Source: an uncultured virus (IMG/VR IMGVR_UViG_3300005259_000041)
Lineage: Duplodnaviria; Heunggongvirae; Uroviricota; Caudoviricetes
Reading direction: 5' to 3' (one strand)
DNA: 64,000 bases
IMG/VR virus record: IMGVR_UViG_3300005259_000041
Shown: piece after piece, positions 1-64,000 of the stretch
Layout of the letters: every line of letters begins with the position of its first letter
How positions within the stretch are numbered: position 1 is the stretch's first letter
Notes under the pieces: generated by a model
Seen by the model: the letters and a program-made list of their open reading frames with translations, nothing else
The model's database searches: none
What the model was told of the DNA's origin: nothing
Program-made: the position numbers and the translations under genes

Positions 1-58
1 CCGCAAGGTATCACCAGAATAGTGGTAGTTATAGGTTCGAGTCCTATACCCAGGACCA
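1..58 (+). tRNA. 3' part of a tRNA truncated by the window edge; possible GAA (Phe) anticodon in an atypical loop CAGAATA
   Basis: T-arm ATAGG-TTCGAGT-CCTAT, acceptor 3' strand and CCA at 56-58; stem ATCAC/GTGGT at 10-26. Confidence 0.6.
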
Positions 59-62
59 AATA

Positions 63-108
63 AGCCCTCCGATTCTATATTAATACTCAGTCATAGAATC
101 GGAGGGCT
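63..108 (+). promoter_or_regulatory. 16-bp perfect inverted repeat with TATTAATA at the loop and the GGAGG RBS of the ORF at 112 in its right arm
   Basis: AGCCCTCCGATTCTAT (63-78) / ATAGAATCGGAGGGCT (93-108); TATTAATA 78-85; GGAGG 101-105; ATG 112. Confidence 0.75.
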
Positions 109-111
109 ATT

Positions 112-414
112 ATGTCTACTAAGAAACCAGGCCCAGGCACCTTTCCAATGTGGGATAACAGAGTTGTTATTAAGAGGAAGATTTTCTGTTGGACGTGGAA
201 CGTTTCTATTTCTGGCGTGACCGATGTAGTGTTCTCTCAGTTCTCTCTGGCCATGAAGGCTCTTGAGGACCATGGATATAAAGTATATGATATAGATACC
301 TTTCCATATCGCAAGGATGAAATCGGCCAGGTTACTATGGTTGGAACGTTTAAAGTAAAGCGTCATTTCCTTTGGAGAGGCGAAATCCTAGCGACGTATG
401 TTGGAGAGGGCTGA
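112..414 (+). CDS. hypothetical protein (100 aa)
   Basis: GGAGG RBS; TGA/ATG overlap with next gene. Confidence 0.75.
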   Translation: MSTKKPGPGTFPMWDNRVVIKRKIFCWTWNVSISGVTDVVFSQFSLAMKALEDHGYKVYDIDTFPYRKDEIGQVTMVGTFKVKRHFLWRGEILATYVGEG

Positions 415-857
415 TGAAATTAGTCAAGTCTGCGGGTGAAACTAGTGAACAGGGTGAGATGCTTCATTATAAGCCACATCCTGAAACCACTTCCCCTTCC
501 GACTTTAAGAAGACTGTGCTCTGTAAATATGGCCCATACACAGTCTATGCTGTAGACGGAACCTATGTAAGGGATCATTTGGACCAAGATTTCACGACTG
601 GCGGTAATCCAGGCAGATACAAGTTTGTGCCTGAAAATGAAATTTGGGTGGAGACGTATTTGCCGGAGGAAGATAAAGTGGCTTCAGCGGTTCATGAAAT
701 ACAAGAATGTGAAGGTATGAAGAAAAAGCATGAGTCTTATGACGAGGCCCACGATAAAGCTAATGAGTTTGAGCGTAGAGTGCGTGAAGTTTACCGAGCC
801 AAATTAAGCAAGGCGGCGATACTGAATAAGCTTCATTCCTTGTTTAAGGCGACTTGA
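414..857 (+). CDS. hypothetical phage protein with HExxE motif (possible metal-binding/peptidase-like)
   Basis: Start moved to ATG 414 (TGATG coupling); VHEIQE...YDEAH motif. Confidence 0.7.
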   Translation: MKLVKSAGETSEQGEMLHYKPHPETTSPSDFKKTVLCKYGPYTVYAVDGTYVRDHLDQDFTTGGNPGRYKFVPENEIWVETYLPEEDKVASAVHEIQECEGMKKKHESYDEAHDKANEFERRVREVYRAKLSKAAILNKLHSLFKAT

Positions 858-882
858 CTTTTTTCTATTAATATGTTATATT
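854..882 (+). promoter_or_regulatory. sigma70-type promoter with extended -10; TATTAATA in the spacer (866-873)
   Basis: TTGACT 854-859, 17-bp spacer, TG-n-TATATT 877-882. Confidence 0.8.
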
Positions 883-890
883 AGTTGCGA

Positions 891-1048
891 GGACGATGAA
901 CATGTTTGCTAAGGGAACCCCGAAACCACAGACGAGAACATGCCAACGCTATTGCGGTAGGCGTGTACAAAATTTGGGGGTCATGTCCTAAGTATCTGTA
1001 TCGCGGTTCAAAGACAAGGCCCCCGAGATAATCGGGGGTCTTTTATTT
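891..1048 (+). ncRNA. candidate structured small RNA between the promoter and a terminator
   Basis: GGACGATGA/TCATGTCC closing stem, inner CATGTT/AACATG and ACGC/GCGT stems; no ORF in the provided track. Confidence 0.4.
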
Positions 1049-1049
1049 T
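1019..1049 (+). terminator. intrinsic terminator
   Basis: CCCCCGA-GATAA-TCGGGGG followed by TCTTTTATTTT. Confidence 0.7.
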
Positions 1050-1062
1050 AAGGAGAAAATAC

Positions 1063-1137
1063 GCTCTCGTCACCTAACGGCCTGGTAGCAGCCTTTTAAG
1101 CTGACATAAATAGGTTCGACTCCTATCGAGAGCACCA
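1063..1137 (+). tRNA. tRNA-Lys(UUU)
   Basis: GCTCTCG/CGAGAGC acceptor, loop CTTTTAA, T-loop TTCGACT, CCA. Confidence 0.85.
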
Positions 1138-1143
1138 AAATTT

Positions 1144-1218
1144 GCCTCCGTGGCTCAATGTCAGAGCAATCGGCTCTTACCCGATAGGTTCCTGGTTCAA
1201 GTCCAGGCGGTGGCACCA
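1144..1218 (+). tRNA. tRNA-Lys(CUU)
   Basis: ATCGG-CTCTTAC-CCGAT anticodon arm, T-loop TTCAAGT, CCA. Confidence 0.9.
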
Positions 1219-1222
1219 ACAT

Positions 1223-1300
1223 CTCCGTTTAGCTCAGTCTGGCTGGAGCACATGCTTTGGGAGCATGGGGCCGGGGGTTCAAATCCCTCAACGGAGACCA
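1223..1300 (+). tRNA. tRNA-Pro(UGG)
   Basis: CATGC-TTTGGGA-GCATG, T-loop TTCAAAT, CCA. Confidence 0.93.
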
Positions 1301-1303
1301 AAT

Positions 1304-1379
1304 GTCCTTATAGCTCAATGTATAGAGCGTCTGGCTACGGACCAGAAGGTTGGGGGTTAGAGTCCTCCTAGGGACACCA
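1304..1379 (+). tRNA. tRNA-Arg(ACG), T-loop TTAGAGT
   Basis: TCTGG-CTACGGA-CCAGA, full cloverleaf, CCA. Confidence 0.9.
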
Positions 1380-1382
1380 AAT

Positions 1383-1470
1383 GGCGAGGCGGCAGCGACG
1401 GGGAGCTGTAAGTGGCTGTAACCCACTCGTTCTTAGAACTTAGGGAGTTCGAATCTCTCCCTCGCCACCA
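1383..1470 (+). tRNA. tRNA-Tyr(GUA)
   Basis: AGTGG-CTGTAAC-CCACT, long variable arm, T-loop TTCGAAT, CCA. Confidence 0.9.
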
Positions 1471-1473
1471 AAT

Positions 1474-1559
1474 GCCTAGGTCGCCTAGTGCTCGATGGCA
1501 CCGCACTTGTAATGCGGCGACGAAAGTCCACGGGAGTTGAAATCTCCCCCTAGGCTCCA
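1474..1559 (+). tRNA. tRNA-Thr(UGU) with long variable arm, T-loop TTGAAAT
   Basis: GCCTAGG/CCTAGGC acceptor, CCGCA-CTTGTAA-TGCGG, GAC-GAAA-GTC extra arm, CCA. Confidence 0.85.
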
Positions 1560-1561
1560 AT

Positions 1562-1649
1562 GCGGGGCTGGATCATTGGCTGATCACTTGCCTTCCAAGC
1601 AAGCAGGCCGCAGGGCCGTAAGGGAGTTCGATTCTCCTGCCCCGCTCCA
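1562..1649 (+). tRNA. tRNA-Gly(UCC) with long variable arm
   Basis: GCGGGGC/GCCCCGC acceptor, CTTGC-CTTCCAA-GCAAG, GGCC-GCAG-GGCC extra arm, U73, CCA. Confidence 0.85.
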
Positions 1650-1654
1650 TTTGT

Positions 1655-1731
1655 GTACCAGAGGCTGAAGCGTTCGAGGCGCTCGCCTGCAAAGCGAGAT
1701 GAAGTCCGTTGGAGTCGGACCTGGTACTCCA
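1655..1731 (+). tRNA. tRNA-Cys(GCA), T-loop TTGGAGT
   Basis: GTACCAG/CTGGTAC acceptor, CTCGC-CTGCAAA-GCGAG, U73, CCA. Confidence 0.85.
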
Positions 1732-1740
1732 AAAATTTGA

Positions 1741-1817
1741 TGGGGAGTCGCGTAGCGGCCTAGCGCATCGGTCTCTGACACCGACTATCGAGAGTTCGAA
1801 TCTCTCCTCCCCTGCCA
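1741..1817 (+). tRNA. tRNA-Gln(CUG)
   Basis: TCGGT-CTCTGAC-ACCGA, T-loop TTCGAAT, U1-U72 mismatch, G73, CCA. Confidence 0.9.
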
Positions 1818-1818
1818 T

Positions 1819-1893
1819 GCGGGCGTAGCTCAGAAGTAGAGCGTCGCGTTGCCAACGCGAAGGTCGAGATAGCATAATTCTTCGCCCGCTCCA
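1819..1893 (+). tRNA. tRNA-Gly(GCC) with degenerate T-arm
   Basis: GCGGGCG/CGCCCGC acceptor, TCGCG-TTGCCAA-CGCGA, T-arm GAGAT-AGCATAA-TTCTT, D-loop lacks GG, CCA. Confidence 0.8.
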
Positions 1894-1898
1894 AATGT

Positions 1899-1973
1899 TG
1901 ATCCCTGGTGGACCAGAGGACACACCCGGCTTTGACCCGGGAGAACAGGGGCCGGCACCCTGGGGATCTGCCA
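1899..1973 (+). tRNA. tRNA-Gln(UUG), T-loop GCCGGCA
   Basis: CCCGG-CTTTGAC-CCGGG, T-stem CAGGG/CCCTG, U1-U72 mismatch, CCA. Confidence 0.8.
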
Positions 1974-1977
1974 ATTG

Positions 1978-2051
1978 GCCGTGTTAGTTCAGTGACAGAA
2001 TACCTCCTTGGTAAGGAGGGGACGATGGTCTGATTCCATCACATGGCTCCA
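1978..2051 (+). tRNA. tRNA-Thr(GGU), T-loop TCTGATT
   Basis: CCTCC-TTGGTAA-GGAGG, T-stem GATGG/CCATC, CCA. Confidence 0.85.
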
Positions 2052-2069
2052 ACAAAGGGAGGACGGAAA

Positions 2070-2477
2070 ATGAGCTACAAGGATCAGAAGTATAAGGTTG
2101 CAATCATTGGAACGATTGATAGTGATTATTGTTATGAGTGTGGGGGAAACGATGTGGTTGTTGCCTCTATTACTGACTGGGAAGAGTTAACCTGGGTTGA
2201 GGTTGAGGCATTACGGAACGGCCTTAATAGGCTGGGCAATTCCGCTCTACACTATCGCGTAGTCTTTCAGCCTACCGAACAGAAGCAGCTTATTATTGAC
2301 TCTATGGCGAAGGGCAAGAAGATGGCCGAAGCAGCCCTCAAGGCAGCCGCAAAGGACGCCGCTGCCGCTAAGGCTAAGAAAGAAGCCCGTGAAGCCAAGA
2401 AGAAGGCTAAGACTGAAGCCGCTCGCAGGGAAGAGTATGAGCGCCTAAAGGCGGAATTTGAGCAGAATAAGAAGTAA
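2070..2477 (+). CDS. hypothetical protein with Ala/Lys-rich coiled-coil C-terminus
   Basis: GGGAGG RBS before ATG 2070 (the track start 2043 lies inside a tRNA). Confidence 0.8.
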   Translation: MSYKDQKYKVAIIGTIDSDYCYECGGNDVVVASITDWEELTWVEVEALRNGLNRLGNSALHYRVVFQPTEQKQLIIDSMAKGKKMAEAALKAAAKDAAAAKAKKEAREAKKKAKTEAARREEYERLKAEFEQNKK

Positions 2478-2529
2478 GGGCCTGTGCATTGAGCTTCGTC
2501 GCAAGACGGCTTTATGCACAGACGTCCCA
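2478..2529 (+). ncRNA. hairpin RNA GGGCCTGT...AGACGTCCC(A), copy 1
   Basis: CTGTGCAT/ATGCACAG stem, CGTC-GCAA-GACG cap, ends CCA; terminal motif recurs at 3410-3468. Confidence 0.5.
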
Positions 2530-2532
2530 TTT

Positions 2533-2608
2533 GTCCTCATGGCGAAATGTATATCGCAAGAGTTTCCTAAACTCTAGATTGGGGGTTAGAGTCCCTCTGA
2601 GGACACCA
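2533..2608 (+). tRNA. tRNA-Arg(CCU), T-loop TTAGAGT
   Basis: GTCCTCA/TGAGGAC acceptor, AGAGT-TTCCTAA-ACTCT, CCA. Confidence 0.88.
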
Positions 2609-2611
2609 AAT

Positions 2612-2694
2612 GTCAGTGTAGACGAGGTGGTCTTCTAAACCACTATTCGTAATTGGATCTGAAAATGTGGGTTCAAGTCCCACCGCTGACACCA
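2612..2694 (+). tRNA. tRNA-Arg(UCU)-like, lacking a D-arm, with long variable region
   Basis: GTCAGTG/CGCTGAC acceptor, 8-nt linker, GTGGT-CTTCTAA-ACCAC, T-arm GTGGG-TTCAAGT-CCCAC, CCA. Confidence 0.7.
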
Positions 2695-3209
2695 TATGTT
2701 TTATGAAATTTGGCAAAATTAATAGCATGTATCTCATGATGGCAATTGGAACATAAGAGTCTGCATTTATCAAGTTCAGCTTTAATTTAACTGTTAAGTT
2801 TTCGGCTTTTAACTTCTTGTATATTAAATTCCTTTGCTGTTGGGTCTATATGATGAAAACATAAAGCTGCAATGTTTTTATGATAACCACAAATTTCACA
2901 TTTTCCACCTTTATAGTTAACGTAAGATAATTTTGAAAAATATTGACGAAGGTTGGCTGATAATATACAGCATTTTTGACATGGAGATTTATATACTCCA
3001 GCTTGTTTATGAAATTCTTCAATGTTTTTTATTTCTCCACATTTTCCACATTTCTTAGTATTGGGGGGTATGTCTATTATTTTTTTTGTATTATGTCTTT
3101 TGAATGGGCTACATTGTAAACAATATTTTCTGGACGCTAAGTTATGAACTTTTCCATTGATTTTGATATATGTTTTAAATGATTTCGAACATTTTTCACA
3201 TTTTTTCAT
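2673..3209 (-). pseudogene. HNH homing endonuclease interrupted by an in-frame TAA (2787-2789)
   Basis: CxxC clusters and CEICGY..FHHIDP; same frame continues IKAELDKCRLLCSNCHHEIH after the TAA; AT-rich; GGAGG before ATG 3209. Confidence 0.8.
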
Positions 3210-3244
3210 AGAATCCTCCATTAGCTTAAGGGTAGAACTTAAAA

Positions 3245-3252
3245 TATTAATA
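3245..3252 (-). promoter_or_regulatory. TATTAATA motif upstream of the HNH gene
   Basis: Minus-strand context AGCTATTAATATTTTA matches the + strand copy at 6748-6763. Confidence 0.55.
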
Positions 3253-3271
3253 GCTAAGCTAAATTAAAATT

Positions 3272-3348
3272 GCAGGCTTCGTATAGTTGCACTAGTACGC
3301 TAGTTTCGTAAACTAGAAACGAAGGATGGTAGCCTTCAGCCTGCTCCA
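3272..3348 (+). tRNA. tRNA-Thr(CGU), T-loop ATGGTAG
   Basis: GCAGGCT/AGCCTGC acceptor, CTAGT-TTCGTAA-ACTAG, T-stem GAAGG/CCTTC, CCA. Confidence 0.8.
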
Positions 3349-3358
3349 GAGCCTATTG

Positions 3359-3496
3359 CCGAGAAAGCGCTGCCCTCTGACGGTGGAAAGCTTCGGTCTT
3401 AGATGTCTCGGGCCTGTTTGATGGGGCGCGGGCCTTTTAGCCCGAATGTCGCATTGAATAGACGTCCCTAAACGCACGGTGATGAGCCGTGCGTTT
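3359..3496 (+). ncRNA. structured region including copy 2 of the GGGCCTGT...AGACGTCCC hairpin (3410-3468)
   Basis: CCGAGA/TCTCGG, CTGTTTGATG/CATTGAATAG and AAACGCACGG/CCGTGCGTTT stems. Confidence 0.45.
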
Positions 3497-3523
3497 GACT
3501 TTTATGGCCTTTCGTCTTATATT
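3495..3523 (+). promoter_or_regulatory. sigma70-type promoter
   Basis: TTGACT-N17-TATATT, hexamers identical to the promoter at 854. Confidence 0.8.
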
Positions 3524-3562
3524 GTTTCGTGGACAATTGGTCCGCAGAAAAGGATAATTAAA

Positions 3563-5188
3563 ATGGCTATTTCTGATGATGTTGTACTTGATTTAGATGA
3601 AATCGATGAGCCTTGTGAGCCGCCGTGTACTCCGGGCCGAAATCACTCTTCCGATGCTTGTGAGCCCGTGGATCACGTCGGAGCAGTATCTTTAGCTCCC
3701 GGCCTGACCTCCTCTGGTAAGCATATTTCTATGGTGGACTTTGTTCCTACCGTTCTGGGTATTACGAGAGAGGAGCAGTTTCATAACTATCTCAAAGACA
3801 TTAATGACACTACTGATGTTTCCAATTTCGCTAGTCTGGAAACGCAAATTAATTTTTGGCGCGCCTTTGTCAATTCCAGCCGTCTTCAGATTACCTCTTT
3901 CGAGTCTATTAAAGACGGCAATAAAATGATTCTAAGATATCTTATCGATACGAAAACCTTTACCGAAAAGTGTCCCTTCTCTTCGATGACGGTCGATTTG
4001 TATTCCACCAATCTTACTAATATGGCCTACATCAATGATTTTGTGGTGGATAATTATGCCGACGACGAGAATGAGAAGAAGGTGGAGTTTGACGGAGCCA
4101 CTATCCATCCTTTGGGTGTGGATGATTGCACTTCCATCGATTTGGCTTTTGCGAAAATTACTACGTCCGACGGGAAAATCGTATATGTCGGTCATCACGT
4201 AAGTCGCGCTCTAGACCGGGCTGTGGCGAACGATTATCTATGGTTTGATAATCAGGAAGTCGCCCTGAATGTGAGCGACATTATTATCGGCATCTGGAAA
4301 GCCTGTCGTGATAAAGAGCGGACGGTTTGTATCGTAGAGGGTGAGAACGAAGTCGTCCGTGACCAAGAGGGCTTCTTTATGCGCGACACTTATTTGTCCA
4401 TTGTTAATGATATCAAGACGTTTTTGGATTCTAAGTCTCTGTTTCGTGAAGCTGGTATTGCCTACCGTAGAGGGTATTTGATGTATGGTCCTCCCGGCAA
4501 CGGTAAGAGTCAGCTGGCTAGATATCTATTCAATGAGTTTAAAGAGTTTAATTTATATGCCTATTATCATACTGAGCGTCGCAGAGGTGGGTCTGTTGAT
4601 GAGCGCCTAGAGAGAACCTTTGCCATGGCCAGAGATAATGCTCCTAGCTTCTTGCTCCTAGAGGATTTAGACCGTATCGTCAGCCATGGGTCTGCCTCTA
4701 AGGAAGTTATCACCATCGATAGGCTGTTTAATATGATGGATGGCGTCTGCTCTCCTGAAGGTATCGTATTACTTGCCACCTGTAACCACCCAGAGAACCT
4801 TGACATGGCTCTACTTGGTCGCCCTGGCCGATTTGATAGGGTAATCGAAGTCGGGCATCCTGATCGAGCTGAGCGCGAATCTCTTATTGCGTACTTATGT
4901 TCCTGTGGTGAGAAGTATAAGCTTAATGCTAAAGAACATAAGGCCGTGGCGCAGCTTGCCGATGCGACCGAAAACCTTAGCATGGCTTATGTGAAAGAGC
5001 TTTATTCTAGAGCGTTCCTTAAGAGCCTTAATGCTGGCCGTAGAACTCTGCCTATTAGCCCGCTTATTCTTTTGGACCTAGTGCGTGAAATTGTGGATGA
5101 AAGCAGAAATGTAGACGTGATTGCTCGCCGTACTGGATTTCGTACTGGCTATGAAGCTTCCGCTAGGGGTGAGGACCGCACGTCATGA
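3563..5188 (+). CDS. AAA+ ATPase (classical clade, BCS1-like)
   Basis: Walker A GPPGNGKS, Walker B LLLEDLD, SRH RPGRFD; start at ATG 3563 after AAGGA. Confidence 0.9.
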   Translation: MAISDDVVLDLDEIDEPCEPPCTPGRNHSSDACEPVDHVGAVSLAPGLTSSGKHISMVDFVPTVLGITREEQFHNYLKDINDTTDVSNFASLETQINFWRAFVNSSRLQITSFESIKDGNKMILRYLIDTKTFTEKCPFSSMTVDLYSTNLTNMAYINDFVVDNYADDENEKKVEFDGATIHPLGVDDCTSIDLAFAKITTSDGKIVYVGHHVSRALDRAVANDYLWFDNQEVALNVSDIIIGIWKACRDKERTVCIVEGENEVVRDQEGFFMRDTYLSIVNDIKTFLDSKSLFREAGIAYRRGYLMYGPPGNGKSQLARYLFNEFKEFNLYAYYHTERRRGGSVDERLERTFAMARDNAPSFLLLEDLDRIVSHGSASKEVITIDRLFNMMDGVCSPEGIVLLATCNHPENLDMALLGRPGRFDRVIEVGHPDRAERESLIAYLCSCGEKYKLNAKEHKAVAQLADATENLSMAYVKELYSRAFLKSLNAGRRTLPISPLILLDLVREIVDESRNVDVIARRTGFRTGYEASARGEDRTS

Positions 5189-5200
5189 TGAGGAAAGACT

Positions 5201-6748
5201 ATGACTACTTTAATTGTGTTACTGTCCATATGGTGTATTGGGAATCTAGTATTATTGGTGTATTCATTAAATGTCGGTAAGGATGTCGCGCTCCAAAGAG
5301 AACAGCTTATTCAAGAGGGAATAGATCAGTATGATAAACTGCATAAGGAACAAGATGAGTTTCATGAAGAAGAGAAAAAGTTTCATGCTAAGCTTGAGCT
5401 GTTGACGCTTCAAGCTCTTCGCTTATCTGAGCAGGAAAACAATCTTAAATCATATGGGGGCCAGTTAAACAAGGCCAAGTCAGAGTTAATTGACAAGGCT
5501 GGCATTTTAAACGTTAAAGAGCTAGCCTTAGGCGCAAGAGAACAAGACCTGTCCATCAAAGAGGCTTCTCTGGAGCACTTGGCTGAAGAATACAGGGCCA
5601 GGGTTGAGCGTGCCGCTGGTATGTCCTTGTCTGAGGGGAAGGCAATTGTCTTAGCTAGCGCAAAGAAAGAGACCGAGCGTGAAGCTGCGTTGTTTTTACG
5701 TGATGCCAAAGAGGAAGCCCAGCGCCTAGCTGACATAGAGGCACAGAGAATTTTAACTTTAGCTATTGAGCGAGTCGCCATTTCTCAAGCCCCATTGAAG
5801 TTAACTTCTCAGGTGGTGATTGCTGACGAAAACTTCAGGGGAAAGCTTATCGGACATGAAGGTAAGAACATTAGGCTGCTTGAAGAGTTAGCTGGCGTTC
5901 AAGTGCTTACTAATAATGAGGATGCAAAAGTCTTAACAGTGTCAGCCTTCAATCCAATTTCTAGGGAGCTGTGTAGGCGCACTATAGAAGAGTTAGCCTC
6001 CATTAACTTTGTCAATCCCAAGAAGATTAAAGATGTGTATGAAAAACATTCCAATGAGCTAGAAAAAGAAGTTCTTAAAACTGGCAGGGACACATTTAGG
6101 AATTTGGGTTTGTCCATGCCCAATGCCGAAATAGCTAAGCTACTGGGCAAGCTTAAGTATCGTACTTCCTATGGACAAAATGTTCTCAATCATTCTATCG
6201 AAGTTGCTCAGCTTTGTGGTGCTTTAGCCGGAGAGTTGAAGTTGGACGTAAGGCTAGCTAAGAGAGCTGGTCTGTTGCACGATATTGGAAAGGCAATTGA
6301 TATCGAGAAAGAGGGCACTCACCCTGAATTGGGCGGCATCGCCGCTAGGCGGTACGGAGAGCACGAGGTAGTTGTTAATGCCATCGAGAGCCACCATGAA
6401 GACATTGAGGTTATTAATCTTATCTCTATTTTGGTCGCAATTTGTGATGGAATTTCTGGGTCTAGACCTGGAGCCAGAAGAAATAACCTTGCTGATTATG
6501 TGAAAAGAATTGAGGCTTTAGAGGGAATAGCCCTGTCATTCCAAGGGGTTACCCAAGCTACAGCGCTTCAGAGTGGCAGGGATCTGAGGGTGGCCGTTAG
6601 CGCTGATGAGATAGATGACGTTATGTCTGCCCAGTTAGCCAATTCCATTTCTAGGCAAATTCATGACCAAATGGACTATCCCGGCAAAATCAAGGTGACG
6701 GTTATCAGAGAGAAGAGGGTAGCTGTAGTGGCAGGACAGTCACGCTAA
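5201..6748 (+). CDS. rny: ribonuclease Y
   Basis: N-terminal TM helix, coiled coil, KH (GKLIGHEGKNIR), RTSYGQNVLNH, HD motif LLHDIGKA, SRPGARR, YPGKIKVTVIRE. Confidence 0.95.
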   Translation: MTTLIVLLSIWCIGNLVLLVYSLNVGKDVALQREQLIQEGIDQYDKLHKEQDEFHEEEKKFHAKLELLTLQALRLSEQENNLKSYGGQLNKAKSELIDKAGILNVKELALGAREQDLSIKEASLEHLAEEYRARVERAAGMSLSEGKAIVLASAKKETEREAALFLRDAKEEAQRLADIEAQRILTLAIERVAISQAPLKLTSQVVIADENFRGKLIGHEGKNIRLLEELAGVQVLTNNEDAKVLTVSAFNPISRELCRRTIEELASINFVNPKKIKDVYEKHSNELEKEVLKTGRDTFRNLGLSMPNAEIAKLLGKLKYRTSYGQNVLNHSIEVAQLCGALAGELKLDVRLAKRAGLLHDIGKAIDIEKEGTHPELGGIAARRYGEHEVVVNAIESHHEDIEVINLISILVAICDGISGSRPGARRNNLADYVKRIEALEGIALSFQGVTQATALQSGRDLRVAVSADEIDDVMSAQLANSISRQIHDQMDYPGKIKVTVIREKRVAVVAGQSR

Positions 6749-6750
6749 GC

Positions 6751-6758
6751 TATTAATA
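6751..6758 (+). promoter_or_regulatory. TATTAATA putative late promoter at the start of the virion module
   Basis: Recurrent intergenic motif 54 nt before ATG 6812. Confidence 0.6.
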
Positions 6759-6811
6759 TTTTAGGATTTTACGGAGACTTGTGTCTCCAAGCCAGATAGA
6801 AGGAGGATACT

Positions 6812-7278
6812 ATGGCTTTATATAAGAACGTTTCAAAAATGGCGCTGAATATCAGGACCCCTAAGGCAAAGTCGTTTGCGCCCGGCGAGGTGTTTGACCT
6901 CGATGTGGTGTTTGCTGGGATGAAGCTAGCGGGGACCGACTTGGAGCGCTATATGCACAAGGGGCTATTTGTTTCTGTTTCCCCTGCAGCTCAAGTAACG
7001 AAGACGGCNNNNNNNNNNNNAAGTCTGTTATGGGTACGGTTGAGAAGATGAGCAATGCAGCGGCAACTGTTAAGCCCCCGGAGGACATTCCCGAGGCACC
7101 CGGGCAGGATGAAACGGTAGATGGGTTCACGCCGACTCCTGGGCTTAATCTTCCGCCAGATGTTTTGGCTAAGATTGAGCAGGTCAAGCAGGTTGTGTCT
7201 GGTGAGGTTCCTGCGCCTAAGGTCGAGACTAAGAAAAAGAGCGCTCCGAAGACAGCTAAAAAGACCAGCAAGAAGTAA
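6812..7278 (+). CDS. hypothetical protein (probably one gene across N-gap 7009-7020)
   Basis: AGGAGG RBS; ORF pieces 6812-7051 and 7030-7278; Lys-rich tail. Confidence 0.55.
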
Positions 7279-7298
7279 GGCCGCGCCTCTAGGAGGCT

Positions 7299-8171
7299 GT
7301 GGTGGCAATTAGAATTGAAGCTAAAGACCCCATTACTATGGAGTCTGCTCCAGTTAAGAACGCTAAACTGGGGGCTCATTGTAATCTGTCGAATGATTAT
7401 GTAACTATCACACAGGATGGCGGGTGTTGTCCGGGGTCGTCTGGGAGAGATCACCAGATTCCAGGCACTACCCGCCAAGCCGTGTGCTCTTCCTGTGGGA
7501 CCTCATATCCAGTAGAGAGGTCCAGAACTACAGGGGGGTTTAGCACTGTCTCTTGTCCATCTTGTGGTACTGCAGCCGGTTATGTCGGCGATGGGGGAAC
7601 CTGTCAATGGTATACCTGTGGCGGCTCCAACTGTTGCTCTAAGAGCACCTGTCCCACTAAGCGTGTAATTGATGAGTGCGAATTAGAGATTCTGAATGAT
7701 CTCATTTGCCAAATGCGGGCAGAGCTTAAAGATTCCAATACTTCCTGCTATGCTTTTTCTGCTGCTGAGCTGTCTGCTTTCTTAGATGCGGCTCTTTCTG
7801 AGTTTAATGGTACCCCGACCTTCACTAACTTTACATGGAAAACCATTGACTTGAGAAGGTTTAGGTTTATCATAGTTGAAGGTTCTGTCTTGTTAGCTTT
7901 GGGGGCACAGGTCTTAATCGAGGCTGGAAGAGAATTTACTATTACCGATAATGGTATCAATTTTAATCCTGCGCAAGTGTCGTCAGCTCTACAGAATCAA
8001 TTTACAGCTCGTTTTACTCAATATAAAAACGATTTGCTTTTTATCAAAGACCACTTCCGTGCGTCTCCCGCAGCTGTTCTGAACTACCAGAGCTTGCTAG
8101 TCAACGATGGAATACTTGGAAACCCAGCTATTGCTCGTTTGAGACATCTGCGCCAGCGCCGTATTTTCTAA
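7299..8171 (+). CDS. putative head-tail/neck protein with Cys-rich Zn-ribbon N-terminus
   Basis: AGGAGG + GTG start; CxxC pairs; helical C-terminal domain; position before structural genes. Confidence 0.5.
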   Translation: MVAIRIEAKDPITMESAPVKNAKLGAHCNLSNDYVTITQDGGCCPGSSGRDHQIPGTTRQAVCSSCGTSYPVERSRTTGGFSTVSCPSCGTAAGYVGDGGTCQWYTCGGSNCCSKSTCPTKRVIDECELEILNDLICQMRAELKDSNTSCYAFSAAELSAFLDAALSEFNGTPTFTNFTWKTIDLRRFRFIIVEGSVLLALGAQVLIEAGREFTITDNGINFNPAQVSSALQNQFTARFTQYKNDLLFIKDHFRASPAAVLNYQSLLVNDGILGNPAIARLRHLRQRRIF

Positions 8172-8187
8172 TCTAAGGAGAAGAATC

Positions 8188-8786
8188 ATGGCTATTAAGG
8201 TTATTGCTAAAAAACTTACTGGGAAAGCACGGAAGAAGCTGCCCGGCTCATCTTTTGCGATTCCAGCTTCTCATCCCAAGAACAAAGGCAAGAAGGATAA
8301 GTTCCCCATTAATGATGAGTCTCATGCGCGGAATGCGATTAGTCGTGCTAATCAATTTTCCACTTCTCCAGATTGGTGGAGCGGTTCAGCTCAAGAGCTA
8401 GTCAACACCATCACTAGGGCGGTGAAGGGTAAGTTCCCCAAGATTGAGATTTCGGAAGAAGCAAAGAAGAAAAAGAAAGCTGATTTGTCCGATATTCTTG
8501 ATTTAATCGTTACCGCCGCCGACGAGCTTGATGGTCTGGGGCTAACCAAAGAGGGCACTATATTAGATAACGTTGCGCGTATTTTGGTGGCCACTGAGCC
8601 ACTGAAGGTCCAACCCCCAGCGCCGACNNNNNNNNNNNNNNNGCGCCGGCTGGCGATAAAAAACCAACTGACGCAAATGCTCCTAAGAAAACACCTTCGT
8701 TAACGACAACTAAGCCTGGAGAGACGGCTAAGCCTGCGGAAGAAACCGCTTCTACAGCGACGCCCGCAGAAAAGCCAACAGTGTAA
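8188..8786 (+). CDS. DUF6582-like phage protein (spans N-gap 8628-8642)
   Basis: RKKLPGSSFAIP...KFPINDESHARNAISRA motif; end uncertain because of the gap. Confidence 0.55.
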
Positions 8787-9262
8787 TGGATAGACGTAGA
8801 GGAGTTAGAATCATATCTCCAGCTTACGTCAGTTCATATCAGAAGAAGGCTTTGGCTAAATCTGTACAACCTGAGCCCAAAACAGAAAAGGCCACTCGGA
8901 AAAAGAAATATAAGAGCCAAGATAAGCTGAAAAAACTGTTGGAGCAAATTTTCAAAAGGCCGGCCAAAGAGGAGCAGACATTTGACTGGTTATTGAGTCC
9001 TCGCGGAGCCAAGTTGCGTGTGGACATATATTTTCCAGAGCTTAAGTTGGCGATAGAATACCATGGAAAGCAGCATTCATATTATCCAAATGCTTTTCAT
9101 AAAACAGCAGAAGATTTTAGATATGCCAATATGTGTGATATGTGGAAAAAGGCTCAACTGAAATATCATGGTATTCAGTTGGTTGAGTTTTCATATAAGG
9201 ATAAATTAACACTGGATGTAGTAAAACGTCGCTTGATTGGGAGTGGCGTTTTGATGTATTAA
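8786..9262 (+). CDS. PD-(D/E)xK / Vsr-DUF559-like endonuclease
   Basis: LRVDIYFPELKLAIEYHGKQH...D..KK motif. Confidence 0.75.
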   Translation: MDRRRGVRIISPAYVSSYQKKALAKSVQPEPKTEKATRKKKYKSQDKLKKLLEQIFKRPAKEEQTFDWLLSPRGAKLRVDIYFPELKLAIEYHGKQHSYYPNAFHKTAEDFRYANMCDMWKKAQLKYHGIQLVEFSYKDKLTLDVVKRRLIGSGVLMY

Positions 9263-9293
9263 TTATATCTCATGTTGTGTCGTCGGGAGAGTT

Positions 9294-12200
9294 ATGACTC
9301 GTGTTAGAATAGATACGGCTAAACCGTCTGCCACACCAAGTTGCCATGGACATAAGCCTACGTGTCCGACACCTCCGACAGAAGACACAATATTTAAGTT
9401 CATAGCGCCCCTGCACCGAGAGGGGTCCACCGTTACCATCACCCAAGCGGACGGTCACGTTGACGGTTATTTGTTGTCAGCGGACTGGATATTCTTTTAT
9501 AATAAAGAACCTGGTGTTCGTCTTGGTGTCATGTCGCAATATTATCGTGGCGATAAGACGTGGCAGACGCTTGACACCGCCGCCGTTCCAGAAAACACTA
9601 ATCTATATTACACGGAAGCGAGGGTTTCAGCCAGATTAGCCAATCTTTTAAGTAGCGCTAGTACCTGGACTGACACTCAAACATTTTCTGGCGGTATTAT
9701 AACTTCGTCTTTACAGTTAACTACGTCTCCAGGTGTAGGCTATGCTCTTATTAGCGATGCGGATGGAGTGGCCACCTGGCAAGATGTTTCTTCTGTGGCC
9801 GGGCCATGGACATACAGTGGCGCTTCTGATTATTATCTATATCCAGATGATTATACCAATGCTAAACTTGGAATAGGTACTAACGCTCCAGAGTTTAGGG
9901 CGCACATAGTCAGCGCTGGTGCGGATAATACAAATCACAAACCCATAGATGTATTAGCCATAGAGATAAATAATCCAACATCTCAGTCAGAGGTTGGTAT
10001 TTGGGGTTATGGACCAGGTTTGGTGTTTTTAGATGGTGGTGGCCCAGGTTATGATCCAGCCCCTCCTAGGTATTTAGCCAGAGTCGCGGGCGTATATGAA
10101 ACAGCAATAACCGGCATCAGCTATGGAGGATTGTCTTTTTATGTCAATCCAGACACTGGTGTTGATAGCGACACCCTAGTCGAAAGTATGCGCATCGACC
10201 ATAATGGCAATGTCGGTATTGGCACTACCACACCGGCGGCAAAGCTAGATGTAGTCGGAGATATAAATGCCTCTAGCTCCGTGACGGCTTCATCTTTTAT
10301 TGGGCCAGCCACCGCTTTGCAATCTGCCACAACGTCTGTGGACGTCTCAGCTGCACCGGAACCGAAAGTTGGACAACTGTTAGCGGCCACCTCATCGACG
10401 ACTGCGACTTGGCAAGATGCGACTGATGTACTCGCCCTTCCAGGTGGCGACGGACAAATCCAATACAACGATGGCGGCAGCCTTGCTGGCTCTCCAAATT
10501 TAACCTGGAGTGACCCCACCAGCACAGACGGCACATTGACGGTGAAGAATAGCGTTGCGCTTAAGATGGCTAAGTTCACCGCCATAGCCCAGCCGTCTTG
10601 GACCGCTGGCACGTTGTACTATGATAACGTAGAAAATACTTTGTCTTTTATGTCAGATGTTAATGGGTTGCGATTTAACCTTGGATACGATACACACATT
10701 AGAGTTTATAATGCAGGCGCGACCCTCTTTGCTGGCAAAGTCGTTTATATCTCAGGAATGGTGGGTCAAATTCCTCAGGTTACACTGGCGCAGGCCAATG
10801 GCAGGGCAACAGCATTTCCAGTTGGCATTATGGTTACTACGGTTACCAATGGTAATTATGGATATGTGCAGGTATATGGCCCATGCATTGGCCTTCTTAA
10901 TACGTCAACCTTCACCGTGGGCGACCCAGTGTATTTGTCAGCCGCCACCGCAGGCGGCATCACCAACACTAAGCCAGTAGAACCGAATTATGCGGTGTCT
11001 ATAGGCACGGTCACTTCAGTCGCAGCCCTTGGGGATATTTTTATTTCCAATATCTATCCAGCTACAGATTCCTCTGATATAGCAGATTGGAATACTGCAT
11101 TGGGGTCTTGGTTCGCAGATAAAACAACAGATGATTTGACCGAGGGCTCTACTAATTTATATAGTCAGTGGGCAGACGTTGACACCCCGTTCACAGGTAT
11201 CTCGTATACCGGTGGGCTTGTTGGTATTGGGAAAGTAGACCCGCAAGAACTATTAGATATTTATGCTGCAGCGGCTGGATACGCTCTAGTGAGAGCCGAC
11301 GGAGACGTCGCTGCTGTTGAACGTGGTTTTGTGTGGGCCGATGATGGAACTAACTCCTGGGAACATTATATTTGGGAAAATGAATCTGGCAAGTTTTTAT
11401 ATACTTATAATTATATCTCCGATAAAGACCTTGAAGTCATTTCTGAAGATGGTCGGTTTGGGTTAAACAAAGCTAGTAATGAAATGAACTATCATAATCA
11501 TTTTATCCCTAGCTCTCCACCCCAGGGTCTTGACGACATGGTAGTGTCTGGGTTGTTCAATCGTGAAATCCCGATGTGGTTTGAGGTTAAAATATCTACG
11601 GCATCCGACCCAGATAAATTTATATGGCGGTCTTCTATAGACAATATCAATTGGTCAGCATGGAGTGATGAAATTCCAATGTCCACCACTCCAGAGCTAA
11701 TGGANNNNNNNNNNNNNNNNNNNNTTTTGTGGGCTTCCCACAGCTTCCGCTAGCCACGTTTTCCATTACTCCTGGCTCATTTGATGAGGTTCAATATCTT
11801 GCAACAGATGGCGTTTCTTTTACCGATTTGACATATCTTGCCAATGCCTATGAAGCAGAGGCATTTTCTACTTTAACTACAACCGGCGCCTCAGCCGATT
11901 ATTTATATTTTGCGAAATTTTCCACCTTTAATACAATATCCATTGCCGTATCCACCCGCGCTGTTGGCACGGATTTAACGCTGGAAATTTCTTATTGGAA
12001 TGGGTCGTCCTGGGTGGAAATTAACACACAATCAAATGCTTTGTCTGATGGGACATTAAATCTAACTAGGTTAGGCACGATTACGTGGGATAGAAGTACC
12101 ATGTCAGATTGGGTGACTGGGCACTTTGCGGGATACACTGAAGATTACTATTGGGTGCGAATGAGATATTCCGCTGGCACAATAACCACCGTCCCGGTCA

Positions 12201-13039
12201 TGTCATTGGTTAAGTCCCACCCCTCTGCTGTGATTGCTTCTTATGCTGGACCGTTTGATGTTGTCCCGTCGTTTAGTGTCTCTGGTGTGGGTAGGGGAGT
12301 TTTTGGCATTAATACCAAGTCCTATCCGTCGTCTTTCCCAACTGGGGTCCCAAAGGTAATTATAGTTCAGGAAGACGGTTTAAGACCTGGATTATATATA
12401 GATGGGGCTATAAATCAACCGGGCAACTTAGCAGAATTTAAAGACAACGCCGCGACGGATGGCGCCATTCTCGCTTATGATGGAGCGCTATCTTTCATTG
12501 GAACGGCTAGGAAGCTTAAATCTGTACAGAAAAATGCATATGCAGATGGCGTTGGATATGCTGTGACTATTAGTGGAAATGCTTATGCGGCTGCAGTAAG
12601 CGCAACTTTGGGACCCATATATTTTCACACTCTTAGGAATTCGGTAACCGGTACGGACGTAGGAGACGCAGTGGCGTTTCAGTGGGTTACTCCTAGCGAC
12701 AGGGTGTCTGAATCAAATATTAAGATTAGAGTATATTGGATGCCGGCGGATAACGTTGGTGGCAATGTTGTTCTCGTGTCTGGGGAAAGGCACACTGTAG
12801 CTGGAAGCTCTTATGTCCAGGCCACCACAGCTGGGAGCACAGCGACTGTAGCTGCTGGTACGACACAATATGGGTTGAATATAACCGACTTAACTATCAC
12901 TGGAACCGGAATAGGCGTTAAATGTCCTATAGAACTTATTGTTGCGCGAAACGGCGAAAGCGGGTCAGACACTTATGCTAATGACATCTATGTATCGGAC
13001 ATAGAAATCCTGTATCTTAGCGACAGGTTTGGGGAATAA
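9294..13039 (+). CDS. large tail/head fibre protein (probably one gene across N-gap 11705-11724)
   Basis: AVPENTNLYYT and TTDDLTEGSTNLY repeats, GNVGIGTTTPAAKLDV motif; ORFs 9294-11753 and 11729-13039. Confidence 0.6.
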
Positions 13040-13042
13040 ACT

Positions 13043-16000
13043 ATGACAGAATCAATTCATTCGCTAAATCAAAAACGGGCCACTTTCATATTTGCTTCAG
13101 CCCCAACGGCTAATCATGATTCCGCAGACACCGTGGGAATCGGTATTACTTTTGGGGCGGGGGACATCTGGCTTAATACGACTGGATCTAGGTCTTATTA
13201 TATATGCGTAGACGATACCCCCACGGTGGCCGTTTGGCGCGAATTGGTGCCAACTACTGGAGTGTCATCTCCTCTGGTTTTGGGGTCTAATACGATTACA
13301 ACAACGGGGCTTATTACCGGCGAAGTGCCCATCAATGTCGGCACATATGGCCTTTTAACTTATACCGACCACCATGACGGTACTCTTACCTATGCTGCCT
13401 CCGAAGGGCATTTTAAAACTAATGCCTATGGGACTGGTATCATTGTAAAATTAACTGTTCCAGAGAAAAAGTTAACTCCCACCGACGAAACAGTTAATTA
13501 TGTTTATGCTGCTTATAATTCTGGGGTCCCAGAATATCGAATTAATACTGATAAATCTCTTGTCCATGATTCCGACACGTATCTTATCGGGGTGGTTTAT
13601 CGTGAAGATACGAGATTGCGGGTGAAAAATTTTAGCATTCTCGGTTCTAATATGACCAACCGAATGAATATGAGAATGCTGTTGACAGATGAAAGATTTA
13701 TTCGTGAGTCTGGATTAGGTATTACCGAAACGTCAGATGGAGTCACGAGTATTACGGTGTCTGCAGGTGGTAGTGGATATACCACTACACCAAACGTGGT
13801 TATTGCGGACCCAGTGTCAGGCACAACAGCTACGGCTGTAGCGGTCTTATCTGGCGATGCAGTAGATTATATAGACATCACCAACATGGGATCTGGTTAT
13901 GTAGCTGGTAGCACTCCATCGGTCACTATAGACCCGCCTGGCACTGGCGTTCAGGCCACGGCAGATTCTTATGTTGGTCGCGGTGTTAATCTAGCTAGCG
14001 GTGTGGGTTGGGTCGCAGCGGACAGGGTTACTTTTGCGCCGTGTTATTCTGGTATTACATCTGGCTCTAATGCAACTCTTTTGGAGTTTTGGTATCATGA
14101 CGCTGGCGGTAATTGGGTATCGGAGTACACAACTATATTCAATAACACTCAATATGATGACCCGGCTACTGGACTGCAAAGCTTAGCCGGCGGAGAATAC
14201 GGTGTTGTTTGGATTTTTAGGGAAATGTCAGCTCAGATTCCGCCAGAAATATTTATGGTACTTGGCAATGACTCATATTTGTCTTCGGGCGCCGCAGAAG
14301 CCGCAGCTGTGCCCTCATTGCCGCCAGTTTTGCCTGACATGGCAGTACTAGTTGGAAGAATAGTTATTAAAAAAAGCGAACACACGGCCACCTCTATCGT
14401 CTCCTCATTTGTTACTACGCTGGCAACCTCTGGCGCCGCATCAGATCACTCCAGCCTAACCCATTTAGACTATGTCTCGGCTGGGCACACGGGTTTTGCT
14501 GGCACAAACGTGGCCAACACATTTGCTATTGGACAAAACATTAACTCCAACGCAGTTGGCAATACCCCACTTACAGTAAAGGGGTGGAGCGGTCAAACTG
14601 CTCCATTAATAAATGCAACAGACAGTTCTGACGCTACTAAGGTCGCAGCTTATGCTGATGGCACTTTGGATGCCGTTAAAGTTGGCATTCTTGAGGGTGG
14701 AACCACCCCTACCTATTATCACTATTTTCAAGGTGGAGATTTAAGCGGAGCGGACGTTACTTATACTTTACCCGTTGCTCTGCCAGCGGGCAATGGTTAT
14801 GTTTTGGCGTCGACGACTGGCGGTGTGATGTCATGGATTCCTGCGGGCGTTGGGACAGTCACTAGTGTTGGACTCGCTCTGCCAGCAGAATTTACTGTAA
14901 CCAATTCGCCCGTGACGGGAAATGGCTCTCTTACGGGAGCCTGGGCAGCTCAAGATATTAATAAGGTGTTTGCTTCGCCTGCTACTGGAACACCAGGGGT
15001 GCCTGGCTTTAGAGCCCTGGTAGCTAATGATATTCCTAGCCTTTCCTATGAACCGGCAAATGCCTTATTAACAGCAATAAGTGGGCTGTCCTCCGCAGGG
15101 ATATTGGTTAGATTAACCGCCTCTAGTGCCATAGCCCGTAGTATTCAGGGCACGACTGATGTAATTGCTGTATCGAACGGCGATGGGGTGGCTAGCAATC
15201 CAATTATTAATATTGCTAGCACATACGTTGGTCAAACATCTATTACCACATTGGGTACGATTACAACTGGTACATGGAGTGGTGGGGCTATTTCAGCATC
15301 TAAGGGCGGAACGGGCGTAGACTCTAGTGGCTACACTGGTATTATGAAAGTGACCTCTGGCACCTGGAGCACGGCCACTGCAGATTCTGATTATGTGACG
15401 CCAAGCGGTAGTGTCACATTGACTAACAAGTCATTGGGTGATTCTACCACTTTCTTTACAAACGTAACAAAACCGACCAAGAGGATGAAGTTCCAGCTTT
15501 CTAGTATTACGGAGAATAATACTAGGACGTTAACTATCCAAGATGCAGATGGCACCGTTGCTTTGCTTGGAGACCTTGCCGGTTATCAGCCTGCGAATTC
15601 AGATTTGACTGCAATTGCAGCCTTAAGTACTACTGGTTTTATTACCCGTACGGCAGCGGGGTCCATGGCCACTCGAACTATCGGGGGCACGACCTCACGC
15701 ATCGCCGTTACCTATGGCGATGGGGTCGCCGCAGCGCCCATTATAGACATCGATAGCAGTTACGCCGGCCAGAACACTATTACCACTGTCGGTACGGTCG
15801 GTACGGGCGTGTGGCAGGGCACTTCCATTAAGGCTAATTATTTGCAGGCTTCCCCAGCCGATCTTGGTGATGCTGATGTTACTGTAGACCTCTCCAACAG
15901 CCACTCTGGTAGGGTAACAAATCTCACTATGGATGGCGATGTTACTGCATTAGGAGTGAAGTTAATCTCCACTTCTTATTCTACTTTAATTCAGTCGGGT

Positions 16001-17908
16001 TCTCTTTCTGGTAACCTTACGTTTACCCTTCCTGCGTCGGCGGGGACATCTGGACAGGTTCTCACCACAGATGGAAACAGTCCAGCCACTCTTAGCTGGA
16101 CTAACGGGGGTACCTCTGGAACCTCTGGCCTCAATGGCACGTCTGGTGAAAATGGAACGTCTGGTCTAAACGGGACCTCTGGATCTTCTGGTACGAGCGG
16201 TACCACCGGCTCCTCTGGAACCACTGGTAGCAGTGGGTCGTCAGGGACCTCTGGCTCTAGTGGTACCTCTGGTTCTAGTGGTTCATCAGGCACCTCTGGT
16301 GAAAATGGGACATCCGGCTCCGATGGATCGTCTGGCACTTCGGGTTCTTCTGGGACCTCTGGTGAGTCTGGCACATCTGGGTCGTCTGGGACTTCTGGCT
16401 CCTCTGGCACTTCGGGTTCTTCGGGGACCTCTGGTGAGTCTGGCACATCTGGGTCGTCTGGCACGACAGGTTCAGCTGGTACATCTGGAACGGATGGGTT
16501 TGTCGGTTCCTCTGGCTCGGCTGGTACTTCTGGAAGCTCTGGAACGTCTGGCTCCGCAGGGACTAGCGGAGTTGGCACCTCTGGCACCACTGGCTCAGCT
16601 GGCACTTCTGGCACAGATGGAGCAGCAGGTTCTTCTGGTACCTCCGGTCTCAATGGCACGTCTGGCGTAAATGGTACGTCTGGTGTTAATGGAACCTCTG
16701 GCACGAGTGGATACTCTGGGACTGCTGGAGAGGCTGGTACCTCAGGCTCCTCTGGTTCCTCGGGTACTTCTGGCTCTTCAGGTACCACAGGATTTTCTGG
16801 TACTACTGGGTTATCTGGAACATCGGGGACGTCGGCGAACAATGGGACTTCTGGGTCCTCTGGTACAACCGGCTCTTCTGGCACAACGGGGTCTAGTGGA
16901 ACGACTGGCTCTTCGGGAACATCTGGGAGTGGAGGTTCTTCTGGTACGTCTGGGTCCGGTGGTTCTTCAGGCACATCTGGAATTAATGGTACATCTGGAA
17001 TTAATGGCACATCTGGCTCTGGTGGTTCCTCTGGCACGACCGGCAGCGCCGGTACATCTGGTTCGGGTGGTTCGTCAGGTACATCTGGCTCTGGCGGTTC
17101 CTCTGGCACTACCGGCAGCGCCGGTACATCTGGCTCTGGTGGTTCCTCTGGCACGACCGGCAGCGCCGGTACATCTGGCAGTGGAGGTTCCTCTGGGACA
17201 TCCGGCTCTGGTGGTTCCTCTGGCACCACCGGTTCGGCGGGCACTTCTGGTTCTGGCGGTTCCTCTGGTACAGCTGGCAGCGCTGGTACTTCTGGAAGCG
17301 GGGGCTCCTCTGGAACGTCTGGTATTAATGGGACTTCGGGTGTAAATGGTACCTCTGGAGTTAATGGTACTTCTGGAATAAGTGGGACCTCTGGCACTGC
17401 GGGGTCTGCGGGTTCTTCTGGCACCTCTGGCGCGGGTTCTTCTGGCACCTCTGGTTCCTCTGGTACAACAGGTTCTGCTGGTACGGCCGGATCTTCGGGA
17501 ACGTCTGGGGCGGGGTTAACAGTCAATTCTAAAGTGGTTACAGACGGCACTGCTACCGATGTGGTGTATATTTCTTTATCGGCTGCAGAGATGTGTGGCG
17601 GTATTATTCAATTTAATATTCAGGTAACAGATGGAACGGATTTCCAATCTCACACGGGAGAAGTGACATTTGCCGCTGTACGCAAAGTGAACACAGTAAC
17701 TTCAGAAATTTTGGAGTTGAGGCAGTCTGAAAGCTATGCCGCTTCGTCTGGCACACTAACTGACGTCTGGACGGTAGTTGCAGATACGGGTAACAATAGG
17801 ATTAAGATACAGTTGAATGCTAATACTAGTTTGGTAGCCTCAGCTAACTATCCGGTAGTAAAATACTCTGTCGCTGAGTTTACTGGTAAAACCATAACCC
17901 CTCAGTAA
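13043..17908 (+). CDS. fibre protein (1621 aa) with Ser/Thr collagen-like (Gly-X-Y)n region
   Basis: Fibre-like repeats (GGSGY, YxGQxxITTxGT) and a ~470 aa G-T-S/G-S-S tract before a compact C-terminal domain. Confidence 0.8.
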   Translation: MTESIHSLNQKRATFIFASAPTANHDSADTVGIGITFGAGDIWLNTTGSRSYYICVDDTPTVAVWRELVPTTGVSSPLVLGSNTITTTGLITGEVPINVGTYGLLTYTDHHDGTLTYAASEGHFKTNAYGTGIIVKLTVPEKKLTPTDETVNYVYAAYNSGVPEYRINTDKSLVHDSDTYLIGVVYREDTRLRVKNFSILGSNMTNRMNMRMLLTDERFIRESGLGITETSDGVTSITVSAGGSGYTTTPNVVIADPVSGTTATAVAVLSGDAVDYIDITNMGSGYVAGSTPSVTIDPPGTGVQATADSYVGRGVNLASGVGWVAADRVTFAPCYSGITSGSNATLLEFWYHDAGGNWVSEYTTIFNNTQYDDPATGLQSLAGGEYGVVWIFREMSAQIPPEIFMVLGNDSYLSSGAAEAAAVPSLPPVLPDMAVLVGRIVIKKSEHTATSIVSSFVTTLATSGAASDHSSLTHLDYVSAGHTGFAGTNVANTFAIGQNINSNAVGNTPLTVKGWSGQTAPLINATDSSDATKVAAYADGTLDAVKVGILEGGTTPTYYHYFQGGDLSGADVTYTLPVALPAGNGYVLASTTGGVMSWIPAGVGTVTSVGLALPAEFTVTNSPVTGNGSLTGAWAAQDINKVFASPATGTPGVPGFRALVANDIPSLSYEPANALLTAISGLSSAGILVRLTASSAIARSIQGTTDVIAVSNGDGVASNPIINIASTYVGQTSITTLGTITTGTWSGGAISASKGGTGVDSSGYTGIMKVTSGTWSTATADSDYVTPSGSVTLTNKSLGDSTTFFTNVTKPTKRMKFQLSSITENNTRTLTIQDADGTVALLGDLAGYQPANSDLTAIAALSTTGFITRTAAGSMATRTIGGTTSRIAVTYGDGVAAAPIIDIDSSYAGQNTITTVGTVGTGVWQGTSIKANYLQASPADLGDADVTVDLSNSHSGRVTNLTMDGDVTALGVKLISTSYSTLIQSGSLSGNLTFTLPASAGTSGQVLTTDGNSPATLSWTNGGTSGTSGLNGTSGENGTSGLNGTSGSSGTSGTTGSSGTTGSSGSSGTSGSSGTSGSSGSSGTSGENGTSGSDGSSGTSGSSGTSGESGTSGSSGTSGSSGTSGSSGTSGESGTSGSSGTTGSAGTSGTDGFVGSSGSAGTSGSSGTSGSAGTSGVGTSGTTGSAGTSGTDGAAGSSGTSGLNGTSGVNGTSGVNGTSGTSGYSGTAGEAGTSGSSGSSGTSGSSGTTGFSGTTGLSGTSGTSANNGTSGSSGTTGSSGTTGSSGTTGSSGTSGSGGSSGTSGSGGSSGTSGINGTSGINGTSGSGGSSGTTGSAGTSGSGGSSGTSGSGGSSGTTGSAGTSGSGGSSGTTGSAGTSGSGGSSGTSGSGGSSGTTGSAGTSGSGGSSGTAGSAGTSGSGGSSGTSGINGTSGVNGTSGVNGTSGISGTSGTAGSAGSSGTSGAGSSGTSGSSGTTGSAGTAGSSGTSGAGLTVNSKVVTDGTATDVVYISLSAAEMCGGIIQFNIQVTDGTDFQSHTGEVTFAAVRKVNTVTSEILELRQSESYAASSGTLTDVWTVVADTGNNRIKIQLNANTSLVASANYPVVKYSVAEFTGKTITPQ
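16106..17515 (+). repeat. coding triplet repeat (G-T-S/G-S-S)n
   Basis: 9-nt periodicity with synonymous divergence. Confidence 0.9.
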
Positions 17909-17917
17909 GGTGATAAA

Positions 17918-18709
17918 TTGGGAAGCGCGCTAAGTAATTTAATATCTGGCGGATTTGGCGTTGAATATGGTCTGCCATTCATTGAGCACCCTGGTCTGTT
18001 CCAGGGGATGACCTGTTGGCACTATACCGGCACAACAACTACAGTCGGAGCCGCCCACGGATACGTTGTAACCGGGACCGGAGCAACTGTTGGTCATCCC
18101 GCCCCGACTGCTGGAATAGACACACAATGTCGTAGAACGGTTTATACTTCTGCCAGTTCTACGAATGCTGTAGCTGGAGAATATGTTTCCTCTACTACGC
18201 AGAATTGGGTATGGAGGGGAAACGCTGCCGGTCTGGGCGGATTTGTGTATGCCTGTAGATTTACTCAGGTCACTGATCTCGCAGCAACACGTATGTTTGT
18301 GGGGCTCACCACGTTAACTGGAGCAACCACAATGGTGGCGACTGCGAACCCGTCTGCCGCTTCTGCTAATTTCATAGGCGTTGGTTTTAATACTGGTGAT
18401 TCCACCAATCTTCGAGTAATGTGGAAGGACGGTTCTACATATGGAGACGCTGACATTGCCAGTGGCGCAGCTCGCGCATCTGGCGCCAATCTTTATGATC
18501 TTTATATTTATGCCTTCCCAAATGATAGTCGAATTTATTTAACACTGTATAATGTTTACTCTCAAACTGTTGCTGTCGCTGAGACGGCCTATTCCACTAA
18601 CATTCCGAGTAATACATCATTTATGGGGCCGGTATGTCTTGTCGGCGCCGCTTCTGCTGGCGTTGTGGCGATAGGCATGTGTCGAACTGTTATAATTACA
18701 CCATATTAA
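17918..18709 (+). CDS. putative virion tip/receptor-binding protein, paralog 1
   Basis: TQCRRTV, WRGNAAGLGGF, TRMFVGL, MWKDGSTYGDADIAS shared with neighbours; TTG start. Confidence 0.6.
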   Translation: MGSALSNLISGGFGVEYGLPFIEHPGLFQGMTCWHYTGTTTTVGAAHGYVVTGTGATVGHPAPTAGIDTQCRRTVYTSASSTNAVAGEYVSSTTQNWVWRGNAAGLGGFVYACRFTQVTDLAATRMFVGLTTLTGATTMVATANPSAASANFIGVGFNTGDSTNLRVMWKDGSTYGDADIASGAARASGANLYDLYIYAFPNDSRIYLTLYNVYSQTVAVAETAYSTNIPSNTSFMGPVCLVGAASAGVVAIGMCRTVIITPY

Positions 18710-18718
18710 GAGGTATAT

Positions 18719-19525
18719 ATGTCTGAGACGATATTAGGCCAAATTCTTGCGAGTGGGTTTGGACCGGGAGCTGGCTCAGCCGCCCTCCAAGAGGGGACTA
18801 TGTCTCCGTCAATGGGGCATTATTTTAGGGGCGCGGTCGCTCCGACAACTAGCACCACTGCACCGGCATCCCCAGCCTGCCCAGGTACAACAATGACAAG
18901 TGTTACCACGATAAGTCACCCAACCCCCGCTTCAACCAATAAGTATACATCCGGTAGAAGAACGGTATGGGCCTCCGCTACGACAGGCAACGCGACGACG
19001 GGCATTAGATCTTCTATTTTGGATGTATGGCGAGGAAATGCGGCCAGGAGAGGTGGATTTTTATTACATTGTCGTTTTGCTCAAGTTACTAATGTGCCAG
19101 CCACAAGAGCCTTTATAGGTTTGTCATCCCTAACAACGGCGGTAATGGTCTCTGCCGAGCCATCTGCTGCAGCTGCTAGTTTTATAGGTATAGGTTTTAA
19201 CGCAGCCAACTCGAATACTAACTGGAGGGCCATGTGGAAGGATGGCTCGACCTATGGAGACGCTGATATAGCTTCGAACGCAGCAAGGTCAAGCGGTAAT
19301 AATCTTTGGGACCTTTATATTGGAGCCTTCCCAAATGACTCCGGTATTTATATGTATTTGTATGATGTTTATAATTCTGCTGTCGCTCTACCAGAAACGT
19401 TTTACACGACGAATATCCCGTTAAATACAGCTTTTCTAGGTTTTCATTTTGTGGCAGGACCGGCCACCGCCGGCTCGGCGGTATCGCTGGCTCTGTATAG
19501 ATATAGTTTGTGGTCTCCGTGGTGA
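18719..19525 (+). CDS. putative virion tip/receptor-binding protein, paralog 2
   Basis: RRTV, WRGNAARRGGF, MWKDGSTYGDADIAS. Confidence 0.6.
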   Translation: MSETILGQILASGFGPGAGSAALQEGTMSPSMGHYFRGAVAPTTSTTAPASPACPGTTMTSVTTISHPTPASTNKYTSGRRTVWASATTGNATTGIRSSILDVWRGNAARRGGFLLHCRFAQVTNVPATRAFIGLSSLTTAVMVSAEPSAAAASFIGIGFNAANSNTNWRAMWKDGSTYGDADIASNAARSSGNNLWDLYIGAFPNDSGIYMYLYDVYNSAVALPETFYTTNIPLNTAFLGFHFVAGPATAGSAVSLALYRYSLWSPW

Positions 19526-19534
19526 GGGATTGAG

Positions 19535-20362
19535 ATGGCTAGTACTAATATAGAATTAATGATGTCGCATGGGTGGTTGGGCTATGATGTCAGCAAGGCC
19601 GCCCCATCAGCAGTTCAGGGTTATTGGGATATTAGGTCTCAGTGGATGCAACCATTTTTGGGCCAGTCTGGTGGGGGATTTTTTAATGCTACCACTGGCA
19701 CTGGTTTTTCAGCGATTAATGCGGGCGGAACCGCTACTGGTACCGCTGGCACGATATCTACTCCAACACTTGCGAGCACTAATATTTTAACTCAATGTCG
19801 TAGAACAGTAAGCACATCTACGGCAGCAATAAATTCTTCCGCTTCAGTGTTTGGCCCACCGAATCCCGCTAATATTATTTCTTCTACTGCACGATATGGT
19901 GGTTTTGTGCATTGTTATAGATTTGCTAACTCCACCACCGTGGCCACCAATCGATGTTTTGTTGGTCTCTCCAACGTGGGCGACCCAATTGTCTCTGGAA
20001 ATTTAGGCAATAGTGGATATTTCTTTGGGTTTGGGTTTGATTCAGGAGATTTAGTGGCCGATGGGTTTTATTTTATGAGTAACAATAATTCCACGCGTAC
20101 TAAAACTCAGGTAGCGGCCATGTCCCGTACGGCCTCTACTGTATTAGAGGTGTGGATTGGATGTGCTCCAGGCTCCACCACTGTTACAGCTTGGGTGTGG
20201 GATTTGACAAATGACGCGGAGGCATATCCCATTACTTCCACCTCTACTAATGTCCCCACTGACCAGTGGCTTTATTCGACAATGTCTTTAAATACTGGCC
20301 CCAGCAGCACCTCATCTGTCGTAATGAACTGGATAAGATGGGAGACGCTCTGTCCGTGGTAA
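19535..20362 (+). CDS. putative virion tip/receptor-binding protein, paralog 3
   Basis: PTLASTNILTQCRRTV, YGGF, NRCFVGL. Confidence 0.6.
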   Translation: MASTNIELMMSHGWLGYDVSKAAPSAVQGYWDIRSQWMQPFLGQSGGGFFNATTGTGFSAINAGGTATGTAGTISTPTLASTNILTQCRRTVSTSTAAINSSASVFGPPNPANIISSTARYGGFVHCYRFANSTTVATNRCFVGLSNVGDPIVSGNLGNSGYFFGFGFDSGDLVADGFYFMSNNNSTRTKTQVAAMSRTASTVLEVWIGCAPGSTTVTAWVWDLTNDAEAYPITSTSTNVPTDQWLYSTMSLNTGPSSTSSVVMNWIRWETLCPW

Positions 20363-20516
20363 GCATATATTAATAAACATATAATATTATAGCCACCTCT
20401 CGGTGTGCAATGACAGACGGGCCGCAGGTGATAAATTATTCCCAATAACCTATTTGTCTTCATTGGTATAATTTCCCTTACCCCTCTTGGTGTGCCCAAG
20501 CTAGAAAGGAGTTAGT

Positions 20517-21532
20517 ATGAGATGTCCTCTGGGGAATAACGTATCAGATATGATTACTACGCCACTAGGTAATCAGCTATTATTTTCTCTTTACGATGGC
20601 GCTAAGGTTGAAATAATCGGCGCCAAGAAAGCCACTTACACTGTAAGCTTCATAGACGCAGATAATGGTTTTCTTTTCTATAAAACAACTATTCCAACTG
20701 GGCATTGGGCCTCCCCGTCACCGAAGTATTTCATTAGGTGGCATGTGATAGTTGAGGAAGAGGGGGTTGGCATATATGATTATGTTATTGACCTTAAGGA
20801 CAAGAAAATCTGGATAGGCTTAGACAGCGCGTCTCTTGGCGATTCCGTAGCGTGGCTTCCCTATGCAGAGGAATTCAGAAAGAGACACCAATGTAAGGTA
20901 CATGTTTCTACGTTTAGGAACTCTCTTTTCGAGGGCATGTATCCAAATCTCACCTTTAAGTCTACCGATGTTGATAATACCGAGGGCGGGTATTATGCAA
21001 TATATCTGATTGGTGCTTTCGACAATAATTATAGTAGAAACAAGAATAATTGGCGAACTGTTCCATTGCAGCAAGTGGCATCTGATATTTTGGGGTTAAA
21101 ATATACTGAAGTCAGGCCAAGGGTTATGAGATCCGATAAACCCCGCCCCATCTCAGATAAATATGTCTGCATTGCAGAGTTTTCCACCATTCAGAGTAAG
21201 TTCTGGAATTATCCTGGCGGATGGCAGCAAATTGTAGATTATTTAAATTCTTTGGGATTTAAGGTAATGGCTGTTAGTAAAGAGCAATCTTCTCTCTCCA
21301 ATGTTATCTACATGAATGATAAGCCCATTGAGGAAACCATACGCAACATTCAACATGCAGAATTTATGATTACTATTGGCACTGGTCTTGCATGGGTAAC
21401 GTGGGGACTTAACGTTCCCCTGATTCTTATCTCTGGGTTCAGCGACCCCATAAGTGAAATGAAAGATTGTGTGCGCATTCATAATCCTAATGTGTGCCAT
21501 GGGTGCTATAATGATACGAACTTTCCTTTTGA
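20517..21532 (+). CDS. TibC/BAHT-like (GT9-related) protein O-glycosyltransferase; 3' end lost in N-gap, may be fused to next ORF
   Basis: SPKYFIRW, SLGDSVAWLPYAEEFRKRHQC, KFWNYPGGW, TGLAWVTW, LISGFS, VCHGCYND resemble autotransporter heptosyltransferases. Confidence 0.75.
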
Positions 21533-21567
21533 NNNNNNNNNNNNNNNNNNNNNNNNNNNNNNNNNNN

Positions 21568-24500
21568 GCAAAGCGACAATTTGCGACGCATAGCAATGCC
21601 CCTGGTGATGCTAATATTGTGAGGGACGTAGTTGTAAAAGATGAATACAGGTTGGCGGAAATCTCTAGGACTATAACTCCAAATGTCATTGTGGACGTAG
21701 GCGGCCATATTGGCAGCTTTGGCGTTAAGGCCAAATCTATTTGGCCTGAAGCCCGACTCATTGCATTCGAGCCGACGGCTTCCTCCTTCGCACTCTATCA
21801 AGAAAATTTAAAGCGATTTAACTGCGAGGGGTTGGTGCGTCAGGTTGCCATATCTTATGCCAATAAATCTTGCATTGCGGACGACTCTGATTGTTTTGGC
21901 AGCGGCATTTTAATTGACGAAAACGAAATAGATGTAGATGGTAAAATTTTAACGGACGCTAAGGTTTTTTCGGGAAAGAAACACATCATTACCGAGAGAA
22001 ATGTTATCACCAAAACCTTAGAAGACGTCATGTTAGAGCATGATCTAGACAACATAGATTTATTAAAGTTAGATTGTGAGGGTAGTGAAGTAGATATTCT
22101 TAAAAATATGTCTGCTAAAACTGCATCTAAAATCAATTGTATAGTTGGAGAATTTCACTGCTCTGGGGGATTTGAAGAATTTAGGGCTCTTCTGCTTTCT
22201 AAGTTCCCATTGCATCAAGTGTCATTAGTAAAAAGCATGAATGAACACGTAGGTTCTTTCGTGGCACGACCAAGAAAGGCACTTAAAATTAAGCTGGTGC
22301 ATATACTATCTCGCCCAGAGACAACGGTGGAAAGGCGCTCTATAAATAGCCTGTCGCAGCTTAAGCAGTTTGGAATTGAATATGTCCAGCAAGTTAACGG
22401 CTATGAAACAAAGCTACCCGCAATAGAGCCGAAACATCCGACAGGGGTGTGGGGGCAACCATTAAAACCTGGATACTATGGCGTGTGGAAGGCCAACCGC
22501 AGGTCAATCGAAGAGGAGTTTCATGACGATGTAGATTTTCTGGTGACATGCGAGAGGGATGTCACTTTAGCAATTCCTCCCGAAGAATGTTATCAGAAAA
22601 TGCTCAGATGTATGTATGCCGCCCTCGACGCTGGTGTGGACTATCTAAGTTTTGGTTATAAGAATTCGTTTATGCACGCTTATCAGGTTGTCCACTCTAA
22701 GGAGCTGGAAAGTATTAATGATGAGATGTTTATTACTGATCAGATTATCGGCTTACAGTGTATAGCTTTTCCTCGTAGCACGCGGGACTTTTTGTTCCAT
22801 GTTTTTAAAACTGAAAAGTGGTATGCGTCTGATATTTGGTTTAATGAAGTGTTCCGTGCGGCAAACAAAAAATTAGCCATAGTTAGAGAAGCCTGTGTCA
22901 TTCATGATGACGAAGGGGACTCGGTTATAGACCAGGGACACAAGCCAATCATTGGGGCTGTGACTGACAATAGAAATCGTCCCGGGGGATTCATCATTAA
23001 CACTAGGACTGGTGCAGCGGAAAGCGGAGATTTGCATGTCGTGGGAGAAATTTTAACTAAAGATGGCTATGAGTTGGACAATATTAAGCGCATTTTGCCT
23101 ACATGTCCAAAAGCGATAGTGGATGTTGGTGGGCATATTGGTTCTTTTGGTTTAAAGGCTAAGTCTTTATGGCCTTCAGCTAAACTGGTCGCATATGAAC
23201 CAAATGTAGAGTCTTGCGAACTGTACAAACAAAATATGAACAGTAATGCGTTTTCATATTACACTGTGTACAATGAGGCGGTTTCATATGAGCAAGACAA
23301 GACTATCTTAGTCGAAGACGTTACGTCAACGGATGGTGGAGTGCTTACTAATAGGGCACTGTTCAATGAGGCCACCGGTCGCCTGGCATTAGATAGGTTG
23401 AATCCACTTGCGAAGTATCGTGTTGGGCGCAGCAACGTCCCATCGTTAACAATCGAACAGCTAATGAGTAGAGATAATTTAGAGTATATAGACATTCTAA
23501 AGTTAGATTGCGAGGGCAGCGAAATTGAAATCTTGCGTCAAATGCTACCAGAGACAGCTCAAAAAATAGGTCTTATTGTTGGTGAATTTCATTATGCTGG
23601 CGGGTATACTGAGTTCGTCAGTCTTTTGAAACAAAAATTTCCTAACTTCCTAGTCATTCCTCTCACCTCCCCTGGTCCGTGCATTGGGCAGTTTATGGCA
23701 GCTCCCCCAGAAATTATAAACAATATCCATACAGCTAAATCGACAGCCATTAAGACATCCGCCACCCGCGCTTTAGTGACTGGGGGCGCGGGTTTTATTG
23801 GTTCCCATTTAACCGACCATTTAGTCAGGTCTGGATATGAGGTGGCGGTCTTAGATAATTTGTCATCTGAATCGAGTAATATCCAAAATGTAAACGCTAT
23901 GGCTAAGTTTTATCGAGGAGACACCACTTCCAAAAAAGAAGTAGATAATATATTTGATGAGTTTAGGCCGGATATAGTTTTCCATTTGGCCGCTAAAATA
24001 TCTGTACCAGAATCTTTCGTGAATCCGGCTGAAACCACTGAAGTTAACGTAGCTGGCTCTTCAAGGGTTCTTGAGGCATCAAAAAGATGCGGTGTAAAAA
24101 GATTTGTATTTATGTCTTCTGGCGGTGCCCTTTATGGTGAGACAGCTCAGCCTGCCAATGAAGAGGCTCCCACTCGCCCAGTGAGTCCATATGGCGTTAG
24201 TAAACTTTGTTTTGAAAATTTGTTAATGCTTGGCGACAATGGAAGTATGGACGTTGTTATTTTGAGACCATCCAACGTTTATGGTCCCAGGCAGCAATCA
24301 GGAGTCATATCGGTGTTTATGAAGCGGCTTGCAAAGGGCCTTATGCTAGATATGTATGGAGAGGAATCGAATAACTCTGTGCGAGATTATGTTTTTGTGA
24401 GTGATGTTGTTTCTGCGCTGGCCATGTCAATAACTCTATCTCCCGGGATTTATAATGTTTCGACTGGTGCTCAAACCACTATACGCGAGCTGGTTGCTAG

Positions 24501-25626
24501 AGTCTCCTCTAAATTGGGCGCGTCCCCAAAAATTAACATGCTTGCGTCTAGGGGAGATGTTAAAAAAAGCGTATTAGACTCTTCTAAGCTGATGTCTCAC
24601 GGCTGGAAACCAGAGGTGTCTCTACCAGAAGGAATCTCTTTAATGTGCCCAGCTAAAACCAAGGCCCCAGATGAGACAAAGATATTGTTTTTCGCTCCAC
24701 ATTGTAGCACTGGGGGTATGCCGCAGTATATGCTTTGGTGTGTTACAAATGCTATTAGATCTGGGCATTGTGTTGAGGTTGTTGAGTTCAGCGACATCTC
24801 TCCTAGTTTTGTCGTGCAGAAAAACAAAATTAAGCAATTATGTCCATTTCATTCTCTGGGCGCAGATAAGTTGGGAGAGATATCTGATATTATTCGCCGG
24901 TTTAATCCAGATATTATACATTTGCAAGAGGCCCCAGAGATGTGGATGCCAGACTCCATGGCGACATATCTTTTCAGAAAGGACAAGACCTATAAAATTA
25001 TCGAGACGTCTCATACCGCTGGTTTTGACGTGAAGGGCAAAAAATATTTACCAGATATGTTTTCCTTTGCCTCTCAGTATCATCTGAAGCAATATGAACA
25101 TATCTTGAAGCTTGGAATACCATATGTGGTGTCTGAATATATTATAGACCGCAAACCTAGGCCGGATAGGGCTGAGTCCTTACGGGCTTTAGGCTTAGAC
25201 CCCCACAAGAAACACGTTCTTAATGTTGGCTTATTTACTCCGGGTAAAAATCAAGGGCAGATTTTCAGGATTGCTAAAATGTTGCCCGATGTCATGTTTC
25301 ACTTTGTGGGGAATCAAGCAGATAATTTTGCTCATTACTGGCAGCCACTTATGCAGGATAAGCCAGACAACTGTGTCGTGTGGGGCGAACGTAATGATGT
25401 GGATGCTTTTTACTCTGCCATGGATTTATTTTTGTTTACCTCTCTTATTGAACTGAAGCCCATAGTCATCAAAGAGGCTATGGCTTGGGGTATGCCCATA
25501 CTTATGTATAACTTGCCTGAATATGAGGGGTTGTATAATATGTTCCCCAATGTTTCTTTCTTGACAAAGCAGGACGATGAATATGTTTGCGATGCCGTTT
25601 CGCGGGCTATTAATAGTTTTAGTTGA
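21568..25626 (+). CDS. multidomain glycan-modifying protein: FkbM-like methyltransferase x2, GT-like central domain, NAD-dependent epimerase, GT4-like glycosyltransferase
   Basis: VDVGGHIGSF...LKLDCEGSE twice; VTGGAGFIGS and YGVSK; PHCSTGGMPQY...FTSLIELKPIVIKEA; start hidden in N-gap. Confidence 0.85.
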   Translation, partial: AKRQFATHSNAPGDANIVRDVVVKDEYRLAEISRTITPNVIVDVGGHIGSFGVKAKSIWPEARLIAFEPTASSFALYQENLKRFNCEGLVRQVAISYANKSCIADDSDCFGSGILIDENEIDVDGKILTDAKVFSGKKHIITERNVITKTLEDVMLEHDLDNIDLLKLDCEGSEVDILKNMSAKTASKINCIVGEFHCSGGFEEFRALLLSKFPLHQVSLVKSMNEHVGSFVARPRKALKIKLVHILSRPETTVERRSINSLSQLKQFGIEYVQQVNGYETKLPAIEPKHPTGVWGQPLKPGYYGVWKANRRSIEEEFHDDVDFLVTCERDVTLAIPPEECYQKMLRCMYAALDAGVDYLSFGYKNSFMHAYQVVHSKELESINDEMFITDQIIGLQCIAFPRSTRDFLFHVFKTEKWYASDIWFNEVFRAANKKLAIVREACVIHDDEGDSVIDQGHKPIIGAVTDNRNRPGGFIINTRTGAAESGDLHVVGEILTKDGYELDNIKRILPTCPKAIVDVGGHIGSFGLKAKSLWPSAKLVAYEPNVESCELYKQNMNSNAFSYYTVYNEAVSYEQDKTILVEDVTSTDGGVLTNRALFNEATGRLALDRLNPLAKYRVGRSNVPSLTIEQLMSRDNLEYIDILKLDCEGSEIEILRQMLPETAQKIGLIVGEFHYAGGYTEFVSLLKQKFPNFLVIPLTSPGPCIGQFMAAPPEIINNIHTAKSTAIKTSATRALVTGGAGFIGSHLTDHLVRSGYEVAVLDNLSSESSNIQNVNAMAKFYRGDTTSKKEVDNIFDEFRPDIVFHLAAKISVPESFVNPAETTEVNVAGSSRVLEASKRCGVKRFVFMSSGGALYGETAQPANEEAPTRPVSPYGVSKLCFENLLMLGDNGSMDVVILRPSNVYGPRQQSGVISVFMKRLAKGLMLDMYGEESNNSVRDYVFVSDVVSALAMSITLSPGIYNVSTGAQTTIRELVARVSSKLGASPKINMLASRGDVKKSVLDSSKLMSHGWKPEVSLPEGISLMCPAKTKAPDETKILFFAPHCSTGGMPQYMLWCVTNAIRSGHCVEVVEFSDISPSFVVQKNKIKQLCPFHSLGADKLGEISDIIRRFNPDIIHLQEAPEMWMPDSMATYLFRKDKTYKIIETSHTAGFDVKGKKYLPDMFSFASQYHLKQYEHILKLGIPYVVSEYIIDRKPRPDRAESLRALGLDPHKKHVLNVGLFTPGKNQGQIFRIAKMLPDVMFHFVGNQADNFAHYWQPLMQDKPDNCVVWGERNDVDAFYSAMDLFLFTSLIELKPIVIKEAMAWGMPILMYNLPEYEGLYNMFPNVSFLTKQDDEYVCDAVSRAINSFS

Positions 25627-25673
25627 TTTAAGCTATGCTGTGGCTTATTTGAATTTTTACATAGGGGATGTCA

Positions 25674-26115
25674 ATGGCGACTATAGATGATGTTAATACC
25701 TTACTGCTAAGCGTTTATGNNNNNNNNNNNNNNNGGGTACGGTGACGGCTATGGCTCTTATGGAGAAGGTACTGCCTTTTCCCTGTACAAAGAAGTGCTG
25801 CGTATCCAACAGCTATTGCAATTAAACCTCGATGCCCCTGTGAGTTCCCGTGAGCCAGCTCTTAAAGAGCCAGGCCGAGGACCATATTTTATAGCCAGGT
25901 ACATTAAAGATGATACAAACTCCCACAATGCGATTTACAACGCCATTGTGGAGGCGACCTATAGCGGAACCTCTGATGTTATTAGGTCCACTAGAACTAA
26001 TCAGAGCGGTAAGTTTGTTTTGTTCTTTGACGCACAGGATCCAGTAGATATTACAATTACCTCGGACGTTTATCAGGGCACCAAACTATATGGAGTCATC
26101 CCACAGCCATATTAA
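25674..26115 (+). CDS. hypothetical virion protein (N-gap 25720-25734)
   Basis: AGGGG + ATG 25674; C-terminal beta-rich TRTNQSGKF motif. Confidence 0.5.
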
Positions 26116-26126
26116 GCGAGGTTAAA

Positions 26127-26654
26127 ATGGAACCTGGCGATTTTGTGTTTTATGAAACGCATTCTTTTTCTGGGTGGATTATTAAATATATTCAGAGAAA
26201 GCTGTGGGGAGATTTTTGGTATTGTAACATAACACATGTCGCCTTTTGTGTGGGCTCCCCAGACACNNNNNNNNNNNNNNNNNNGGGTAGGGAGATTATT
26301 GCAATCGCTCGGCCAAAATATGTGCAGAGTAATCCACAATTATTGGCGGAAGTTATTGAGCAACAGAAAAATTACGTGGGATTAGTTTATGGTATCCCTC
26401 AAATTTTAGGGCATCTAATCCAGGCTATTCTACTCGGCCTGGGTTTCCACGTAAGAAGAAACCCCATTAGAATGGGGCGAGATTGTGTGGAGGATTCGTA
26501 TTATGCCAACCAAGACCTATGCCGGGCATTTGGCGTACAGAACGGGTTGGCCGAAATCAATGCCAGTAGTTTATTTCCCTGCCAAATGTATAGCCTACTA
26601 GCTAAGTCATGTGGCTGTGTGCCATATAAAGTAACCAAGACTTATAGGAGATAA
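26127..26654 (+). CDS. permuted papain-like NlpC/P60 enzyme (YaeF/YiiX-like)
   Basis: N-terminal PGDFVF, His (THVAF) preceding Cys (DCVE). Confidence 0.6.
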   Translation: MEPGDFVFYETHSFSGWIIKYIQRKLWGDFWYCNITHVAFCVGSPDXXXXXXXGREIIAIARPKYVQSNPQLLAEVIEQQKNYVGLVYGIPQILGHLIQAILLGLGFHVRRNPIRMGRDCVEDSYYANQDLCRAFGVQNGLAEINASSLFPCQMYSLLAKSCGCVPYKVTKTYRR

Positions 26655-26655
26655 C

Positions 26656-27123
26656 ATGTTTTTCTTCGCAGCTGACGATTTAGACATAGTGTTTACATTG
26701 ACTTCTGGGGGCGAGATTATTACCCCGGACCCATATAATGTTGTGGTTTCTATTTACCTGGATGGCATATTGAAAATTATGGGCCGGCCCGTTTTGTCTG
26801 GACAGGTTTATCACTATAGCTTTAGTGTGGCCGATGAAGACATCCTTCCTAAATTATATAACGTATATTCATTCGTTGTGGAAACCTTTGACGCTGGCGC
26901 CTCCTTGATTGCCAACGGCTCTTTCCTAGTCCACGTCTCGGAATATGATAGTTTGGACTCCACAGAGGTTTATTTGTCCAATGAAAATTCTGAGGTCTTC
27001 TTGGCTCCGGTCCCACAGACATATGAAGAGTGTTTGGTCGCACAGCCAGCTAAACCTAAAATCATTTCGCTGGAGACGTTTAAGCAGACGGGCACAGGCT
27101 GTGACTGCTTAACTAGGTCTTAA
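26656..27123 (+). CDS. hypothetical protein
   Basis: Closely packed ORF with AGGAG RBS. Confidence 0.65.
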   Translation: MFFFAADDLDIVFTLTSGGEIITPDPYNVVVSIYLDGILKIMGRPVLSGQVYHYSFSVADEDILPKLYNVYSFVVETFDAGASLIANGSFLVHVSEYDSLDSTEVYLSNENSEVFLAPVPQTYEECLVAQPAKPKIISLETFKQTGTGCDCLTRS

Positions 27124-29231
27124 TGTCTATTAGGCTAACTTTAGATCCGCCAATCAACCCAGAGCTTATCAGGCGAATTCGTATCTATAAAAGTCTTTTT
27201 GTAGATGCTTCTTATTCGTTGGTGGCAGATTTAAATGCTAGGGATGAGAATGGCGATTTTGTTACTACATATGAGGATAGCTGTGGGAATAAGGGCCACT
27301 GGTATAAGGTCGGGTATCTTAGTAACGACTCGGTGGTAGTGGCTGGTTTTAAAATTTATAAAGAATTCAGTAATAGAATTAATCTATTTACCTTTCCCTC
27401 CTTAGCTACAGTCAGCAATGGGCAATCGGTGTATTTGGGGTATGAGACTTCCAGAGAGGAGTTTGAGGCCAAACATGGTACGTTACCAACAACGGCTCTA
27501 TATTATTCCGCACCTACTTTTTTCTCCGCTCCAAACGTTGGGGCGGATTTCACCATTAAAACAGATGCCGACGCCGTGGTCACTGGGGTGATTATAGACG
27601 TCGCTAATCAACCATATCTTTTATTAAACTGGAAGCCGTGCGAGATTGTTTCTGACCCAGTGCGCGCCTGTGCTTCCACTCCAATTAAAATAGAATATTC
27701 TCTCCCAGACGTGCCTAAAGAATGGCAGGTTACAGCGATTCACGTGAAGCGCGCAGACACAATAGATGGTATTTATGACACTATTGCTAAATTAAACAGT
27801 AAAGTCTCCTATCAGAATTGGCAAACTACTTTTGTGGACTTGGGTGGTTCAGACCAATTCTTTTATAAAATCGCATTTGAATTGTCCAGATGGGATACTA
27901 ATACCTGCCAATCTCAGATTGTCATTAGTCCAGACTCAGATCCCATGTCTCCAATTCTCATTGATGGGGTTCGTCTAGTTAAAATAGTATATGCTTCTCC
28001 GGTGATTAACGATCAAAGAACGTCGGAGAGCATTCCTTTTAATACTTATCCATATTGTGGTTATCATAGGTTTTCGCCACACGATGTGTTTATGGGTAGA
28101 TCTGCCTCTCCCTATTCTAGACCCAATGATTTGGCTAGGGGAAGCGATTGCGGAGGAACCAATCTCTTCGGCGGCCCGTTAAGTATTTATGATCAAAACA
28201 TACAGAGGCAGTTGATGTTGCTCCAGGTTACTGGCGAAAGTGTTATTCTGCTTAGAAGAAAGTGGACGGGTTCGGTGTGCAAATGCATGAGCAAGACAGA
28301 AGAGCACCCGATTAAACAGTGTCCATCGTGTTTTGGCACGGGCTTTGTTGGGGGCTTCGATAGGGTGTTCTTTAATGAAGACGCTGATTCCAACCCAGAA
28401 GGACGCTTGCTGCTACGTTTTAGCCCAGCTGTGGACGATTTAAACTTGGGTAAACAGGCCGCTCTAAACGTAATCAATCAGCCAAACGCTTGGACTGTAG
28501 CTCAGCCTATCATTCGAGATAGAGATATTCTAGTCCAATTCGACCCTGTGGATAAAACCCGTGAAATCTGGCGATATGAAGTACTGGATGTCACTAGGAA
28601 CGCTTTCATGGGCGGGGTTGGTGGCGCTCAGGTAATGAGACTACAGCGCTTGGATAGATATAATAATATCGCATATAGCGTTCCACTTGCCGGCACGATG
28701 TACACTGAGAAGTGGGACATGGAAGCGAATCTCCATAATTCATATGGCAATAGGACTGGTGAAAGGGACCAGGCCATTGATGTGGGCGCCGAGGCGACGG
28801 TTCCTAGGTCCCCAGCGGAAGTTGCTGCCTTATTAAATAGCTATAGCTTGAAACTGTGGGCCTTTTTGCGGGCTGGTATTATTCCGTCGCCCACAATGGT
28901 CTCGCAGTTTGTTAAAGACAACCATACTTTGATATTTGCGAGTTTGGGGGACAAGTTAACTTTAATCCCCGTAACTGCAGCGACTATTAATAACTACAGT
29001 TTATTACGGCATGTCAGTGTGGAAATTGAGTCTGAATTAAATAAGGCGCTGACAGTCACGACCAGATATGTCTCCACCCCCACGCCACCAGACTCTACCA
29101 TGTATTTCAGTTTGGCCGCAGGTGAGACAGATACAATTTTAACGGTGGATCGTATGCTAGCCCGAGGCGGCGAATTAAACCTCACTCAATCTGGCTTAGT
29201 TAAATCTTTAGTTATGATTTATTTAGACTAA
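27123..29231 (+). CDS. putative neck/head-completion protein with Zn-finger insertion
   Basis: GESVILLRRKWTGSVCKC...CPSCFGTGFVGGF; structural context. Confidence 0.5.
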   Translation: MSIRLTLDPPINPELIRRIRIYKSLFVDASYSLVADLNARDENGDFVTTYEDSCGNKGHWYKVGYLSNDSVVVAGFKIYKEFSNRINLFTFPSLATVSNGQSVYLGYETSREEFEAKHGTLPTTALYYSAPTFFSAPNVGADFTIKTDADAVVTGVIIDVANQPYLLLNWKPCEIVSDPVRACASTPIKIEYSLPDVPKEWQVTAIHVKRADTIDGIYDTIAKLNSKVSYQNWQTTFVDLGGSDQFFYKIAFELSRWDTNTCQSQIVISPDSDPMSPILIDGVRLVKIVYASPVINDQRTSESIPFNTYPYCGYHRFSPHDVFMGRSASPYSRPNDLARGSDCGGTNLFGGPLSIYDQNIQRQLMLLQVTGESVILLRRKWTGSVCKCMSKTEEHPIKQCPSCFGTGFVGGFDRVFFNEDADSNPEGRLLLRFSPAVDDLNLGKQAALNVINQPNAWTVAQPIIRDRDILVQFDPVDKTREIWRYEVLDVTRNAFMGGVGGAQVMRLQRLDRYNNIAYSVPLAGTMYTEKWDMEANLHNSYGNRTGERDQAIDVGAEATVPRSPAEVAALLNSYSLKLWAFLRAGIIPSPTMVSQFVKDNHTLIFASLGDKLTLIPVTAATINNYSLLRHVSVEIESELNKALTVTTRYVSTPTPPDSTMYFSLAAGETDTILTVDRMLARGGELNLTQSGLVKSLVMIYLD

Positions 29232-29243
29232 CGGAGAGAAATA

Positions 29244-31310
29244 GTGGCTACTACCGACGTCCGTTCAACCAAATATCCATTAAACCTTGACGATGACTCG
29301 TCTCTTCCGCATCTTATACCACAAGTAAGCGATGTGTCGGCGACGGACTACCTAGCTCTAAAGAGCTCTATTTTAGCTCTTGAGCAAACGGTAGGTATTT
29401 TCCCAGATCCACTAACTGATCCATCGAGTTATGACAATGGCGTTCTTATATCTGTATCGGAACGCTTGCAGAATTTTGCTACTACTGAATTTGTCCCTCG
29501 GGCTGGTAATGTTCTCATTACTGGCCCATTGACTATGGATAAATTGCAGCGCATTAGTTTTGGCGCAAATTGTGAAACTTATGTGGTTTTTGCTGGAGAA
29601 AATTTATCAACTTCTGTAACGGTGCCTGCGATTTCGGGCACAGTCGATTTGTTCCCGAGCGATAGTGCCCAGACCACGATTGCAGTGGTTCCTTTGGCCA
29701 TTGTAGGTAACGACGCTAGTTCGGCTTCCGCTCTTTTCAACAGGCGAGTTAAGATTTTTGACGATTTGGATGTCAATGAGGATTTGCGCGTTGGAAGAGA
29801 CTTAGTTGTTCTTGGTAAAGCGTATTTACCCGCAGACACATTAATTGACAATCAGACTTTGGATCAGCGATATATTATGAAAGCTGGTGGTAATCCAGGC
29901 GGATATATCACTGGAGATTTGAGTCAGTTTTCTGGATCTTATAAGGTTTTAAATCCGAATAGCACCGTCTCTCTAACAACCACGAGCGTTTCAGGGTCAC
30001 CCCTTTTGGTGATTGAAGATATTGCTTCGACTTGGAAAATGGGGACGCAATCTGGCGTTCTTAGAATATATAGTACTACGGCAGGTGGCACAAGCGTTAG
30101 TATTTTCAATTCGCTTAGCACTGCAGTTAACCTTTCTGTTAGTGGGACTGTTACTGCCGCTGGCCTATATCTTGACGATGGGGCTAGCCGGGGTATGTTT
30201 AGGGGCGTCACTAGAAATACGCCATATGCTGGCGTTACGGCGTCTGCTAATCATTACATGCTTGGCCCGTCTCAGGCTTCACAGGGTTTTAATGGCGAAG
30301 TGGACCTGATTGACCATTTGAACAATACCAATGCTCATCATGAGGAGCTGCATTCCTTTGAGTCCCATGTGGTACAAATAGGCCACAATAGCGGAGTGTA
30401 TAGGTCATTTATCCAGCCAACTGGTAAAACTAAGTCTTTGGGCGAAATGATTGAAGACCTGGTATCTGGGGCAAATGCAGACGGGTACCACACCCATAGC
30501 ACGCAACAGTACTGGTGGACGATGAAGGCTACTGCCTCAGACCCCACCACCATCAGGTCTTGGGTCGATGCTAATTACTGCTCTAAGGCCGGGGGGTGCA
30601 ATAGCTCGTCTTCTCTTGAGACTCACCGCACGGCGACTATTATCGATCACCCAAATCGGTCTATTACAGCCGAAAAAATAGATGAAAGGATTATAGGTAT
30701 TACTTATTCTCCAGGCATAGACTTAAGTCTGCAGAATATTAGCTCTGATTTGATTGCTTCCAGGCAGGGAAAATTGGCACTCTCCTTGGTGCTTGGTTCT
30801 CTGTCCGCTCTCACCACTCCAGTTAAAACAGATTTGGTGTCTGCTATCAACTCAGCCTATTCCTCCGCCATTCCATCGGGCACAATTATTATGTGGGCAG
30901 GGGTGGGCGGTTCAGAAACGCCAGTGGGCTTTGTGCTGTGCGATGGCACTGCTTATTCTCGTACAGCAACGGCATATGTTAATCTTTTTAGTGTTATCGG
31001 CACAAGGTACGGCACTGGAGATGGTTCCACGACATTTAACGTTCCAAACCTAGTAAGTAAATTCCCTCGCGGCGCAGCGACAGCGACTGCCGTAGGGGCA
31101 ACGGGTGGGTCTTCTACACACACGCACACCTTTACTGGTACGGCCACTTTGACTACAGCTATGGCTACGTCCTGGCTCGCTTGGACAGCGAGTGCTGGAT
31201 GCTGCACAGAAATCCCGAACCACACTCATTATCATACTCCAGTGGGGACTAATAGCGCGTCCAGCAGTGAGCCACCATACGTAGCTGTCAACTATATTAT
31301 TAAACTGTAA
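29244..31310 (+). CDS. tail fibre protein with tail collar domain
   Basis: IPSGTIIMWAG..PVGFVLCDG..LFSVIGTRYGTGDGSTTFNVPNL..PPYVAVNYIIK. Confidence 0.85.
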   Translation: MATTDVRSTKYPLNLDDDSSLPHLIPQVSDVSATDYLALKSSILALEQTVGIFPDPLTDPSSYDNGVLISVSERLQNFATTEFVPRAGNVLITGPLTMDKLQRISFGANCETYVVFAGENLSTSVTVPAISGTVDLFPSDSAQTTIAVVPLAIVGNDASSASALFNRRVKIFDDLDVNEDLRVGRDLVVLGKAYLPADTLIDNQTLDQRYIMKAGGNPGGYITGDLSQFSGSYKVLNPNSTVSLTTTSVSGSPLLVIEDIASTWKMGTQSGVLRIYSTTAGGTSVSIFNSLSTAVNLSVSGTVTAAGLYLDDGASRGMFRGVTRNTPYAGVTASANHYMLGPSQASQGFNGEVDLIDHLNNTNAHHEELHSFESHVVQIGHNSGVYRSFIQPTGKTKSLGEMIEDLVSGANADGYHTHSTQQYWWTMKATASDPTTIRSWVDANYCSKAGGCNSSSSLETHRTATIIDHPNRSITAEKIDERIIGITYSPGIDLSLQNISSDLIASRQGKLALSLVLGSLSALTTPVKTDLVSAINSAYSSAIPSGTIIMWAGVGGSETPVGFVLCDGTAYSRTATAYVNLFSVIGTRYGTGDGSTTFNVPNLVSKFPRGAATATAVGATGGSSTHTHTFTGTATLTTAMATSWLAWTASAGCCTEIPNHTHYHTPVGTNSASSSEPPYVAVNYIIKL

Positions 31311-31325
31311 GTAAGGCGGGGTAGA

Positions 31326-33230
31326 ATGATTACTGACATCAATTCATCTAAATATCCTCTGAGCTATGACGATGATGCGAGCTTGAGTTACCTAATTCCT
31401 GGGCAGAGCGATATCTCGTCTACGAACCTTAACCAACTACGCAGTTCTGTATTTGCTATAGAAAAAACCCTAGGTCTTAATCCAGGTGCCGGTCGAACCG
31501 TAGCTCAGAGAATTAGTCAGCTTTCGACTGATCTGGAGAGTATTTTTAGTGGTTCTTTATCCCACTCTTTGATTTTTGGATATGACTCCCAACAGTATAG
31601 TGCAAAGGCAATTTTTGGCACTAACTGTGAGGCGTTTATTACATATGATGGTTTTCGTAAAAATAGAAGCGATGCGCCTCTGACTGGCGATTTTTTTAAT
31701 CTCTTCCATTGTGAAACTGATACTTCGCTCGTAGTTCCGCTCTCTATTGTCGGTGCCCCATCTTCCACTGGGGTTAATAAGCACTTTAGAATTAGAATGT
31801 TTGACGATGTTGAAGTTGCGGGCTCTCTGCGTGTGGTTGACAAGCTAGAGGGCGCTTGGGGACTTCTTACTAAGGGTGATTATGTCTATTCCAATGGGCA
31901 GTGTTCCTATGACTATGCTGACAGCGACATGTCTATTTCTGAGTGGGTTGATAGGGAAATCGAAACCATAGGTAATCCACTCTGGGTAAATGTTGATGGC
32001 GACTGTATGTTCGGAGACCTGTCTTTGTCTTTCTCTGTTCCAGATGGATACGGTGAAGAATACGGGTCTATTTATCCGGCAGCCCTGACGTTTGGGGCAT
32101 GTGTCTCTCCGTCGGCAATGATTATGTATGATTTGTACGGCATGAGGGCCCTGCCTGAGATTAACACGTTTGAGCTTTTTCCACACGAAGCAATAACCAT
32201 TAGCGATGTCGCCCCATTGCTAATATACGGTGTTCCAGCTATCGAGCCCGGTATTGAACAGATTCAGCATCGGCGCATTAAAATGATTGATGATGTTGAG
32301 GCTACTGGTAGCGTTAGGGCTAATAAATTTATCTATGCGGGAAACAATGCCGCTGTGAATGTCGCCCCAGAGTTCAATTTGGCGAATGCGGTGACCTATA
32401 ACCAATATGTTGATTTTCCGAATGCCAGTAAATTCGAGAGTAATTTCAGTACCGGTTTTGTTGGCCCGGGAGTGACCGTTGGACATCGCCCAGGCCACAC
32501 GCATTCTACACAGGACATTTTAGATTTGTCGTTCCTCTTACAGGGCCCACAGATTCTCTTGATTTACGATACTTATGATACCGCTGGCGATCCGCCGCTG
32601 GGCCCAACCGCAAAGAGTGATGGTCTGCCTGGTAGAGCGGTTTGCGTACCAGATATGGGATCAGACGATGTGTTCTCTCAGAACATGATTTTGAGGGCTA
32701 ATTACTTGCCATTCATTGATGGCGACCCATTACCCCAAATCATTATTAGGGGGCAAAACACAAGTGTGGAAAAAACTATTGACGCTACGGCTGCTTGGAC
32801 GCTTTCTACTGGTGAGACGGAGCTTAAATTTGATATTCCCAACACGACTCCGGTGGACGACTATGATGTTACCGTCATTGCAACCAATGGCTTAATGGGA
32901 AGGTCCACACACCGCGCCACGTCTGGTGGAATAGAAGTGGTCAATCCATTAACAGCAACTCTCTCTGGCGACACCACTGGCTTTACGAATGTTGACGCCC
33001 TATTCGCAATTTCTGGTGTTACCGGTGGCAAACAGCCGTATGATTATCAGTGGCTCTTTGGGGACGATACGGGAGAAGATGGGAGCGCAACAGTAGCCCA
33101 TTCTTATTCGGTCGCTGGTGATTATGTTGTGACGGCCACAGTTACAGACGTGAATGGGTTTGTGGTTATCAACACTTGGACCATTACGATTCTTACAAAC
33201 TGCAATGTGTATGTAGGATACACTATCTAA
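31326..33230 (+). CDS. virion protein with C-terminal PKD domain; N-terminus paralogous to 29244
   Basis: SKYPLSYDDD motif; YQWLFGDD..HSYSVAGDYVVTATVTD. Confidence 0.7.
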   Translation: MITDINSSKYPLSYDDDASLSYLIPGQSDISSTNLNQLRSSVFAIEKTLGLNPGAGRTVAQRISQLSTDLESIFSGSLSHSLIFGYDSQQYSAKAIFGTNCEAFITYDGFRKNRSDAPLTGDFFNLFHCETDTSLVVPLSIVGAPSSTGVNKHFRIRMFDDVEVAGSLRVVDKLEGAWGLLTKGDYVYSNGQCSYDYADSDMSISEWVDREIETIGNPLWVNVDGDCMFGDLSLSFSVPDGYGEEYGSIYPAALTFGACVSPSAMIMYDLYGMRALPEINTFELFPHEAITISDVAPLLIYGVPAIEPGIEQIQHRRIKMIDDVEATGSVRANKFIYAGNNAAVNVAPEFNLANAVTYNQYVDFPNASKFESNFSTGFVGPGVTVGHRPGHTHSTQDILDLSFLLQGPQILLIYDTYDTAGDPPLGPTAKSDGLPGRAVCVPDMGSDDVFSQNMILRANYLPFIDGDPLPQIIIRGQNTSVEKTIDATAAWTLSTGETELKFDIPNTTPVDDYDVTVIATNGLMGRSTHRATSGGIEVVNPLTATLSGDTTGFTNVDALFAISGVTGGKQPYDYQWLFGDDTGEDGSATVAHSYSVAGDYVVTATVTDVNGFVVINTWTITILTNCNVYVGYTI

Positions 33231-33245
33231 GAAGAGAGGCCGCGA

Positions 33246-36200
33246 ATGTCAACACTTGTTAATTTTACTGCATATGGAGACGAGGGGCATACAGCCCCAT
33301 CTTCTGCTGACCACTGGGAATGGGATTTTGGTGATGGCTTTACGGCGACCACCTACATGAACACAGCTACCCATGTGTATCTGACAGATGGAGTGTATCA
33401 GGTTACGGTGTCGGCGTATATAGCAGCTGATCCGTACGATCCATACGTTCAATGCGTTGCGACGAACATCATTAATGTTTGCACGCTATTCTCTGGTAGT
33501 TTTACTTACTCGGCGAGCGGACTGGCGGTCACGTTCGACGCTGCCGTGACCGGATCTCCGGCCTTTTCTTATAGTTATTATTATTATGATTTTGACGATA
33601 GTGGTTATGCATACGCCGTAGAGAGCAACACTGGCACCGCCCCAAGCGTTACCCATAGCTACACTGGAACATCGGCAACGCCCTATACTCCAACCTTAGT
33701 ATGTAAAAATGGTGGTAGGGTTGTGGACTTTGGACCTATGAGCGGTGGCGAGGTCGATTTCTCTACAGGCGGACTTCCCCTTCTTACCGGTACTGCTGTG
33801 GTTCTTTCAGGCCCAAGCTTAAATCATTTAACTGTGGTAGACCCGGGCGACTATACTGAGGGAGCCGATAAAATCACATTAAACTCTGGTATTACGAGTG
33901 GGTATTATGTACAGTTGTTGTATGTAGATTCGAGTTCAGGTTACAATCAAAGCTCGTCTGCTTATGCCATAGACATTTTATTACCGACTAATGGCTTAAG
34001 TGTCGGGTTGACCCCATCGGGCATAGCGGAGTGTTACAATAATGGCATTACGTTTACACCATATGTGTTTGGTGGCACTCCTCCTTATACTTATGATTGG
34101 AATTTTGATTCCACAGGTGACTTTGGTGATACTTCCGCAGATGGGACTTGGGTGACGGTGGCCGGAGTAGAAACGAAAATCTCCACCAGCTCCACCCCGG
34201 GCGAGGTTATTTATAATGCAGCTGATGTGGGTATTACGAATATAGCAACTGTGACCTTAACGGTTACAGATGCCGCTTTATTGTCTTCGACTGCTACCGC
34301 TATATTAACCTTTGATGCTTTGCCAGCTGTTTATCCCTCTGGCTATAGTGGTTTTAGCCGTAGATATGTTAGCAATTCTAATGTTGGCGCACTTTTCACT
34401 CGCGTTTTATCGGTCACTTTGGGAACCACAACTGCAGCGGGGCATAGTTATTTATGGGAACCGGTTGATGATTTAGACTCTACAGTCATAGCTCAGCCCA
34501 CCTGCGTCCCCTCGGTCGCCTCCAGGAAATATACAGAAACCGTGACTCGTACGGAAAATGGCGCTTCGTGCATTGAGTATGTTGGCTGCGTTAATTCTGC
34601 TGATTGCTATGTCAACACTCCGTCTTGTACTTTGGGCGCAGTCTCTCTAAGCAGCAGTCTTGGAACATGCCTAAAGGCTATTTCCATTAAAATTAACAGC
34701 GTCAGTCCAGCGGCCGAGGGGTTGGCTTTAATTGTAGAGCGCGTGGCTGGTGCGTCTGGCACGGTTGCTAACGTCGGCGTGTCGGGCACCCTGCCTGCCA
34801 TTGTTGACTATACCGCCAGCCCGGCCTGCTCGTTTACTACGGCGGGATATCCAGGCGGAATTTTACTACTCGATTCTCCGTATAGAACGTTTAATGCTTC
34901 TAATCGTGTCGCTTATAAAATTACGCAAGCCACTACATTCCCCCTGTATATTACTGCCCTGGATCCGGTTTGCAGTGCGACTTCTTCCATTACACACGAC
35001 TATCGCGTTAGACTAATAGATGTGGCTGGAGTTGTGGATGCGTCTGTTACGGAAGCCATGATGACAGATAATTCGAGGGCCTCTTTGGCCGTATCCAATG
35101 ATATCACGCTGGCCATTACGGGCGTGGACTCTTGCCTATCTAGTGCAACCATTGCTGTGTCTCCTGTCTCTGGACCCTACTATTATAGCGAAACATTAAC
35201 TTTTTCCGCTACGGTTTCTGGGTCCGTCGCTCCACTGACATATAGCTGGACTTTTGATGGTCTGGGTAATTTTGGCGGCAGCGGCTACTCATACGAGTTT
35301 GTTGGTGGAACTTCAGCCTCAAGCGCCTCTCCGCAAGTAAGGTTCCTAGGACCAGTTTCCGCTCCAAATCGAATTGCTAGAGTCGGTCTCACGGTGCATG
35401 ATTCTAGTAATGGCGGCACTGGGGTGGATATTGTGGCTACTAATTTGGACGTGACGCTAGAGTATATAGCGCCATGTGTGGTGTCGTGTTCTGCCTCAGT
35501 TCCCACGACGGCTATAGTAGGGAGTTCTGTTTCCTTCTCTGCCTCCGCTCCAACGACTGGCTGCGACACAAGCGTCACTTGGGATTGGGATTTCGGTGAC
35601 AGCTCTTCTCATTCTAGTTCTCAGAATCCTACGCATACTTATTCTGGGGCCGGTACATATACTTGGATTTTAACCGCTACCGCCTCTTCTACCGAATTGG
35701 GCACAACTACTTGTACGAGGTCTGGTTCTATTGTTGTCGGCTCGGCCTGCACCATCCTCTCTTGTGGTGTTGCCACAGACAGCCCAGCAGCGCCCGCAGT
35801 AGGATGTTATTGCGCTACACTAGAAGAAGTGCCATTTGTAGCTACGTATACTACCACTGGTACATGTGGGACACCCACATTTACTTGGAACTTTGGAGAT
35901 GGAAACACTGGCTCTGGCCAAAGCACGACTCACGTTTATAGCACCAGGAACACCACTTATACTTGGGGCTTAACGGTGAATATTGGTGGGGTGACGTGCT
36001 CTACGAGCGGACAGGTAAAGACCTGTACACTAGCTGAGTGCTCGGATTATTTGGGTGGTGGCTGCTTTGTGGCCGGTACCCTAGTCTCTATGGCGGATGG
36101 CACAAAGAAAGCCATTGAGGATGTCAGGATTGGGGATAAAATCATCGGCATGGACACTGATGGTCAGGTAGTGGCGGATGTGCTCGATACCTTAGTCCAT

Positions 36201-36479
36201 GACAACTATTCTGAGTTTGTGTTGTGGCAAGTTGCCTGTGGCGCGTTTACAATGATAATGACGCCAGACCATAAGGTTTGGGTGGAAGAGCAGCAGGATT
36301 ACATTGAGGTGAGCCGCGCCATAGAAAATGGGTTTACTGCTAAAACTCTTTCTGGGGCTTACCCATGGGTTCTTCTTAAGGGTGGCCACTTTGCCGATAC
36401 AGTATTCAATCTTACCACTTCAACCAGAAATTATTTTGCAAATAGCGTGTTAGTGTCCAATATGAAACCCACGCACTAA
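33246..36479 (+). CDS. multi-PKD virion protein with C-terminal Hint domain (36063-36461)
   Basis: WDFGDG..H.Y repeats; GGG|CFVAGTLVSMADG, TPDHKV, VFNL..NYFANSVLVSN. Confidence 0.85.
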   Translation: MSTLVNFTAYGDEGHTAPSSADHWEWDFGDGFTATTYMNTATHVYLTDGVYQVTVSAYIAADPYDPYVQCVATNIINVCTLFSGSFTYSASGLAVTFDAAVTGSPAFSYSYYYYDFDDSGYAYAVESNTGTAPSVTHSYTGTSATPYTPTLVCKNGGRVVDFGPMSGGEVDFSTGGLPLLTGTAVVLSGPSLNHLTVVDPGDYTEGADKITLNSGITSGYYVQLLYVDSSSGYNQSSSAYAIDILLPTNGLSVGLTPSGIAECYNNGITFTPYVFGGTPPYTYDWNFDSTGDFGDTSADGTWVTVAGVETKISTSSTPGEVIYNAADVGITNIATVTLTVTDAALLSSTATAILTFDALPAVYPSGYSGFSRRYVSNSNVGALFTRVLSVTLGTTTAAGHSYLWEPVDDLDSTVIAQPTCVPSVASRKYTETVTRTENGASCIEYVGCVNSADCYVNTPSCTLGAVSLSSSLGTCLKAISIKINSVSPAAEGLALIVERVAGASGTVANVGVSGTLPAIVDYTASPACSFTTAGYPGGILLLDSPYRTFNASNRVAYKITQATTFPLYITALDPVCSATSSITHDYRVRLIDVAGVVDASVTEAMMTDNSRASLAVSNDITLAITGVDSCLSSATIAVSPVSGPYYYSETLTFSATVSGSVAPLTYSWTFDGLGNFGGSGYSYEFVGGTSASSASPQVRFLGPVSAPNRIARVGLTVHDSSNGGTGVDIVATNLDVTLEYIAPCVVSCSASVPTTAIVGSSVSFSASAPTTGCDTSVTWDWDFGDSSSHSSSQNPTHTYSGAGTYTWILTATASSTELGTTTCTRSGSIVVGSACTILSCGVATDSPAAPAVGCYCATLEEVPFVATYTTTGTCGTPTFTWNFGDGNTGSGQSTTHVYSTRNTTYTWGLTVNIGGVTCSTSGQVKTCTLAECSDYLGGGCFVAGTLVSMADGTKKAIEDVRIGDKIIGMDTDGQVVADVLDTLVHDNYSEFVLWQVACGAFTMIMTPDHKVWVEEQQDYIEVSRAIENGFTAKTLSGAYPWVLLKGGHFADTVFNLTTSTRNYFANSVLVSNMKPTH

Positions 36480-36492
36480 TAGGAGTATTTAA

Positions 36493-37179
36493 ATGGCAAC
36501 TTCTAATGACGATGTTCTAGCCCAAATTGCCACACTAAGTAGGCAGCTGAGCGACATGCGAACGCAGGTTAACGAAACTAATCGTATGGTGGGTTTGCTG
36601 TTTAACTCTATTAGTTCTTTATCGGAGACCACTGCCACGGTCTCTAACCAGGTTGAAGATGTTTCTACGCTGACCACAGATATGAATGCGATAGTTGTAA
36701 CTTTACCAACAACAGACTACACCACCGCACTGGCGGCTATTGCACAAACATTGGCAATAATGAATACCAATCTTATGAATATCGAGGCGGCTGTCTTAGC
36801 CTTGCCACATGACGCTGTGTTTGATGCCATGACTCAATCTCTGGCGGACATTAAAATTATTTTGGGAACTCCGCCACTCGGACAGGATATTTGGAGTCGG
36901 CTCTCTACTATCACCACAGTAACTACTTCAGACGAAACGTCCAAGGTTCGGGTATACGGCAGATTAACTGGCGAGTTGGTATGTCCTATTACTGTCAAGG
37001 TTTATGACTGCATGAGCAACAATGTCGTAACTACCTCCACAGTTAACCTCTTGGACGGCACGTTCCAATTCTATGTAATCCCTGGCAGATATGTGGTTGA
37101 GTTCACGGGTTCTGCGGTTAAACCTGTAGACGTAACGGTGGACGTGCCAGACATCACTGAATATAATATGACGCCGTAA
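36493..37179 (+). CDS. coiled-coil virion protein with C-terminal beta domain
   Basis: Heptad N-terminus; DGTFQFYVIPGRY. Confidence 0.6.
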   Translation: MATSNDDVLAQIATLSRQLSDMRTQVNETNRMVGLLFNSISSLSETTATVSNQVEDVSTLTTDMNAIVVTLPTTDYTTALAAIAQTLAIMNTNLMNIEAAVLALPHDAVFDAMTQSLADIKIILGTPPLGQDIWSRLSTITTVTTSDETSKVRVYGRLTGELVCPITVKVYDCMSNNVVTTSTVNLLDGTFQFYVIPGRYVVEFTGSAVKPVDVTVDVPDITEYNMTP

Positions 37180-38060
37180 TGAGCGACTTAAAAAGGTTAG
37201 AAGTTAGAGAAGACATTCTGTATAATACCCTGGTGGTTGACGCCAAGGATATACTTATAAGTTCCCTGAGGGAATGGTTTTCTCATGATAGCATTTTTAC
37301 ATATAAATCTGACGAGTTTGGATATCCCCTAATTCCACAAACTGACTTAAGAGGCGGTGGTTTGGCTGGTTCCCAAGATATAGTTTGGGGGACCAATTCT
37401 ACTAAAATTATTATTACTGACGACTATAGGTTTAATAGTCGGTTTTTCCCAGCCATTACCGTAACTGATAATGGCGGGAATAATAGTGAAGTCTCTTTTA
37501 ACCAAGAGATGGGCGGGGTCAAATACCAGCTCGAAGAGGTAGTATTGGACGGTCAAATAGTTCAACGTAGGGTGCCCTCCCATATCATTTTTGCCGGTGC
37601 CTGGAAGCAAAATTATGCTATAAATGTTATAGCAGAAGATCATCAAACTCGCAAAAGACTCAAAGATATTGTCTCGATGCTGTTCGTTCACGTTCTTCGT
37701 GAGACTCTCTTAAATCGCGGTATTTTCATAGAAAAGGTGGGCCTTGGCGGCGACAGAGAGGACCAGTTTGCTAATGATTATTATTATTCTTCGTCTATCA
37801 ATTTAGACTTATATTCAGAGTGGCGCAGGGAAGTTCCAGTCACGTTGCTCGTGGAAGCAATCATGGTCCAATCTAATTTATTGTCCGCTGCGCTATCTCC
37901 CCAGGATTTACAGATAGTTAGAGATTGCGTGTCCAAGCATCCAATGGCTGCTTTTTATTCTTCTCAGCAAAGCGATGGAGCTGTAAACAATATTGTGCCT
38001 GGCTGTTCTCATGCCGACCTCCACATCTTCCCTAAACCTAACGACTGTAAGAAGAAGTAA
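37179..38060 (+). CDS. putative tail completion/terminator protein
   Basis: FPAITV motif; immediately upstream of the sheath gene. Confidence 0.45.
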   Translation: MSDLKRLEVREDILYNTLVVDAKDILISSLREWFSHDSIFTYKSDEFGYPLIPQTDLRGGGLAGSQDIVWGTNSTKIIITDDYRFNSRFFPAITVTDNGGNNSEVSFNQEMGGVKYQLEEVVLDGQIVQRRVPSHIIFAGAWKQNYAINVIAEDHQTRKRLKDIVSMLFVHVLRETLLNRGIFIEKVGLGGDREDQFANDYYYSSSINLDLYSEWRREVPVTLLVEAIMVQSNLLSAALSPQDLQIVRDCVSKHPMAAFYSSQQSDGAVNNIVPGCSHADLHIFPKPNDCKKK

Positions 38061-38082
38061 CGTTAATATTGCCATTCCCCTC

Positions 38083-38090
38083 TATTAATA
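38083..38090 (+). promoter_or_regulatory. TATTAATA putative late promoter for the sheath gene
   Basis: 67 nt before ATG 38150 (AGGAGG RBS). Confidence 0.6.
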
Positions 38091-38149
38091 CTTCCTGCTT
38101 CAACAGAGAGGCTGTGTGTTATCAGCAGCATTTGAATTAGGAGGATCTA

Positions 38150-41100
38150 ATGGCTAATAATATTCCTGGTATCGTTGGGTATGTCCAGCCTAACGCTTTC
38201 AGTCGTTTAATCTTTACGGCGACTGGTGTTGGGAATCCGGCGGGCGTGCGCAACGTTGCTATCATCGGACTTGGACAGCGCGAAGAGTATCTAGTCTATC
38301 GTGCGTCTGGCAATGGTACTGACGGTGAGAGCGTAACGACCTCACTGGAAAATAACTACAACGCTTTGTCCATCGGCGTTGGGGTAGAGGCACCTAACGG
38401 CCTGGTCTACCAAACCTCTAAGTTCCCCATTGTAACTAACCAGTTCTCGCTGTTCCAGAGCGGTAGCGAATTAATTCGCTCACGCAGCACCGTGGTTAGC
38501 GACACCACTCCTGTCTTTGAGAGTGGCACGGATTATGCTGTGGACTTTGAGACTGGTAAAGTTCTACTCGCTCCAGCTACGGCTGCAGTTTCGACTAATC
38601 TCACGGACGGCTCTTTTGAGCATTTGGCAGTTCCCGCCAACGTCCCCTCTGAGGTATGGACAATAGCCGCAATTGCACAGCCTGAAGTTCGGGGCACCGT
38701 TTTTAGTGTTGTCGGCTCGAAGAGCGGCCAAGTCTTTGGCGCTGAAACGTTTACCGAGCAGAGGAACGCCACCTATTCGGCAGGCCCCACGGTTGCTAAT
38801 GGTGGTATTTTCTACTATGACAACAATGGCAACAGGAAAGCTGTTCCAGCCTCCTCTTATGTAACCTCTGAGTCGGATATGTATTACGGTGAGGTGATTG
38901 TTCCTCCTGCCACTGGCGCCGTAACACATGGCGGTAACATTATTCAGGACCCAACTAAGAACTTCCAAACCCTTGGTGTTGAGGTAGGACATTATATCGA
39001 GTTTTTGGATAACGGTTGCCCCAACTTTGGGCAGCTTTATGAGATTGCTGCTGTCGGCGTTGACGAAGGCGGCGGCATGGATTATTCCAAGCTACAGGTT
39101 TCTGGAACCTCTTTGGTGAACTATGGTTCTGCCGCATACTCAATCGTAACTCCGAGCGATGTGGGCCAGAACTATTATGTTCGTCCGTTGACTATCTATG
39201 GCGCAAATAAACTCTCCACTGAGCGCAAGCGTTATTTTGTGCGCATCATTGGCTCTTTGCCAACTGACTTAACTGACCCTGATTATCCTCGGGTATACCT
39301 CTCCCCCGGTCAGGCTCTTTACGCTACATCTGATGATTATGCGTATGATCCGATTACCCATGAGTGGGGCGGCACTTGGTATGCCGGCGAGGATGGCACT
39401 GGTCTCACCACCAATGAAGTGACGGGTAATGTGTCAGGGGCCGCCTCTGGTCGCTCAGCTTCTGTCCCGATTTATACTTCTGCTGGATTGGATTCTGGGC
39501 TATCGGTTAACTTCGCTATGCCCACTGGCATTGACGATTTTGATGATTTCACGGCATATTATGACGCCCTATATAACACTATCCCCACCACCACTACGAC
39601 AGGTACGGCAACGACTGCTGACGGCTCCATCGTGGAAACGCCAGATTCCATTATCAAGACTTTCACAATTGCTCCGCTGGCCGGTTGGGGCACCAATCAG
39701 GGTTATATCCAGGGCTCGCTCACGGTCACCGTTGACGGAGTTGCCGCTGATATCGTAGAACCTGATCCGCCATTCGCCGAGTTTGTGAATAAGACTTTCA
39801 CTTTGGCAGTGGCCCCTCTCACTGGCAGCGTTGTTGCCGCTTCGTATACTGTGGGTGACCTCAGCGTGGCTCGCCAGACGGGCTTCAGAATTGGCGACAT
39901 TTGGATGATTGAGGCCGATGGCAAGTATGACAATGGGAAGATTTCCTTCTCACTAATTTCTGGCGAGAACCCCTTCAGCATTGGCGATTCGCTTTCTATC
40001 ACGGTAACCTCAGCCGCCCTAGAGGCGGGAGACACTCTGGTTGCTGCGTATGTGTGTGAGTCAGATTTGAATGATCCCGAGGAGTTCTTTGACCCCGCTT
40101 CGCTTTACGCTAAGCACGGTTATCCTAGTACCACTAATACTTTGCCTCTGGGCGCTCAGCTAGCCTTTGCTAACGGAGCTAAGTCGGTTGTGGCTCTTCA
40201 GGCTAAGCCAACTTCTCCAATTCGTACCCGCCAGGACCTCTTGGCTTCTCGTGCGTCTGAGCTGTTTGTGGGTAACGGTGGCGTTTATTATACCGCTCAC
40301 ACTCACGGCGGTCAGAACCTTGGTAGCGACCCTCAGGACCAAGGCGCCAACCGCTCTCACACTCTCATGCACGCTGGCGACTATGCTGATGCAATGACGA
40401 CTCTGCATCGGCACAATGATGGCACGACCTATGTGAACCCCAGCAAGGATAGCGATGCGCTTTATCTCTTCCTTACTGAGACCCCATATCAGGATGATAT
40501 GCATTTCTTTATTACGACTGCGGCTTCTACGGTCCCGCGTCAGATTTTCCTTAATAAAGTATCTCGCTCTATGGTTACTGACGTCATCTCCATGCCCTGC
40601 TCCCGCAGCTTTGGTACGGAATGCAATATCGAGGCCGTTGCGGCTAACCCGTACTTCCTCGACTCCACTAGCGTCTATTACCTTACCGTCTTCCCGACGG
40701 GTAATACCTGGGACGGCTATGGAGCCCCCTCATTGACTGCGGCATTCACTTACCCAGATTCAGTGAGAAATACTTATTCTAATGATGGGCTATTCCCTGT
40801 GCCTGATGCCACCCCATATGATTGGTCGACTAGCCTTGCATCTAAGAAGCCTTGCGGTGGTCTTTTCCGCCTACGTAATGGCTATGATATCAATGGGACT
40901 GGTACTACGGTCACAGAGGTGGATGGGCTTCCGCTGTCCGCCTACACGGATGCTGAACTGGCCTTCAAGTCCACTTGCTCCGATAGCTATGACTCAGTTT
41001 TGGGCACTTTCCTCAAGCTGCGCTATAACGGTGGTTCTTTAGACCCCAACGATCTTAACATCGAAGACGCTAAGCTCTATATGCGTACGCAGCGCACTGA

Positions 41101-42154
41101 CATGAGTTATATGGTTTGGACTTCGGGCGAAATCATCCTGTCCGACCGCGCCGGCATTACCGCTGGCGAGGGAATTGCGGTATCCTTTATCACCGTTGAC
41201 GATGCCCCGTTTGTTGATGCTGAGTGGACTGAGGCTGCTGCGGCGCTTGAAGCTGCGGATGCTTACTGGATTGTTCCTCTTCCGACAGACCACATTTCCG
41301 CTGTACAGCAGACGTTTAGGGCTCATGTTGAGACGATGTCCGATACTCCGAACAAGAAGGAGCGTCAGCTTATTACGGGCGCCTTCTACGGCACCACGGA
41401 TTCTGGCGTCGAAATCCCGCTGCTCCCCCAGAACCTCTATGCTGGCTCTACTAACCAGATTGCTATTGAGGACGTTGGGGTGCTTGAGGGCATTCAGGCC
41501 GGCGCCCTTGGGGAAGATGTAGCTAATTATGGTGTTCCTGAGAACTTTGGTCGGTCTTATAGAACGATGTACTTCTACCCTGACAAAATCACGGTAGACA
41601 TTGCTGGCGTAAATTACAGCATGAATGGCTTCTATATGGCTGCCGCAGCTGCTGGGTTCCTTTCTTCTCGCGGCTATATCGCTGAGCCGCTGACTTGGAA
41701 GAATCTTATCGGCTTCAATATTCCACGTGACCGTAATCTCTTGGTCACCAATCCGACTATCGCCAATAGACTCGGCGAAGCCGGTGTGGTGGTCGTACAG
41801 GGTCTTGCCGCTGGCGGTAAGGTCCTACACGCTAAGACCACCATTCAGGGCGGCTCCGCCTTCCAGGAAGAGCCTACGGCCATCGATGTTGCCGACTTGG
41901 TTTCTAAGGAAGTCCGTGACGAGCTTGGCAATAGGTTCATCGGTAAGGCGCAGACCACAGAGCTTCCTCATGAGATTCTCCGCACTGTGAAGTCCACCCT
42001 GCAGAGCGCAATGTTCCGTAAGCTAATTAGCAACTTTGACTCAATCCAGGTCACGCAGGATTCCGTGGAGCCTCGTCAGTTTAATGTGAGCTTCCAGATT
42101 GCTCCAGTGCTTCCGCTGCTTTGGATTTATGTTGAAGTGAGCGTGGGACTCTAA
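38150..42154 (+). CDS. contractile tail sheath protein (1334 aa, large insertions)
   Basis: N-term GYVQPNAF; C-term AHVETMS..KKER, FIGK, PRQFNVSFQIAPVLPLLWIYV; followed by tube genes. Confidence 0.85.
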   Translation: MANNIPGIVGYVQPNAFSRLIFTATGVGNPAGVRNVAIIGLGQREEYLVYRASGNGTDGESVTTSLENNYNALSIGVGVEAPNGLVYQTSKFPIVTNQFSLFQSGSELIRSRSTVVSDTTPVFESGTDYAVDFETGKVLLAPATAAVSTNLTDGSFEHLAVPANVPSEVWTIAAIAQPEVRGTVFSVVGSKSGQVFGAETFTEQRNATYSAGPTVANGGIFYYDNNGNRKAVPASSYVTSESDMYYGEVIVPPATGAVTHGGNIIQDPTKNFQTLGVEVGHYIEFLDNGCPNFGQLYEIAAVGVDEGGGMDYSKLQVSGTSLVNYGSAAYSIVTPSDVGQNYYVRPLTIYGANKLSTERKRYFVRIIGSLPTDLTDPDYPRVYLSPGQALYATSDDYAYDPITHEWGGTWYAGEDGTGLTTNEVTGNVSGAASGRSASVPIYTSAGLDSGLSVNFAMPTGIDDFDDFTAYYDALYNTIPTTTTTGTATTADGSIVETPDSIIKTFTIAPLAGWGTNQGYIQGSLTVTVDGVAADIVEPDPPFAEFVNKTFTLAVAPLTGSVVAASYTVGDLSVARQTGFRIGDIWMIEADGKYDNGKISFSLISGENPFSIGDSLSITVTSAALEAGDTLVAAYVCESDLNDPEEFFDPASLYAKHGYPSTTNTLPLGAQLAFANGAKSVVALQAKPTSPIRTRQDLLASRASELFVGNGGVYYTAHTHGGQNLGSDPQDQGANRSHTLMHAGDYADAMTTLHRHNDGTTYVNPSKDSDALYLFLTETPYQDDMHFFITTAASTVPRQIFLNKVSRSMVTDVISMPCSRSFGTECNIEAVAANPYFLDSTSVYYLTVFPTGNTWDGYGAPSLTAAFTYPDSVRNTYSNDGLFPVPDATPYDWSTSLASKKPCGGLFRLRNGYDINGTGTTVTEVDGLPLSAYTDAELAFKSTCSDSYDSVLGTFLKLRYNGGSLDPNDLNIEDAKLYMRTQRTDMSYMVWTSGEIILSDRAGITAGEGIAVSFITVDDAPFVDAEWTEAAAALEAADAYWIVPLPTDHISAVQQTFRAHVETMSDTPNKKERQLITGAFYGTTDSGVEIPLLPQNLYAGSTNQIAIEDVGVLEGIQAGALGEDVANYGVPENFGRSYRTMYFYPDKITVDIAGVNYSMNGFYMAAAAAGFLSSRGYIAEPLTWKNLIGFNIPRDRNLLVTNPTIANRLGEAGVVVVQGLAAGGKVLHAKTTIQGGSAFQEEPTAIDVADLVSKEVRDELGNRFIGKAQTTELPHEILRTVKSTLQSAMFRKLISNFDSIQVTQDSVEPRQFNVSFQIAPVLPLLWIYVEVSVGL

Positions 42155-42165
42155 GGTAACAATTA

Positions 42166-42191
42166 TGAGGGGGTAGGAAACTACCCCCTCA
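42166..42191 (+). terminator. GC-rich hairpin after the sheath gene
   Basis: TGAGGGGGTAG-GAAA-CTACCCCCTCA with a weak pyrimidine tail. Confidence 0.6.
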
Positions 42192-42206
42192 CTCTTCTCT
42201 CCTAAA

Positions 42207-42938
42207 ATGGCAGACCAAAACTTTGGCGAAGCTTATCCAATTACTGGATCTACATTAACCCGCAGGGTCACTGCGGGTTTATCTACACACATAGTCGTGT
42301 ATGTAGAGACGGATTCCGGTTGGGAGGCAGTCGGAGCCATTCAAAATTTAACGGCCACAGAGACAAATGCCCTGAAGAGAATCGGGGAAACTAGAACCGG
42401 CCGAACCATAGAACTAATTCCTCAGGGTCAAGATGTGGTGACATTGCAAGTTACAAGATTGGTGTTTGATAATTTAAGGCTTACTCATGCTTTGGGTGCT
42501 GGCTTTTCTCATATCAGGGCCCAAAGAATTCCCTTTGACATTGTTGTGTTTGATAGGACTCACGATGAAGCCGCTAATGCTTTTAGGGGTCCTTCGGCGC
42601 CAAAGCCGTATATAGTTATCTACAAAAATTGCTGGCTTGGGAATTATACCACGACATATAACTCTAATTCATACACGATTACTGAATCCGCAACCCTGGA
42701 ATCTGAGGGTGTTGCTGACGAACATCCCATCTTACAGGCCCTAAACGAGCGCGGTATGAACATGCGTCAGGACCAGATTGAGAGCGAGCATGATGTTATG
42801 AAGGATAATCGGGGGTCTCTCGGTAATATTATGGACGCGAGCGATGTTAGAACGGCTTTTGAGCAGAGTGCTTCGGCTTTGACGGGTGCGGCCGTCACTA
42901 AAGGCAATCCACTGTCCAGCTTTGCTGCAGAGCCGTGA
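42207..42938 (+). CDS. tail tube protein, paralog 1
   Basis: VGAIQNL..E....IGE..IELIP..VTLQVTRLVFD..QRIPFDI; directly after sheath. Confidence 0.75.
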   Translation: MADQNFGEAYPITGSTLTRRVTAGLSTHIVVYVETDSGWEAVGAIQNLTATETNALKRIGETRTGRTIELIPQGQDVVTLQVTRLVFDNLRLTHALGAGFSHIRAQRIPFDIVVFDRTHDEAANAFRGPSAPKPYIVIYKNCWLGNYTTTYNSNSYTITESATLESEGVADEHPILQALNERGMNMRQDQIESEHDVMKDNRGSLGNIMDASDVRTAFEQSASALTGAAVTKGNPLSSFAAEP

Positions 42939-43010
42939 TGAGATAAGTTTCTCGCCTATTAATAATGTTTGTTAATTTTGGACACAATAGTGTTTCTTTA
43001 GGAGGATTAA

Positions 43011-43730
43011 ATGGCCAGTAACGTTAATACAGACTATCCTTCTACTGGCTCCAGTATTGACCGCAGAATTCGCACGGGCTTATCCCCACTTATTCTGGTA
43101 AAGGTCAACGGTGAAGCGGTAGGAGCGATTCAGTCTTTGAACCCAACAGAGTCCAGGACTCTGGCTCGTGTGCAGGAGCTAGGTACGGACGGCTTTATTG
43201 AGCTGGTCCCTAACTCTCCTACCACAGTAACTCTGCAGGTAACTCGTATCGTTTTCGATAACCTGCGGCTCCCGCCTGCTTTTAGGCGTGGTTTTGCACA
43301 TATTCAGGCTCAGCGCCTTCCGTTTGATATTGATGTATTTGATCGGTCTCACGGCACCGCTAGCCCGAACGTAAGTATGCAGGTAACCTCATATCGAAAT
43401 TGTTATTTCTCTAACTACTCAGCTACGTATCAGGCCAACAACTATCAGATTAGTGAAACGGCGACAATCGAAGCTCAGTATGTTGAGGACTTGCTACCCG
43501 TCACCACTGCTTATAACGAGCGTGGTCTTGCACCGGATATGCATCCCATTGAGAATCTTGCAAACTTGGGTATTAGAATTGGCTCGCTTGACTTCCCAGA
43601 CCTTATTGACGAGTTCTGGATTGGCGGCGCCACACCGTCGGAAGCACCTCCGCCACGTATTCTAGTTACCTATAGCACCCAGCCTCAGCGCACGGTTGCG
43701 TATCTGCACGGACGTAACTCCCTCGGTTAA
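43011..43730 (+). CDS. tail tube protein, paralog 2 (own TATTAATA at 42957-42964)
   Basis: VGAIQSL..VTLQVTRIVFDNLRL..QRLPFDI; AGGAGG RBS. Confidence 0.8.
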   Translation: MASNVNTDYPSTGSSIDRRIRTGLSPLILVKVNGEAVGAIQSLNPTESRTLARVQELGTDGFIELVPNSPTTVTLQVTRIVFDNLRLPPAFRRGFAHIQAQRLPFDIDVFDRSHGTASPNVSMQVTSYRNCYFSNYSATYQANNYQISETATIEAQYVEDLLPVTTAYNERGLAPDMHPIENLANLGIRIGSLDFPDLIDEFWIGGATPSEAPPPRILVTYSTQPQRTVAYLHGRNSLG

Positions 43731-43735
43731 AAATC

Positions 43736-43768
43736 ATGGCTGGCGCCTCTTTCTGGGGCGCCAGCCAT
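43736..43768 (+). terminator. hairpin after tube paralog 2
   Basis: ATGGCTGGCGCC / GGCGCCAGCCAT. Confidence 0.6.
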
Positions 43769-43799
43769 ACTTCTTACAATTAGACTAAAGGAGAGATAG

Positions 43800-44312
43800 A
43801 TGAGTGAACCCAATACGGTTATTCCCAATGAAATTTTGCATGGACGCAGAGAGGACATCCTTAGGGGCGCCGCTGCCAACACGGCTCCTACCACCCTGCC
43901 CATCGCCAATTCCGGCCAGACAAACGCTATTGAAGATTTGATAATGCTTGGATATTTGTCCAAGACGGCTACAATTGGAAAGTTTTCCTTTAAGCTTAAA
44001 ACACTAAGCAATGAAGAAAAGGTTTCTGCTTATAGCTCGATTCCTAAGCTGGCAGAGAATACGGTAGAAACAGCATCCAAGCTGCGCGACGTGCTGCTTG
44101 CTAGATCCGTAGTCAGCGTTAACGGTCAACAGCTTGAGTATTTCTATGCTGGCGCTCAGAAGGACCTTCCTATTCATGAGAAGCGTCTAGAGGTCATTAA
44201 CAAGCTTTCTACGCCAGTCCTAGATAAGCTCTTTGCCCTGTACACCAGCCTTGAGGATGAGGCTGCGAAAGTCGTTGACAACGTAAAGTTTGACGACGTA
44301 AAAAACTCCTAA
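43800..44312 (+). CDS. tail assembly chaperone (G-like)
   Basis: Between tube and tape-measure-like genes; ends at slippery A AAA AAC. Confidence 0.75.
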   Translation: MSEPNTVIPNEILHGRREDILRGAAANTAPTTLPIANSGQTNAIEDLIMLGYLSKTATIGKFSFKLKTLSNEEKVSAYSSIPKLAENTVETASKLRDVLLARSVVSVNGQQLEYFYAGAQKDLPIHEKRLEVINKLSTPVLDKLFALYTSLEDEAAKVVDNVKFDDVKNS

Positions 44313-44725
44313 AGGAGTCGGGGCAGCGACTCCTTTGGAAAATTTGTAAAGCTCTTGGCAAAACCATAGACGACCCAGCGATTAAAAACATGAGTCGCCT
44401 GCAGTTCTTTTGGTACGCTGCCAACGTCAATGCGGACGACGAAGACACCATAGAATATGATCGTAATATGTCGGAGTATTTGGCTGCCCTGTCTAGTAAC
44501 GAGGGGGCCGAAAGAGTCAAGAGCACTCAAGAAGCAAGAGAAGATAAGATAGGAGAGCACGGATCGGCAAAAGATAATAATTTTGATGATACGGTACAGG
44601 GTCTTTTTGGTAGATCTGCGGGCCCGAATGGCACAAGTCCTCCTACTAGCCCAGACGACCCACGCCGCTTATCTCTCAAGGATTTAGATGCAATACGTAT
44701 TATCAAAAAGGGCTCCCACAAATAA
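44300..44725 (+). CDS. -1 frameshift extension (GT-like) of the tail assembly chaperone
   Basis: -1 frame is open from the slippery site into ORF 44390-44725. Confidence 0.7.
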   Translation, partial: KKLLKESGQRLLWKICKALGKTIDDPAIKNMSRLQFFWYAANVNADDEDTIEYDRNMSEYLAALSSNEGAERVKSTQEAREDKIGEHGSAKDNNFDDTVQGLFGRSAGPNGTSPPTSPDDPRRLSLKDLDAIRIIKKGSHK

Positions 44726-44737
44726 GGGAGCCCTTTT
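44706..44737 (+). terminator. bidirectional-type intrinsic terminator followed by TATTAATA (44740-44747)
   Basis: AAAAGGGCTCCC-N8-GGGAGCCCTTTT. Confidence 0.7.
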
Positions 44738-44784
44738 GGTATTAATATTTATCAATGCTTTAGGCCCTTTCTAGGTGAAATCTC

Positions 44785-47211
44785 ATGGCAGATGAAGTTA
44801 CTGTAGATAGTAAAACTGGCGCAGATGTTGTATCGGCGGTCACGGCGCAACGCAAGCTAGCCGAAGCCTCTGGTAAAGTAGCTGAAAATATTGCTCAATC
44901 CTTTGAGCAAATTTCTGAAGTTTTCCAAAAAACGAATAAAGCTGTCGCTGATTTGGGCGGCACATTTAGTAAGCTATTTGGCGACATCAATTCCGTAAAT
45001 GACATTCCTCTTATCGGCACCATCGAAGACGTGGCGATGTCAATTGACAAGCGCCTCGGGGTGGCGGTTAAAGCCCTTACCATTGCGGCGGAAACTCTAA
45101 ATAAAATTGACAGTTCTTTTGTAGATTTACGCCGTAGTAGTGTTATTACTGGGGCGGCATTTGGACAGACAAGCATGGAGGTCAACAGATATGCTAGTGG
45201 CCAAATGGCTACGTTGGGTAGGCTCAGTCAGACATTGGCCGTTAAAACTGATGAATTTAACCAGTATCAAGATTCATTGCGCAAAATGGCCTTCTCGTAT
45301 AGAGACCTGGACACTAGCATACAGGCGTGGGGTCCCCGACGGGCAGTTGTTGACCATATGTTTGCTCTTAGCAAAGGACTGTCAGTAGAGTTTTCAACAG
45401 TATTAAAAGATTTTGAAGATTTAACTTTACGAGCTGGTCATGCCACTGGGGACTTTGCTAAAAATGCGGAAACCACAGTTAAAATTTATAGAGGCTTTGC
45501 GTATTCGGCGGATAGGCTCGGGGTTAGTATTCCATATCTGCGCGAAGAAGTAATGAAGTCTGTCACTGGACACTGGGCGGCTATTACCAATATAGAGAAC
45601 AGGGCTACAGATTTAAGGTTGAATTATGAAAAATTCTATATACAGTTGGAAAAACAGGGACAAGAGGGTCTAGCTGGTGACTTTTTATCTAAAGTCCAAA
45701 ACGGTTTAATGAATTTAAACTTAGGACAGGCTGCATGGATGACGGGGACCGGCGGTGTCGGGTCACTCGCAGAGTCATTAACTCTGATGGCCCAAATTAG
45801 AGACTCTTCGGGCTCGGGCAGAATCCAACCTATGTTGGTCACTGTTAAAAATGTTCTAGAAAAATACAGTCGCACTCCCATAGAGTCCATTAACCAAATG
45901 ATTGCACGTGGAGCAGATTTGCCCCATTTGGCTATGCAGCATACTTTCCAGAGAGAGCAAATTAAATCTCTGTTTAAAATTACTGACGAAGGCGAGGCCG
46001 AAAACTTGATGGGCCTCATTAACAGAATGTTTGCCGAGGGTGTGACGGAAGAAGAAAGGACTCGCACTTCAGAAAAGATTAAAGACATTATGGCTCAAGG
46101 AAAAGGCGTAGCCCAGCAGCAATTAACTGCATTGCAGGGTATTGCTATTAACGTAAAGGGGCTGTTCCTACATTATGTGTATGGCAAAGACGCAAGCGAC
46201 TTGTTAGAGAAAAATCTTAAAACAACTGCTGAGCAGTTTGAAAAAGATCATCTGGCAAAAAAGGAAGCGGAATTAAAGCGGCCTCTAACGGCAGATGAAA
46301 AACAGTCTGCCCTATCGGAGGCGCGTAACATTTGGGTTAGCCTTAGGGAAATGGTAGCAGTTGGTGCAGTGGCGGCTGACAGAAGTTCCCTTGAAGATGC
46401 AATACAGGAGTTACTTGGTAAGGGTGACGCATCCTACTCTGGCGCGGGCGGTACTCGCGGGGGAGTCGCGCTGGGACAGGGAGGCTCTACGCCAGGCACG
46501 CTTACCAGTGCGTATGGAGAGCGCAGAGTGGTCACCGACGCGGCTGGTAGGCAATATTCTAAGACGCATACTGGTGTTGATATAGCTGCCAAAGAGGGCA
46601 CTGTTTTTACTGCTCCCATCTCTGGAATAGCCACTTATCACCCAGAGGGGTCTGCGCAATATGGCAATATGGGCAACGTTGTTAGTATTGTGGCCGGTAA
46701 CAAAGAACATGTCTTTGCCCATTTATTGGGTGTTCCTAAGGGGTTTAGGAATGGGCAGGTTTCTCTCGGCGACCCAATAGGCATTTCTGGTAGCACGGGA
46801 CGCTCTACCGGCGGACACATTCATTATGAAATTAGAGATTTAGACGCAACCGGTAAAGCCATTCAAGCGGGTAGGGGCTTTCAGCATTCTATGCCCGACC
46901 CCTTTATCACAAGCTCCCTGCAGGCTTCGGTTAGACAGGCTCCTCGTTTGGCGCCATCGAGCTATGCTCCTAAGCCTGAAACTCCGCAGCCAACCAAAGA
47001 TATTCCTCCGTCTCCAACCCCGACGGCTATGGGGGCCACTGCGGCTGACGCACCCAAGCCGACTGATAGTTCTACCTCTCAGGCTGCCACCCATGGGGGC
47101 ACCGGCACCACAAAGGGGAAGCAGGCCCCGACACCCATCGTACACGTTAACTTGACTCAAACACAAGCGCCTAATGCCACAGGACAGGATACTGGGGGAG
47201 GGCCTAAATAA
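44785..47211 (+). CDS. tape-measure-like protein with M23 peptidase domain
   Basis: Helical N-terminus; HTGVD, FAHL, GSTGRSTGGHIHYE. Confidence 0.8.
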   Translation: MADEVTVDSKTGADVVSAVTAQRKLAEASGKVAENIAQSFEQISEVFQKTNKAVADLGGTFSKLFGDINSVNDIPLIGTIEDVAMSIDKRLGVAVKALTIAAETLNKIDSSFVDLRRSSVITGAAFGQTSMEVNRYASGQMATLGRLSQTLAVKTDEFNQYQDSLRKMAFSYRDLDTSIQAWGPRRAVVDHMFALSKGLSVEFSTVLKDFEDLTLRAGHATGDFAKNAETTVKIYRGFAYSADRLGVSIPYLREEVMKSVTGHWAAITNIENRATDLRLNYEKFYIQLEKQGQEGLAGDFLSKVQNGLMNLNLGQAAWMTGTGGVGSLAESLTLMAQIRDSSGSGRIQPMLVTVKNVLEKYSRTPIESINQMIARGADLPHLAMQHTFQREQIKSLFKITDEGEAENLMGLINRMFAEGVTEEERTRTSEKIKDIMAQGKGVAQQQLTALQGIAINVKGLFLHYVYGKDASDLLEKNLKTTAEQFEKDHLAKKEAELKRPLTADEKQSALSEARNIWVSLREMVAVGAVAADRSSLEDAIQELLGKGDASYSGAGGTRGGVALGQGGSTPGTLTSAYGERRVVTDAAGRQYSKTHTGVDIAAKEGTVFTAPISGIATYHPEGSAQYGNMGNVVSIVAGNKEHVFAHLLGVPKGFRNGQVSLGDPIGISGSTGRSTGGHIHYEIRDLDATGKAIQAGRGFQHSMPDPFITSSLQASVRQAPRLAPSSYAPKPETPQPTKDIPPSPTPTAMGATAADAPKPTDSSTSQAATHGGTGTTKGKQAPTPIVHVNLTQTQAPNATGQDTGGGPK

Positions 47212-50049
47212 ATGGCCGAAAACCAGCAAAGCAAAGAAATTCAGCGTGCAGCGCAGGCCGCAACAGAGGCCACAAACGCGGCATATGAATCGTATGCAAG
47301 AATTTTGCAAAGATTAATGCGATCGTTTAGGCTAATGGAAGAGGCGGCCAACGATACCAATGCTCTGCTAAATGATCAAATTAAATCGCTATCTGATTCT
47401 GGGGTTATAAGAAATTTAACCTCTATGTTAAAGAAAAGTGAAAACTTACGTCTTAAAACGGCTGGGCAAATTCTAGAATCTGGGGCTAATCTTATCGACA
47501 CGGCCACGCAACTAGAAGCCTCTATGATTAAGGCTAAAACCAGTGCAATCCAGCTGGGCGCTTCTTTTGGACAAACCTCAGAAGAAGTTCAAAAATTTGC
47601 CAATGTTATGCTTACCAATATTGGCGACCTCAAGGCGACTCTCCATGTGCAGCAACAAGAGGTAGATAAATATTTCAATACGGTCAAAATGATGGCCGGG
47701 TCCTATTCAATGATGAATGCTCAAATTATAGACGCCAGTGGTAATGCGGTAGAGGGCATTCACACTACTTTGTTTAAGTTTAGTAACGCCTTCCAATATG
47801 ATATTGTGCCATTAACTAAAATGGTATATGGCGCCGCCGGCAGGATGGGTGCATCAGACGACCCCAAGATTGCTGTATATAAAATGATGAGTTCCTGGAC
47901 AGACGCGACAAAAATGTTGCGTGCAGTTGGAATGTCCACTACAAAGGGGTTGGGAGATTTATCATCTATCGTAGCGGGCACCGAGGGCTATGTAGTGGAC
48001 GGGACACGCAGAATAGCAAACATCGCCTCTCTGTACACAAGTGTGTTTTCTATTCTCCAGCGCAAAGGCCAAGAGGCGCTTACTGAAAGATTTACTAGAA
48101 TTATGGATTCTGGCCTAAGGCAATTAACTCCCCAGGCGTCTGGTTTGATGGTAGTGGGCGGATTCTCGCGTGGTTTAACGGGGGACATGAGAGACCCACT
48201 TGCAGGTGGAATGTTGATTCGCGCCGCCTTCAGGGCTGGCCAAGATTTAAAGACTGGAAAAACACTTTCTACTAATGACATGATGCAAATGATGGTATCG
48301 TCTATTGAAGGGTTTGCCAAAACCCCCATCTTTGCCTTTACGCCAGAATTAACCCAGGGCCTTTCTCGCTCTCAACAAGAGGAAGTGAGCAAGCAATACA
48401 TGCTGTTGGATAGAACGCTTCAAGAGTTTTTCCCAGAGTCTGGGGATTTAAATCAGCGCATGACGCTAATGGGCATTTTGCAAAATTGGAGGGCTGGGAA
48501 AAATATTTCAGATGAAGACATTAAAAAAATGAAAAAGGCCATGGGCGACGGGCTTAGCGATGCAGAGCAAATTGAAAGCATGAAGCGAAGCACGCTGCAG
48601 CAGGTATGGGACCACGTGTCTGGTATTTATATGAAAGCGGTTGGTATGGTCGGGGGTGGAGCGGATATTGAAGCAACCAAGCGCAAGTCTAGTGCGTTAT
48701 TTTCTTTGAGCGCCGGAGCTAAGCAACACTATATAGATTCCAGGATAGATAATTTTCAAAAAGAAAATAAAATTGAGCGCTCAGCTGCTATTGCTGCGCT
48801 TGGTAAGCAATGGGACGATTTGAAGCGTACGGACGCCTTGGCGGCAGTGGATCCAATTCACGGATCCGAGCGTTTGGCAGCTACCGTTCAAAATTTGTCT
48901 AAAAAATACGCTTTGCGGTTAAAAGTGACACCGGCCGATCGCGATAAATTAAATGACCCCAACGTCACAGCCGCCACTAAATCAGCCATATATTCCAAAT
49001 ATTTAGGGGCAGAAATCAAACAGGATTTTCTTAGTCAGGGTATTACTAACCAAGAAGATATGGATTTAGCTCAAAAAACCCTTAACCCTTGGGCAGACGA
49101 GGCAGAGAGGAACCAAATTAGGGCCACGACAGCAGGAGAGGCGCAGTCCTCTCCCATGGGTGGTTCGGGGCGGGCCCTCTCAGCCGCCTCGCACGAAATT
49201 TTGAAGGGCAGCGAACGTACCTATCAGCAGGTTTTAGAACAAGGCATCCCGTCTGGAGATACAGAAGGGTTAACTGTTCATGGGCAAGGCCAAGTTTTAC
49301 GGCATCAAGCTGGGGAAGTTACAATTGGCGCCTCAGATATGCTACGCATTGAAAGTATGGGCGGATTAAATTACATATTGAGTAAAGCTAAAATGTTGTC
49401 AGAGGCTAATTTGTCTGGCGGGGCTCTAGACGAACTAAAGGCTGAGGTCGCTGGAGTGGAATCTGGACCAGAAGGATATTTAGCTGCGAACAAACAGACC
49501 AGTGCTACTGGCAAATATCAGTTTTTGCGTGGGACAGCGGCTGAGCTATTTCGCAAACATAAGGCCGCTTTTGCTAGTCTGGGTGTTAGCGAGCAAGATT
49601 TTTCTTCTACAACTAACATGAGACAGTTAATGTTTGGGGCACAGGGCGCTCAAATTCAAGAGACGCTGATGGGATTGGCCGTCCAGGATTACGCTAAGGG
49701 GCTTAGGTCCATCAATGTGCCGGTTACCGCAGAAACACTCAAGTTGGTGCACTTTATGGGTCTGGGGGGCTTTAAGAAGTGGATAAAAGAGGGTGCTTCC
49801 TTAGATTATAACCCAACAGCCGGAGGAGTTAAAAATGCCACAGTCGGCCAGTATCTAGGTCTTGGCCGTAAATCTGGCGCTATGGCTTCGGCGGTTGCTT
49901 CTCAGCTTGCTGTTGGGGGTTTTGACCAGTGGTTCGATTTTGATGCGGGCCCTCAGGAAATAAATATAGATAAATTAATACCAGTCCTCAATAAAGCTGG
50001 GCTTGCTACCGGGGAACAGTATCGTCTAAAGGCTACTATTAGGTTTTAA
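47212..50049 (+). CDS. second tape-measure-like protein with lysozyme/transglycosylase-like domain
   Basis: Helical; VESG...SATGKYQFLRGT...HFMG; GASFGQTSEEV matches GAAFGQTSMEV of 44785. Confidence 0.7.
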   Translation: MAENQQSKEIQRAAQAATEATNAAYESYARILQRLMRSFRLMEEAANDTNALLNDQIKSLSDSGVIRNLTSMLKKSENLRLKTAGQILESGANLIDTATQLEASMIKAKTSAIQLGASFGQTSEEVQKFANVMLTNIGDLKATLHVQQQEVDKYFNTVKMMAGSYSMMNAQIIDASGNAVEGIHTTLFKFSNAFQYDIVPLTKMVYGAAGRMGASDDPKIAVYKMMSSWTDATKMLRAVGMSTTKGLGDLSSIVAGTEGYVVDGTRRIANIASLYTSVFSILQRKGQEALTERFTRIMDSGLRQLTPQASGLMVVGGFSRGLTGDMRDPLAGGMLIRAAFRAGQDLKTGKTLSTNDMMQMMVSSIEGFAKTPIFAFTPELTQGLSRSQQEEVSKQYMLLDRTLQEFFPESGDLNQRMTLMGILQNWRAGKNISDEDIKKMKKAMGDGLSDAEQIESMKRSTLQQVWDHVSGIYMKAVGMVGGGADIEATKRKSSALFSLSAGAKQHYIDSRIDNFQKENKIERSAAIAALGKQWDDLKRTDALAAVDPIHGSERLAATVQNLSKKYALRLKVTPADRDKLNDPNVTAATKSAIYSKYLGAEIKQDFLSQGITNQEDMDLAQKTLNPWADEAERNQIRATTAGEAQSSPMGGSGRALSAASHEILKGSERTYQQVLEQGIPSGDTEGLTVHGQGQVLRHQAGEVTIGASDMLRIESMGGLNYILSKAKMLSEANLSGGALDELKAEVAGVESGPEGYLAANKQTSATGKYQFLRGTAAELFRKHKAAFASLGVSEQDFSSTTNMRQLMFGAQGAQIQETLMGLAVQDYAKGLRSINVPVTAETLKLVHFMGLGGFKKWIKEGASLDYNPTAGGVKNATVGQYLGLGRKSGAMASAVASQLAVGGFDQWFDFDAGPQEINIDKLIPVLNKAGLATGEQYRLKATIRF

Positions 50050-50060
50050 TGGAGATATAA

Positions 50061-50729
50061 ATGGCTGAATGGAAACGGCATTTAATGGTGTGGGAGCTTT
50101 ATGACGGCACTATGGTGGAAATGTACATTAATCCACAACAGGTGGCCTTTAATCATACTAAAAAGATAACTTCCACTAGAACTAAAGGTGGGTTTATTGT
50201 TCAATATTGGGGAGACGACCTCGATACTATGCAGTTAACTGGCACCACTGGCTCGGCTGGGATAGAGGCCATAGAGGTTCTTTATGATATATATCGATCA
50301 GAGCAGCTCAGCGAGGCCGGCCTGTCTGCCTTGGGTAAAATAGAAAAAAGATACAATAAGACTCTACAAACAGACAAAAGCCAAACCGCCGCAGACCAAG
50401 ATAAATATCATAGTTCTGATTTAGTATCTAGGGCGACTCAGGTTACGTTGTGGTATGGTAATAAAAGATACTATGGCTTTTTCACGAACTTTAACGTGAC
50501 GGAGTCTGCTACTGCCCCGGGAGAATATACCTACACTATTAATTTTACTGTATGGAAGACGAAGGGCAGAGATGCAAACTATATGCCCTGGCATAGGTCG
50601 GTTCAGGGGGAACTCACGTTCCCGTCTTCTCGGGAAAATGAACAAGCAGCACAGGCCGCCTCTACTCAGCAGGCAGGCGATAAGCAATCTGCTTCTAAGC
50701 CACAAACAGAAGCCGGCAAGAGCTCTTAA
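50061..50729 (+). CDS. putative tube-initiator/baseplate protein
   Basis: MYINPQQV..RTKGGFIVQYWG..LTGTTG..YTINFTV; position after tape-measure genes. Confidence 0.6.
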   Translation: MAEWKRHLMVWELYDGTMVEMYINPQQVAFNHTKKITSTRTKGGFIVQYWGDDLDTMQLTGTTGSAGIEAIEVLYDIYRSEQLSEAGLSALGKIEKRYNKTLQTDKSQTAADQDKYHSSDLVSRATQVTLWYGNKRYYGFFTNFNVTESATAPGEYTYTINFTVWKTKGRDANYMPWHRSVQGELTFPSSRENEQAAQAASTQQAGDKQSASKPQTEAGKSS

Positions 50730-50747
50730 CGGAAAGGGGAAAAAATA

Positions 50748-53700
50748 ATGTCGTGTCCTCCTGGTAAATATTGTGATTTTGAAGATGCCCCAGCGTCAAC
50801 TCAAGTTCCCACCGCCGCAGGTGGGCCAGAGACCGTTTTATGGGAAACGGGTGGCGAACAAACGGTTTCTAATTTAGCAAAAGCCTATCGTACGCAAATG
50901 CTGGCCTCGGAATTAACATATACGCGCGAGTGGAGAGACAACGCCCTCAGCGTGCAAGAGGGCCAATTTAAAAGCTGGGAGAAGGCAGACGGGACGTATT
51001 TTATGGAGCCTGGGGAGATTGCTAAAGATTTGCAACGCATCCCAGAGGTGGACACCAACAAGTCTTTAGTTGTAGTGCAGACGCCATCTGCTTCTGTATA
51101 TTTTAGAAAGAAGTATTTTAGATTGCTATCGTCTGCTGCGGCATGGAGCCCAGCGTTCCAATCTGCCGTTACGGATTTACTGATTCAAAAAACTATTGAC
51201 ATTGCCACCATTGAGGCTTTGACTAAGTATAGAAATATGTATGGTGTATCTGACACAGACGCCGAAGGCATCCTAACAAAAATAGCTAAAGAGCATGGAT
51301 CTGGGGCGCCGCAAAGCAAAGAATATAATCATTATCGTGCATACTGGTATGGCAAACAGGCCACAGGGATTGACGTTGGTGGCGTACTAGAAATAACAAA
51401 CTTCACTTCTTTAGCTACCAGCCTCTCCGTTGAAACTGGGGATTTAGGTAGTTGCACAATTACCTTAGAGGATCCATATAATTTACTTTACGTTAGCAAA
51501 AAAGATATTGATAATCTTTTTGAATATATTGAAGATTTAAATAAGCAAGATGATAAAACGCTGCAAACGAAAGCAGATTTAGATAAAAAGCTTGCTGATG
51601 CACAGGCTGCCCTTGTGGTAGCCAACAATAATTTACAAAAGGCCATGAAGGCAGAACAAGAAAAGCCCCCAGAGGAGACCAATGTAAGTAATGCTGCGCC
51701 AGACGCAGACCAGATTCTTACACGTATAGTAGATGATGCTGTTAATACAATTTTGCATTCGAGGGCGGCTTCAGATGTGCCACCGGAGGACTCGCTTGAG
51801 GGCGTTCCATTTTCAGAGGGCACTCTATCTGGATATATAAAATCTCAAGTTGAAGCGCAGGCAACAAATATCACCAAAGCCATGATTGTCGAGGGCAGCG
51901 CCCAAACCCCGCAAGATAAATTAACTACGTGGTGGAATGGTCAGCTCCCCCGTCTTTACAGTCTAGAGAGCGTAGACCACGGCGAATGGCGCACTAATAT
52001 GTCTATAGTGCGCGTGGCCACAATGAGTAACTCTCAAAGATGGGCTTATGTTTTGTACACCAAAAGCCGATATTGGAACGACTTAACTATTGATTACTAT
52101 TCAATGCTCCCAGATGTGTTTAAGAGTGCCCTATCGGACAGTCAGGCGGATAAATTAGTAACGTATCCCTTGCTTGACGAAATTATGAAACATTGGGGCA
52201 CTAGGTTAATGAATGAGGTTGGAACTCCTGATTATTTTTTGGATTTAGGTCCGGGCACCCCGAATTGTACAGATTCTTGTCGTCCAGCTATTCGCGCTCT
52301 AGATACTTTTATGTCTCGTGTGGCGGCCACTTCTGCTGTGTATAATGCCACGTTGGCAATGTTGGAAGAACCAGCGCCAGCAGAAGCCACAGAGGCCGCA
52401 AAAGATCAACCCCCAACTCCGTTGGAAACAGCCGAAGCAGACTTAAAGAAGGCCCAGGCAGCGGTAGATGCCGCCCAAACCGACATAGACAGATTTGACA
52501 GCGGGCAAATTGACCAAAATCCAGTCGCCAAGCTCAAAAGTGGCGCTGAATTTACACGCAAAACGGAAATTGATAACCTTTATAAATTTATGGCGGGTAG
52601 AAGTGTTTTTACCGTCATGGACGAAATATATGTGTGGATGGCCCCTGAGAAAGAGCGCTTGATGGACTTTAATCTCATGGAGCAATTATTGCAACGTTAC
52701 AACGACCTGAAGAGCAAACTTCAAAATACGGGCGACGCAGAGGCTGAGCTTAATAAGCTGAGAGACGAGGAAGCAAAGCTTCTTGAGGATAGCAAAACCC
52801 TTAAAGAAGAGCCACAGGCGGCGGAAGAGGGCACAGAAGATTGCAAATCCATTGTAAGGCAGCTGCTAGACAAGGGTGTTAATTATCTGCAGAATCTCCG
52901 CCCCGTTGGTGCGCCTATGTGGGACTCATCCGTTGCTTTTCTGGATCCAACAGCTATCTTTGCAGACGCAACTACCGAACAACTGCGCAAAATATGTACT
53001 TATAATGAAGCTTTAAAATGTACAGATGAATTCTGGCAAGAGTTTAATGTGGCTGGGCATAATATAGCACCAGCGGCAATTTTACCGCAGGGCACCGAAG
53101 AAGTGTATATCGCATTTCCATGTTCTTTTCAAAGTGCTCTTTTCCATCATTCTGGATATATTATGTATAATATGGCCGCCGGGGCCACGTCTCAGAAGTG
53201 GATTATCTACTTAGAGGGTAGCAAACTTTTCAATGTAGGGGCCTCCGCTGCAATTGACCCACCAACTTTCTCAGCCAGTCAGTTAGCCGAAATATCCAGT
53301 TTGACAGAGGCATATTGGGTTTGGTCTTCTTGCGTAGCTGCTGCGAAAACAACCACGTCTAAAATACACGGCGTAACTAAGATTAATAACATTATGGATG
53401 GTATTATATCCATTGTTGGCCCCGCTCTATCGGGGGTTACCACGGGACACCTTATTGGTATCGGTGGTATCATTGGCAGCATAGATAATGTAAGATTTAC
53501 GGGGTCTCCACGCGGCTCATGCTGGTATGAAGATAGTTTTATTGATTTTATGACTACCGTGAATTATGACCAGTATTGTGCAGTAGATAACAGTTCAGTA
53601 TATAATGCGGACACCGGCGCCGTTGTATCTGCCTCGATTAAATATCTTAAGGATTATTTTGGATTTTTACAGGCCCATGGCGCTAAATTTAAAGAAGAAA

Positions 53701-56459
53701 GCGATGCGACTTCATCTGATGCTTCGGGTGCTCAAGCGGGGACTACTACTGAAGACCAGGCTGCGGCAGACGCAGCCGCAGCGGCTAGCTCTAAGGCCGC
53801 TGTGGCTGAAATCGCACAAATTAATCAGCGTCGATCAGAGCTGCAGCGACAAGAAGAGCAGCTTACTGAACAGATTAATCAACAAGAATCATACCAGGCA
53901 GAAATGGCCGACATACGAACAAGGTTCAGCGCGTTTAATCTGGACCCCGATACCAACCCATCTCTAGAAAACCTGATAGTCTATGCTCTTGACGGTGGCA
54001 TTCAAGTTTTTAGTGGAGTTGTTACTAGGGTTTCGGAGTCTTATAACGATGGGGTTCATACAGTGTCAATCAACGCCTCATCCGTTATGCGCTTTTTAGA
54101 GATGACTAGGTTTATTAATTCTCCATCTGTTACAAATTTTGGTGGTATCTTATATGACCCCATAGACGTGCAGGTGGATAGCGATGGCACCATTGCTCCT
54201 GCTGGTAGTAAATTTAGCTGGAGGCATGGACAATACTTTGCAGCTGGTAACGTTGACTTAATGTCTATCTATACTAGCTCTTATGACCACGCAGCCGCCG
54301 TGCTAGACTCTAAAACATACGATTACTCAAGACGAGTCGGATATACATATCAAAAATTCCCGCTGGAAACACTGGACTCGGCTAATATTATTTCTGTTAT
54401 TTCAACGGGGCTGCCGTTTAATCCGTCGGTGGCCATGAAGCTTTCCGTGCCAGATTCAGCACATTCTTTTAGGCGATATAGTGACCCACGTGTAGCTAGA
54501 TCCCCTATCCCAGATAAGTGGATTAATCTATTACAGATTACAGCCAGCGCCCAAAATAAGGTTTTTGGTGATTTCGTCCCGTTTGGATGGGTTCCAGCTG
54601 ATATTACTCTTTATGACCCCAAAGTATTCACGGACGAGGCATATATTCATAATGTCGCCGTATATGATAAGGCTGAGGAAACTACCCCGTTGACAGAGCC
54701 CATCGTAGTCCCACTTAGCACTGATATTACTGGCGACCAAGCGGCCAAGCTTATCGCTTTGGTGTCTAGTTCCCTCTACCCTGGCCAAAAGGCACCTACA
54801 AAACTATCATTAAGCACATATGGCCAAGTGACTCAATATCGTGACATTCTTAGAATTGGGCTAATGAGCACCTCTACTGGATGGGTGGAGACGAAATTAA
54901 CGCCGCAGCAAATCACAGCCGAAATGGATGCTTTAAAGGCTAGGGTGAATGACTACAAAGACGTGCTGGCGGATTTTAAGGTCGGAGATGTTATTGGTGG
55001 ATACCCCAGCACGGATAGCCCAAATGACGATGAGCTAGTTAAGTGTATTGACTATAGAGACGCACAGCTATCTGTGTTGCAAAATAAAAGATCCGATGTC
55101 GTAATGAATATTGACCAAAATTTCGTGGTCATCGATATGACTTATATGGCTAGTATTGCCATTAGGGCCTTCAATTTTCAAATTAATCAAAATAGCGATT
55201 TTTGGAATACTGACAGGCTTAGCCCAAAGCAAATATGTGAAGAAGTGGCGGACCAGCTAGATTGGGAGCTTTTCCCAGACTCGCAGGGTAACATTTGGTA
55301 TAGGAAGCCGCAATATAATCGCGTTCCACTTAGTGTGTTCAAGGAAAAGATTTTACCATATGTTTTATCTTTCTTGAAAAACGTGCCAGAATTCAAGAGC
55401 AGCTGGACGGAGTGGGAACGCACTGTGGGGTTTGACGCTGCCAGTCAGAGGCTTATTAAATATCTACCCGGTATAGATAAATCTTGGGTAAAAGCCTATC
55501 AGAACAAATATCTATTAGCTCAACTTGTCGAGATAGATTATCCAATAGGGGATGCAAAATTTGCTCAAGAAGTTTTTGGGGATGCCATATCGGTAACTAC
55601 ATCAGCCAGGTCTCATTATTGCATTAAAGATAAAGATATTTTAAGTTGGTCATTTGATGAGGCCGAGCCAAAATTCTGTCGTATTAATGTGATGGGGGCC
55701 ATGGAGGGTGTAGCAGATGTGCCTGGCATGCCCGTGTATTTGACTGCTGCCGGCGTAGATTTTGATTTGTGGTATCATTACGGATTTAGGGAAGAAAAGG
55801 TACAAAAGGCTTTTATTCGTAACGCCAAAGACCAGGGCCTTCCATATGTTAGTGCCTATTTGACTAGACAATATGCTGCTCTACTACATGGCTCAGTCCA
55901 GGTAGTTGGTAATCCATTTTACCAGGTTGGAGAGGTGGTGTTTGTGGAAAGCAGGAATATGTTATTTTATGTGACGAAGGTTTCACACAATTTTTCATAT
56001 GGCGGTCAATTCGCTACTACACTGTCTCTGGGATACGGGCACTACCCAGGTGTATGGATTCCCAACCCCTACGACCCCACCGTTGCATTGCTGTCTCACG
56101 ACACTCGTTTCTTAACTGATTACGATGTATCTAATTTTGTCAAACTAACTGAATATCAGACTGAATTGGCAGCGAAAGCCACAGGTCAAAGCAATGAGAA
56201 TTCTCCAGCGGGCTCAGACCCAGATAAGGCAGCGGCAGCGGTAGCGTCTACCAGCAGTGGTGATGTTACCGGGGCAACGGTCTCGGGGAAATGGAATCCG
56301 ATAACAGGTCTTAGCCCAGATGGGGTGAAGTCTACATGGGATCCTGCCATTGTCAATAGACTAGAAGCTTCATTGTATTATAATCGTTCCAAACATGAAT
56401 TAGAAATGGTCGCTCAATTAAGGCAAGCCACAAAGGGAAAGGGTTTAACCGATGGTTAA
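50748..56459 (+). CDS. putative baseplate hub protein (1903 aa)
   Basis: CTITLEDP, VFSGVVTRV, WELFPDSQGNIWYRKP, GSVQVVGNP..FYVTKVSHNFSYG. Confidence 0.6.
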   Translation: MSCPPGKYCDFEDAPASTQVPTAAGGPETVLWETGGEQTVSNLAKAYRTQMLASELTYTREWRDNALSVQEGQFKSWEKADGTYFMEPGEIAKDLQRIPEVDTNKSLVVVQTPSASVYFRKKYFRLLSSAAAWSPAFQSAVTDLLIQKTIDIATIEALTKYRNMYGVSDTDAEGILTKIAKEHGSGAPQSKEYNHYRAYWYGKQATGIDVGGVLEITNFTSLATSLSVETGDLGSCTITLEDPYNLLYVSKKDIDNLFEYIEDLNKQDDKTLQTKADLDKKLADAQAALVVANNNLQKAMKAEQEKPPEETNVSNAAPDADQILTRIVDDAVNTILHSRAASDVPPEDSLEGVPFSEGTLSGYIKSQVEAQATNITKAMIVEGSAQTPQDKLTTWWNGQLPRLYSLESVDHGEWRTNMSIVRVATMSNSQRWAYVLYTKSRYWNDLTIDYYSMLPDVFKSALSDSQADKLVTYPLLDEIMKHWGTRLMNEVGTPDYFLDLGPGTPNCTDSCRPAIRALDTFMSRVAATSAVYNATLAMLEEPAPAEATEAAKDQPPTPLETAEADLKKAQAAVDAAQTDIDRFDSGQIDQNPVAKLKSGAEFTRKTEIDNLYKFMAGRSVFTVMDEIYVWMAPEKERLMDFNLMEQLLQRYNDLKSKLQNTGDAEAELNKLRDEEAKLLEDSKTLKEEPQAAEEGTEDCKSIVRQLLDKGVNYLQNLRPVGAPMWDSSVAFLDPTAIFADATTEQLRKICTYNEALKCTDEFWQEFNVAGHNIAPAAILPQGTEEVYIAFPCSFQSALFHHSGYIMYNMAAGATSQKWIIYLEGSKLFNVGASAAIDPPTFSASQLAEISSLTEAYWVWSSCVAAAKTTTSKIHGVTKINNIMDGIISIVGPALSGVTTGHLIGIGGIIGSIDNVRFTGSPRGSCWYEDSFIDFMTTVNYDQYCAVDNSSVYNADTGAVVSASIKYLKDYFGFLQAHGAKFKEESDATSSDASGAQAGTTTEDQAAADAAAAASSKAAVAEIAQINQRRSELQRQEEQLTEQINQQESYQAEMADIRTRFSAFNLDPDTNPSLENLIVYALDGGIQVFSGVVTRVSESYNDGVHTVSINASSVMRFLEMTRFINSPSVTNFGGILYDPIDVQVDSDGTIAPAGSKFSWRHGQYFAAGNVDLMSIYTSSYDHAAAVLDSKTYDYSRRVGYTYQKFPLETLDSANIISVISTGLPFNPSVAMKLSVPDSAHSFRRYSDPRVARSPIPDKWINLLQITASAQNKVFGDFVPFGWVPADITLYDPKVFTDEAYIHNVAVYDKAEETTPLTEPIVVPLSTDITGDQAAKLIALVSSSLYPGQKAPTKLSLSTYGQVTQYRDILRIGLMSTSTGWVETKLTPQQITAEMDALKARVNDYKDVLADFKVGDVIGGYPSTDSPNDDELVKCIDYRDAQLSVLQNKRSDVVMNIDQNFVVIDMTYMASIAIRAFNFQINQNSDFWNTDRLSPKQICEEVADQLDWELFPDSQGNIWYRKPQYNRVPLSVFKEKILPYVLSFLKNVPEFKSSWTEWERTVGFDAASQRLIKYLPGIDKSWVKAYQNKYLLAQLVEIDYPIGDAKFAQEVFGDAISVTTSARSHYCIKDKDILSWSFDEAEPKFCRINVMGAMEGVADVPGMPVYLTAAGVDFDLWYHYGFREEKVQKAFIRNAKDQGLPYVSAYLTRQYAALLHGSVQVVGNPFYQVGEVVFVESRNMLFYVTKVSHNFSYGGQFATTLSLGYGHYPGVWIPNPYDPTVALLSHDTRFLTDYDVSNFVKLTEYQTELAAKATGQSNENSPAGSDPDKAAAAVASTSSGDVTGATVSGKWNPITGLSPDGVKSTWDPAIVNRLEASLYYNRSKHELEMVAQLRQATKGKGLTDG

Positions 56460-56799
56460 TAATCAAGTTTTAAATGACGCTCTTGTTAAAATGAAACAGG
56501 TGGCCGATGTGTTTGGGAGTCAGGGTAAAACCGTTCCGGTGAGATTTGTTGTGTTGTATGATCCCACTGAGGTAGCGGAGTTAGAGCAAACTGGTGCCGT
56601 TTCATCTATGGCCGACTTAGACGACCTAACAATAAAAAATTGCAACGATTTGATTAACCAGCTGAAGAACGAGCTTGGGGTGGCTGCCGAAACATTTGTT
56701 TTTTATATTGAAACGCGAATAGATAGTGTTAGCGGCAATGGGTCTGGGTTGTTTATTTTTATAGATTATTTTTTAGCTAGACAAGGCGGAACCAAATGA
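56452..56799 (+). CDS. hypothetical protein
   Basis: Overlap-coupled ORF. Confidence 0.6.
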   Translation: MVNNQVLNDALVKMKQVADVFGSQGKTVPVRFVVLYDPTEVAELEQTGAVSSMADLDDLTIKNCNDLINQLKNELGVAAETFVFYIETRIDSVSGNGSGLFIFIDYFLARQGGTK

Positions 56800-59700
56800 C
56801 CATAGAACAAAGACCGTTTTCTTTTTCTGATTTAAGGTTCGCCACTATTGTAAGTAGCAACAAAAATGGTACTTATGATATATCGTATGGAGATAACTCT
56901 CCGCACCAAGTAAGAGTTGGTGTTCATGCGCTTTTACCGGGGGCCGGGTTTGGCGGCGGCCTACATTCGTCATTTGCGCCAGGAGAAATCGTAGGGGTTA
57001 TCCATGCGACCTACGGCGTCCCATATATTGTTGGCGGTTTGCCGTTGGCCTCTTATAAAGACGGAACCGATCAAAATCAAAGCAATCGCTCCGTGTTTCA
57101 CTCCACTTACAGAACGGGCAATAGCCCCGGAGACCACATATTAAGTAGTGGTAGTGGCGGCGACGCCGCCGTGGCCGTGTTAGCCAATGGTACGGTATTA
57201 TTAGATGGCCCAACTGGCGAAGATTATTTTAAACTAGCTCCAGATACAAGGTCCATAACTTTAGTCGCACGCGAACACTATCACGCCACAGATTCCTTTA
57301 ATTTAAGGGCTGGGTCTACTAAGCGCGACATGTATCGTATAGTAAATAAAGACGAGGATTTAAGATTAGATTTAGAAAAGGGTGACGATTCTGATAAAAT
57401 ATCTTTAACCGTGGGAGCGAGGCCAAAGCATTTGGCATTGCGGACCTCTGTTGACTATGCGGGAAAAAACAGCAAAGACATGCAACAGGATCCCGTTAAT
57501 AAGCCTAAGAACGAGGGGCTTGCTGAGTGTAGAATAGTATATCGTGAATTCGCTTCTTCGTATTTGGACCCATTGGATGAAAAAATTAAATCAGAAGACA
57601 CTAATAGAAATTTCTATAGAAAGGTGTATTTGCGTTCCAATACGTTGGAGTTGGCCGATAACGACTTAGCTGAGGTCGTGTATGGTCCACTAGTTGACAT
57701 TAATGGCTTGGTTTTGGATATCAACCACATGCCAATCCGGGCAGACGAGTCAGCTCCTCACGCTGAAATAAATACTGTTTTGATTGAGGGGGTTAGTGTT
57801 TCTGGTACTCAGGAGGATAAGCTTTCTAAGACCTATCCTACATTATTGAATAATGCTACCGTTCTCAATGTCAGGCTTAACACTCTCGGCACCGATTATA
57901 AAAGAGAGATGCATCACAGCGATGGTAAAGACGGAACTAGAAGACTTGAGGGCCTAGCCAAGGGACAAATTTCTAAAAATTGGGCTTATGATACGGCATT
58001 GGATAGTGATGTCTGGAGTAATATTAATCAGGATGATTTGAATGAGCTGAAGTCGAACAAGGGCGCATTCTTGCCGCCAATTTTTGATTTTTCAGTTGAC
58101 AAAAACGGCACATTCAAATTGCATGTACCGGCTTCTTCCCTTACTCATCCGATTGCAGAGTGGGCTAAGTACGATTTGGATGAGGCGGCAGAGGTCTTAG
58201 TCCAAAAGGGCAAAGAAGAGAATCACGTTAGGTCCAAAACAAAAAATACAGAGCTTTTCCAACGCGTTAAGAGGTACGGTGGGGAGCTTTATCATCCGGT
58301 TCATCAAACCTCCCTCAATACGATTGGCGGCGACGCTAGGGTCCTAACTAACAATTCAGGCATTAAGCACTATGCCATGACATCGCCAGTGGGCGCAAAC
58401 ATAGAATCTGGCACTGCCTCTAGCCAAGAAAAAACTGATTTATTTGATAATGCCGGCGGAGACAGCCATACCAAATCATATTGTCCCATTGGGCAGTCGG
58501 CTAAGATAAGCTTAGATGGTCGGATGGATTTATCTATCGGTCGTGACCATGCCGACTGGAAATCTTTTGTGGCGGATTTGCGTGGTGGTGCTGTCTTGCG
58601 TCTCGGCCGCATGTATGATGTCCAGCCATGCGCGTGTCAGGCTGAATCGCCTTGGGGTGAAACTAAAGTCGCAACTAGAGATGGAAAGTCGTCTCAGGAG
58701 AAAATTTTTAACGATAGGCGCTCCTTGGTTTTTGAGGCTGATGGCGCCATTACCGGCACTATTGGCAGGTCTATCGAAAGAGAGCTGAGTTTAGACTTAA
58801 ATATGAAAGCGGGTCTCAAATTACACATTGGTAAGGCCAATTATGGCATTCCGCTTCGTAGAAAGCTAATCCATTATTTTAGAGATTATAACCCTGACAA
58901 AACGTTTGACGTTGACAGTCGAGTCAATGTTGGCTATAGATTTTTTGATTCGTCTCAATCTACGGAGACTTGGGATGAGTTCAATGAAGTGCGGCATGAC
59001 AAAATTGCCTATAATCCGCGTCTGATAGATGGAACTTTTAAGGGCTCTGCTCCACAGCCATTCCCAGATGCCAAGGGGAAGCAAACACCCGAGTCCACTA
59101 ATAAAACAGCAGATAGGTCTCTAGAGGCTCCAGATCCGAAGGGGCATCACGAGCCCAGTAATGTTGTCAATAAGAAGCTGACTGACGAGGTTCGTAAAGC
59201 TAGGATTAAACACGGTCTATTTGAAGAAGTCGCCCATGTACTTAACAATAGGCATCGTTCGCAGGGCCTTGGGACTTATGATAGCGAAACTAGAAACAAC
59301 GATGAGAGATTGACTCTCAAGGCTGACGCTAGAGATACAGAAGCCGGTAGTATTAACGTGAACACTGAGGCCGATGTGTTATTGACGATAAGAGATGATT
59401 TGGACTACACTTATCGCAAGGGCAATAGAACATCTTTGCGTTTAGACACGTCCGGCCAAGTTATCGCTTGGTTGGGTGCCGACATAGATGACTATCGCAG
59501 TCTCTCCTTGGAGTGCGATGGAGCAATTCAAGCGGTGGTTGGTAAAACTAGATATGAAGGGAAATCGCTCTATGGCTTGCTGAAGGGCGGGATTAAGCTG
59601 TTTGTCGGAAAAGACAATGAGGACGTAGAGCACAACACAGACGAAGATTTAAAGGGATACCCATCCAGCAATTCGGATTACCAGTATACGTCTGAAGCCA

Positions 59701-60404
59701 ATCCAAACGGAACCGGCCCAGCTAATGGTGGGAAAAAGTATGAGAAAGTTGGGTATCATCCTCATATTGACCAGGCAACGCGCCAAGAAGCTGGAGCAGA
59801 AGAGCCTCGGCCGCATAGAGATGATTACGCTACTTGGATGGCGGCTATCCAGCAAGTAAACTATGAAGGAACATCGCTGAACCTGAAAACGTTAGGATCG
59901 AGCTGGTTGACGTTGGGCATGAACAAAGACAAGGAGTCTTTAGTTCTAGACACGGCTGGGTCAATTGTCGCTCAGATTGGCGTAGATAAGAAAAATCGTA
60001 GTGCTATTGTCCATTGTGATGGTTCGATGAGCGCTTATTTCGGAAAAGACAATCGACCGGGAGCCAATGGCGGACAAAGTTTGAACGTTCAAATGGCCGG
60101 GGGCGCACATATTTCAATTAAACCTGGCAACATTAAGGCAAATGATTTTGGAGATTCCAACACTGGAGATGGTCTCATCTTAACGGTAAGCGGCAACGTG
60201 AAAATTGTTGTATTGGATTCAGATTCTGTGCAAGTTGATATTACCACTAAGAAGTACCATGAGCAAATTCACGCCACAGACGCCATTGATTTTGTGTATG
60301 ACTCCCCAGAAATTAGACAAACATACACGGGCAATCTCACCACGATGGTGAATGGCGTAAAGCTATATAGTGGGCAGGAACTAGGGGTCACAGAGGAGAA
60401 GTAA
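56796..60404 (+). CDS. putative baseplate spike (gp5/VgrG-like)
   Basis: OB-fold-like N-terminus (PGEIVGV..PYIVG); ~22-aa beta repeats S-L-x-L-x-x-x-G-x6-G. Confidence 0.5.
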   Translation: MTIEQRPFSFSDLRFATIVSSNKNGTYDISYGDNSPHQVRVGVHALLPGAGFGGGLHSSFAPGEIVGVIHATYGVPYIVGGLPLASYKDGTDQNQSNRSVFHSTYRTGNSPGDHILSSGSGGDAAVAVLANGTVLLDGPTGEDYFKLAPDTRSITLVAREHYHATDSFNLRAGSTKRDMYRIVNKDEDLRLDLEKGDDSDKISLTVGARPKHLALRTSVDYAGKNSKDMQQDPVNKPKNEGLAECRIVYREFASSYLDPLDEKIKSEDTNRNFYRKVYLRSNTLELADNDLAEVVYGPLVDINGLVLDINHMPIRADESAPHAEINTVLIEGVSVSGTQEDKLSKTYPTLLNNATVLNVRLNTLGTDYKREMHHSDGKDGTRRLEGLAKGQISKNWAYDTALDSDVWSNINQDDLNELKSNKGAFLPPIFDFSVDKNGTFKLHVPASSLTHPIAEWAKYDLDEAAEVLVQKGKEENHVRSKTKNTELFQRVKRYGGELYHPVHQTSLNTIGGDARVLTNNSGIKHYAMTSPVGANIESGTASSQEKTDLFDNAGGDSHTKSYCPIGQSAKISLDGRMDLSIGRDHADWKSFVADLRGGAVLRLGRMYDVQPCACQAESPWGETKVATRDGKSSQEKIFNDRRSLVFEADGAITGTIGRSIERELSLDLNMKAGLKLHIGKANYGIPLRRKLIHYFRDYNPDKTFDVDSRVNVGYRFFDSSQSTETWDEFNEVRHDKIAYNPRLIDGTFKGSAPQPFPDAKGKQTPESTNKTADRSLEAPDPKGHHEPSNVVNKKLTDEVRKARIKHGLFEEVAHVLNNRHRSQGLGTYDSETRNNDERLTLKADARDTEAGSINVNTEADVLLTIRDDLDYTYRKGNRTSLRLDTSGQVIAWLGADIDDYRSLSLECDGAIQAVVGKTRYEGKSLYGLLKGGIKLFVGKDNEDVEHNTDEDLKGYPSSNSDYQYTSEANPNGTGPANGGKKYEKVGYHPHIDQATRQEAGAEEPRPHRDDYATWMAAIQQVNYEGTSLNLKTLGSSWLTLGMNKDKESLVLDTAGSIVAQIGVDKKNRSAIVHCDGSMSAYFGKDNRPGANGGQSLNVQMAGGAHISIKPGNIKANDFGDSNTGDGLILTVSGNVKIVVLDSDSVQVDITTKKYHEQIHATDAIDFVYDSPEIRQTYTGNLTTMVNGVKLYSGQELGVTEEK

Positions 60405-61412
60405 ATGCAAGTCAGCACCACTCAGTATGATATAGAATTTGGCGGCAAGCTAGATGAGTTTCTTGGCTCGTTGTTTGGAGACTTTGGAGCCGGTGGCGCC
60501 GGTCAGGGCGGCCCCGGCGGGGTGACGACTATCACTGAAGCCCTCTCTGTGGCGGAATGCGCCAACAAAGAACATATCCAGCGCGCTTTAGAGGTAGTGG
60601 ATAAGATGGACTTTTGTGTGATGGGTCCATTAAGAATTTATCTGTCTATTGTCAAAGCGCTGTCTTCGGTTGTTGGGGCTACTCTCGGTTCCATAGACCT
60701 GGGCCCCATCGCCTCTGCTATTTCCATGTTGTCTGGGTCCATTCAGTCTCTTGGCGATATTAACATGGGGATTATCAAGCTTCATACGGATATCGCGGTG
60801 AGCGCTGCTGGTATTAAGGGCCAAGGGTTAATGAATATTAAAACGCTTAGTGATTTAAAAGTTACTATCGCCGGTAGGCAAATGAGCCTTAAGCAAATGA
60901 AGGATAATAAAGGTGAGTTTTCTAAGGTGATGAGAGAAGCGGCTAAAAATTGGTGGGACTCGCAGCAGGCCGTGGTAGCTGTAAAGAACGCCCGCGATCT
61001 TATGAAAAAGGGTGTCGGCAAAATTAGAAAACTGATAGATGACATGGACACCCAGGAAAAAAAGGCAATGGACAAAGTCAATGACATTTTTAAAATTGCC
61101 AATATGCTGAAGTCTATGATTTGTTCTATATTCGGTTTGTTGAGGGCCTTTTTATCTTCTTTCCAGGCGGCTGGCATCGCTATCGGCATCCAGGGCACAA
61201 TTGTTGCTGAGACCGTTCAGGTTCTGCAGGCTATTCTTTCCGCTCTGGCTGCGTTCTTTGCTGCGCTACAAGACATGCTGAATTTTTTGAGTGTGCTCAT
61301 CACGGAATCTGAGGGAATCTCTCTTAAGATGTTTGACCATACTCTTTCCCTTGTCAAAGAAAAGTTTAGAGAGCTTAAATATGCTGCGTTTGGTGGACCT
61401 GGGGGCGGATAA
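60405..61412 (+). CDS. hypothetical alpha-helical protein
   Basis: GAGGAG RBS; amphipathic helices. Confidence 0.65.
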   Translation: MQVSTTQYDIEFGGKLDEFLGSLFGDFGAGGAGQGGPGGVTTITEALSVAECANKEHIQRALEVVDKMDFCVMGPLRIYLSIVKALSSVVGATLGSIDLGPIASAISMLSGSIQSLGDINMGIIKLHTDIAVSAAGIKGQGLMNIKTLSDLKVTIAGRQMSLKQMKDNKGEFSKVMREAAKNWWDSQQAVVAVKNARDLMKKGVGKIRKLIDDMDTQEKKAMDKVNDIFKIANMLKSMICSIFGLLRAFLSSFQAAGIAIGIQGTIVAETVQVLQAILSALAAFFAALQDMLNFLSVLITESEGISLKMFDHTLSLVKEKFRELKYAAFGGPGGG

Positions 61413-63925
61413 TGTATTGTGCATTTGACGAGGCTGATCTTTTAAGTCGTATTAATGATCCTGATGCCACCATACGTTTAGGTGGCGTGCAGGATGCTAT
61501 CCGGCTCCAAGCCAACACGCCAGCAATTATTGCTGCTATTAAGGGGCGCATTAACGGGCCCACCTCCGAATTTGTTTTGATTTCTGGCTCCATTGGTCAG
61601 GCTATCATCAACTCTTGTATTTGCGCTCTTGGTCGTCTTGGTGATTCCGATATGGTTTCAACTACCGAAGAAGACTATTTGGCAGACCTGATTGACAGCC
61701 CTCCAATTATTAGTCAGTCCAGAAATGCGGAGCCGTCTAGTTTTCAATACGAAGGTTCGGTTGTTGGTAACGCCTATGAAATTGACAGTGAGCTAATGCT
61801 CTTTAAGACTTCCAATTATGATTTCAGTTCTATCGGAGTGGTGGCTGGAGATAAAATTGTTATTAGAGATATCTATGTTGCCGATGACCTTACTGGTGTT
61901 TGGATAGACAGTACCTATGTAGGTGGCAATCTCCTTCTTGACGCGATACCATTAAACACAACTGCCGCAGAAGACGTGGCCACTAAAGATTCTATCATAG
62001 AAACCATGAAAACTTATGATTGGGTGATTTCTGATGTGTCCGATGATGGGTACTATGTGACTGTGGAAAGAAATCCCACCACTCAGCCTTTTAGGGTCAC
62101 TGATTTGTCTGGTGGGGCGTATGTAGATGTCACTGGACATTTTTTCCAGGTTGCTGGCACCCCTACGGACTATGTGGTGTATTTTGCAGCTATTCGTTTG
62201 GATGCGTTTGATTATGCTATTTATGATTCGTTGGGAAATCTGAAATATGAAAGTTATATACCAGATCCCCCAGTGGTAGATGAAGACACGTCTTTATTCC
62301 ACAAGGCCCTGACGAAAGCAATAGTCGCTGACGCCCTAATGGAGCTGTCGTCTAGAAAATATGTTAAACCCAATACAATCTCTAGGACGCTTGACAATTT
62401 ATATGTAGATGCCCTTGCGTCCACCAATCCAGAACTTGAAGTGTCTACCTATGCCACTTCAACTTTAACATTGGCCCACAAGGCTTCGAGAAGATATGAT
62501 GAGGATACGACCAATGCGATTAACGCAGACATTCAAACAAAGTTTTATAGTCCAGGCTCTCCCAGTCTTGGATGTAATACAGATGTTCTAGCTGGAGAAG
62601 ACCCAACCAGCACATGTATCACTTATTTTTCTCCTATTGTGGATATGCGATGCGCAAACATACAGCCCGTGTATGTGAATAGGCCAGTTGTTTTTGCTCC
62701 CACCGTGTTTGATAGTTCTGGCAATTTAGTATTAGATGCTGGGGTGCCAAATTTAAACTATCACGCAATGTCGTATGCATGGGACTTTGGAGACGGAAGC
62801 TATTCATCGGATGCGTCGCCAACCCACACCTATGGGGCAGCTGACATTTATACCGCCATTGTGGTGGTGACAGATTTGGTCTCTGGTATTGCACAGGAGG
62901 CCACATGCAGCATCGAGGTGTTAACGGAATACGTTACTGTTGTGGTTCCGCCACACGTCTTGCCGCTTGAGCCATTTTGTGTCACCGTCACATATCGGTA
63001 TTCTGAAGAGTTAACTATAGAGCCATTCGGGATTTCTGTGGATGGTAATGGGTGTTATGAGGTTACTTTGCCCGAACCGGGCACGGTATGTGGTACGGTT
63101 GGCCCAACCGAATTTTGTGTTACTGCTGTTGAGCCGCTTGCAGTTAATTTGGTTTCCGACGCAGTAAATTGTCCCAATATATCTAAAAGCTTTACTGCAA
63201 CTGTTGCCGGCGGACTAGAGCCATATGAATACACATGGACGGTCGATGGGGTTGTCGTCGGTGATGTGGGAGAGCTGTTAGCGGAAGCCTTTGAAGAGGG
63301 GAATCATACGGTTGGGATAGAGGTTACTGACGCCATGCTGTCGACTATTGCTGGTAGCGTGGATTTTGTTATTTACCCTCGCATAGACGCCTATATTAAT
63401 TATACAATTACTAATATAGCCGAGAACGGTAGGCTGCCTGGATATACTGTAGATTTTGCCCCCTGCGTAACTGCAGCGGGACTGCCTACTCAATATACAT
63501 ATCTTTGGGATTTTGGTGATGCAACGACTGCCTCTGGGGCAGACCAATCTCATACTTACAGCGCCCCAGCCGAATATACTATTTCTTTGCGGGTAGCTGA
63601 CCCAGGCGGCTGCTCCGAAATCCTAGACATTAGCTCTGCCGTGCCGGTGTATGGCGCTCCAGTGATTTTGCTACGCAATATGGAGGAGGATAAGCGACTT
63701 TGCCCACGCAAACTAATTATGGAGGTTTCCATTTCGCGTGGCCTAGCTCCATTTAGTTTAGTTGTTAATATGGGGGATGGTCAAATGTTATATCCAGCCT
63801 CAAAAAACGGTCTTTTTTCATTTGAACATTTTTATAGTTTGGCGGGCACATATACTGTGCACATGGTCGTAACTGACGCACAGACAATTTCGTCTGAATT
63901 AGACGTAGTGGTGAGTGTAGGATGA
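61412..63925 (+). CDS. multi-PKD baseplate-region protein
   Basis: YAWDFGDG..PTHTY and YLWDFGD..SHTY repeats. Confidence 0.75.
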   Translation: MYCAFDEADLLSRINDPDATIRLGGVQDAIRLQANTPAIIAAIKGRINGPTSEFVLISGSIGQAIINSCICALGRLGDSDMVSTTEEDYLADLIDSPPIISQSRNAEPSSFQYEGSVVGNAYEIDSELMLFKTSNYDFSSIGVVAGDKIVIRDIYVADDLTGVWIDSTYVGGNLLLDAIPLNTTAAEDVATKDSIIETMKTYDWVISDVSDDGYYVTVERNPTTQPFRVTDLSGGAYVDVTGHFFQVAGTPTDYVVYFAAIRLDAFDYAIYDSLGNLKYESYIPDPPVVDEDTSLFHKALTKAIVADALMELSSRKYVKPNTISRTLDNLYVDALASTNPELEVSTYATSTLTLAHKASRRYDEDTTNAINADIQTKFYSPGSPSLGCNTDVLAGEDPTSTCITYFSPIVDMRCANIQPVYVNRPVVFAPTVFDSSGNLVLDAGVPNLNYHAMSYAWDFGDGSYSSDASPTHTYGAADIYTAIVVVTDLVSGIAQEATCSIEVLTEYVTVVVPPHVLPLEPFCVTVTYRYSEELTIEPFGISVDGNGCYEVTLPEPGTVCGTVGPTEFCVTAVEPLAVNLVSDAVNCPNISKSFTATVAGGLEPYEYTWTVDGVVVGDVGELLAEAFEEGNHTVGIEVTDAMLSTIAGSVDFVIYPRIDAYINYTITNIAENGRLPGYTVDFAPCVTAAGLPTQYTYLWDFGDATTASGADQSHTYSAPAEYTISLRVADPGGCSEILDISSAVPVYGAPVILLRNMEEDKRLCPRKLIMEVSISRGLAPFSLVVNMGDGQMLYPASKNGLFSFEHFYSLAGTYTVHMVVTDAQTISSELDVVVSVG

Positions 63926-64000
63926 GCTATCAAGCTAGATGTGTCGATTTTGCGTATGGATATAAAATTGTGGCTGTGACTGATGTTGTGGACGACGCAA
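63922..64000 (+). CDS. 5' fragment of next gene (MSYQARCVDFAYG...)
   Basis: ATGA overlap with previous stop; open to the window end. Confidence 0.5.
   Translation, partial: MSYQARCVDFAYGYKIVAVTDVVDDA

Follow-up and report, generated by a model that had tools for sequence, protein, structure and literature searches.

Alternative base pairs replace G19:C56 at the tRNA elbow in six tRNA genes of an uncultured jumbo myovirus

The tRNA array and its relatives

The window, by which we mean the whole 64,000-nt stretch analysed here, is part of a genome of probably about 330 kb that belongs to an uncultured jumbo myovirus. Positions 1-3348 hold a dense plus-strand array of about 16 tRNA genes, and CCA is encoded on all 16 members as read from the sequence. 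The members are listed below with the tools that recovered them: ARAGORN, the Rfam tRNA family and R1, a custom covariance model.

1..58, plus strand: 3′ portion of a tRNA truncated at the window edge; T loop canonical (TTCGAGT), CCA encoded (model R1 match 28-47)
1063..1137, plus strand: tRNA-Lys(UUU), canonical G18G19 and C56 (Rfam 49.6 bits; missed by ARAGORN)
1144..1218, plus strand: tRNA-Lys(CUU), U19 against C56, uncompensated (ARAGORN; Rfam 63.6 bits)
1223..1300, plus strand: tRNA-Pro(UGG), canonical elbow (ARAGORN, Rfam)
1304..1379, plus strand: tRNA-Arg(ACG), U19:A56; D loop AATGTATA, T loop TTAGAGT (ARAGORN; Rfam 62.2 bits)
1383..1470, plus strand: tRNA-Tyr(GUA), long variable arm, canonical elbow (ARAGORN, model R1)
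1474..1559, plus strand: tRNA-Thr(UGU), long variable arm, C19:G56, T loop TTGAAAT (ARAGORN; Rfam 49.2 bits)
1562..1649, plus strand: tRNA-Gly(UCC), long variable arm, canonical elbow (ARAGORN, Rfam)
1655..1731, plus strand: tRNA-Cys(GCA), G56 with C19 or U19 depending on register (Rfam 41.2 bits; missed by ARAGORN)
1741..1817, plus strand: tRNA-Gln(CUG), canonical elbow (ARAGORN, Rfam)
1819..1893, plus strand: tRNA-Gly(GCC), D loop AGAAGTA without GG, 4-bp T stem, 9-nt T loop (Rfam 49.2 bits)
1899..1973, plus strand: weak, doubtful tRNA-like element; UUG anticodon loop, T loop GCCGGCA, encoded CCA (model R1 15.4 bits)
1978..2051, plus strand: tRNA-Thr(GGU), A19:U56 with C55, T loop TCTGATT (ARAGORN; Rfam 54.9 bits)
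2533..2608, plus strand: tRNA-Arg(CCU), U19:A56; D and T loops the same as those of Arg(ACG) (ARAGORN; Rfam 60.8 bits)
2612..2694, plus strand: tRNA-like RNA, UCU anticodon loop, no D arm, canonical T loop (Rfam 37.7 bits)
3272..3348, plus strand: tRNA-Thr(CGU), C19:G56 with A54/U58, T loop ATGGTAG (ARAGORN; Rfam 42.7 bits)

Of the 15 whole members, ARAGORN failed to find 5 (6 of about 16 with the edge-cut tRNA included); among those missed are the Cys tRNA, with its G56, and Gly(GCC), which has a 9-nt T loop and no D-loop GG. The default filters of R1 lost several of the odd tRNAs, and an unfiltered run recovered them; that run aligned many D loops as insertions and served as a catalogue, not for column counts. 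A MAFFT seed of 70 mixed tRNAs was dropped because it spread G18G19 across several columns. The doubtful element at 1899..1973 is absent from the ARAGORN output and from Rfam matches at E values up to 10. In the tRNA-like RNA at 2612..2694, the T arm is preceded by a 20-nt region holding TTGG. An RNase Y-like gene with RNase_Y_N, KH and HD domains lies 1.9 kb downstream of the array.

Threonine makes up 8.5% of 20,053 codons, and AGA and AGG together account for 50% of Arg codons; the Thr and Arg tRNAs of the array correspond to such codons in heavy use. The cultured-phage collection held no close relatives of the window phage. A protein-based search identified as relatives only G001 (332 kb), L002 and, lacking the array, a pair of short contigs, with L001, L003 and L067 being the same phage as G001. 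A neighbouring protein is 60-73% identical across the phages compared. Since relatives with the array are few, covariation within the clade rests on three phages. Among public sequencing runs, no RNA run was listed; the matches were four DNA runs with a shared word fraction of 0.05.

Elbow bases of the altered tRNAs

In the standard view, G19:C56 is nearly invariant among tRNAs; tRNA finders rely on it, and exceptions appear in older tRNA compilations. Six tRNA genes of the array swap this pair for other matching pairs, and only the pairing itself is retained. With positions 18, 19 and 54-58 assigned from alignments to Rfam RF00005, both G19 and C56 are absent from all six. Arg(ACG) carries G18 at 1320, U19 at 1321 and A56 at 1359, and Arg(CCU) carries U19 at 2550 and A56 at 2588. 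C19 and G56 lie at 1491 and 1539 in Thr(UGU) and at 3290 and 3328 in Thr(CGU), the latter with a low D-loop posterior of about 0.4-0.7, while Thr(GGU) has A19 at 1995 and U56 at 2031. An initial annotation, numbered by eye, had read these same pairs (U19:A56 in both Arg tRNAs, C19:G56 in Thr(UGU) and Thr(CGU), A19:U56 in Thr(GGU)) and had concluded that all three alternative Watson-Crick pairs occur, all of which the Rfam alignments confirm.

The Infernal alignment that it had proposed as a check thus places position 19 where it had been read in five of the six, and in these five the 19:56 pair is unambiguously Watson-Crick. The register differs for Cys(GCA), which had been flagged as least certain: G56 at 1711 faces C 1671 in the register first chosen, where the claimed C19:G56 pair stands, and U 1673 in the Infernal register, where it becomes a U19.G56 wobble. 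The uncompensated GT of Lys(CUU) was also read correctly, with G18-U19 at 1160-1161 facing C56 at 1198.

All six altered tRNAs have a 7-bp acceptor stem, a 5-bp T stem, a 7-nt T loop and a 7-nt anticodon loop, with 7/7 acceptor, 5/5 T-stem and 5/5 anticodon-stem pairs formed and three to four pairs in the D stem. All six retain G18 and R57; U54/A58 is retained in five (Thr(CGU) has A54/U58) and U55 in five (Thr(GGU) has C55). Their RF00005 scores, at 41-62 bits, lie above the 29-bit gathering threshold, and none shows a mitochondrial-type loss of the D/T contact without compensation.

Orthologues in three phages

The orthologue of Thr(CGU) in G001 has U19:A56 in place of the C19:G56 of the window. 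The two genes align without gaps over 73 nt and differ at 8 positions. In the loops, C19 is replaced by U19, G56 by A56, G57 by A57 and U17 by C17 in G001, and two T-stem pairs are altered yet remain paired, one having changed on both sides to G:C and the other being a U.G wobble. All 8 differences lie among the 27 of 73 positions that form the D loop and T arm; taking them as about 5 events, our own arithmetic gives a probability of about 0.007 for this clustering. Position 19 alone pairs with 56 in both phages.

The other orthologues are more conservative. The identity of the 19:56 pair in Thr(UGU), Arg(ACG) and Arg(CCU) is constant across the three phages, with Arg(ACG) identical in G001 and changed at 3 positions in L002. 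Both loops of Thr(UGU) are conserved, and the differences between phages in the stems of Thr(UGU), Pro and Tyr are compensated. The tRNA-like RNA at 2612..2694 is likewise identical in G001, and the L002 copy carries compensated acceptor changes. For the G001 copies of Thr(CGU) and of an Arg-like tRNA, the Infernal register is off by one, with a posterior of about 0.5-0.6.

Covariation in wider tRNA sets

We probed IMG/VR with three versions of one T arm that differ at position 56 only. The A56 probe recovered U19 in 15 of 15 distinct tRNAs, the G56 probe C19 in 5 of 6, and the U56 probe A19 in 38 of 45, together with five G.U wobbles. Across 74 non-C56 tRNA types, 19:56 is Watson-Crick in 57 and wobble in 6, while shuffles gave a mean of 31.1 Watson-Crick pairs (sd 3.3, maximum 45) and none of 10,000 reached 57; these samples are enriched by our own T-arm probes and the statistics ignore relatedness, so the shuffle tests here and below overstate significance. 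Other pairings of D-loop and T-loop positions in the same sample gave 8-49 Watson-Crick pairs, the highest of them reflecting base-composition effects.

A6 is a gapless alignment of 58 phage tRNAs with identical architecture and an invariant G18, in which the 19:56 states are AU (23), GC (22), UA (7), CG (2), GU (1) and other (3). The two positions are paired in 94.8% of these tRNAs, compared with 95.2-99.3% for the four helices and 52.2 +/- 4.4% in shuffles, none of 500 of which reached the observed level. The covariation score of 19:56 is 1.157 and drops to 0.347 or less when the partner column is slid, and column 19 is the sole D-loop column that covaries with 56. In strength, the covariation of 19:56 in these 58 phage tRNAs equals that of the cloverleaf helices.

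Similar 19:56 swaps are present in many other phage tRNAs and in some bacterial ones. Individual tRNA genes on bacterial contigs of 220-430 kb carry covarying alternatives of this kind. In GTDB, A19:U56 was found in Val(UAC) of Ca. Enterousia and Alphaproteobacteria MAGs, in Trp(CCA) of Dialister and Veillonellales, and in Arg(ACG) of Bacteroidales, and U19:A56 in Gly(GCC) of Saccharibacteria.

These data bear on whether the pairing might be an artefact of numbering, with the base called 19 being in truth 17, 20 or 20a and its complementarity following from the choice of register. D-loop posteriors of 0.4-0.7 in several tRNAs, the ambiguous Cys register and the off-by-one registers in two relatives would all allow for this. 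However, the column is fixed in the 58 tRNAs of A6, where G18 is invariant and no other column covaries with 56, and just one position fits both Thr(CGU) orthologues; we consider such an error very improbable.

An equally slim chance attaches to the idea that these are decaying or non-functional genes whose bases at 19 and 56 match by accident. The array does have degenerate-looking members (the 9-nt T loop at 1819, the missing D arm at 2612, the poor score at 1899) and the uncompensated Lys(CUU), and in the phage sample the D-loop GG is missing from 33 of 371 C56 types. Against this, the Rfam scores are well over threshold, the Arg genes differ little or not at all among phages in which the neighbouring protein has diverged to 60-73% identity, and changes in the stems are compensatory. 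The pairing in the six tRNAs is more than chance, and decay or coincidence is largely refuted by the covariation statistics and the orthologue comparison. The covariation with related phage tRNAs that the initial annotation had called for is thus found, both in the G001 Thr(CGU) switch and in A6. Its argument for selection on shape over decay gains support from that C:G to U:A change, from A6, from the retained G18 and R57, and from the scores and compensated stems.

Interpretation of the altered elbow

We favor, with a probability of roughly 0.6, the explanation that these are working tRNAs with a canonical elbow in which 19:56 evolves like an ordinary helix pair, mostly by neutral compensatory drift. 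Conservation, compensated stems and the match to codon use suggest indirectly that the six tRNAs are transcribed, processed, folded, aminoacylated and used in translation. The elbow would be built as usual (G18, R57, a T loop of 7 nt, a 54/58 pair), and the alternative pair would take the place of G19:C56 in locking the D and T loops together and presenting a flat outer stacking face. Partners of this face described in passages of PMC4810234 include the A-site finger, protein L5, E-site 23S rRNA and RNase P, and they may require a planar pair but no particular bases. If planarity is sufficient for these partners, 19:56 would be free to evolve as any helix pair does. According to passages of PMC4797305, an engineered pre-tRNA with A19:U56 was processed normally by a protein-only RNase P. 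Transitions would pass through wobbles, from G:C via G.U to A:U and from C:G via U.G to U:A; flips between purine-pyrimidine and pyrimidine-purine would be rare and would persist once made. In tRNAs that evolve as fast as those of phages, most of the changes would then be compensatory and neutral, not adaptive.

Some observations speak against pure neutrality. The Thr(CGU) differences cluster in the elbow, and G001 encodes RtcB (355.7 bits) and two PolyA_pol/CCA-type nucleotidyltransferases, a capacity for tRNA repair and maturation that fits pressure on tRNA integrity. The share of altered tRNAs, six of about 16, is also high for one array. None of these repair genes was seen among the 40 window ORFs scanned, the window being 64 kb of a genome of probably about 330 kb. 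TruB_N was not found in G001, and a search of G001 with T4 Rnl1 gave no match, its control being equally silent.

The clustering and the repair genes of G001 would indirectly fit a rival explanation, inferred in the initial annotation, in which elbow bases had changed to evade immune tRNases of the host, its toxins or any other factor reading G19, C56 or the T loop, with the fit to the ribosome and RNase P kept. We regard this as unlikely. Phage tRNAs are known to escape tRNA-cutting defenses, as PMC10264068 and PMC11464382 describe, and PMC12409363 reports that AriB, the PARIS nuclease, makes a base-specific contact with D-loop U16, that a U16-to-C change impaired cleavage, and that tRNA position 16 is cytosine in phage T5. 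The additional T-loop departures, C55 in Thr(GGU) and A54/U58 in Thr(CGU), also fit evasion, and under an adaptive reading the elbow-clustered Thr(CGU) differences would be the trace of diversifying selection. On the other hand, we identified no nuclease reading 19:56, and the passages searched in papers on tRNA defense and phage tRNAs mention neither the elbow nor the T loop, those of the AriB paper dealing with the D loop only. Wobble and mismatched 19:56 states exist, as drift predicts, and the pair is unchanged across three phages in Thr(UGU) and both Arg tRNAs. The nuclease-escape idea is further weakened by matching swaps in individual tRNA genes of large bacterial contigs. Still somewhat less probable is the broader proposal that, in giant phages with near-complete tRNA sets as well as RtcB and CCA enzymes, adaptive change at 19:56, and also at 18:55 and 54:58, hides the phage tRNAs from host immune nucleases, toxins and modifying or sequestering factors, with the flat stacking face for the ribosome and RNase P preserved.

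Alternatively, the altered elbow might be a self-mark, allowing the CCA-type nucleotidyltransferases, RtcB or RNase Y-like protein of the phage to distinguish its own tRNAs from those of the host. The RNase Y-like gene lies close to the array, one of the two CCA-type enzymes of G001 sits within a 1185-aa open frame, and CCA-adding enzymes touch the elbow, according to passages of PMC4810234. This is nevertheless improbable, as only six of about 16 array tRNAs are altered and the alterations are of three kinds, which leaves no shared mark.

A natural series containing all four Watson-Crick pairs implies that only the geometry of the contact is required. Such a pair-geometry rule may help in the design of orthogonal tRNAs and when the tRNA sets of phages are annotated. 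Were the swaps adaptive, the known arms race over tRNA between phages and bacterial immunity would reach beyond the anticodon loop to include the elbow.

Comparison with known tRNAs

In the literature searched, mostly outside subscription journals, we found no report of natural 19:56 variation in phage tRNAs. The U19:A56 Arg tRNA had no cultured-phage match at E 1e-8, and the three cultured-phage Arg tRNAs examined among the matches at E 0.01 (PA5oct, Sixama and Alone3) have the canonical GG/TTCGAAT. The canonical elbow consists of G18-Psi55, G19:C56 and T54-A58, as laid out in passages of PMC4810234. The phage six share with the canonical tRNA of RF00005 the cloverleaf, the 7-nt T loop, G18, R57, a paired 19:56 and CCA, but their 19:56 pair is U:A, C:G or A:U, and two are also altered at 55 or at 54/58.

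In mitochondrial tRNAs, D-loop/T-loop contacts are reportedly weakened or lost. These tRNAs resemble the phage six in their fast evolution and in departing from G18G19 and TPsiC, but where they lose the D/T contact, the phage tRNAs keep it by compensation.

The phage tRNAs known to escape host defenses are likewise similar in departing from otherwise conserved positions. In those cases, however, the sites concerned are the anticodon stem-loop (PMC10264068) and U16 of T5 tRNA-Lys against PARIS (PMC11464382, PMC12409363), never 19:56, and resistance was measured in those cases, whereas the six described here are known from sequence alone.

The altered bacterial tRNAs in GTDB also show covarying alternatives in a matching T-arm context. 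In bacteria, one altered tRNA is found per lineage and is fixed across many species, whereas in the phage array six of about 16 tRNAs are altered, all three alternatives are represented and the pair switches between close relatives.

The tRNA array and its relatives

Bases 1-3348 of the window (+ strand) are densely packed with tRNA genes, the gaps between them being mostly 1-9 bases. ARAGORN counts 10 tRNAs here and Rfam RF00005 counts 13 (two scans combined); a purpose-built covariance model with its filters off brings in a further, weak tRNA-like element plus the 3' portion of a tRNA truncated by the window edge. As read in the sequence, 16 of 16 array members encode a CCA end. The protein-coding features are as follows.

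2043-2477, + strand: small ORF interrupting the array
2787-3221, - strand: AT-rich ORF (144 aa) between tRNA genes, no Pfam match
3563-5185: AAA ATPase, directly downstream of the array
5201-6745: RNase Y-like protein (RNase_Y_N, KH and HD domains), just downstream of the array
13043-17905: collagen triple-helix repeat protein (1621 aa)
21469-25623: methyltransferase, sugar epimerase/dehydratase and glycosyltransferase fusion (1385 aa)
33246-36476: PKD-repeat protein with a Hint (intein-like) module

The last three proteins are all large and unusual, and bases 2726-2921, overlapping the minus-strand ORF, resemble sequences that certain phage records label HNH endonuclease. Contractile-tail genes lie further downstream (tail tube initiator, tail collar and M23 peptidase, with a weak, sub-cut-off match to a tail sheath C-terminal domain). 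A sequence search of a cultured-phage collection found no close cultured phage, and the adjoining AAA protein used as a query recovered three related records. G001 is a 332,730-bp viral contig with a completeness rating of 100%, duplicated by L001, L003 and L067; at least 26 of its tRNAs exceed the Rfam threshold. L002, related through the AAA protein, is a 15.7-kb contig. The AAA gene occupies the same position in all three phages. We accordingly assign the window to a jumbo myovirus.

Swapped elbow pairs in the window

The D-loop/T-loop tertiary pair at the tRNA elbow is near-universally G19:C56. The initial annotation proposed that six tRNAs of the array carry other pairs, and Rfam RF00005 alignments converted to window coordinates bear this out, the Cys pair being Watson-Crick or wobble depending on the register.

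Positions 19 and 56 in tRNAs of the array
Arg(ACG): U19 1321, A56 1359; U:A
Arg(CCU): U19 2550, A56 2588; U:A
Thr(UGU): C19 1491, G56 1539; C:G
Thr(CGU): C19 3290, G56 3328; C:G
Thr(GGU): A19 1995, U56 2031; A:U
Cys(GCA), annotation's register: C19 1671, G56 1711; C:G
Cys(GCA), Infernal's register: U19 1673, G56 1711; U.G wobble
Lys(CUU): U19 1161, C56 1198; mismatch

The annotation's own caveats, the uncertain Cys numbering and the uncompensated Lys(CUU), were fair. All six swapped-elbow tRNAs retain G18 and purine 57, and five of the six retain U54/A58 (A54/U58 in Thr(CGU)) and U55 (C55 in Thr(GGU)). Five other array members have canonical G19:C56; the rest are those starting at 1819 (enlarged T loop), 2612 (no D arm) and 1899 (doubtful).

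The swapped-elbow tRNAs score 41-62 bits with Rfam (threshold 29 bits). The Arg(ACG) sequences of the window and G001 do not differ, and L002 has three changes in this tRNA and one in Arg(CCU); identity of the adjoining protein among these phages is just 60-73%. Between-phage differences in the stems of Thr(UGU), Pro and Tyr are compensated. The array has three Thr tRNAs, enough to cover all four Thr codons; Thr accounts for 8.5% of the 20,053 codons in window ORFs, and AGA and AGG together for 50% of their Arg codons. Decay of the tRNA genes is an unlikely reading of such scores, conservation and compensated stems.

Pairing beyond chance

Pairing between positions 19 and 56 exceeds chance, and four independent lines agree: orthologues, probe searches, a blind rule and a fixed-architecture alignment. 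A gapless 73-nt alignment of Thr(CGU) from the window and G001 shows eight differences, all in the D loop and T arm. C19 becomes U19 and G56 becomes A56, keeping the pair; G57 becomes A57, keeping the purine; U17 becomes C17; and two T-stem pairs are altered and still paired. Position 19 is the only position that pairs with 56 in both phages. The Cys tRNA, G56 in the window, has U19 with A56 in G001 (high Infernal posterior) and A56 without a complementary partner in L002. Thr(UGU) and both Arg tRNAs keep the same 19:56 pair in every phage that has them.

Probes consisting of the Arg T arm with A, G or T at position 56 were searched against IMG/VR and the D loops of the tRNAs found were read, the probes themselves exerting no D-loop selection. 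U19 accompanied A56 in 15 of 15 distinct tRNAs, C19 accompanied G56 in five of six (the remaining one G), and A19 accompanied U56 in 38 of 45 (the others five G, one C and one U); the U56 tRNAs alone cover 13 amino-acid specificities. A blind rule was applied to 445 tRNA types from all viral loci: skip two D-loop bases, find the next G and take the base that follows it as position 19. By this rule 57 of 74 non-C56 types were Watson-Crick at 19:56 and six wobble. Shuffling position 56 among the 74 gave 31.1 ± 3.3 (maximum 45; none of 10,000 reached 57), although these shuffles, like those below, ignore kinship and so overstate significance: the samples were enriched for non-C56 T arms by T-arm probes, and many Arg tRNAs are related. 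Other D-loop/T-loop position combinations gave 8-49, the highest being composition effects (A19 with U54/U55, D-loop U with A58).

Misnumbering of D-loop positions could mimic such pairs, and Infernal's D-loop register is indeed unstable for G001 Thr(CGU) and a G001 Arg-like tRNA (a shift of one, posterior about 0.5-0.6). It is an unlikely explanation beside a set of 58 distinct phage tRNAs with invariant G18, which share one architecture and therefore align without gaps in MAFFT. Their 19:56 states are AU 23, GC 22, UA 7, CG 2, GU 1 and unpaired 3, that is, 94.8% paired (four cloverleaf helices, 95.2-99.3%; shuffles, 52.2 ± 4.4%, none of 500 reaching the observed value). Covariation is also present: 19:56 scores 1.157, shuffles score 0.271, and sliding the partner column gives no more than 0.347. 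The Watson-Crick pair is thus maintained as its identity changes.

Bacterial tRNAs with the same swaps

Species-representative genomes searched with the same T arm and D at position 56 yielded at least 121 loci; among the matches listed, 52 of these lie inside an ARAGORN tRNA. Among these listed matches, 44 of the 52 are U56 (a single G then A in 43, GG-A in one), five are A56 (G-U in four, GG-U in one) and three are G56. Large contigs carry many of them as single tRNA genes, for example:

Val(UAC): Ca. Enterousia and other Alphaproteobacteria MAGs, contigs up to 430 kb
Trp(CCA): Dialister and Veillonellales, contigs up to 230 kb
Arg(ACG): Bacteroidales
Gly(GCC), U19:A56: Saccharibacteria, 269-kb contig

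Loci that lie on short contigs or are packed among other tRNA genes may be of phage origin. Because the swaps also occur in single genes on large bacterial contigs, alternative 19:56 pairs are a general though rare tRNA feature and no phage signature. Self-marking of phage tRNAs for phage enzymes is unlikely: only six of about 16 array members are altered, and in three different ways.

Proposed elbow drift and a counter-defense rival

T-loop base readers, such as the m5U54 and Psi55 enzymes, are perhaps dispensable for a phage tRNA that serves one infection cycle, which would loosen the constraint on elbow base identity. In the established structure, residue 56 is paired with 19 and G18 is intercalated between 57 and 58; the stack A58-G18-R57-19:56 presents at its end an exposed flat surface, which serves the ribosome (all three sites), RNase P and other partners (PMC4810234). 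Cleavage of an engineered A19:U56 pre-tRNA by a protein-only RNase P was normal, according to Table 4 of PMC4797305. Partners of the elbow face probably require a planar pair rather than given bases, so that 19:56 could drift by compensation. The observed states fit two transition-linked series, G:C, G.U, A:U and C:G, U.G, U:A. The five G19.U56 tRNAs among the 45 found with the U56 probe represent a wobble intermediate of the first, and the window Cys tRNA may exemplify that of the second, U19.G56. Flipping between series takes a transversion at each of the two positions and is expected to be rare yet stable; this agrees with the conservation of C19:G56 in Thr(UGU) and with how widespread the U19:A56 Arg family is.

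The most interesting rival is counter-defense, in which a swapped elbow would let phage tRNAs evade host nucleases or other factors reading the elbow or T loop, as the initial annotation suggested. G001 encodes an RtcB RNA ligase (355.7 bits) and two adjacent PolyA_pol/CCA-type nucleotidyltransferase domains, one within a 1185-aa open frame (G001 contig 264121-265227 and 286161-287316); phage tRNAs escape tRNA-cutting immunity, according to PMC10264068 and PMC11464382; AriB reportedly reads D-loop U16 (PMC12409363); and the Thr(CGU) differences are confined to the D loop and T arm. However, the tRNA-defense and phage-tRNA papers searched describe no 19:56 reader, identical swaps occur in bacterial tRNAs on large contigs, and mismatch and wobble states occur, as drift predicts. 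We consider evasion improbable; the annotation's interpretation is partly supported, in that pairing is maintained.

Other atypical tRNAs

A tRNA-like RNA with a UCU anticodon-type loop lies at window 2612-2694, L275 (a G001 locus) 3884-3962 and L002 5286-5364. Its D-arm region is just 5 bases, a 20-nt stretch with TTGG precedes a canonical T arm, and it encodes CCA; the G001 copy is identical, and acceptor-stem and anticodon-stem changes in L002 are compensated. Since AGA makes up 26% of Arg codons in the window, this RNA may read AGA. The tRNA-Gly(GCC) at 1819-1893 is without the D-loop GG and has a 4-bp T stem and a 9-nt T loop, four bases of which differ from L002; that of G001 has a normal T loop and C19:G56. 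Two Lys tRNAs of the relatives have a 10-nt T loop (loci listed with these T-loop oddities: L002 5115-5185, L275 1551-1627 and L002 4317-4392). Long variable arms occur on normally short-armed tRNAs, namely window Thr(UGU) 1474-1559 and Gly(UCC) 1562-1649, and G001 Ile(UAU), Lys(UUU), Gln(UUG) and Gln(CUG) (L275 782-872, 1450-1536, 2604-2686 and 2876-2960).

The G001 orthologue of window Arg(CCU) (L275 3802-3877), Gly(UCC) according to ARAGORN, has a 9-nt anticodon loop (two extra bases) on an otherwise very similar body. G55 is found in the T loop of three G001 tRNAs, Met CAU (L274 511-582), Gly UCC (L275 3725-3795) and Asp GUC (L273 6475-6547). Gly UCC (by Infernal) and Met CAU (by eye) have A at the G18 site followed by a base complementary to 56, and the Asp D loop has a similar A-C; these tRNAs may combine an A18/G55 swap with U19:A56 or C19:G56. 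The tRNA-sized element at window 1899-1973 combines an acceptor stem of six pairs with a UUG anticodon loop, the T loop GCCGGCA and an encoded CCA; only the purpose-built covariance model detected it (15.4 bits).

Relation to known tRNAs

We found no report of natural 19:56 variation in phage tRNAs in the literature searched, which leaves out most subscription journals and older tRNA compilations. The window contributes all three alternative pairs within a single array, a change of C:G to U:A between orthologues, a controlled probe series, and evidence that the swaps are shared by certain bacterial tRNAs on large contigs. The swapped-elbow tRNAs belong to the tRNA family on all structural tests other than base identity at G19 and C56, and they are therefore a variant elbow rather than a new kind of RNA.

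Follow-up and report, generated by a model that had tools for sequence, protein, structure and literature searches.

The 64,000-nt stretch of uncultured phage DNA analysed here (the window; IMG/VR record IMGVR_UViG_3300005259_000041) carries a rewired tRNA-Arg(UCU) of 80 nt plus an encoded CCA at positions 2612-2694 on the plus strand. We consider this gene to be, quite probably, a functional elongator tRNA-Arg(UCU) with a non-cloverleaf design. Comparison with relatives shows that a long-range helix stands in for the D hairpin and places the anticodon arm inside one composite arm. Judging from its invariant bases, a bulge in this helix may take over the work of the D loop by docking its GG on the T loop, and the bulge A would substitute for A20. 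Together with C35, the bulge A would let the host arginyl-tRNA synthetase (ArgRS) charge the tRNA, which would then read AGA, the commonest arginine codon of the phage and one that the host probably decodes poorly.

The gene and its surroundings

The window belongs to a large tailed phage, with genes for a tail sheath, a tail tube or tube-initiator, a collar and an M23 peptidase. The rewired gene lies in a plus-strand tRNA array (approximately 1063-3348), directly after a canonical tRNA-Arg(CCU) at 2533-2608. Just downstream of the array are an AAA ATPase gene (3479-5188) and an RNase Y-like gene with RNase_Y_N, KH and HD domains (5201-6748). The window also has three giant ORFs, at 13043-17908, 21469-25626 and 33246-36479, whose products are a 1621-aa collagen-repeat protein, a 1385-aa fusion of FkbM methyltransferase, NAD-dependent epimerase-dehydratase and glycosyltransferase, and a protein that combines PKD repeats with a Hint domain. 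A search for sequencing runs matching positions 1060-2700 turned up DNA runs, each with a small share, and no RNA run.

Extra variable-arm hairpins are normally limited to Ser, Leu and Tyr tRNAs. Within the array they are present in a tRNA-Thr(UGU) at 1474-1559 and a tRNA-Gly(UCC) at 1562-1649, as insertions of 11 and 15 nt relative to Rfam, and the related contigs L005 and L365 encode Gln, Thr, Lys, Met and Ile tRNAs of 86-94 nt. Two further genes of the array, at 1063-1134 and 1819-1890, are tRNAs by Rfam (49.6 and 49.2 bits) that ARAGORN missed; one is a tRNA-Lys(UUU), and in the other a GCC anticodon is combined with a T loop that is degenerate. A CUA-anticodon tRNA, named "Pyl" by ARAGORN and a possible amber suppressor, is found in the related record G001 at about 14708-14780 (L364:3709-3784).

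Against the Rfam tRNA model RF00005 the rewired gene scores 37.7 bits, compared with a gathering score of 29 (E 4.3e-07 when 116 nt are searched and 1e-05 for 2.7 kb), in an alignment that deletes 15 D-arm positions, leaving 5 nt, and adds 20 nt to the variable region. A local D-arm hairpin is absent between the acceptor and anticodon stems, where there are only 8 nt, so the gene does not form a cloverleaf. ARAGORN called 10 tRNAs in the window and the rewired gene was not among them. A covariance model built from relatives (R1, described below) gives the window copy 94.8 bits (E 8e-25) and the next best site of the 64-kb window 18.6 bits, and the match is therefore far beyond chance. At the same locus the Rfam tmRNA models returned only noise (7.3 bits), and RNAfold uses the 5' linker to lengthen the anticodon helix (-26 kcal/mol, z -2.25). 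Genes of this design are usually overlooked or misnamed by gene finders. Several relatives have been mislabelled by gene finders or in deposited records: L221:2464-2546, L012:1465-1545, L016:1251-1331, L298:585-663 and L295:2488-2569 bear the labels tRNA-Thr(ggt), tRNA-Asp(atc), tRNA-???, tRNA-Val(aac) and tRNA-OTHER. Elsewhere members are unannotated or covered by "hypothetical protein" or HNH ORFs.

An HNH homing-endonuclease gene on the minus strand (2695-3221; phrog_2255, E 1e-28) abuts the tRNA at its 3' end but is separate from it, and an AT-rich island of 28-30% GC starts right after the CCA. The HNH gene has an in-frame TAA at 2787-2789, and its frame continues through the remaining HNH motif into the 3' part of the tRNA; the gene is either a pseudogene or read through. 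Two relatives, L005 (from the 332,730-bp record G001) and L006, have all 80 nt unchanged and lack the HNH gene, and their similarity to the window stops at 2693. The insertion therefore did not damage the tRNA, and the HNH gene is a later, unrelated insertion. In Pseudomonas phage PA11, too, an HNH ORF runs over one end of the rewired tRNA, there the 5' end.

Secondary structure and extent of the family

The acceptor stem is formed by nt 1-7 (2612-2618) and 2684-2690; all seven pairs covary, and 98-99% of cells are paired in relatives. It is followed by U8 and A9 (2619-2620), which read UA in all 63 distinct members that were first seen by scanning with a free 5' half, and by nt 10-14 (2621-2625), the 5' side of the long-range "D-stem" helix; their partners are nt 47-48 (2658-2659) and nt 36-38 (2647-2649), and the pairs covary in an unbiased set of 42 sequences. 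Nucleotide 15 (2626), comparable to the 26:44 position, lies opposite nt 33, as G.U in the window copy. The anticodon arm (2627-2643) has a 5-bp stem in which five of five pairs covary and the loop CUUCUAA, with U33, the anticodon UCU at 2634-2636 and a purine at position 37. A 3-nt linker follows (nt 33-35 of the gene, 2644-2646), whose U33 and A34 are at least 90% conserved in alignment A2. The 3' strand of the long-range helix then comes in two parts, nt 36-38 (2647-2649), pairing with nt 12-14, and nt 47-48 (2658-2659), pairing with nt 10-11. Between them is the 8-nt D-loop-like bulge UAAUUGGA (nt 39-46, 2650-2657), in which U39, A40, A41, G44, G45 and A46 are invariant in alignments A1 and A2. 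The connector UGAAAAU (nt 49-55, 2660-2666) leads to the T stem; its U49 and G50 are invariant, also in 22 of 22 members first seen where the scan left them free, and in A1 conservation is 90% or more at A52-A54 and U55.

The T arm (2667-2683), with a 5-bp stem in which four of five pairs covary and the loop UUCAAGU, contains the T-loop motif and fits the Rfam tRNA model. By the window letters and the same model, the gene closes with the 3' strand of the acceptor (2684-2690), a discriminator A (2691) and CCA (2692-2694). The acceptor/T-stem configuration is 7/5. The preliminary description had recognized intact acceptor, anticodon and T arms and CCA, all of which are found at 2612-2694 (+), and had reported a D arm replaced by 8 nt and a variable region of 23 nt; these figures agree with our counts between the stems, 8 nt from acceptor to anticodon stem (2619-2626) and 23 nt from anticodon to T arm (2644-2666).

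Read outward from the junction, the composite arm consists of the pairs 10-11/47-48, the bulge in the 3' strand, the pairs 12-14/36-38, a small internal loop and the anticodon stem. The partners of nt 10-14 lie 3' of the anticodon arm, which is therefore nested in the "D stem". On this comparative evidence the core is a three-way junction of acceptor, composite arm and T arm instead of a four-way one. The same fold can also be viewed as a normal four-pair D stem, G10-N-C-N, in which the anticodon arm substitutes for the D loop, whose sequence has shifted to the 3' strand. Since the bulge sits mid-helix, at a distance of two to four pairs from the junction, an exact copy of the canonical L-shaped core cannot form.

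The pairing was assessed in a scan that fixed the anticodon loop, UAA..GGA, UGAAAAU and GUUC and left positions 8-15, 33-38 and 47-48 free. Among the 47 loci recovered there were 42 distinct sequences, and every one had the rewired design. The structural claim rests on these 42 sequences because an earlier set of 73 was biased, having been pre-filtered for at least two of the three pairs in 12-14/36-38. Among the 42, pair 10:48 is G-C in 27, A-U in 13, C-G in one and U-A in one; pair 11:47 is C-G in 23, U-A in 10, A-U in seven and U.U in two; pair 12:38 is C-G throughout (42/42); and pair 13:37 is G-C in 33, A-U in four, C-G in three and U-A in two. Pair 14:36 is A-U in 12, C-G in seven, G-C in six, U-A in two, U.G in one and A.A in two, and its A.C mismatch in 12 of the 42 speaks against the proposed design. 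Pairs 10:48, 11:47, 13:37 and 14:36 thus show three to five standard pair types apiece. Position 15:33 is G.U in 25, A-U in eight, U.U in six and something else in three.

In the ungapped alignment A2, 97.0% of cells are paired, against 60.7% in shuffles and 37-46% with the partners slid; covariation scores 0.981, against 0.231, and none of 500 shuffles reached as much. Changes on both sides are seen in 20 of 22 pairs, with compensatory changes in all five helices, and the unpaired core is invariant, its conservation exceeding that of the stems. The bulge has the consensus UAAYNGGA and a length of 7-10 nt across members. Folding the alignment de novo, RNAalifold gave the same helices and added U8.G50, A9-U49 and 15:33; U8, A9, U49 and G50 are without any variation, and their pairing is a prediction of RNAalifold. 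As a comparative result, we regard the rewired secondary structure as secure.

Two other interpretations of the locus can be set against these data. In the preliminary description the 8-nt linker was free and the D-loop-like sequence capped a local variable-arm hairpin, ATTC/GGAT (34-37/44-47). Its four pairs can indeed be drawn in the window copy, but across the 73 relatives only 52.1% of cells pair, and 63 of these sequences lack pair 34:47 and 51 lack pair 35:46; position 37 shifts to U or G with G44 unchanged, and position 47 covaries with 11 instead. That topology is extremely improbable. What survives of the earlier view is a rearranged architecture that is conserved, covaries and has an Arg anticodon, together with a D-loop-like GG followed by A in the 3' region, where GGA is conserved; the D-loop-like part is a bulge in a long-range helix and not the loop of a hairpin. 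It had also been allowed that the gene was a decayed tRNA, without homologs, whose D arm was lost perhaps through the neighbouring HNH insertion. Such decay would sit well with an HNH gene abutting the 3' end and with the lack of an ARAGORN call, but L005 and L006 carry an identical copy and no HNH gene, there are over 100 diverged homologs, and at least 107 distinct sequences of this type (type 1) combine compensatory changes in all five helices with an unpaired core conserved above the stems. These data refute the idea.

The family was collected by three pattern scans of IMG/VR, which gave 26 loci, 21 of them true (L009, L011, L025, L027 and L030 were dropped as chance matches); 64 loci, about half of them true; and at least 121 loci, many of them chance matches. 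A structure-agnostic parse of the loci yielded at least 107 distinct sequences with the same layout, an 8-nt linker and a 22-24-nt 3' region, on predicted viral contigs. The covariance model R1 was built from 73 of these (alignment A1), and its scores fall into groups, with members at 74 bits or above, variants at 45-60 and canonical tRNAs at 33 or below. A scan of the genomes of 185,579 species gave 23 loci, of which 14 were chance matches and nine were true, these being mostly tRNA-array contigs in MAGs, with two in Ochrobactrum/Brucella chromosomes; by this sampling the design appears essentially restricted to phage or mobile DNA.

A BLAST search with one member matched 516 INPHARED records at E up to 0.1 (raw matches; Vibrio 298, Salmonella 95, Escherichia 83), and a member or variant was present in 13 of the 15 named-phage records examined. 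Two matches, in Klebsiella phage BaqKoxi and in Aeromonas phage Akh-2, involve the T arm only and fall outside the family, the Akh-2 gene being a canonical tRNA with a UUC anticodon. With R1, members were found in Pseudomonas phage PA11 (47672-47751, 92.5 bits; 38.7 bits with the Rfam tRNA model), vB_PaeM_Ty (98 bits), Pseudomonas phage Boevelstad (86.6 bits), Maribacter phage Panino (80.8 bits, beneath an annotated "hypothetical protein"), Vibrio phage D260 (80.4 bits), Brevundimonas phage Bajun (two copies, one annotated as tRNA-Arg) and the uncultured 642-kb phage LR756502.

A sister type has a 7-nt linker, UAUCNNN, and, after the anticodon arm, an 8-nt linker CGUUAANN, three pairs, the bulge, GUA and U. 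A free scan for it gave 60 loci with 41 distinct sequences, in which pair 12:y is U-A in 28, A-U in eight and G-C in five, and pair 13:x is C-G in 35, U-A in three and G-C in three. It occurs, unannotated, in Felix O1 (AF320576, 25951-26029), in E. coli phage REP8 as "tRNA-OTHER", in Streptomyces phage Yaboi as "tRNA-Val(aac)" and in a Campylobacter phage record marked unverified. There are also shorter variants, mostly Arg(CCU), that keep the three-pair helix and the bulge and have a connector of 1-4 nt to the T stem (L008:1396-1469(-), L088:180-252(-), L007:476-550, L243:1464-1542 and L302:565-640); Vibrio phage 1.170.O and Agrobacterium phage Atu_ph04 are among their carriers.

Arginine identity and possible roles

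Scans that left the anticodon free recovered Arg anticodons in 61 of 61 distinct members (UCU 39, UCG 11, ACG 8, CCU 2, GCG 1), and a CCG anticodon occurs in phage Bajun. The bulge GGA is kept in 22 of 22 members first seen in a scan that left the bulge free. Rarer variants combine Ile anticodons (UAU, GAU) with the bulge GGU (L018:2581-2662, L058:345-423, L254 and L300:499-577). The identity set of bacterial ArgRS comprises A20 in the D loop, C35 and U/G36. GGA in the Arg members as opposed to GGU in the Ile variants would fit the A20 rule, and the window tRNA has both C35 and an Arg anticodon.

Codon usage is consistent with a need for such a tRNA. AGA is the commonest Arg codon in 34 ORFs of the window (199 of 762). 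PA11, at 44.8% GC, uses AGA for 184 of its 794 Arg codons (23.2%), and the rewired gene is its sole tRNA. The complete 332,730-bp relative G001 has 26 tRNA hits, and its homolog at 33383-33462 is a UCU tRNA; none of the 29 ARAGORN calls in the three G001 clusters holding those hits has a UCU anticodon. The ArgRS catalytic domain PF00750 was not found in G001, and a host enzyme would therefore have to charge the tRNA. Many arrays combine rewired and canonical Arg tRNAs with differing anticodons. L012 and L013 are exceptions, with a canonical tRNA-Arg(UCU) beside the rewired one, and this side-by-side pair argues for a specialised role there. For Felix O1, the 2010 genome paper noted that AGA is over-represented and that a tRNA for AGA "might have been expected" (PMC3185647).

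An elongator function has to be weighed against two other roles. One is that of a defence-evading spare or decoy, which keeps its Arg identity and whose altered core escapes or soaks up host tRNA nucleases or a tRNA-destroying enzyme of the phage. Two recent reports document that tRNAs are cleaved as a form of immunity and that phage tRNAs counteract this (10.1101/2025.02.04.636281, PMC12851939). The adjacent canonical and rewired tRNA-Arg(UCU) genes of L012 and L013, the near confinement of the design to phage or mobile DNA (nine true loci in the genomes of 185,579 species) and an RNA ligase gene about 300 nt upstream in phage Boevelstad point the same way. However, no tRNA-Arg-specific nuclease is linked here to these phages, and the anticodon loops of the rewired tRNAs are ordinary. 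Known anticodon nucleases act at the anticodon loop. Nor would a pure decoy require the complete range of Arg anticodons, fitted to what each array lacks, and in PA11 and G001, which have no other UCU tRNA, plain decoding suffices to explain retention. The tRNA-mimic decoy of the preliminary description is thus less likely than a working decoder, given the codon use, the sole UCU tRNA and the sole tRNA of PA11, and as the primary role we consider it quite improbable. Evasion can coexist with decoding, as the reason for keeping the design.

The other role is that of a tRNA-like RNA outside ribosomal decoding, which might for instance supply a transferase with arginine or serve as primer or regulator. 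The non-canonical fold leaves acceptance by EF-Tu and the ribosome putative, and PA11 encodes, by annotation, amidoligase and glutaminyl-transferase-like genes. Against this stand the tRNA-like constraint on the anticodon loop (U33, purine 37; Arg anticodons only, with Ile in variants), anticodons that complement the canonical tRNAs of each array, and the canonical 7/5 acceptor/T configuration and T loop; no dedicated co-occurring protein was seen. Such a function is highly improbable, and decoding by a working tRNA-Arg remains the reading that we favour. Under it, the design may have been kept as neutral inheritance from one ancestor or for escape from tRNA-directed nucleases.

Relation to known tRNAs and significance

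The rewired tRNA shares with canonical class I tRNA-Arg, such as the neighbouring tRNA-Arg(CCU) at 2533-2608, the 7-bp acceptor, the 5-bp anticodon stem with its 7-nt loop, and the 5-bp T stem with its UUCRANY loop, as well as U8, A9, a four-pair G10-N-C-N stem, a loop with GG then A, and an Arg anticodon. It differs in that the D stem has its 3' strand after the anticodon arm, as is also the case for the D-loop-like sequence, this strand being split by the loop, and in its three-way junction and conserved UGAAAAU connector to the T stem. A three-way junction is also known from the tRNA-like domain of tmRNA, where the acceptor, the T arm and a long helix meet and a reduced D-loop analogue contacts the T loop. 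tmRNA has no anticodon, carries its D analogue on the 5' side, is charged with alanine and depends on SmpB. The rewired tRNA therefore resembles tmRNA in its junction and is unlike it in having an anticodon and a D-loop analogue on the 3' side.

The D-armless mitochondrial tRNA-Ser of animals (human GCU, PMC9427863; Ascaris UCU, PMC7609411) likewise has no D hairpin and a short connector, and is still taken as an adaptor. These mitochondrial tRNAs are eroded and organellar, with a weakened or reshaped T arm, no contact between D loop and T loop, and co-evolved partner proteins; the rewired tRNA, in contrast, has a canonical T arm, a GG-bearing D-loop mimic, a covarying long-range helix in place of the D stem, a phage setting with bacterial translation and Arg identity. 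The synthetic D-arm-less "mini HisT" of evolved E. coli shows that lack of a D hairpin need not keep a tRNA from being used by a bacterial aminoacyl-tRNA synthetase, EF-Tu and ribosome (PMC11551756). That molecule is artificial, with bases 11-25 deleted and no replacement helix or D-loop mimic, and a pnp mutation was needed for its stability (PMC11551756). The allo-tRNAs, which have an 8/4 or 9/3 configuration (PMC5389517), are also non-standard tRNAs from metagenomes and from phages of some bacteria; they differ from other tRNAs in stem length and keep the cloverleaf order and the D arm, whereas the rewired tRNA is 7/5 with a changed order.

Full-text literature searches, whose coverage left out most subscription journals, found no description of the rewired design. 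The words "virus" and "phage" do not occur in a 2020 review of non-canonical tRNAs (PMC7609411), nor does "phage" in the tRNAscan-SE 2.0 paper. According to a 2024 paper, every bacterial tRNA known is a cloverleaf (PMC11551756). A natural and widespread exception in bacterial viruses, backed by covariation, would change that statement.

A broader proposal, tentative and on balance unlikely, is that the rewired tRNA represents a third structural class of elongator tRNA besides classes I and II, which unmodified ArgRS, EF-Tu and the ribosome would accept, and that phages ranging from Felix O1 and PA11 to genomes of 300-600 kb keep it since its altered core evades tRNA-directed host immunity or the phage's own attack on host tRNAs.

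On the comparative sequence evidence, the rewired tRNA-Arg is real and widespread, with carriers that would number in the hundreds of phages, and its function is probable. The design would test how far ArgRS, EF-Tu, RNase P and the ribosome tolerate departures in tRNA shape, for which cultured systems exist in PA11 and the Felix O1-like phages of E. coli K-12, and orthogonal tRNA design would gain a natural scaffold from it. Phage annotation is corrected for a gene that had been missed, hidden or mislabelled, and studies of phage codon usage and tRNAs that rely on ARAGORN or tRNAscan-SE would undercount Arg tRNAs and some Ile tRNAs. For Felix O1, the gap noted in 2010 would be closed by a tRNA for its over-used AGA codon.
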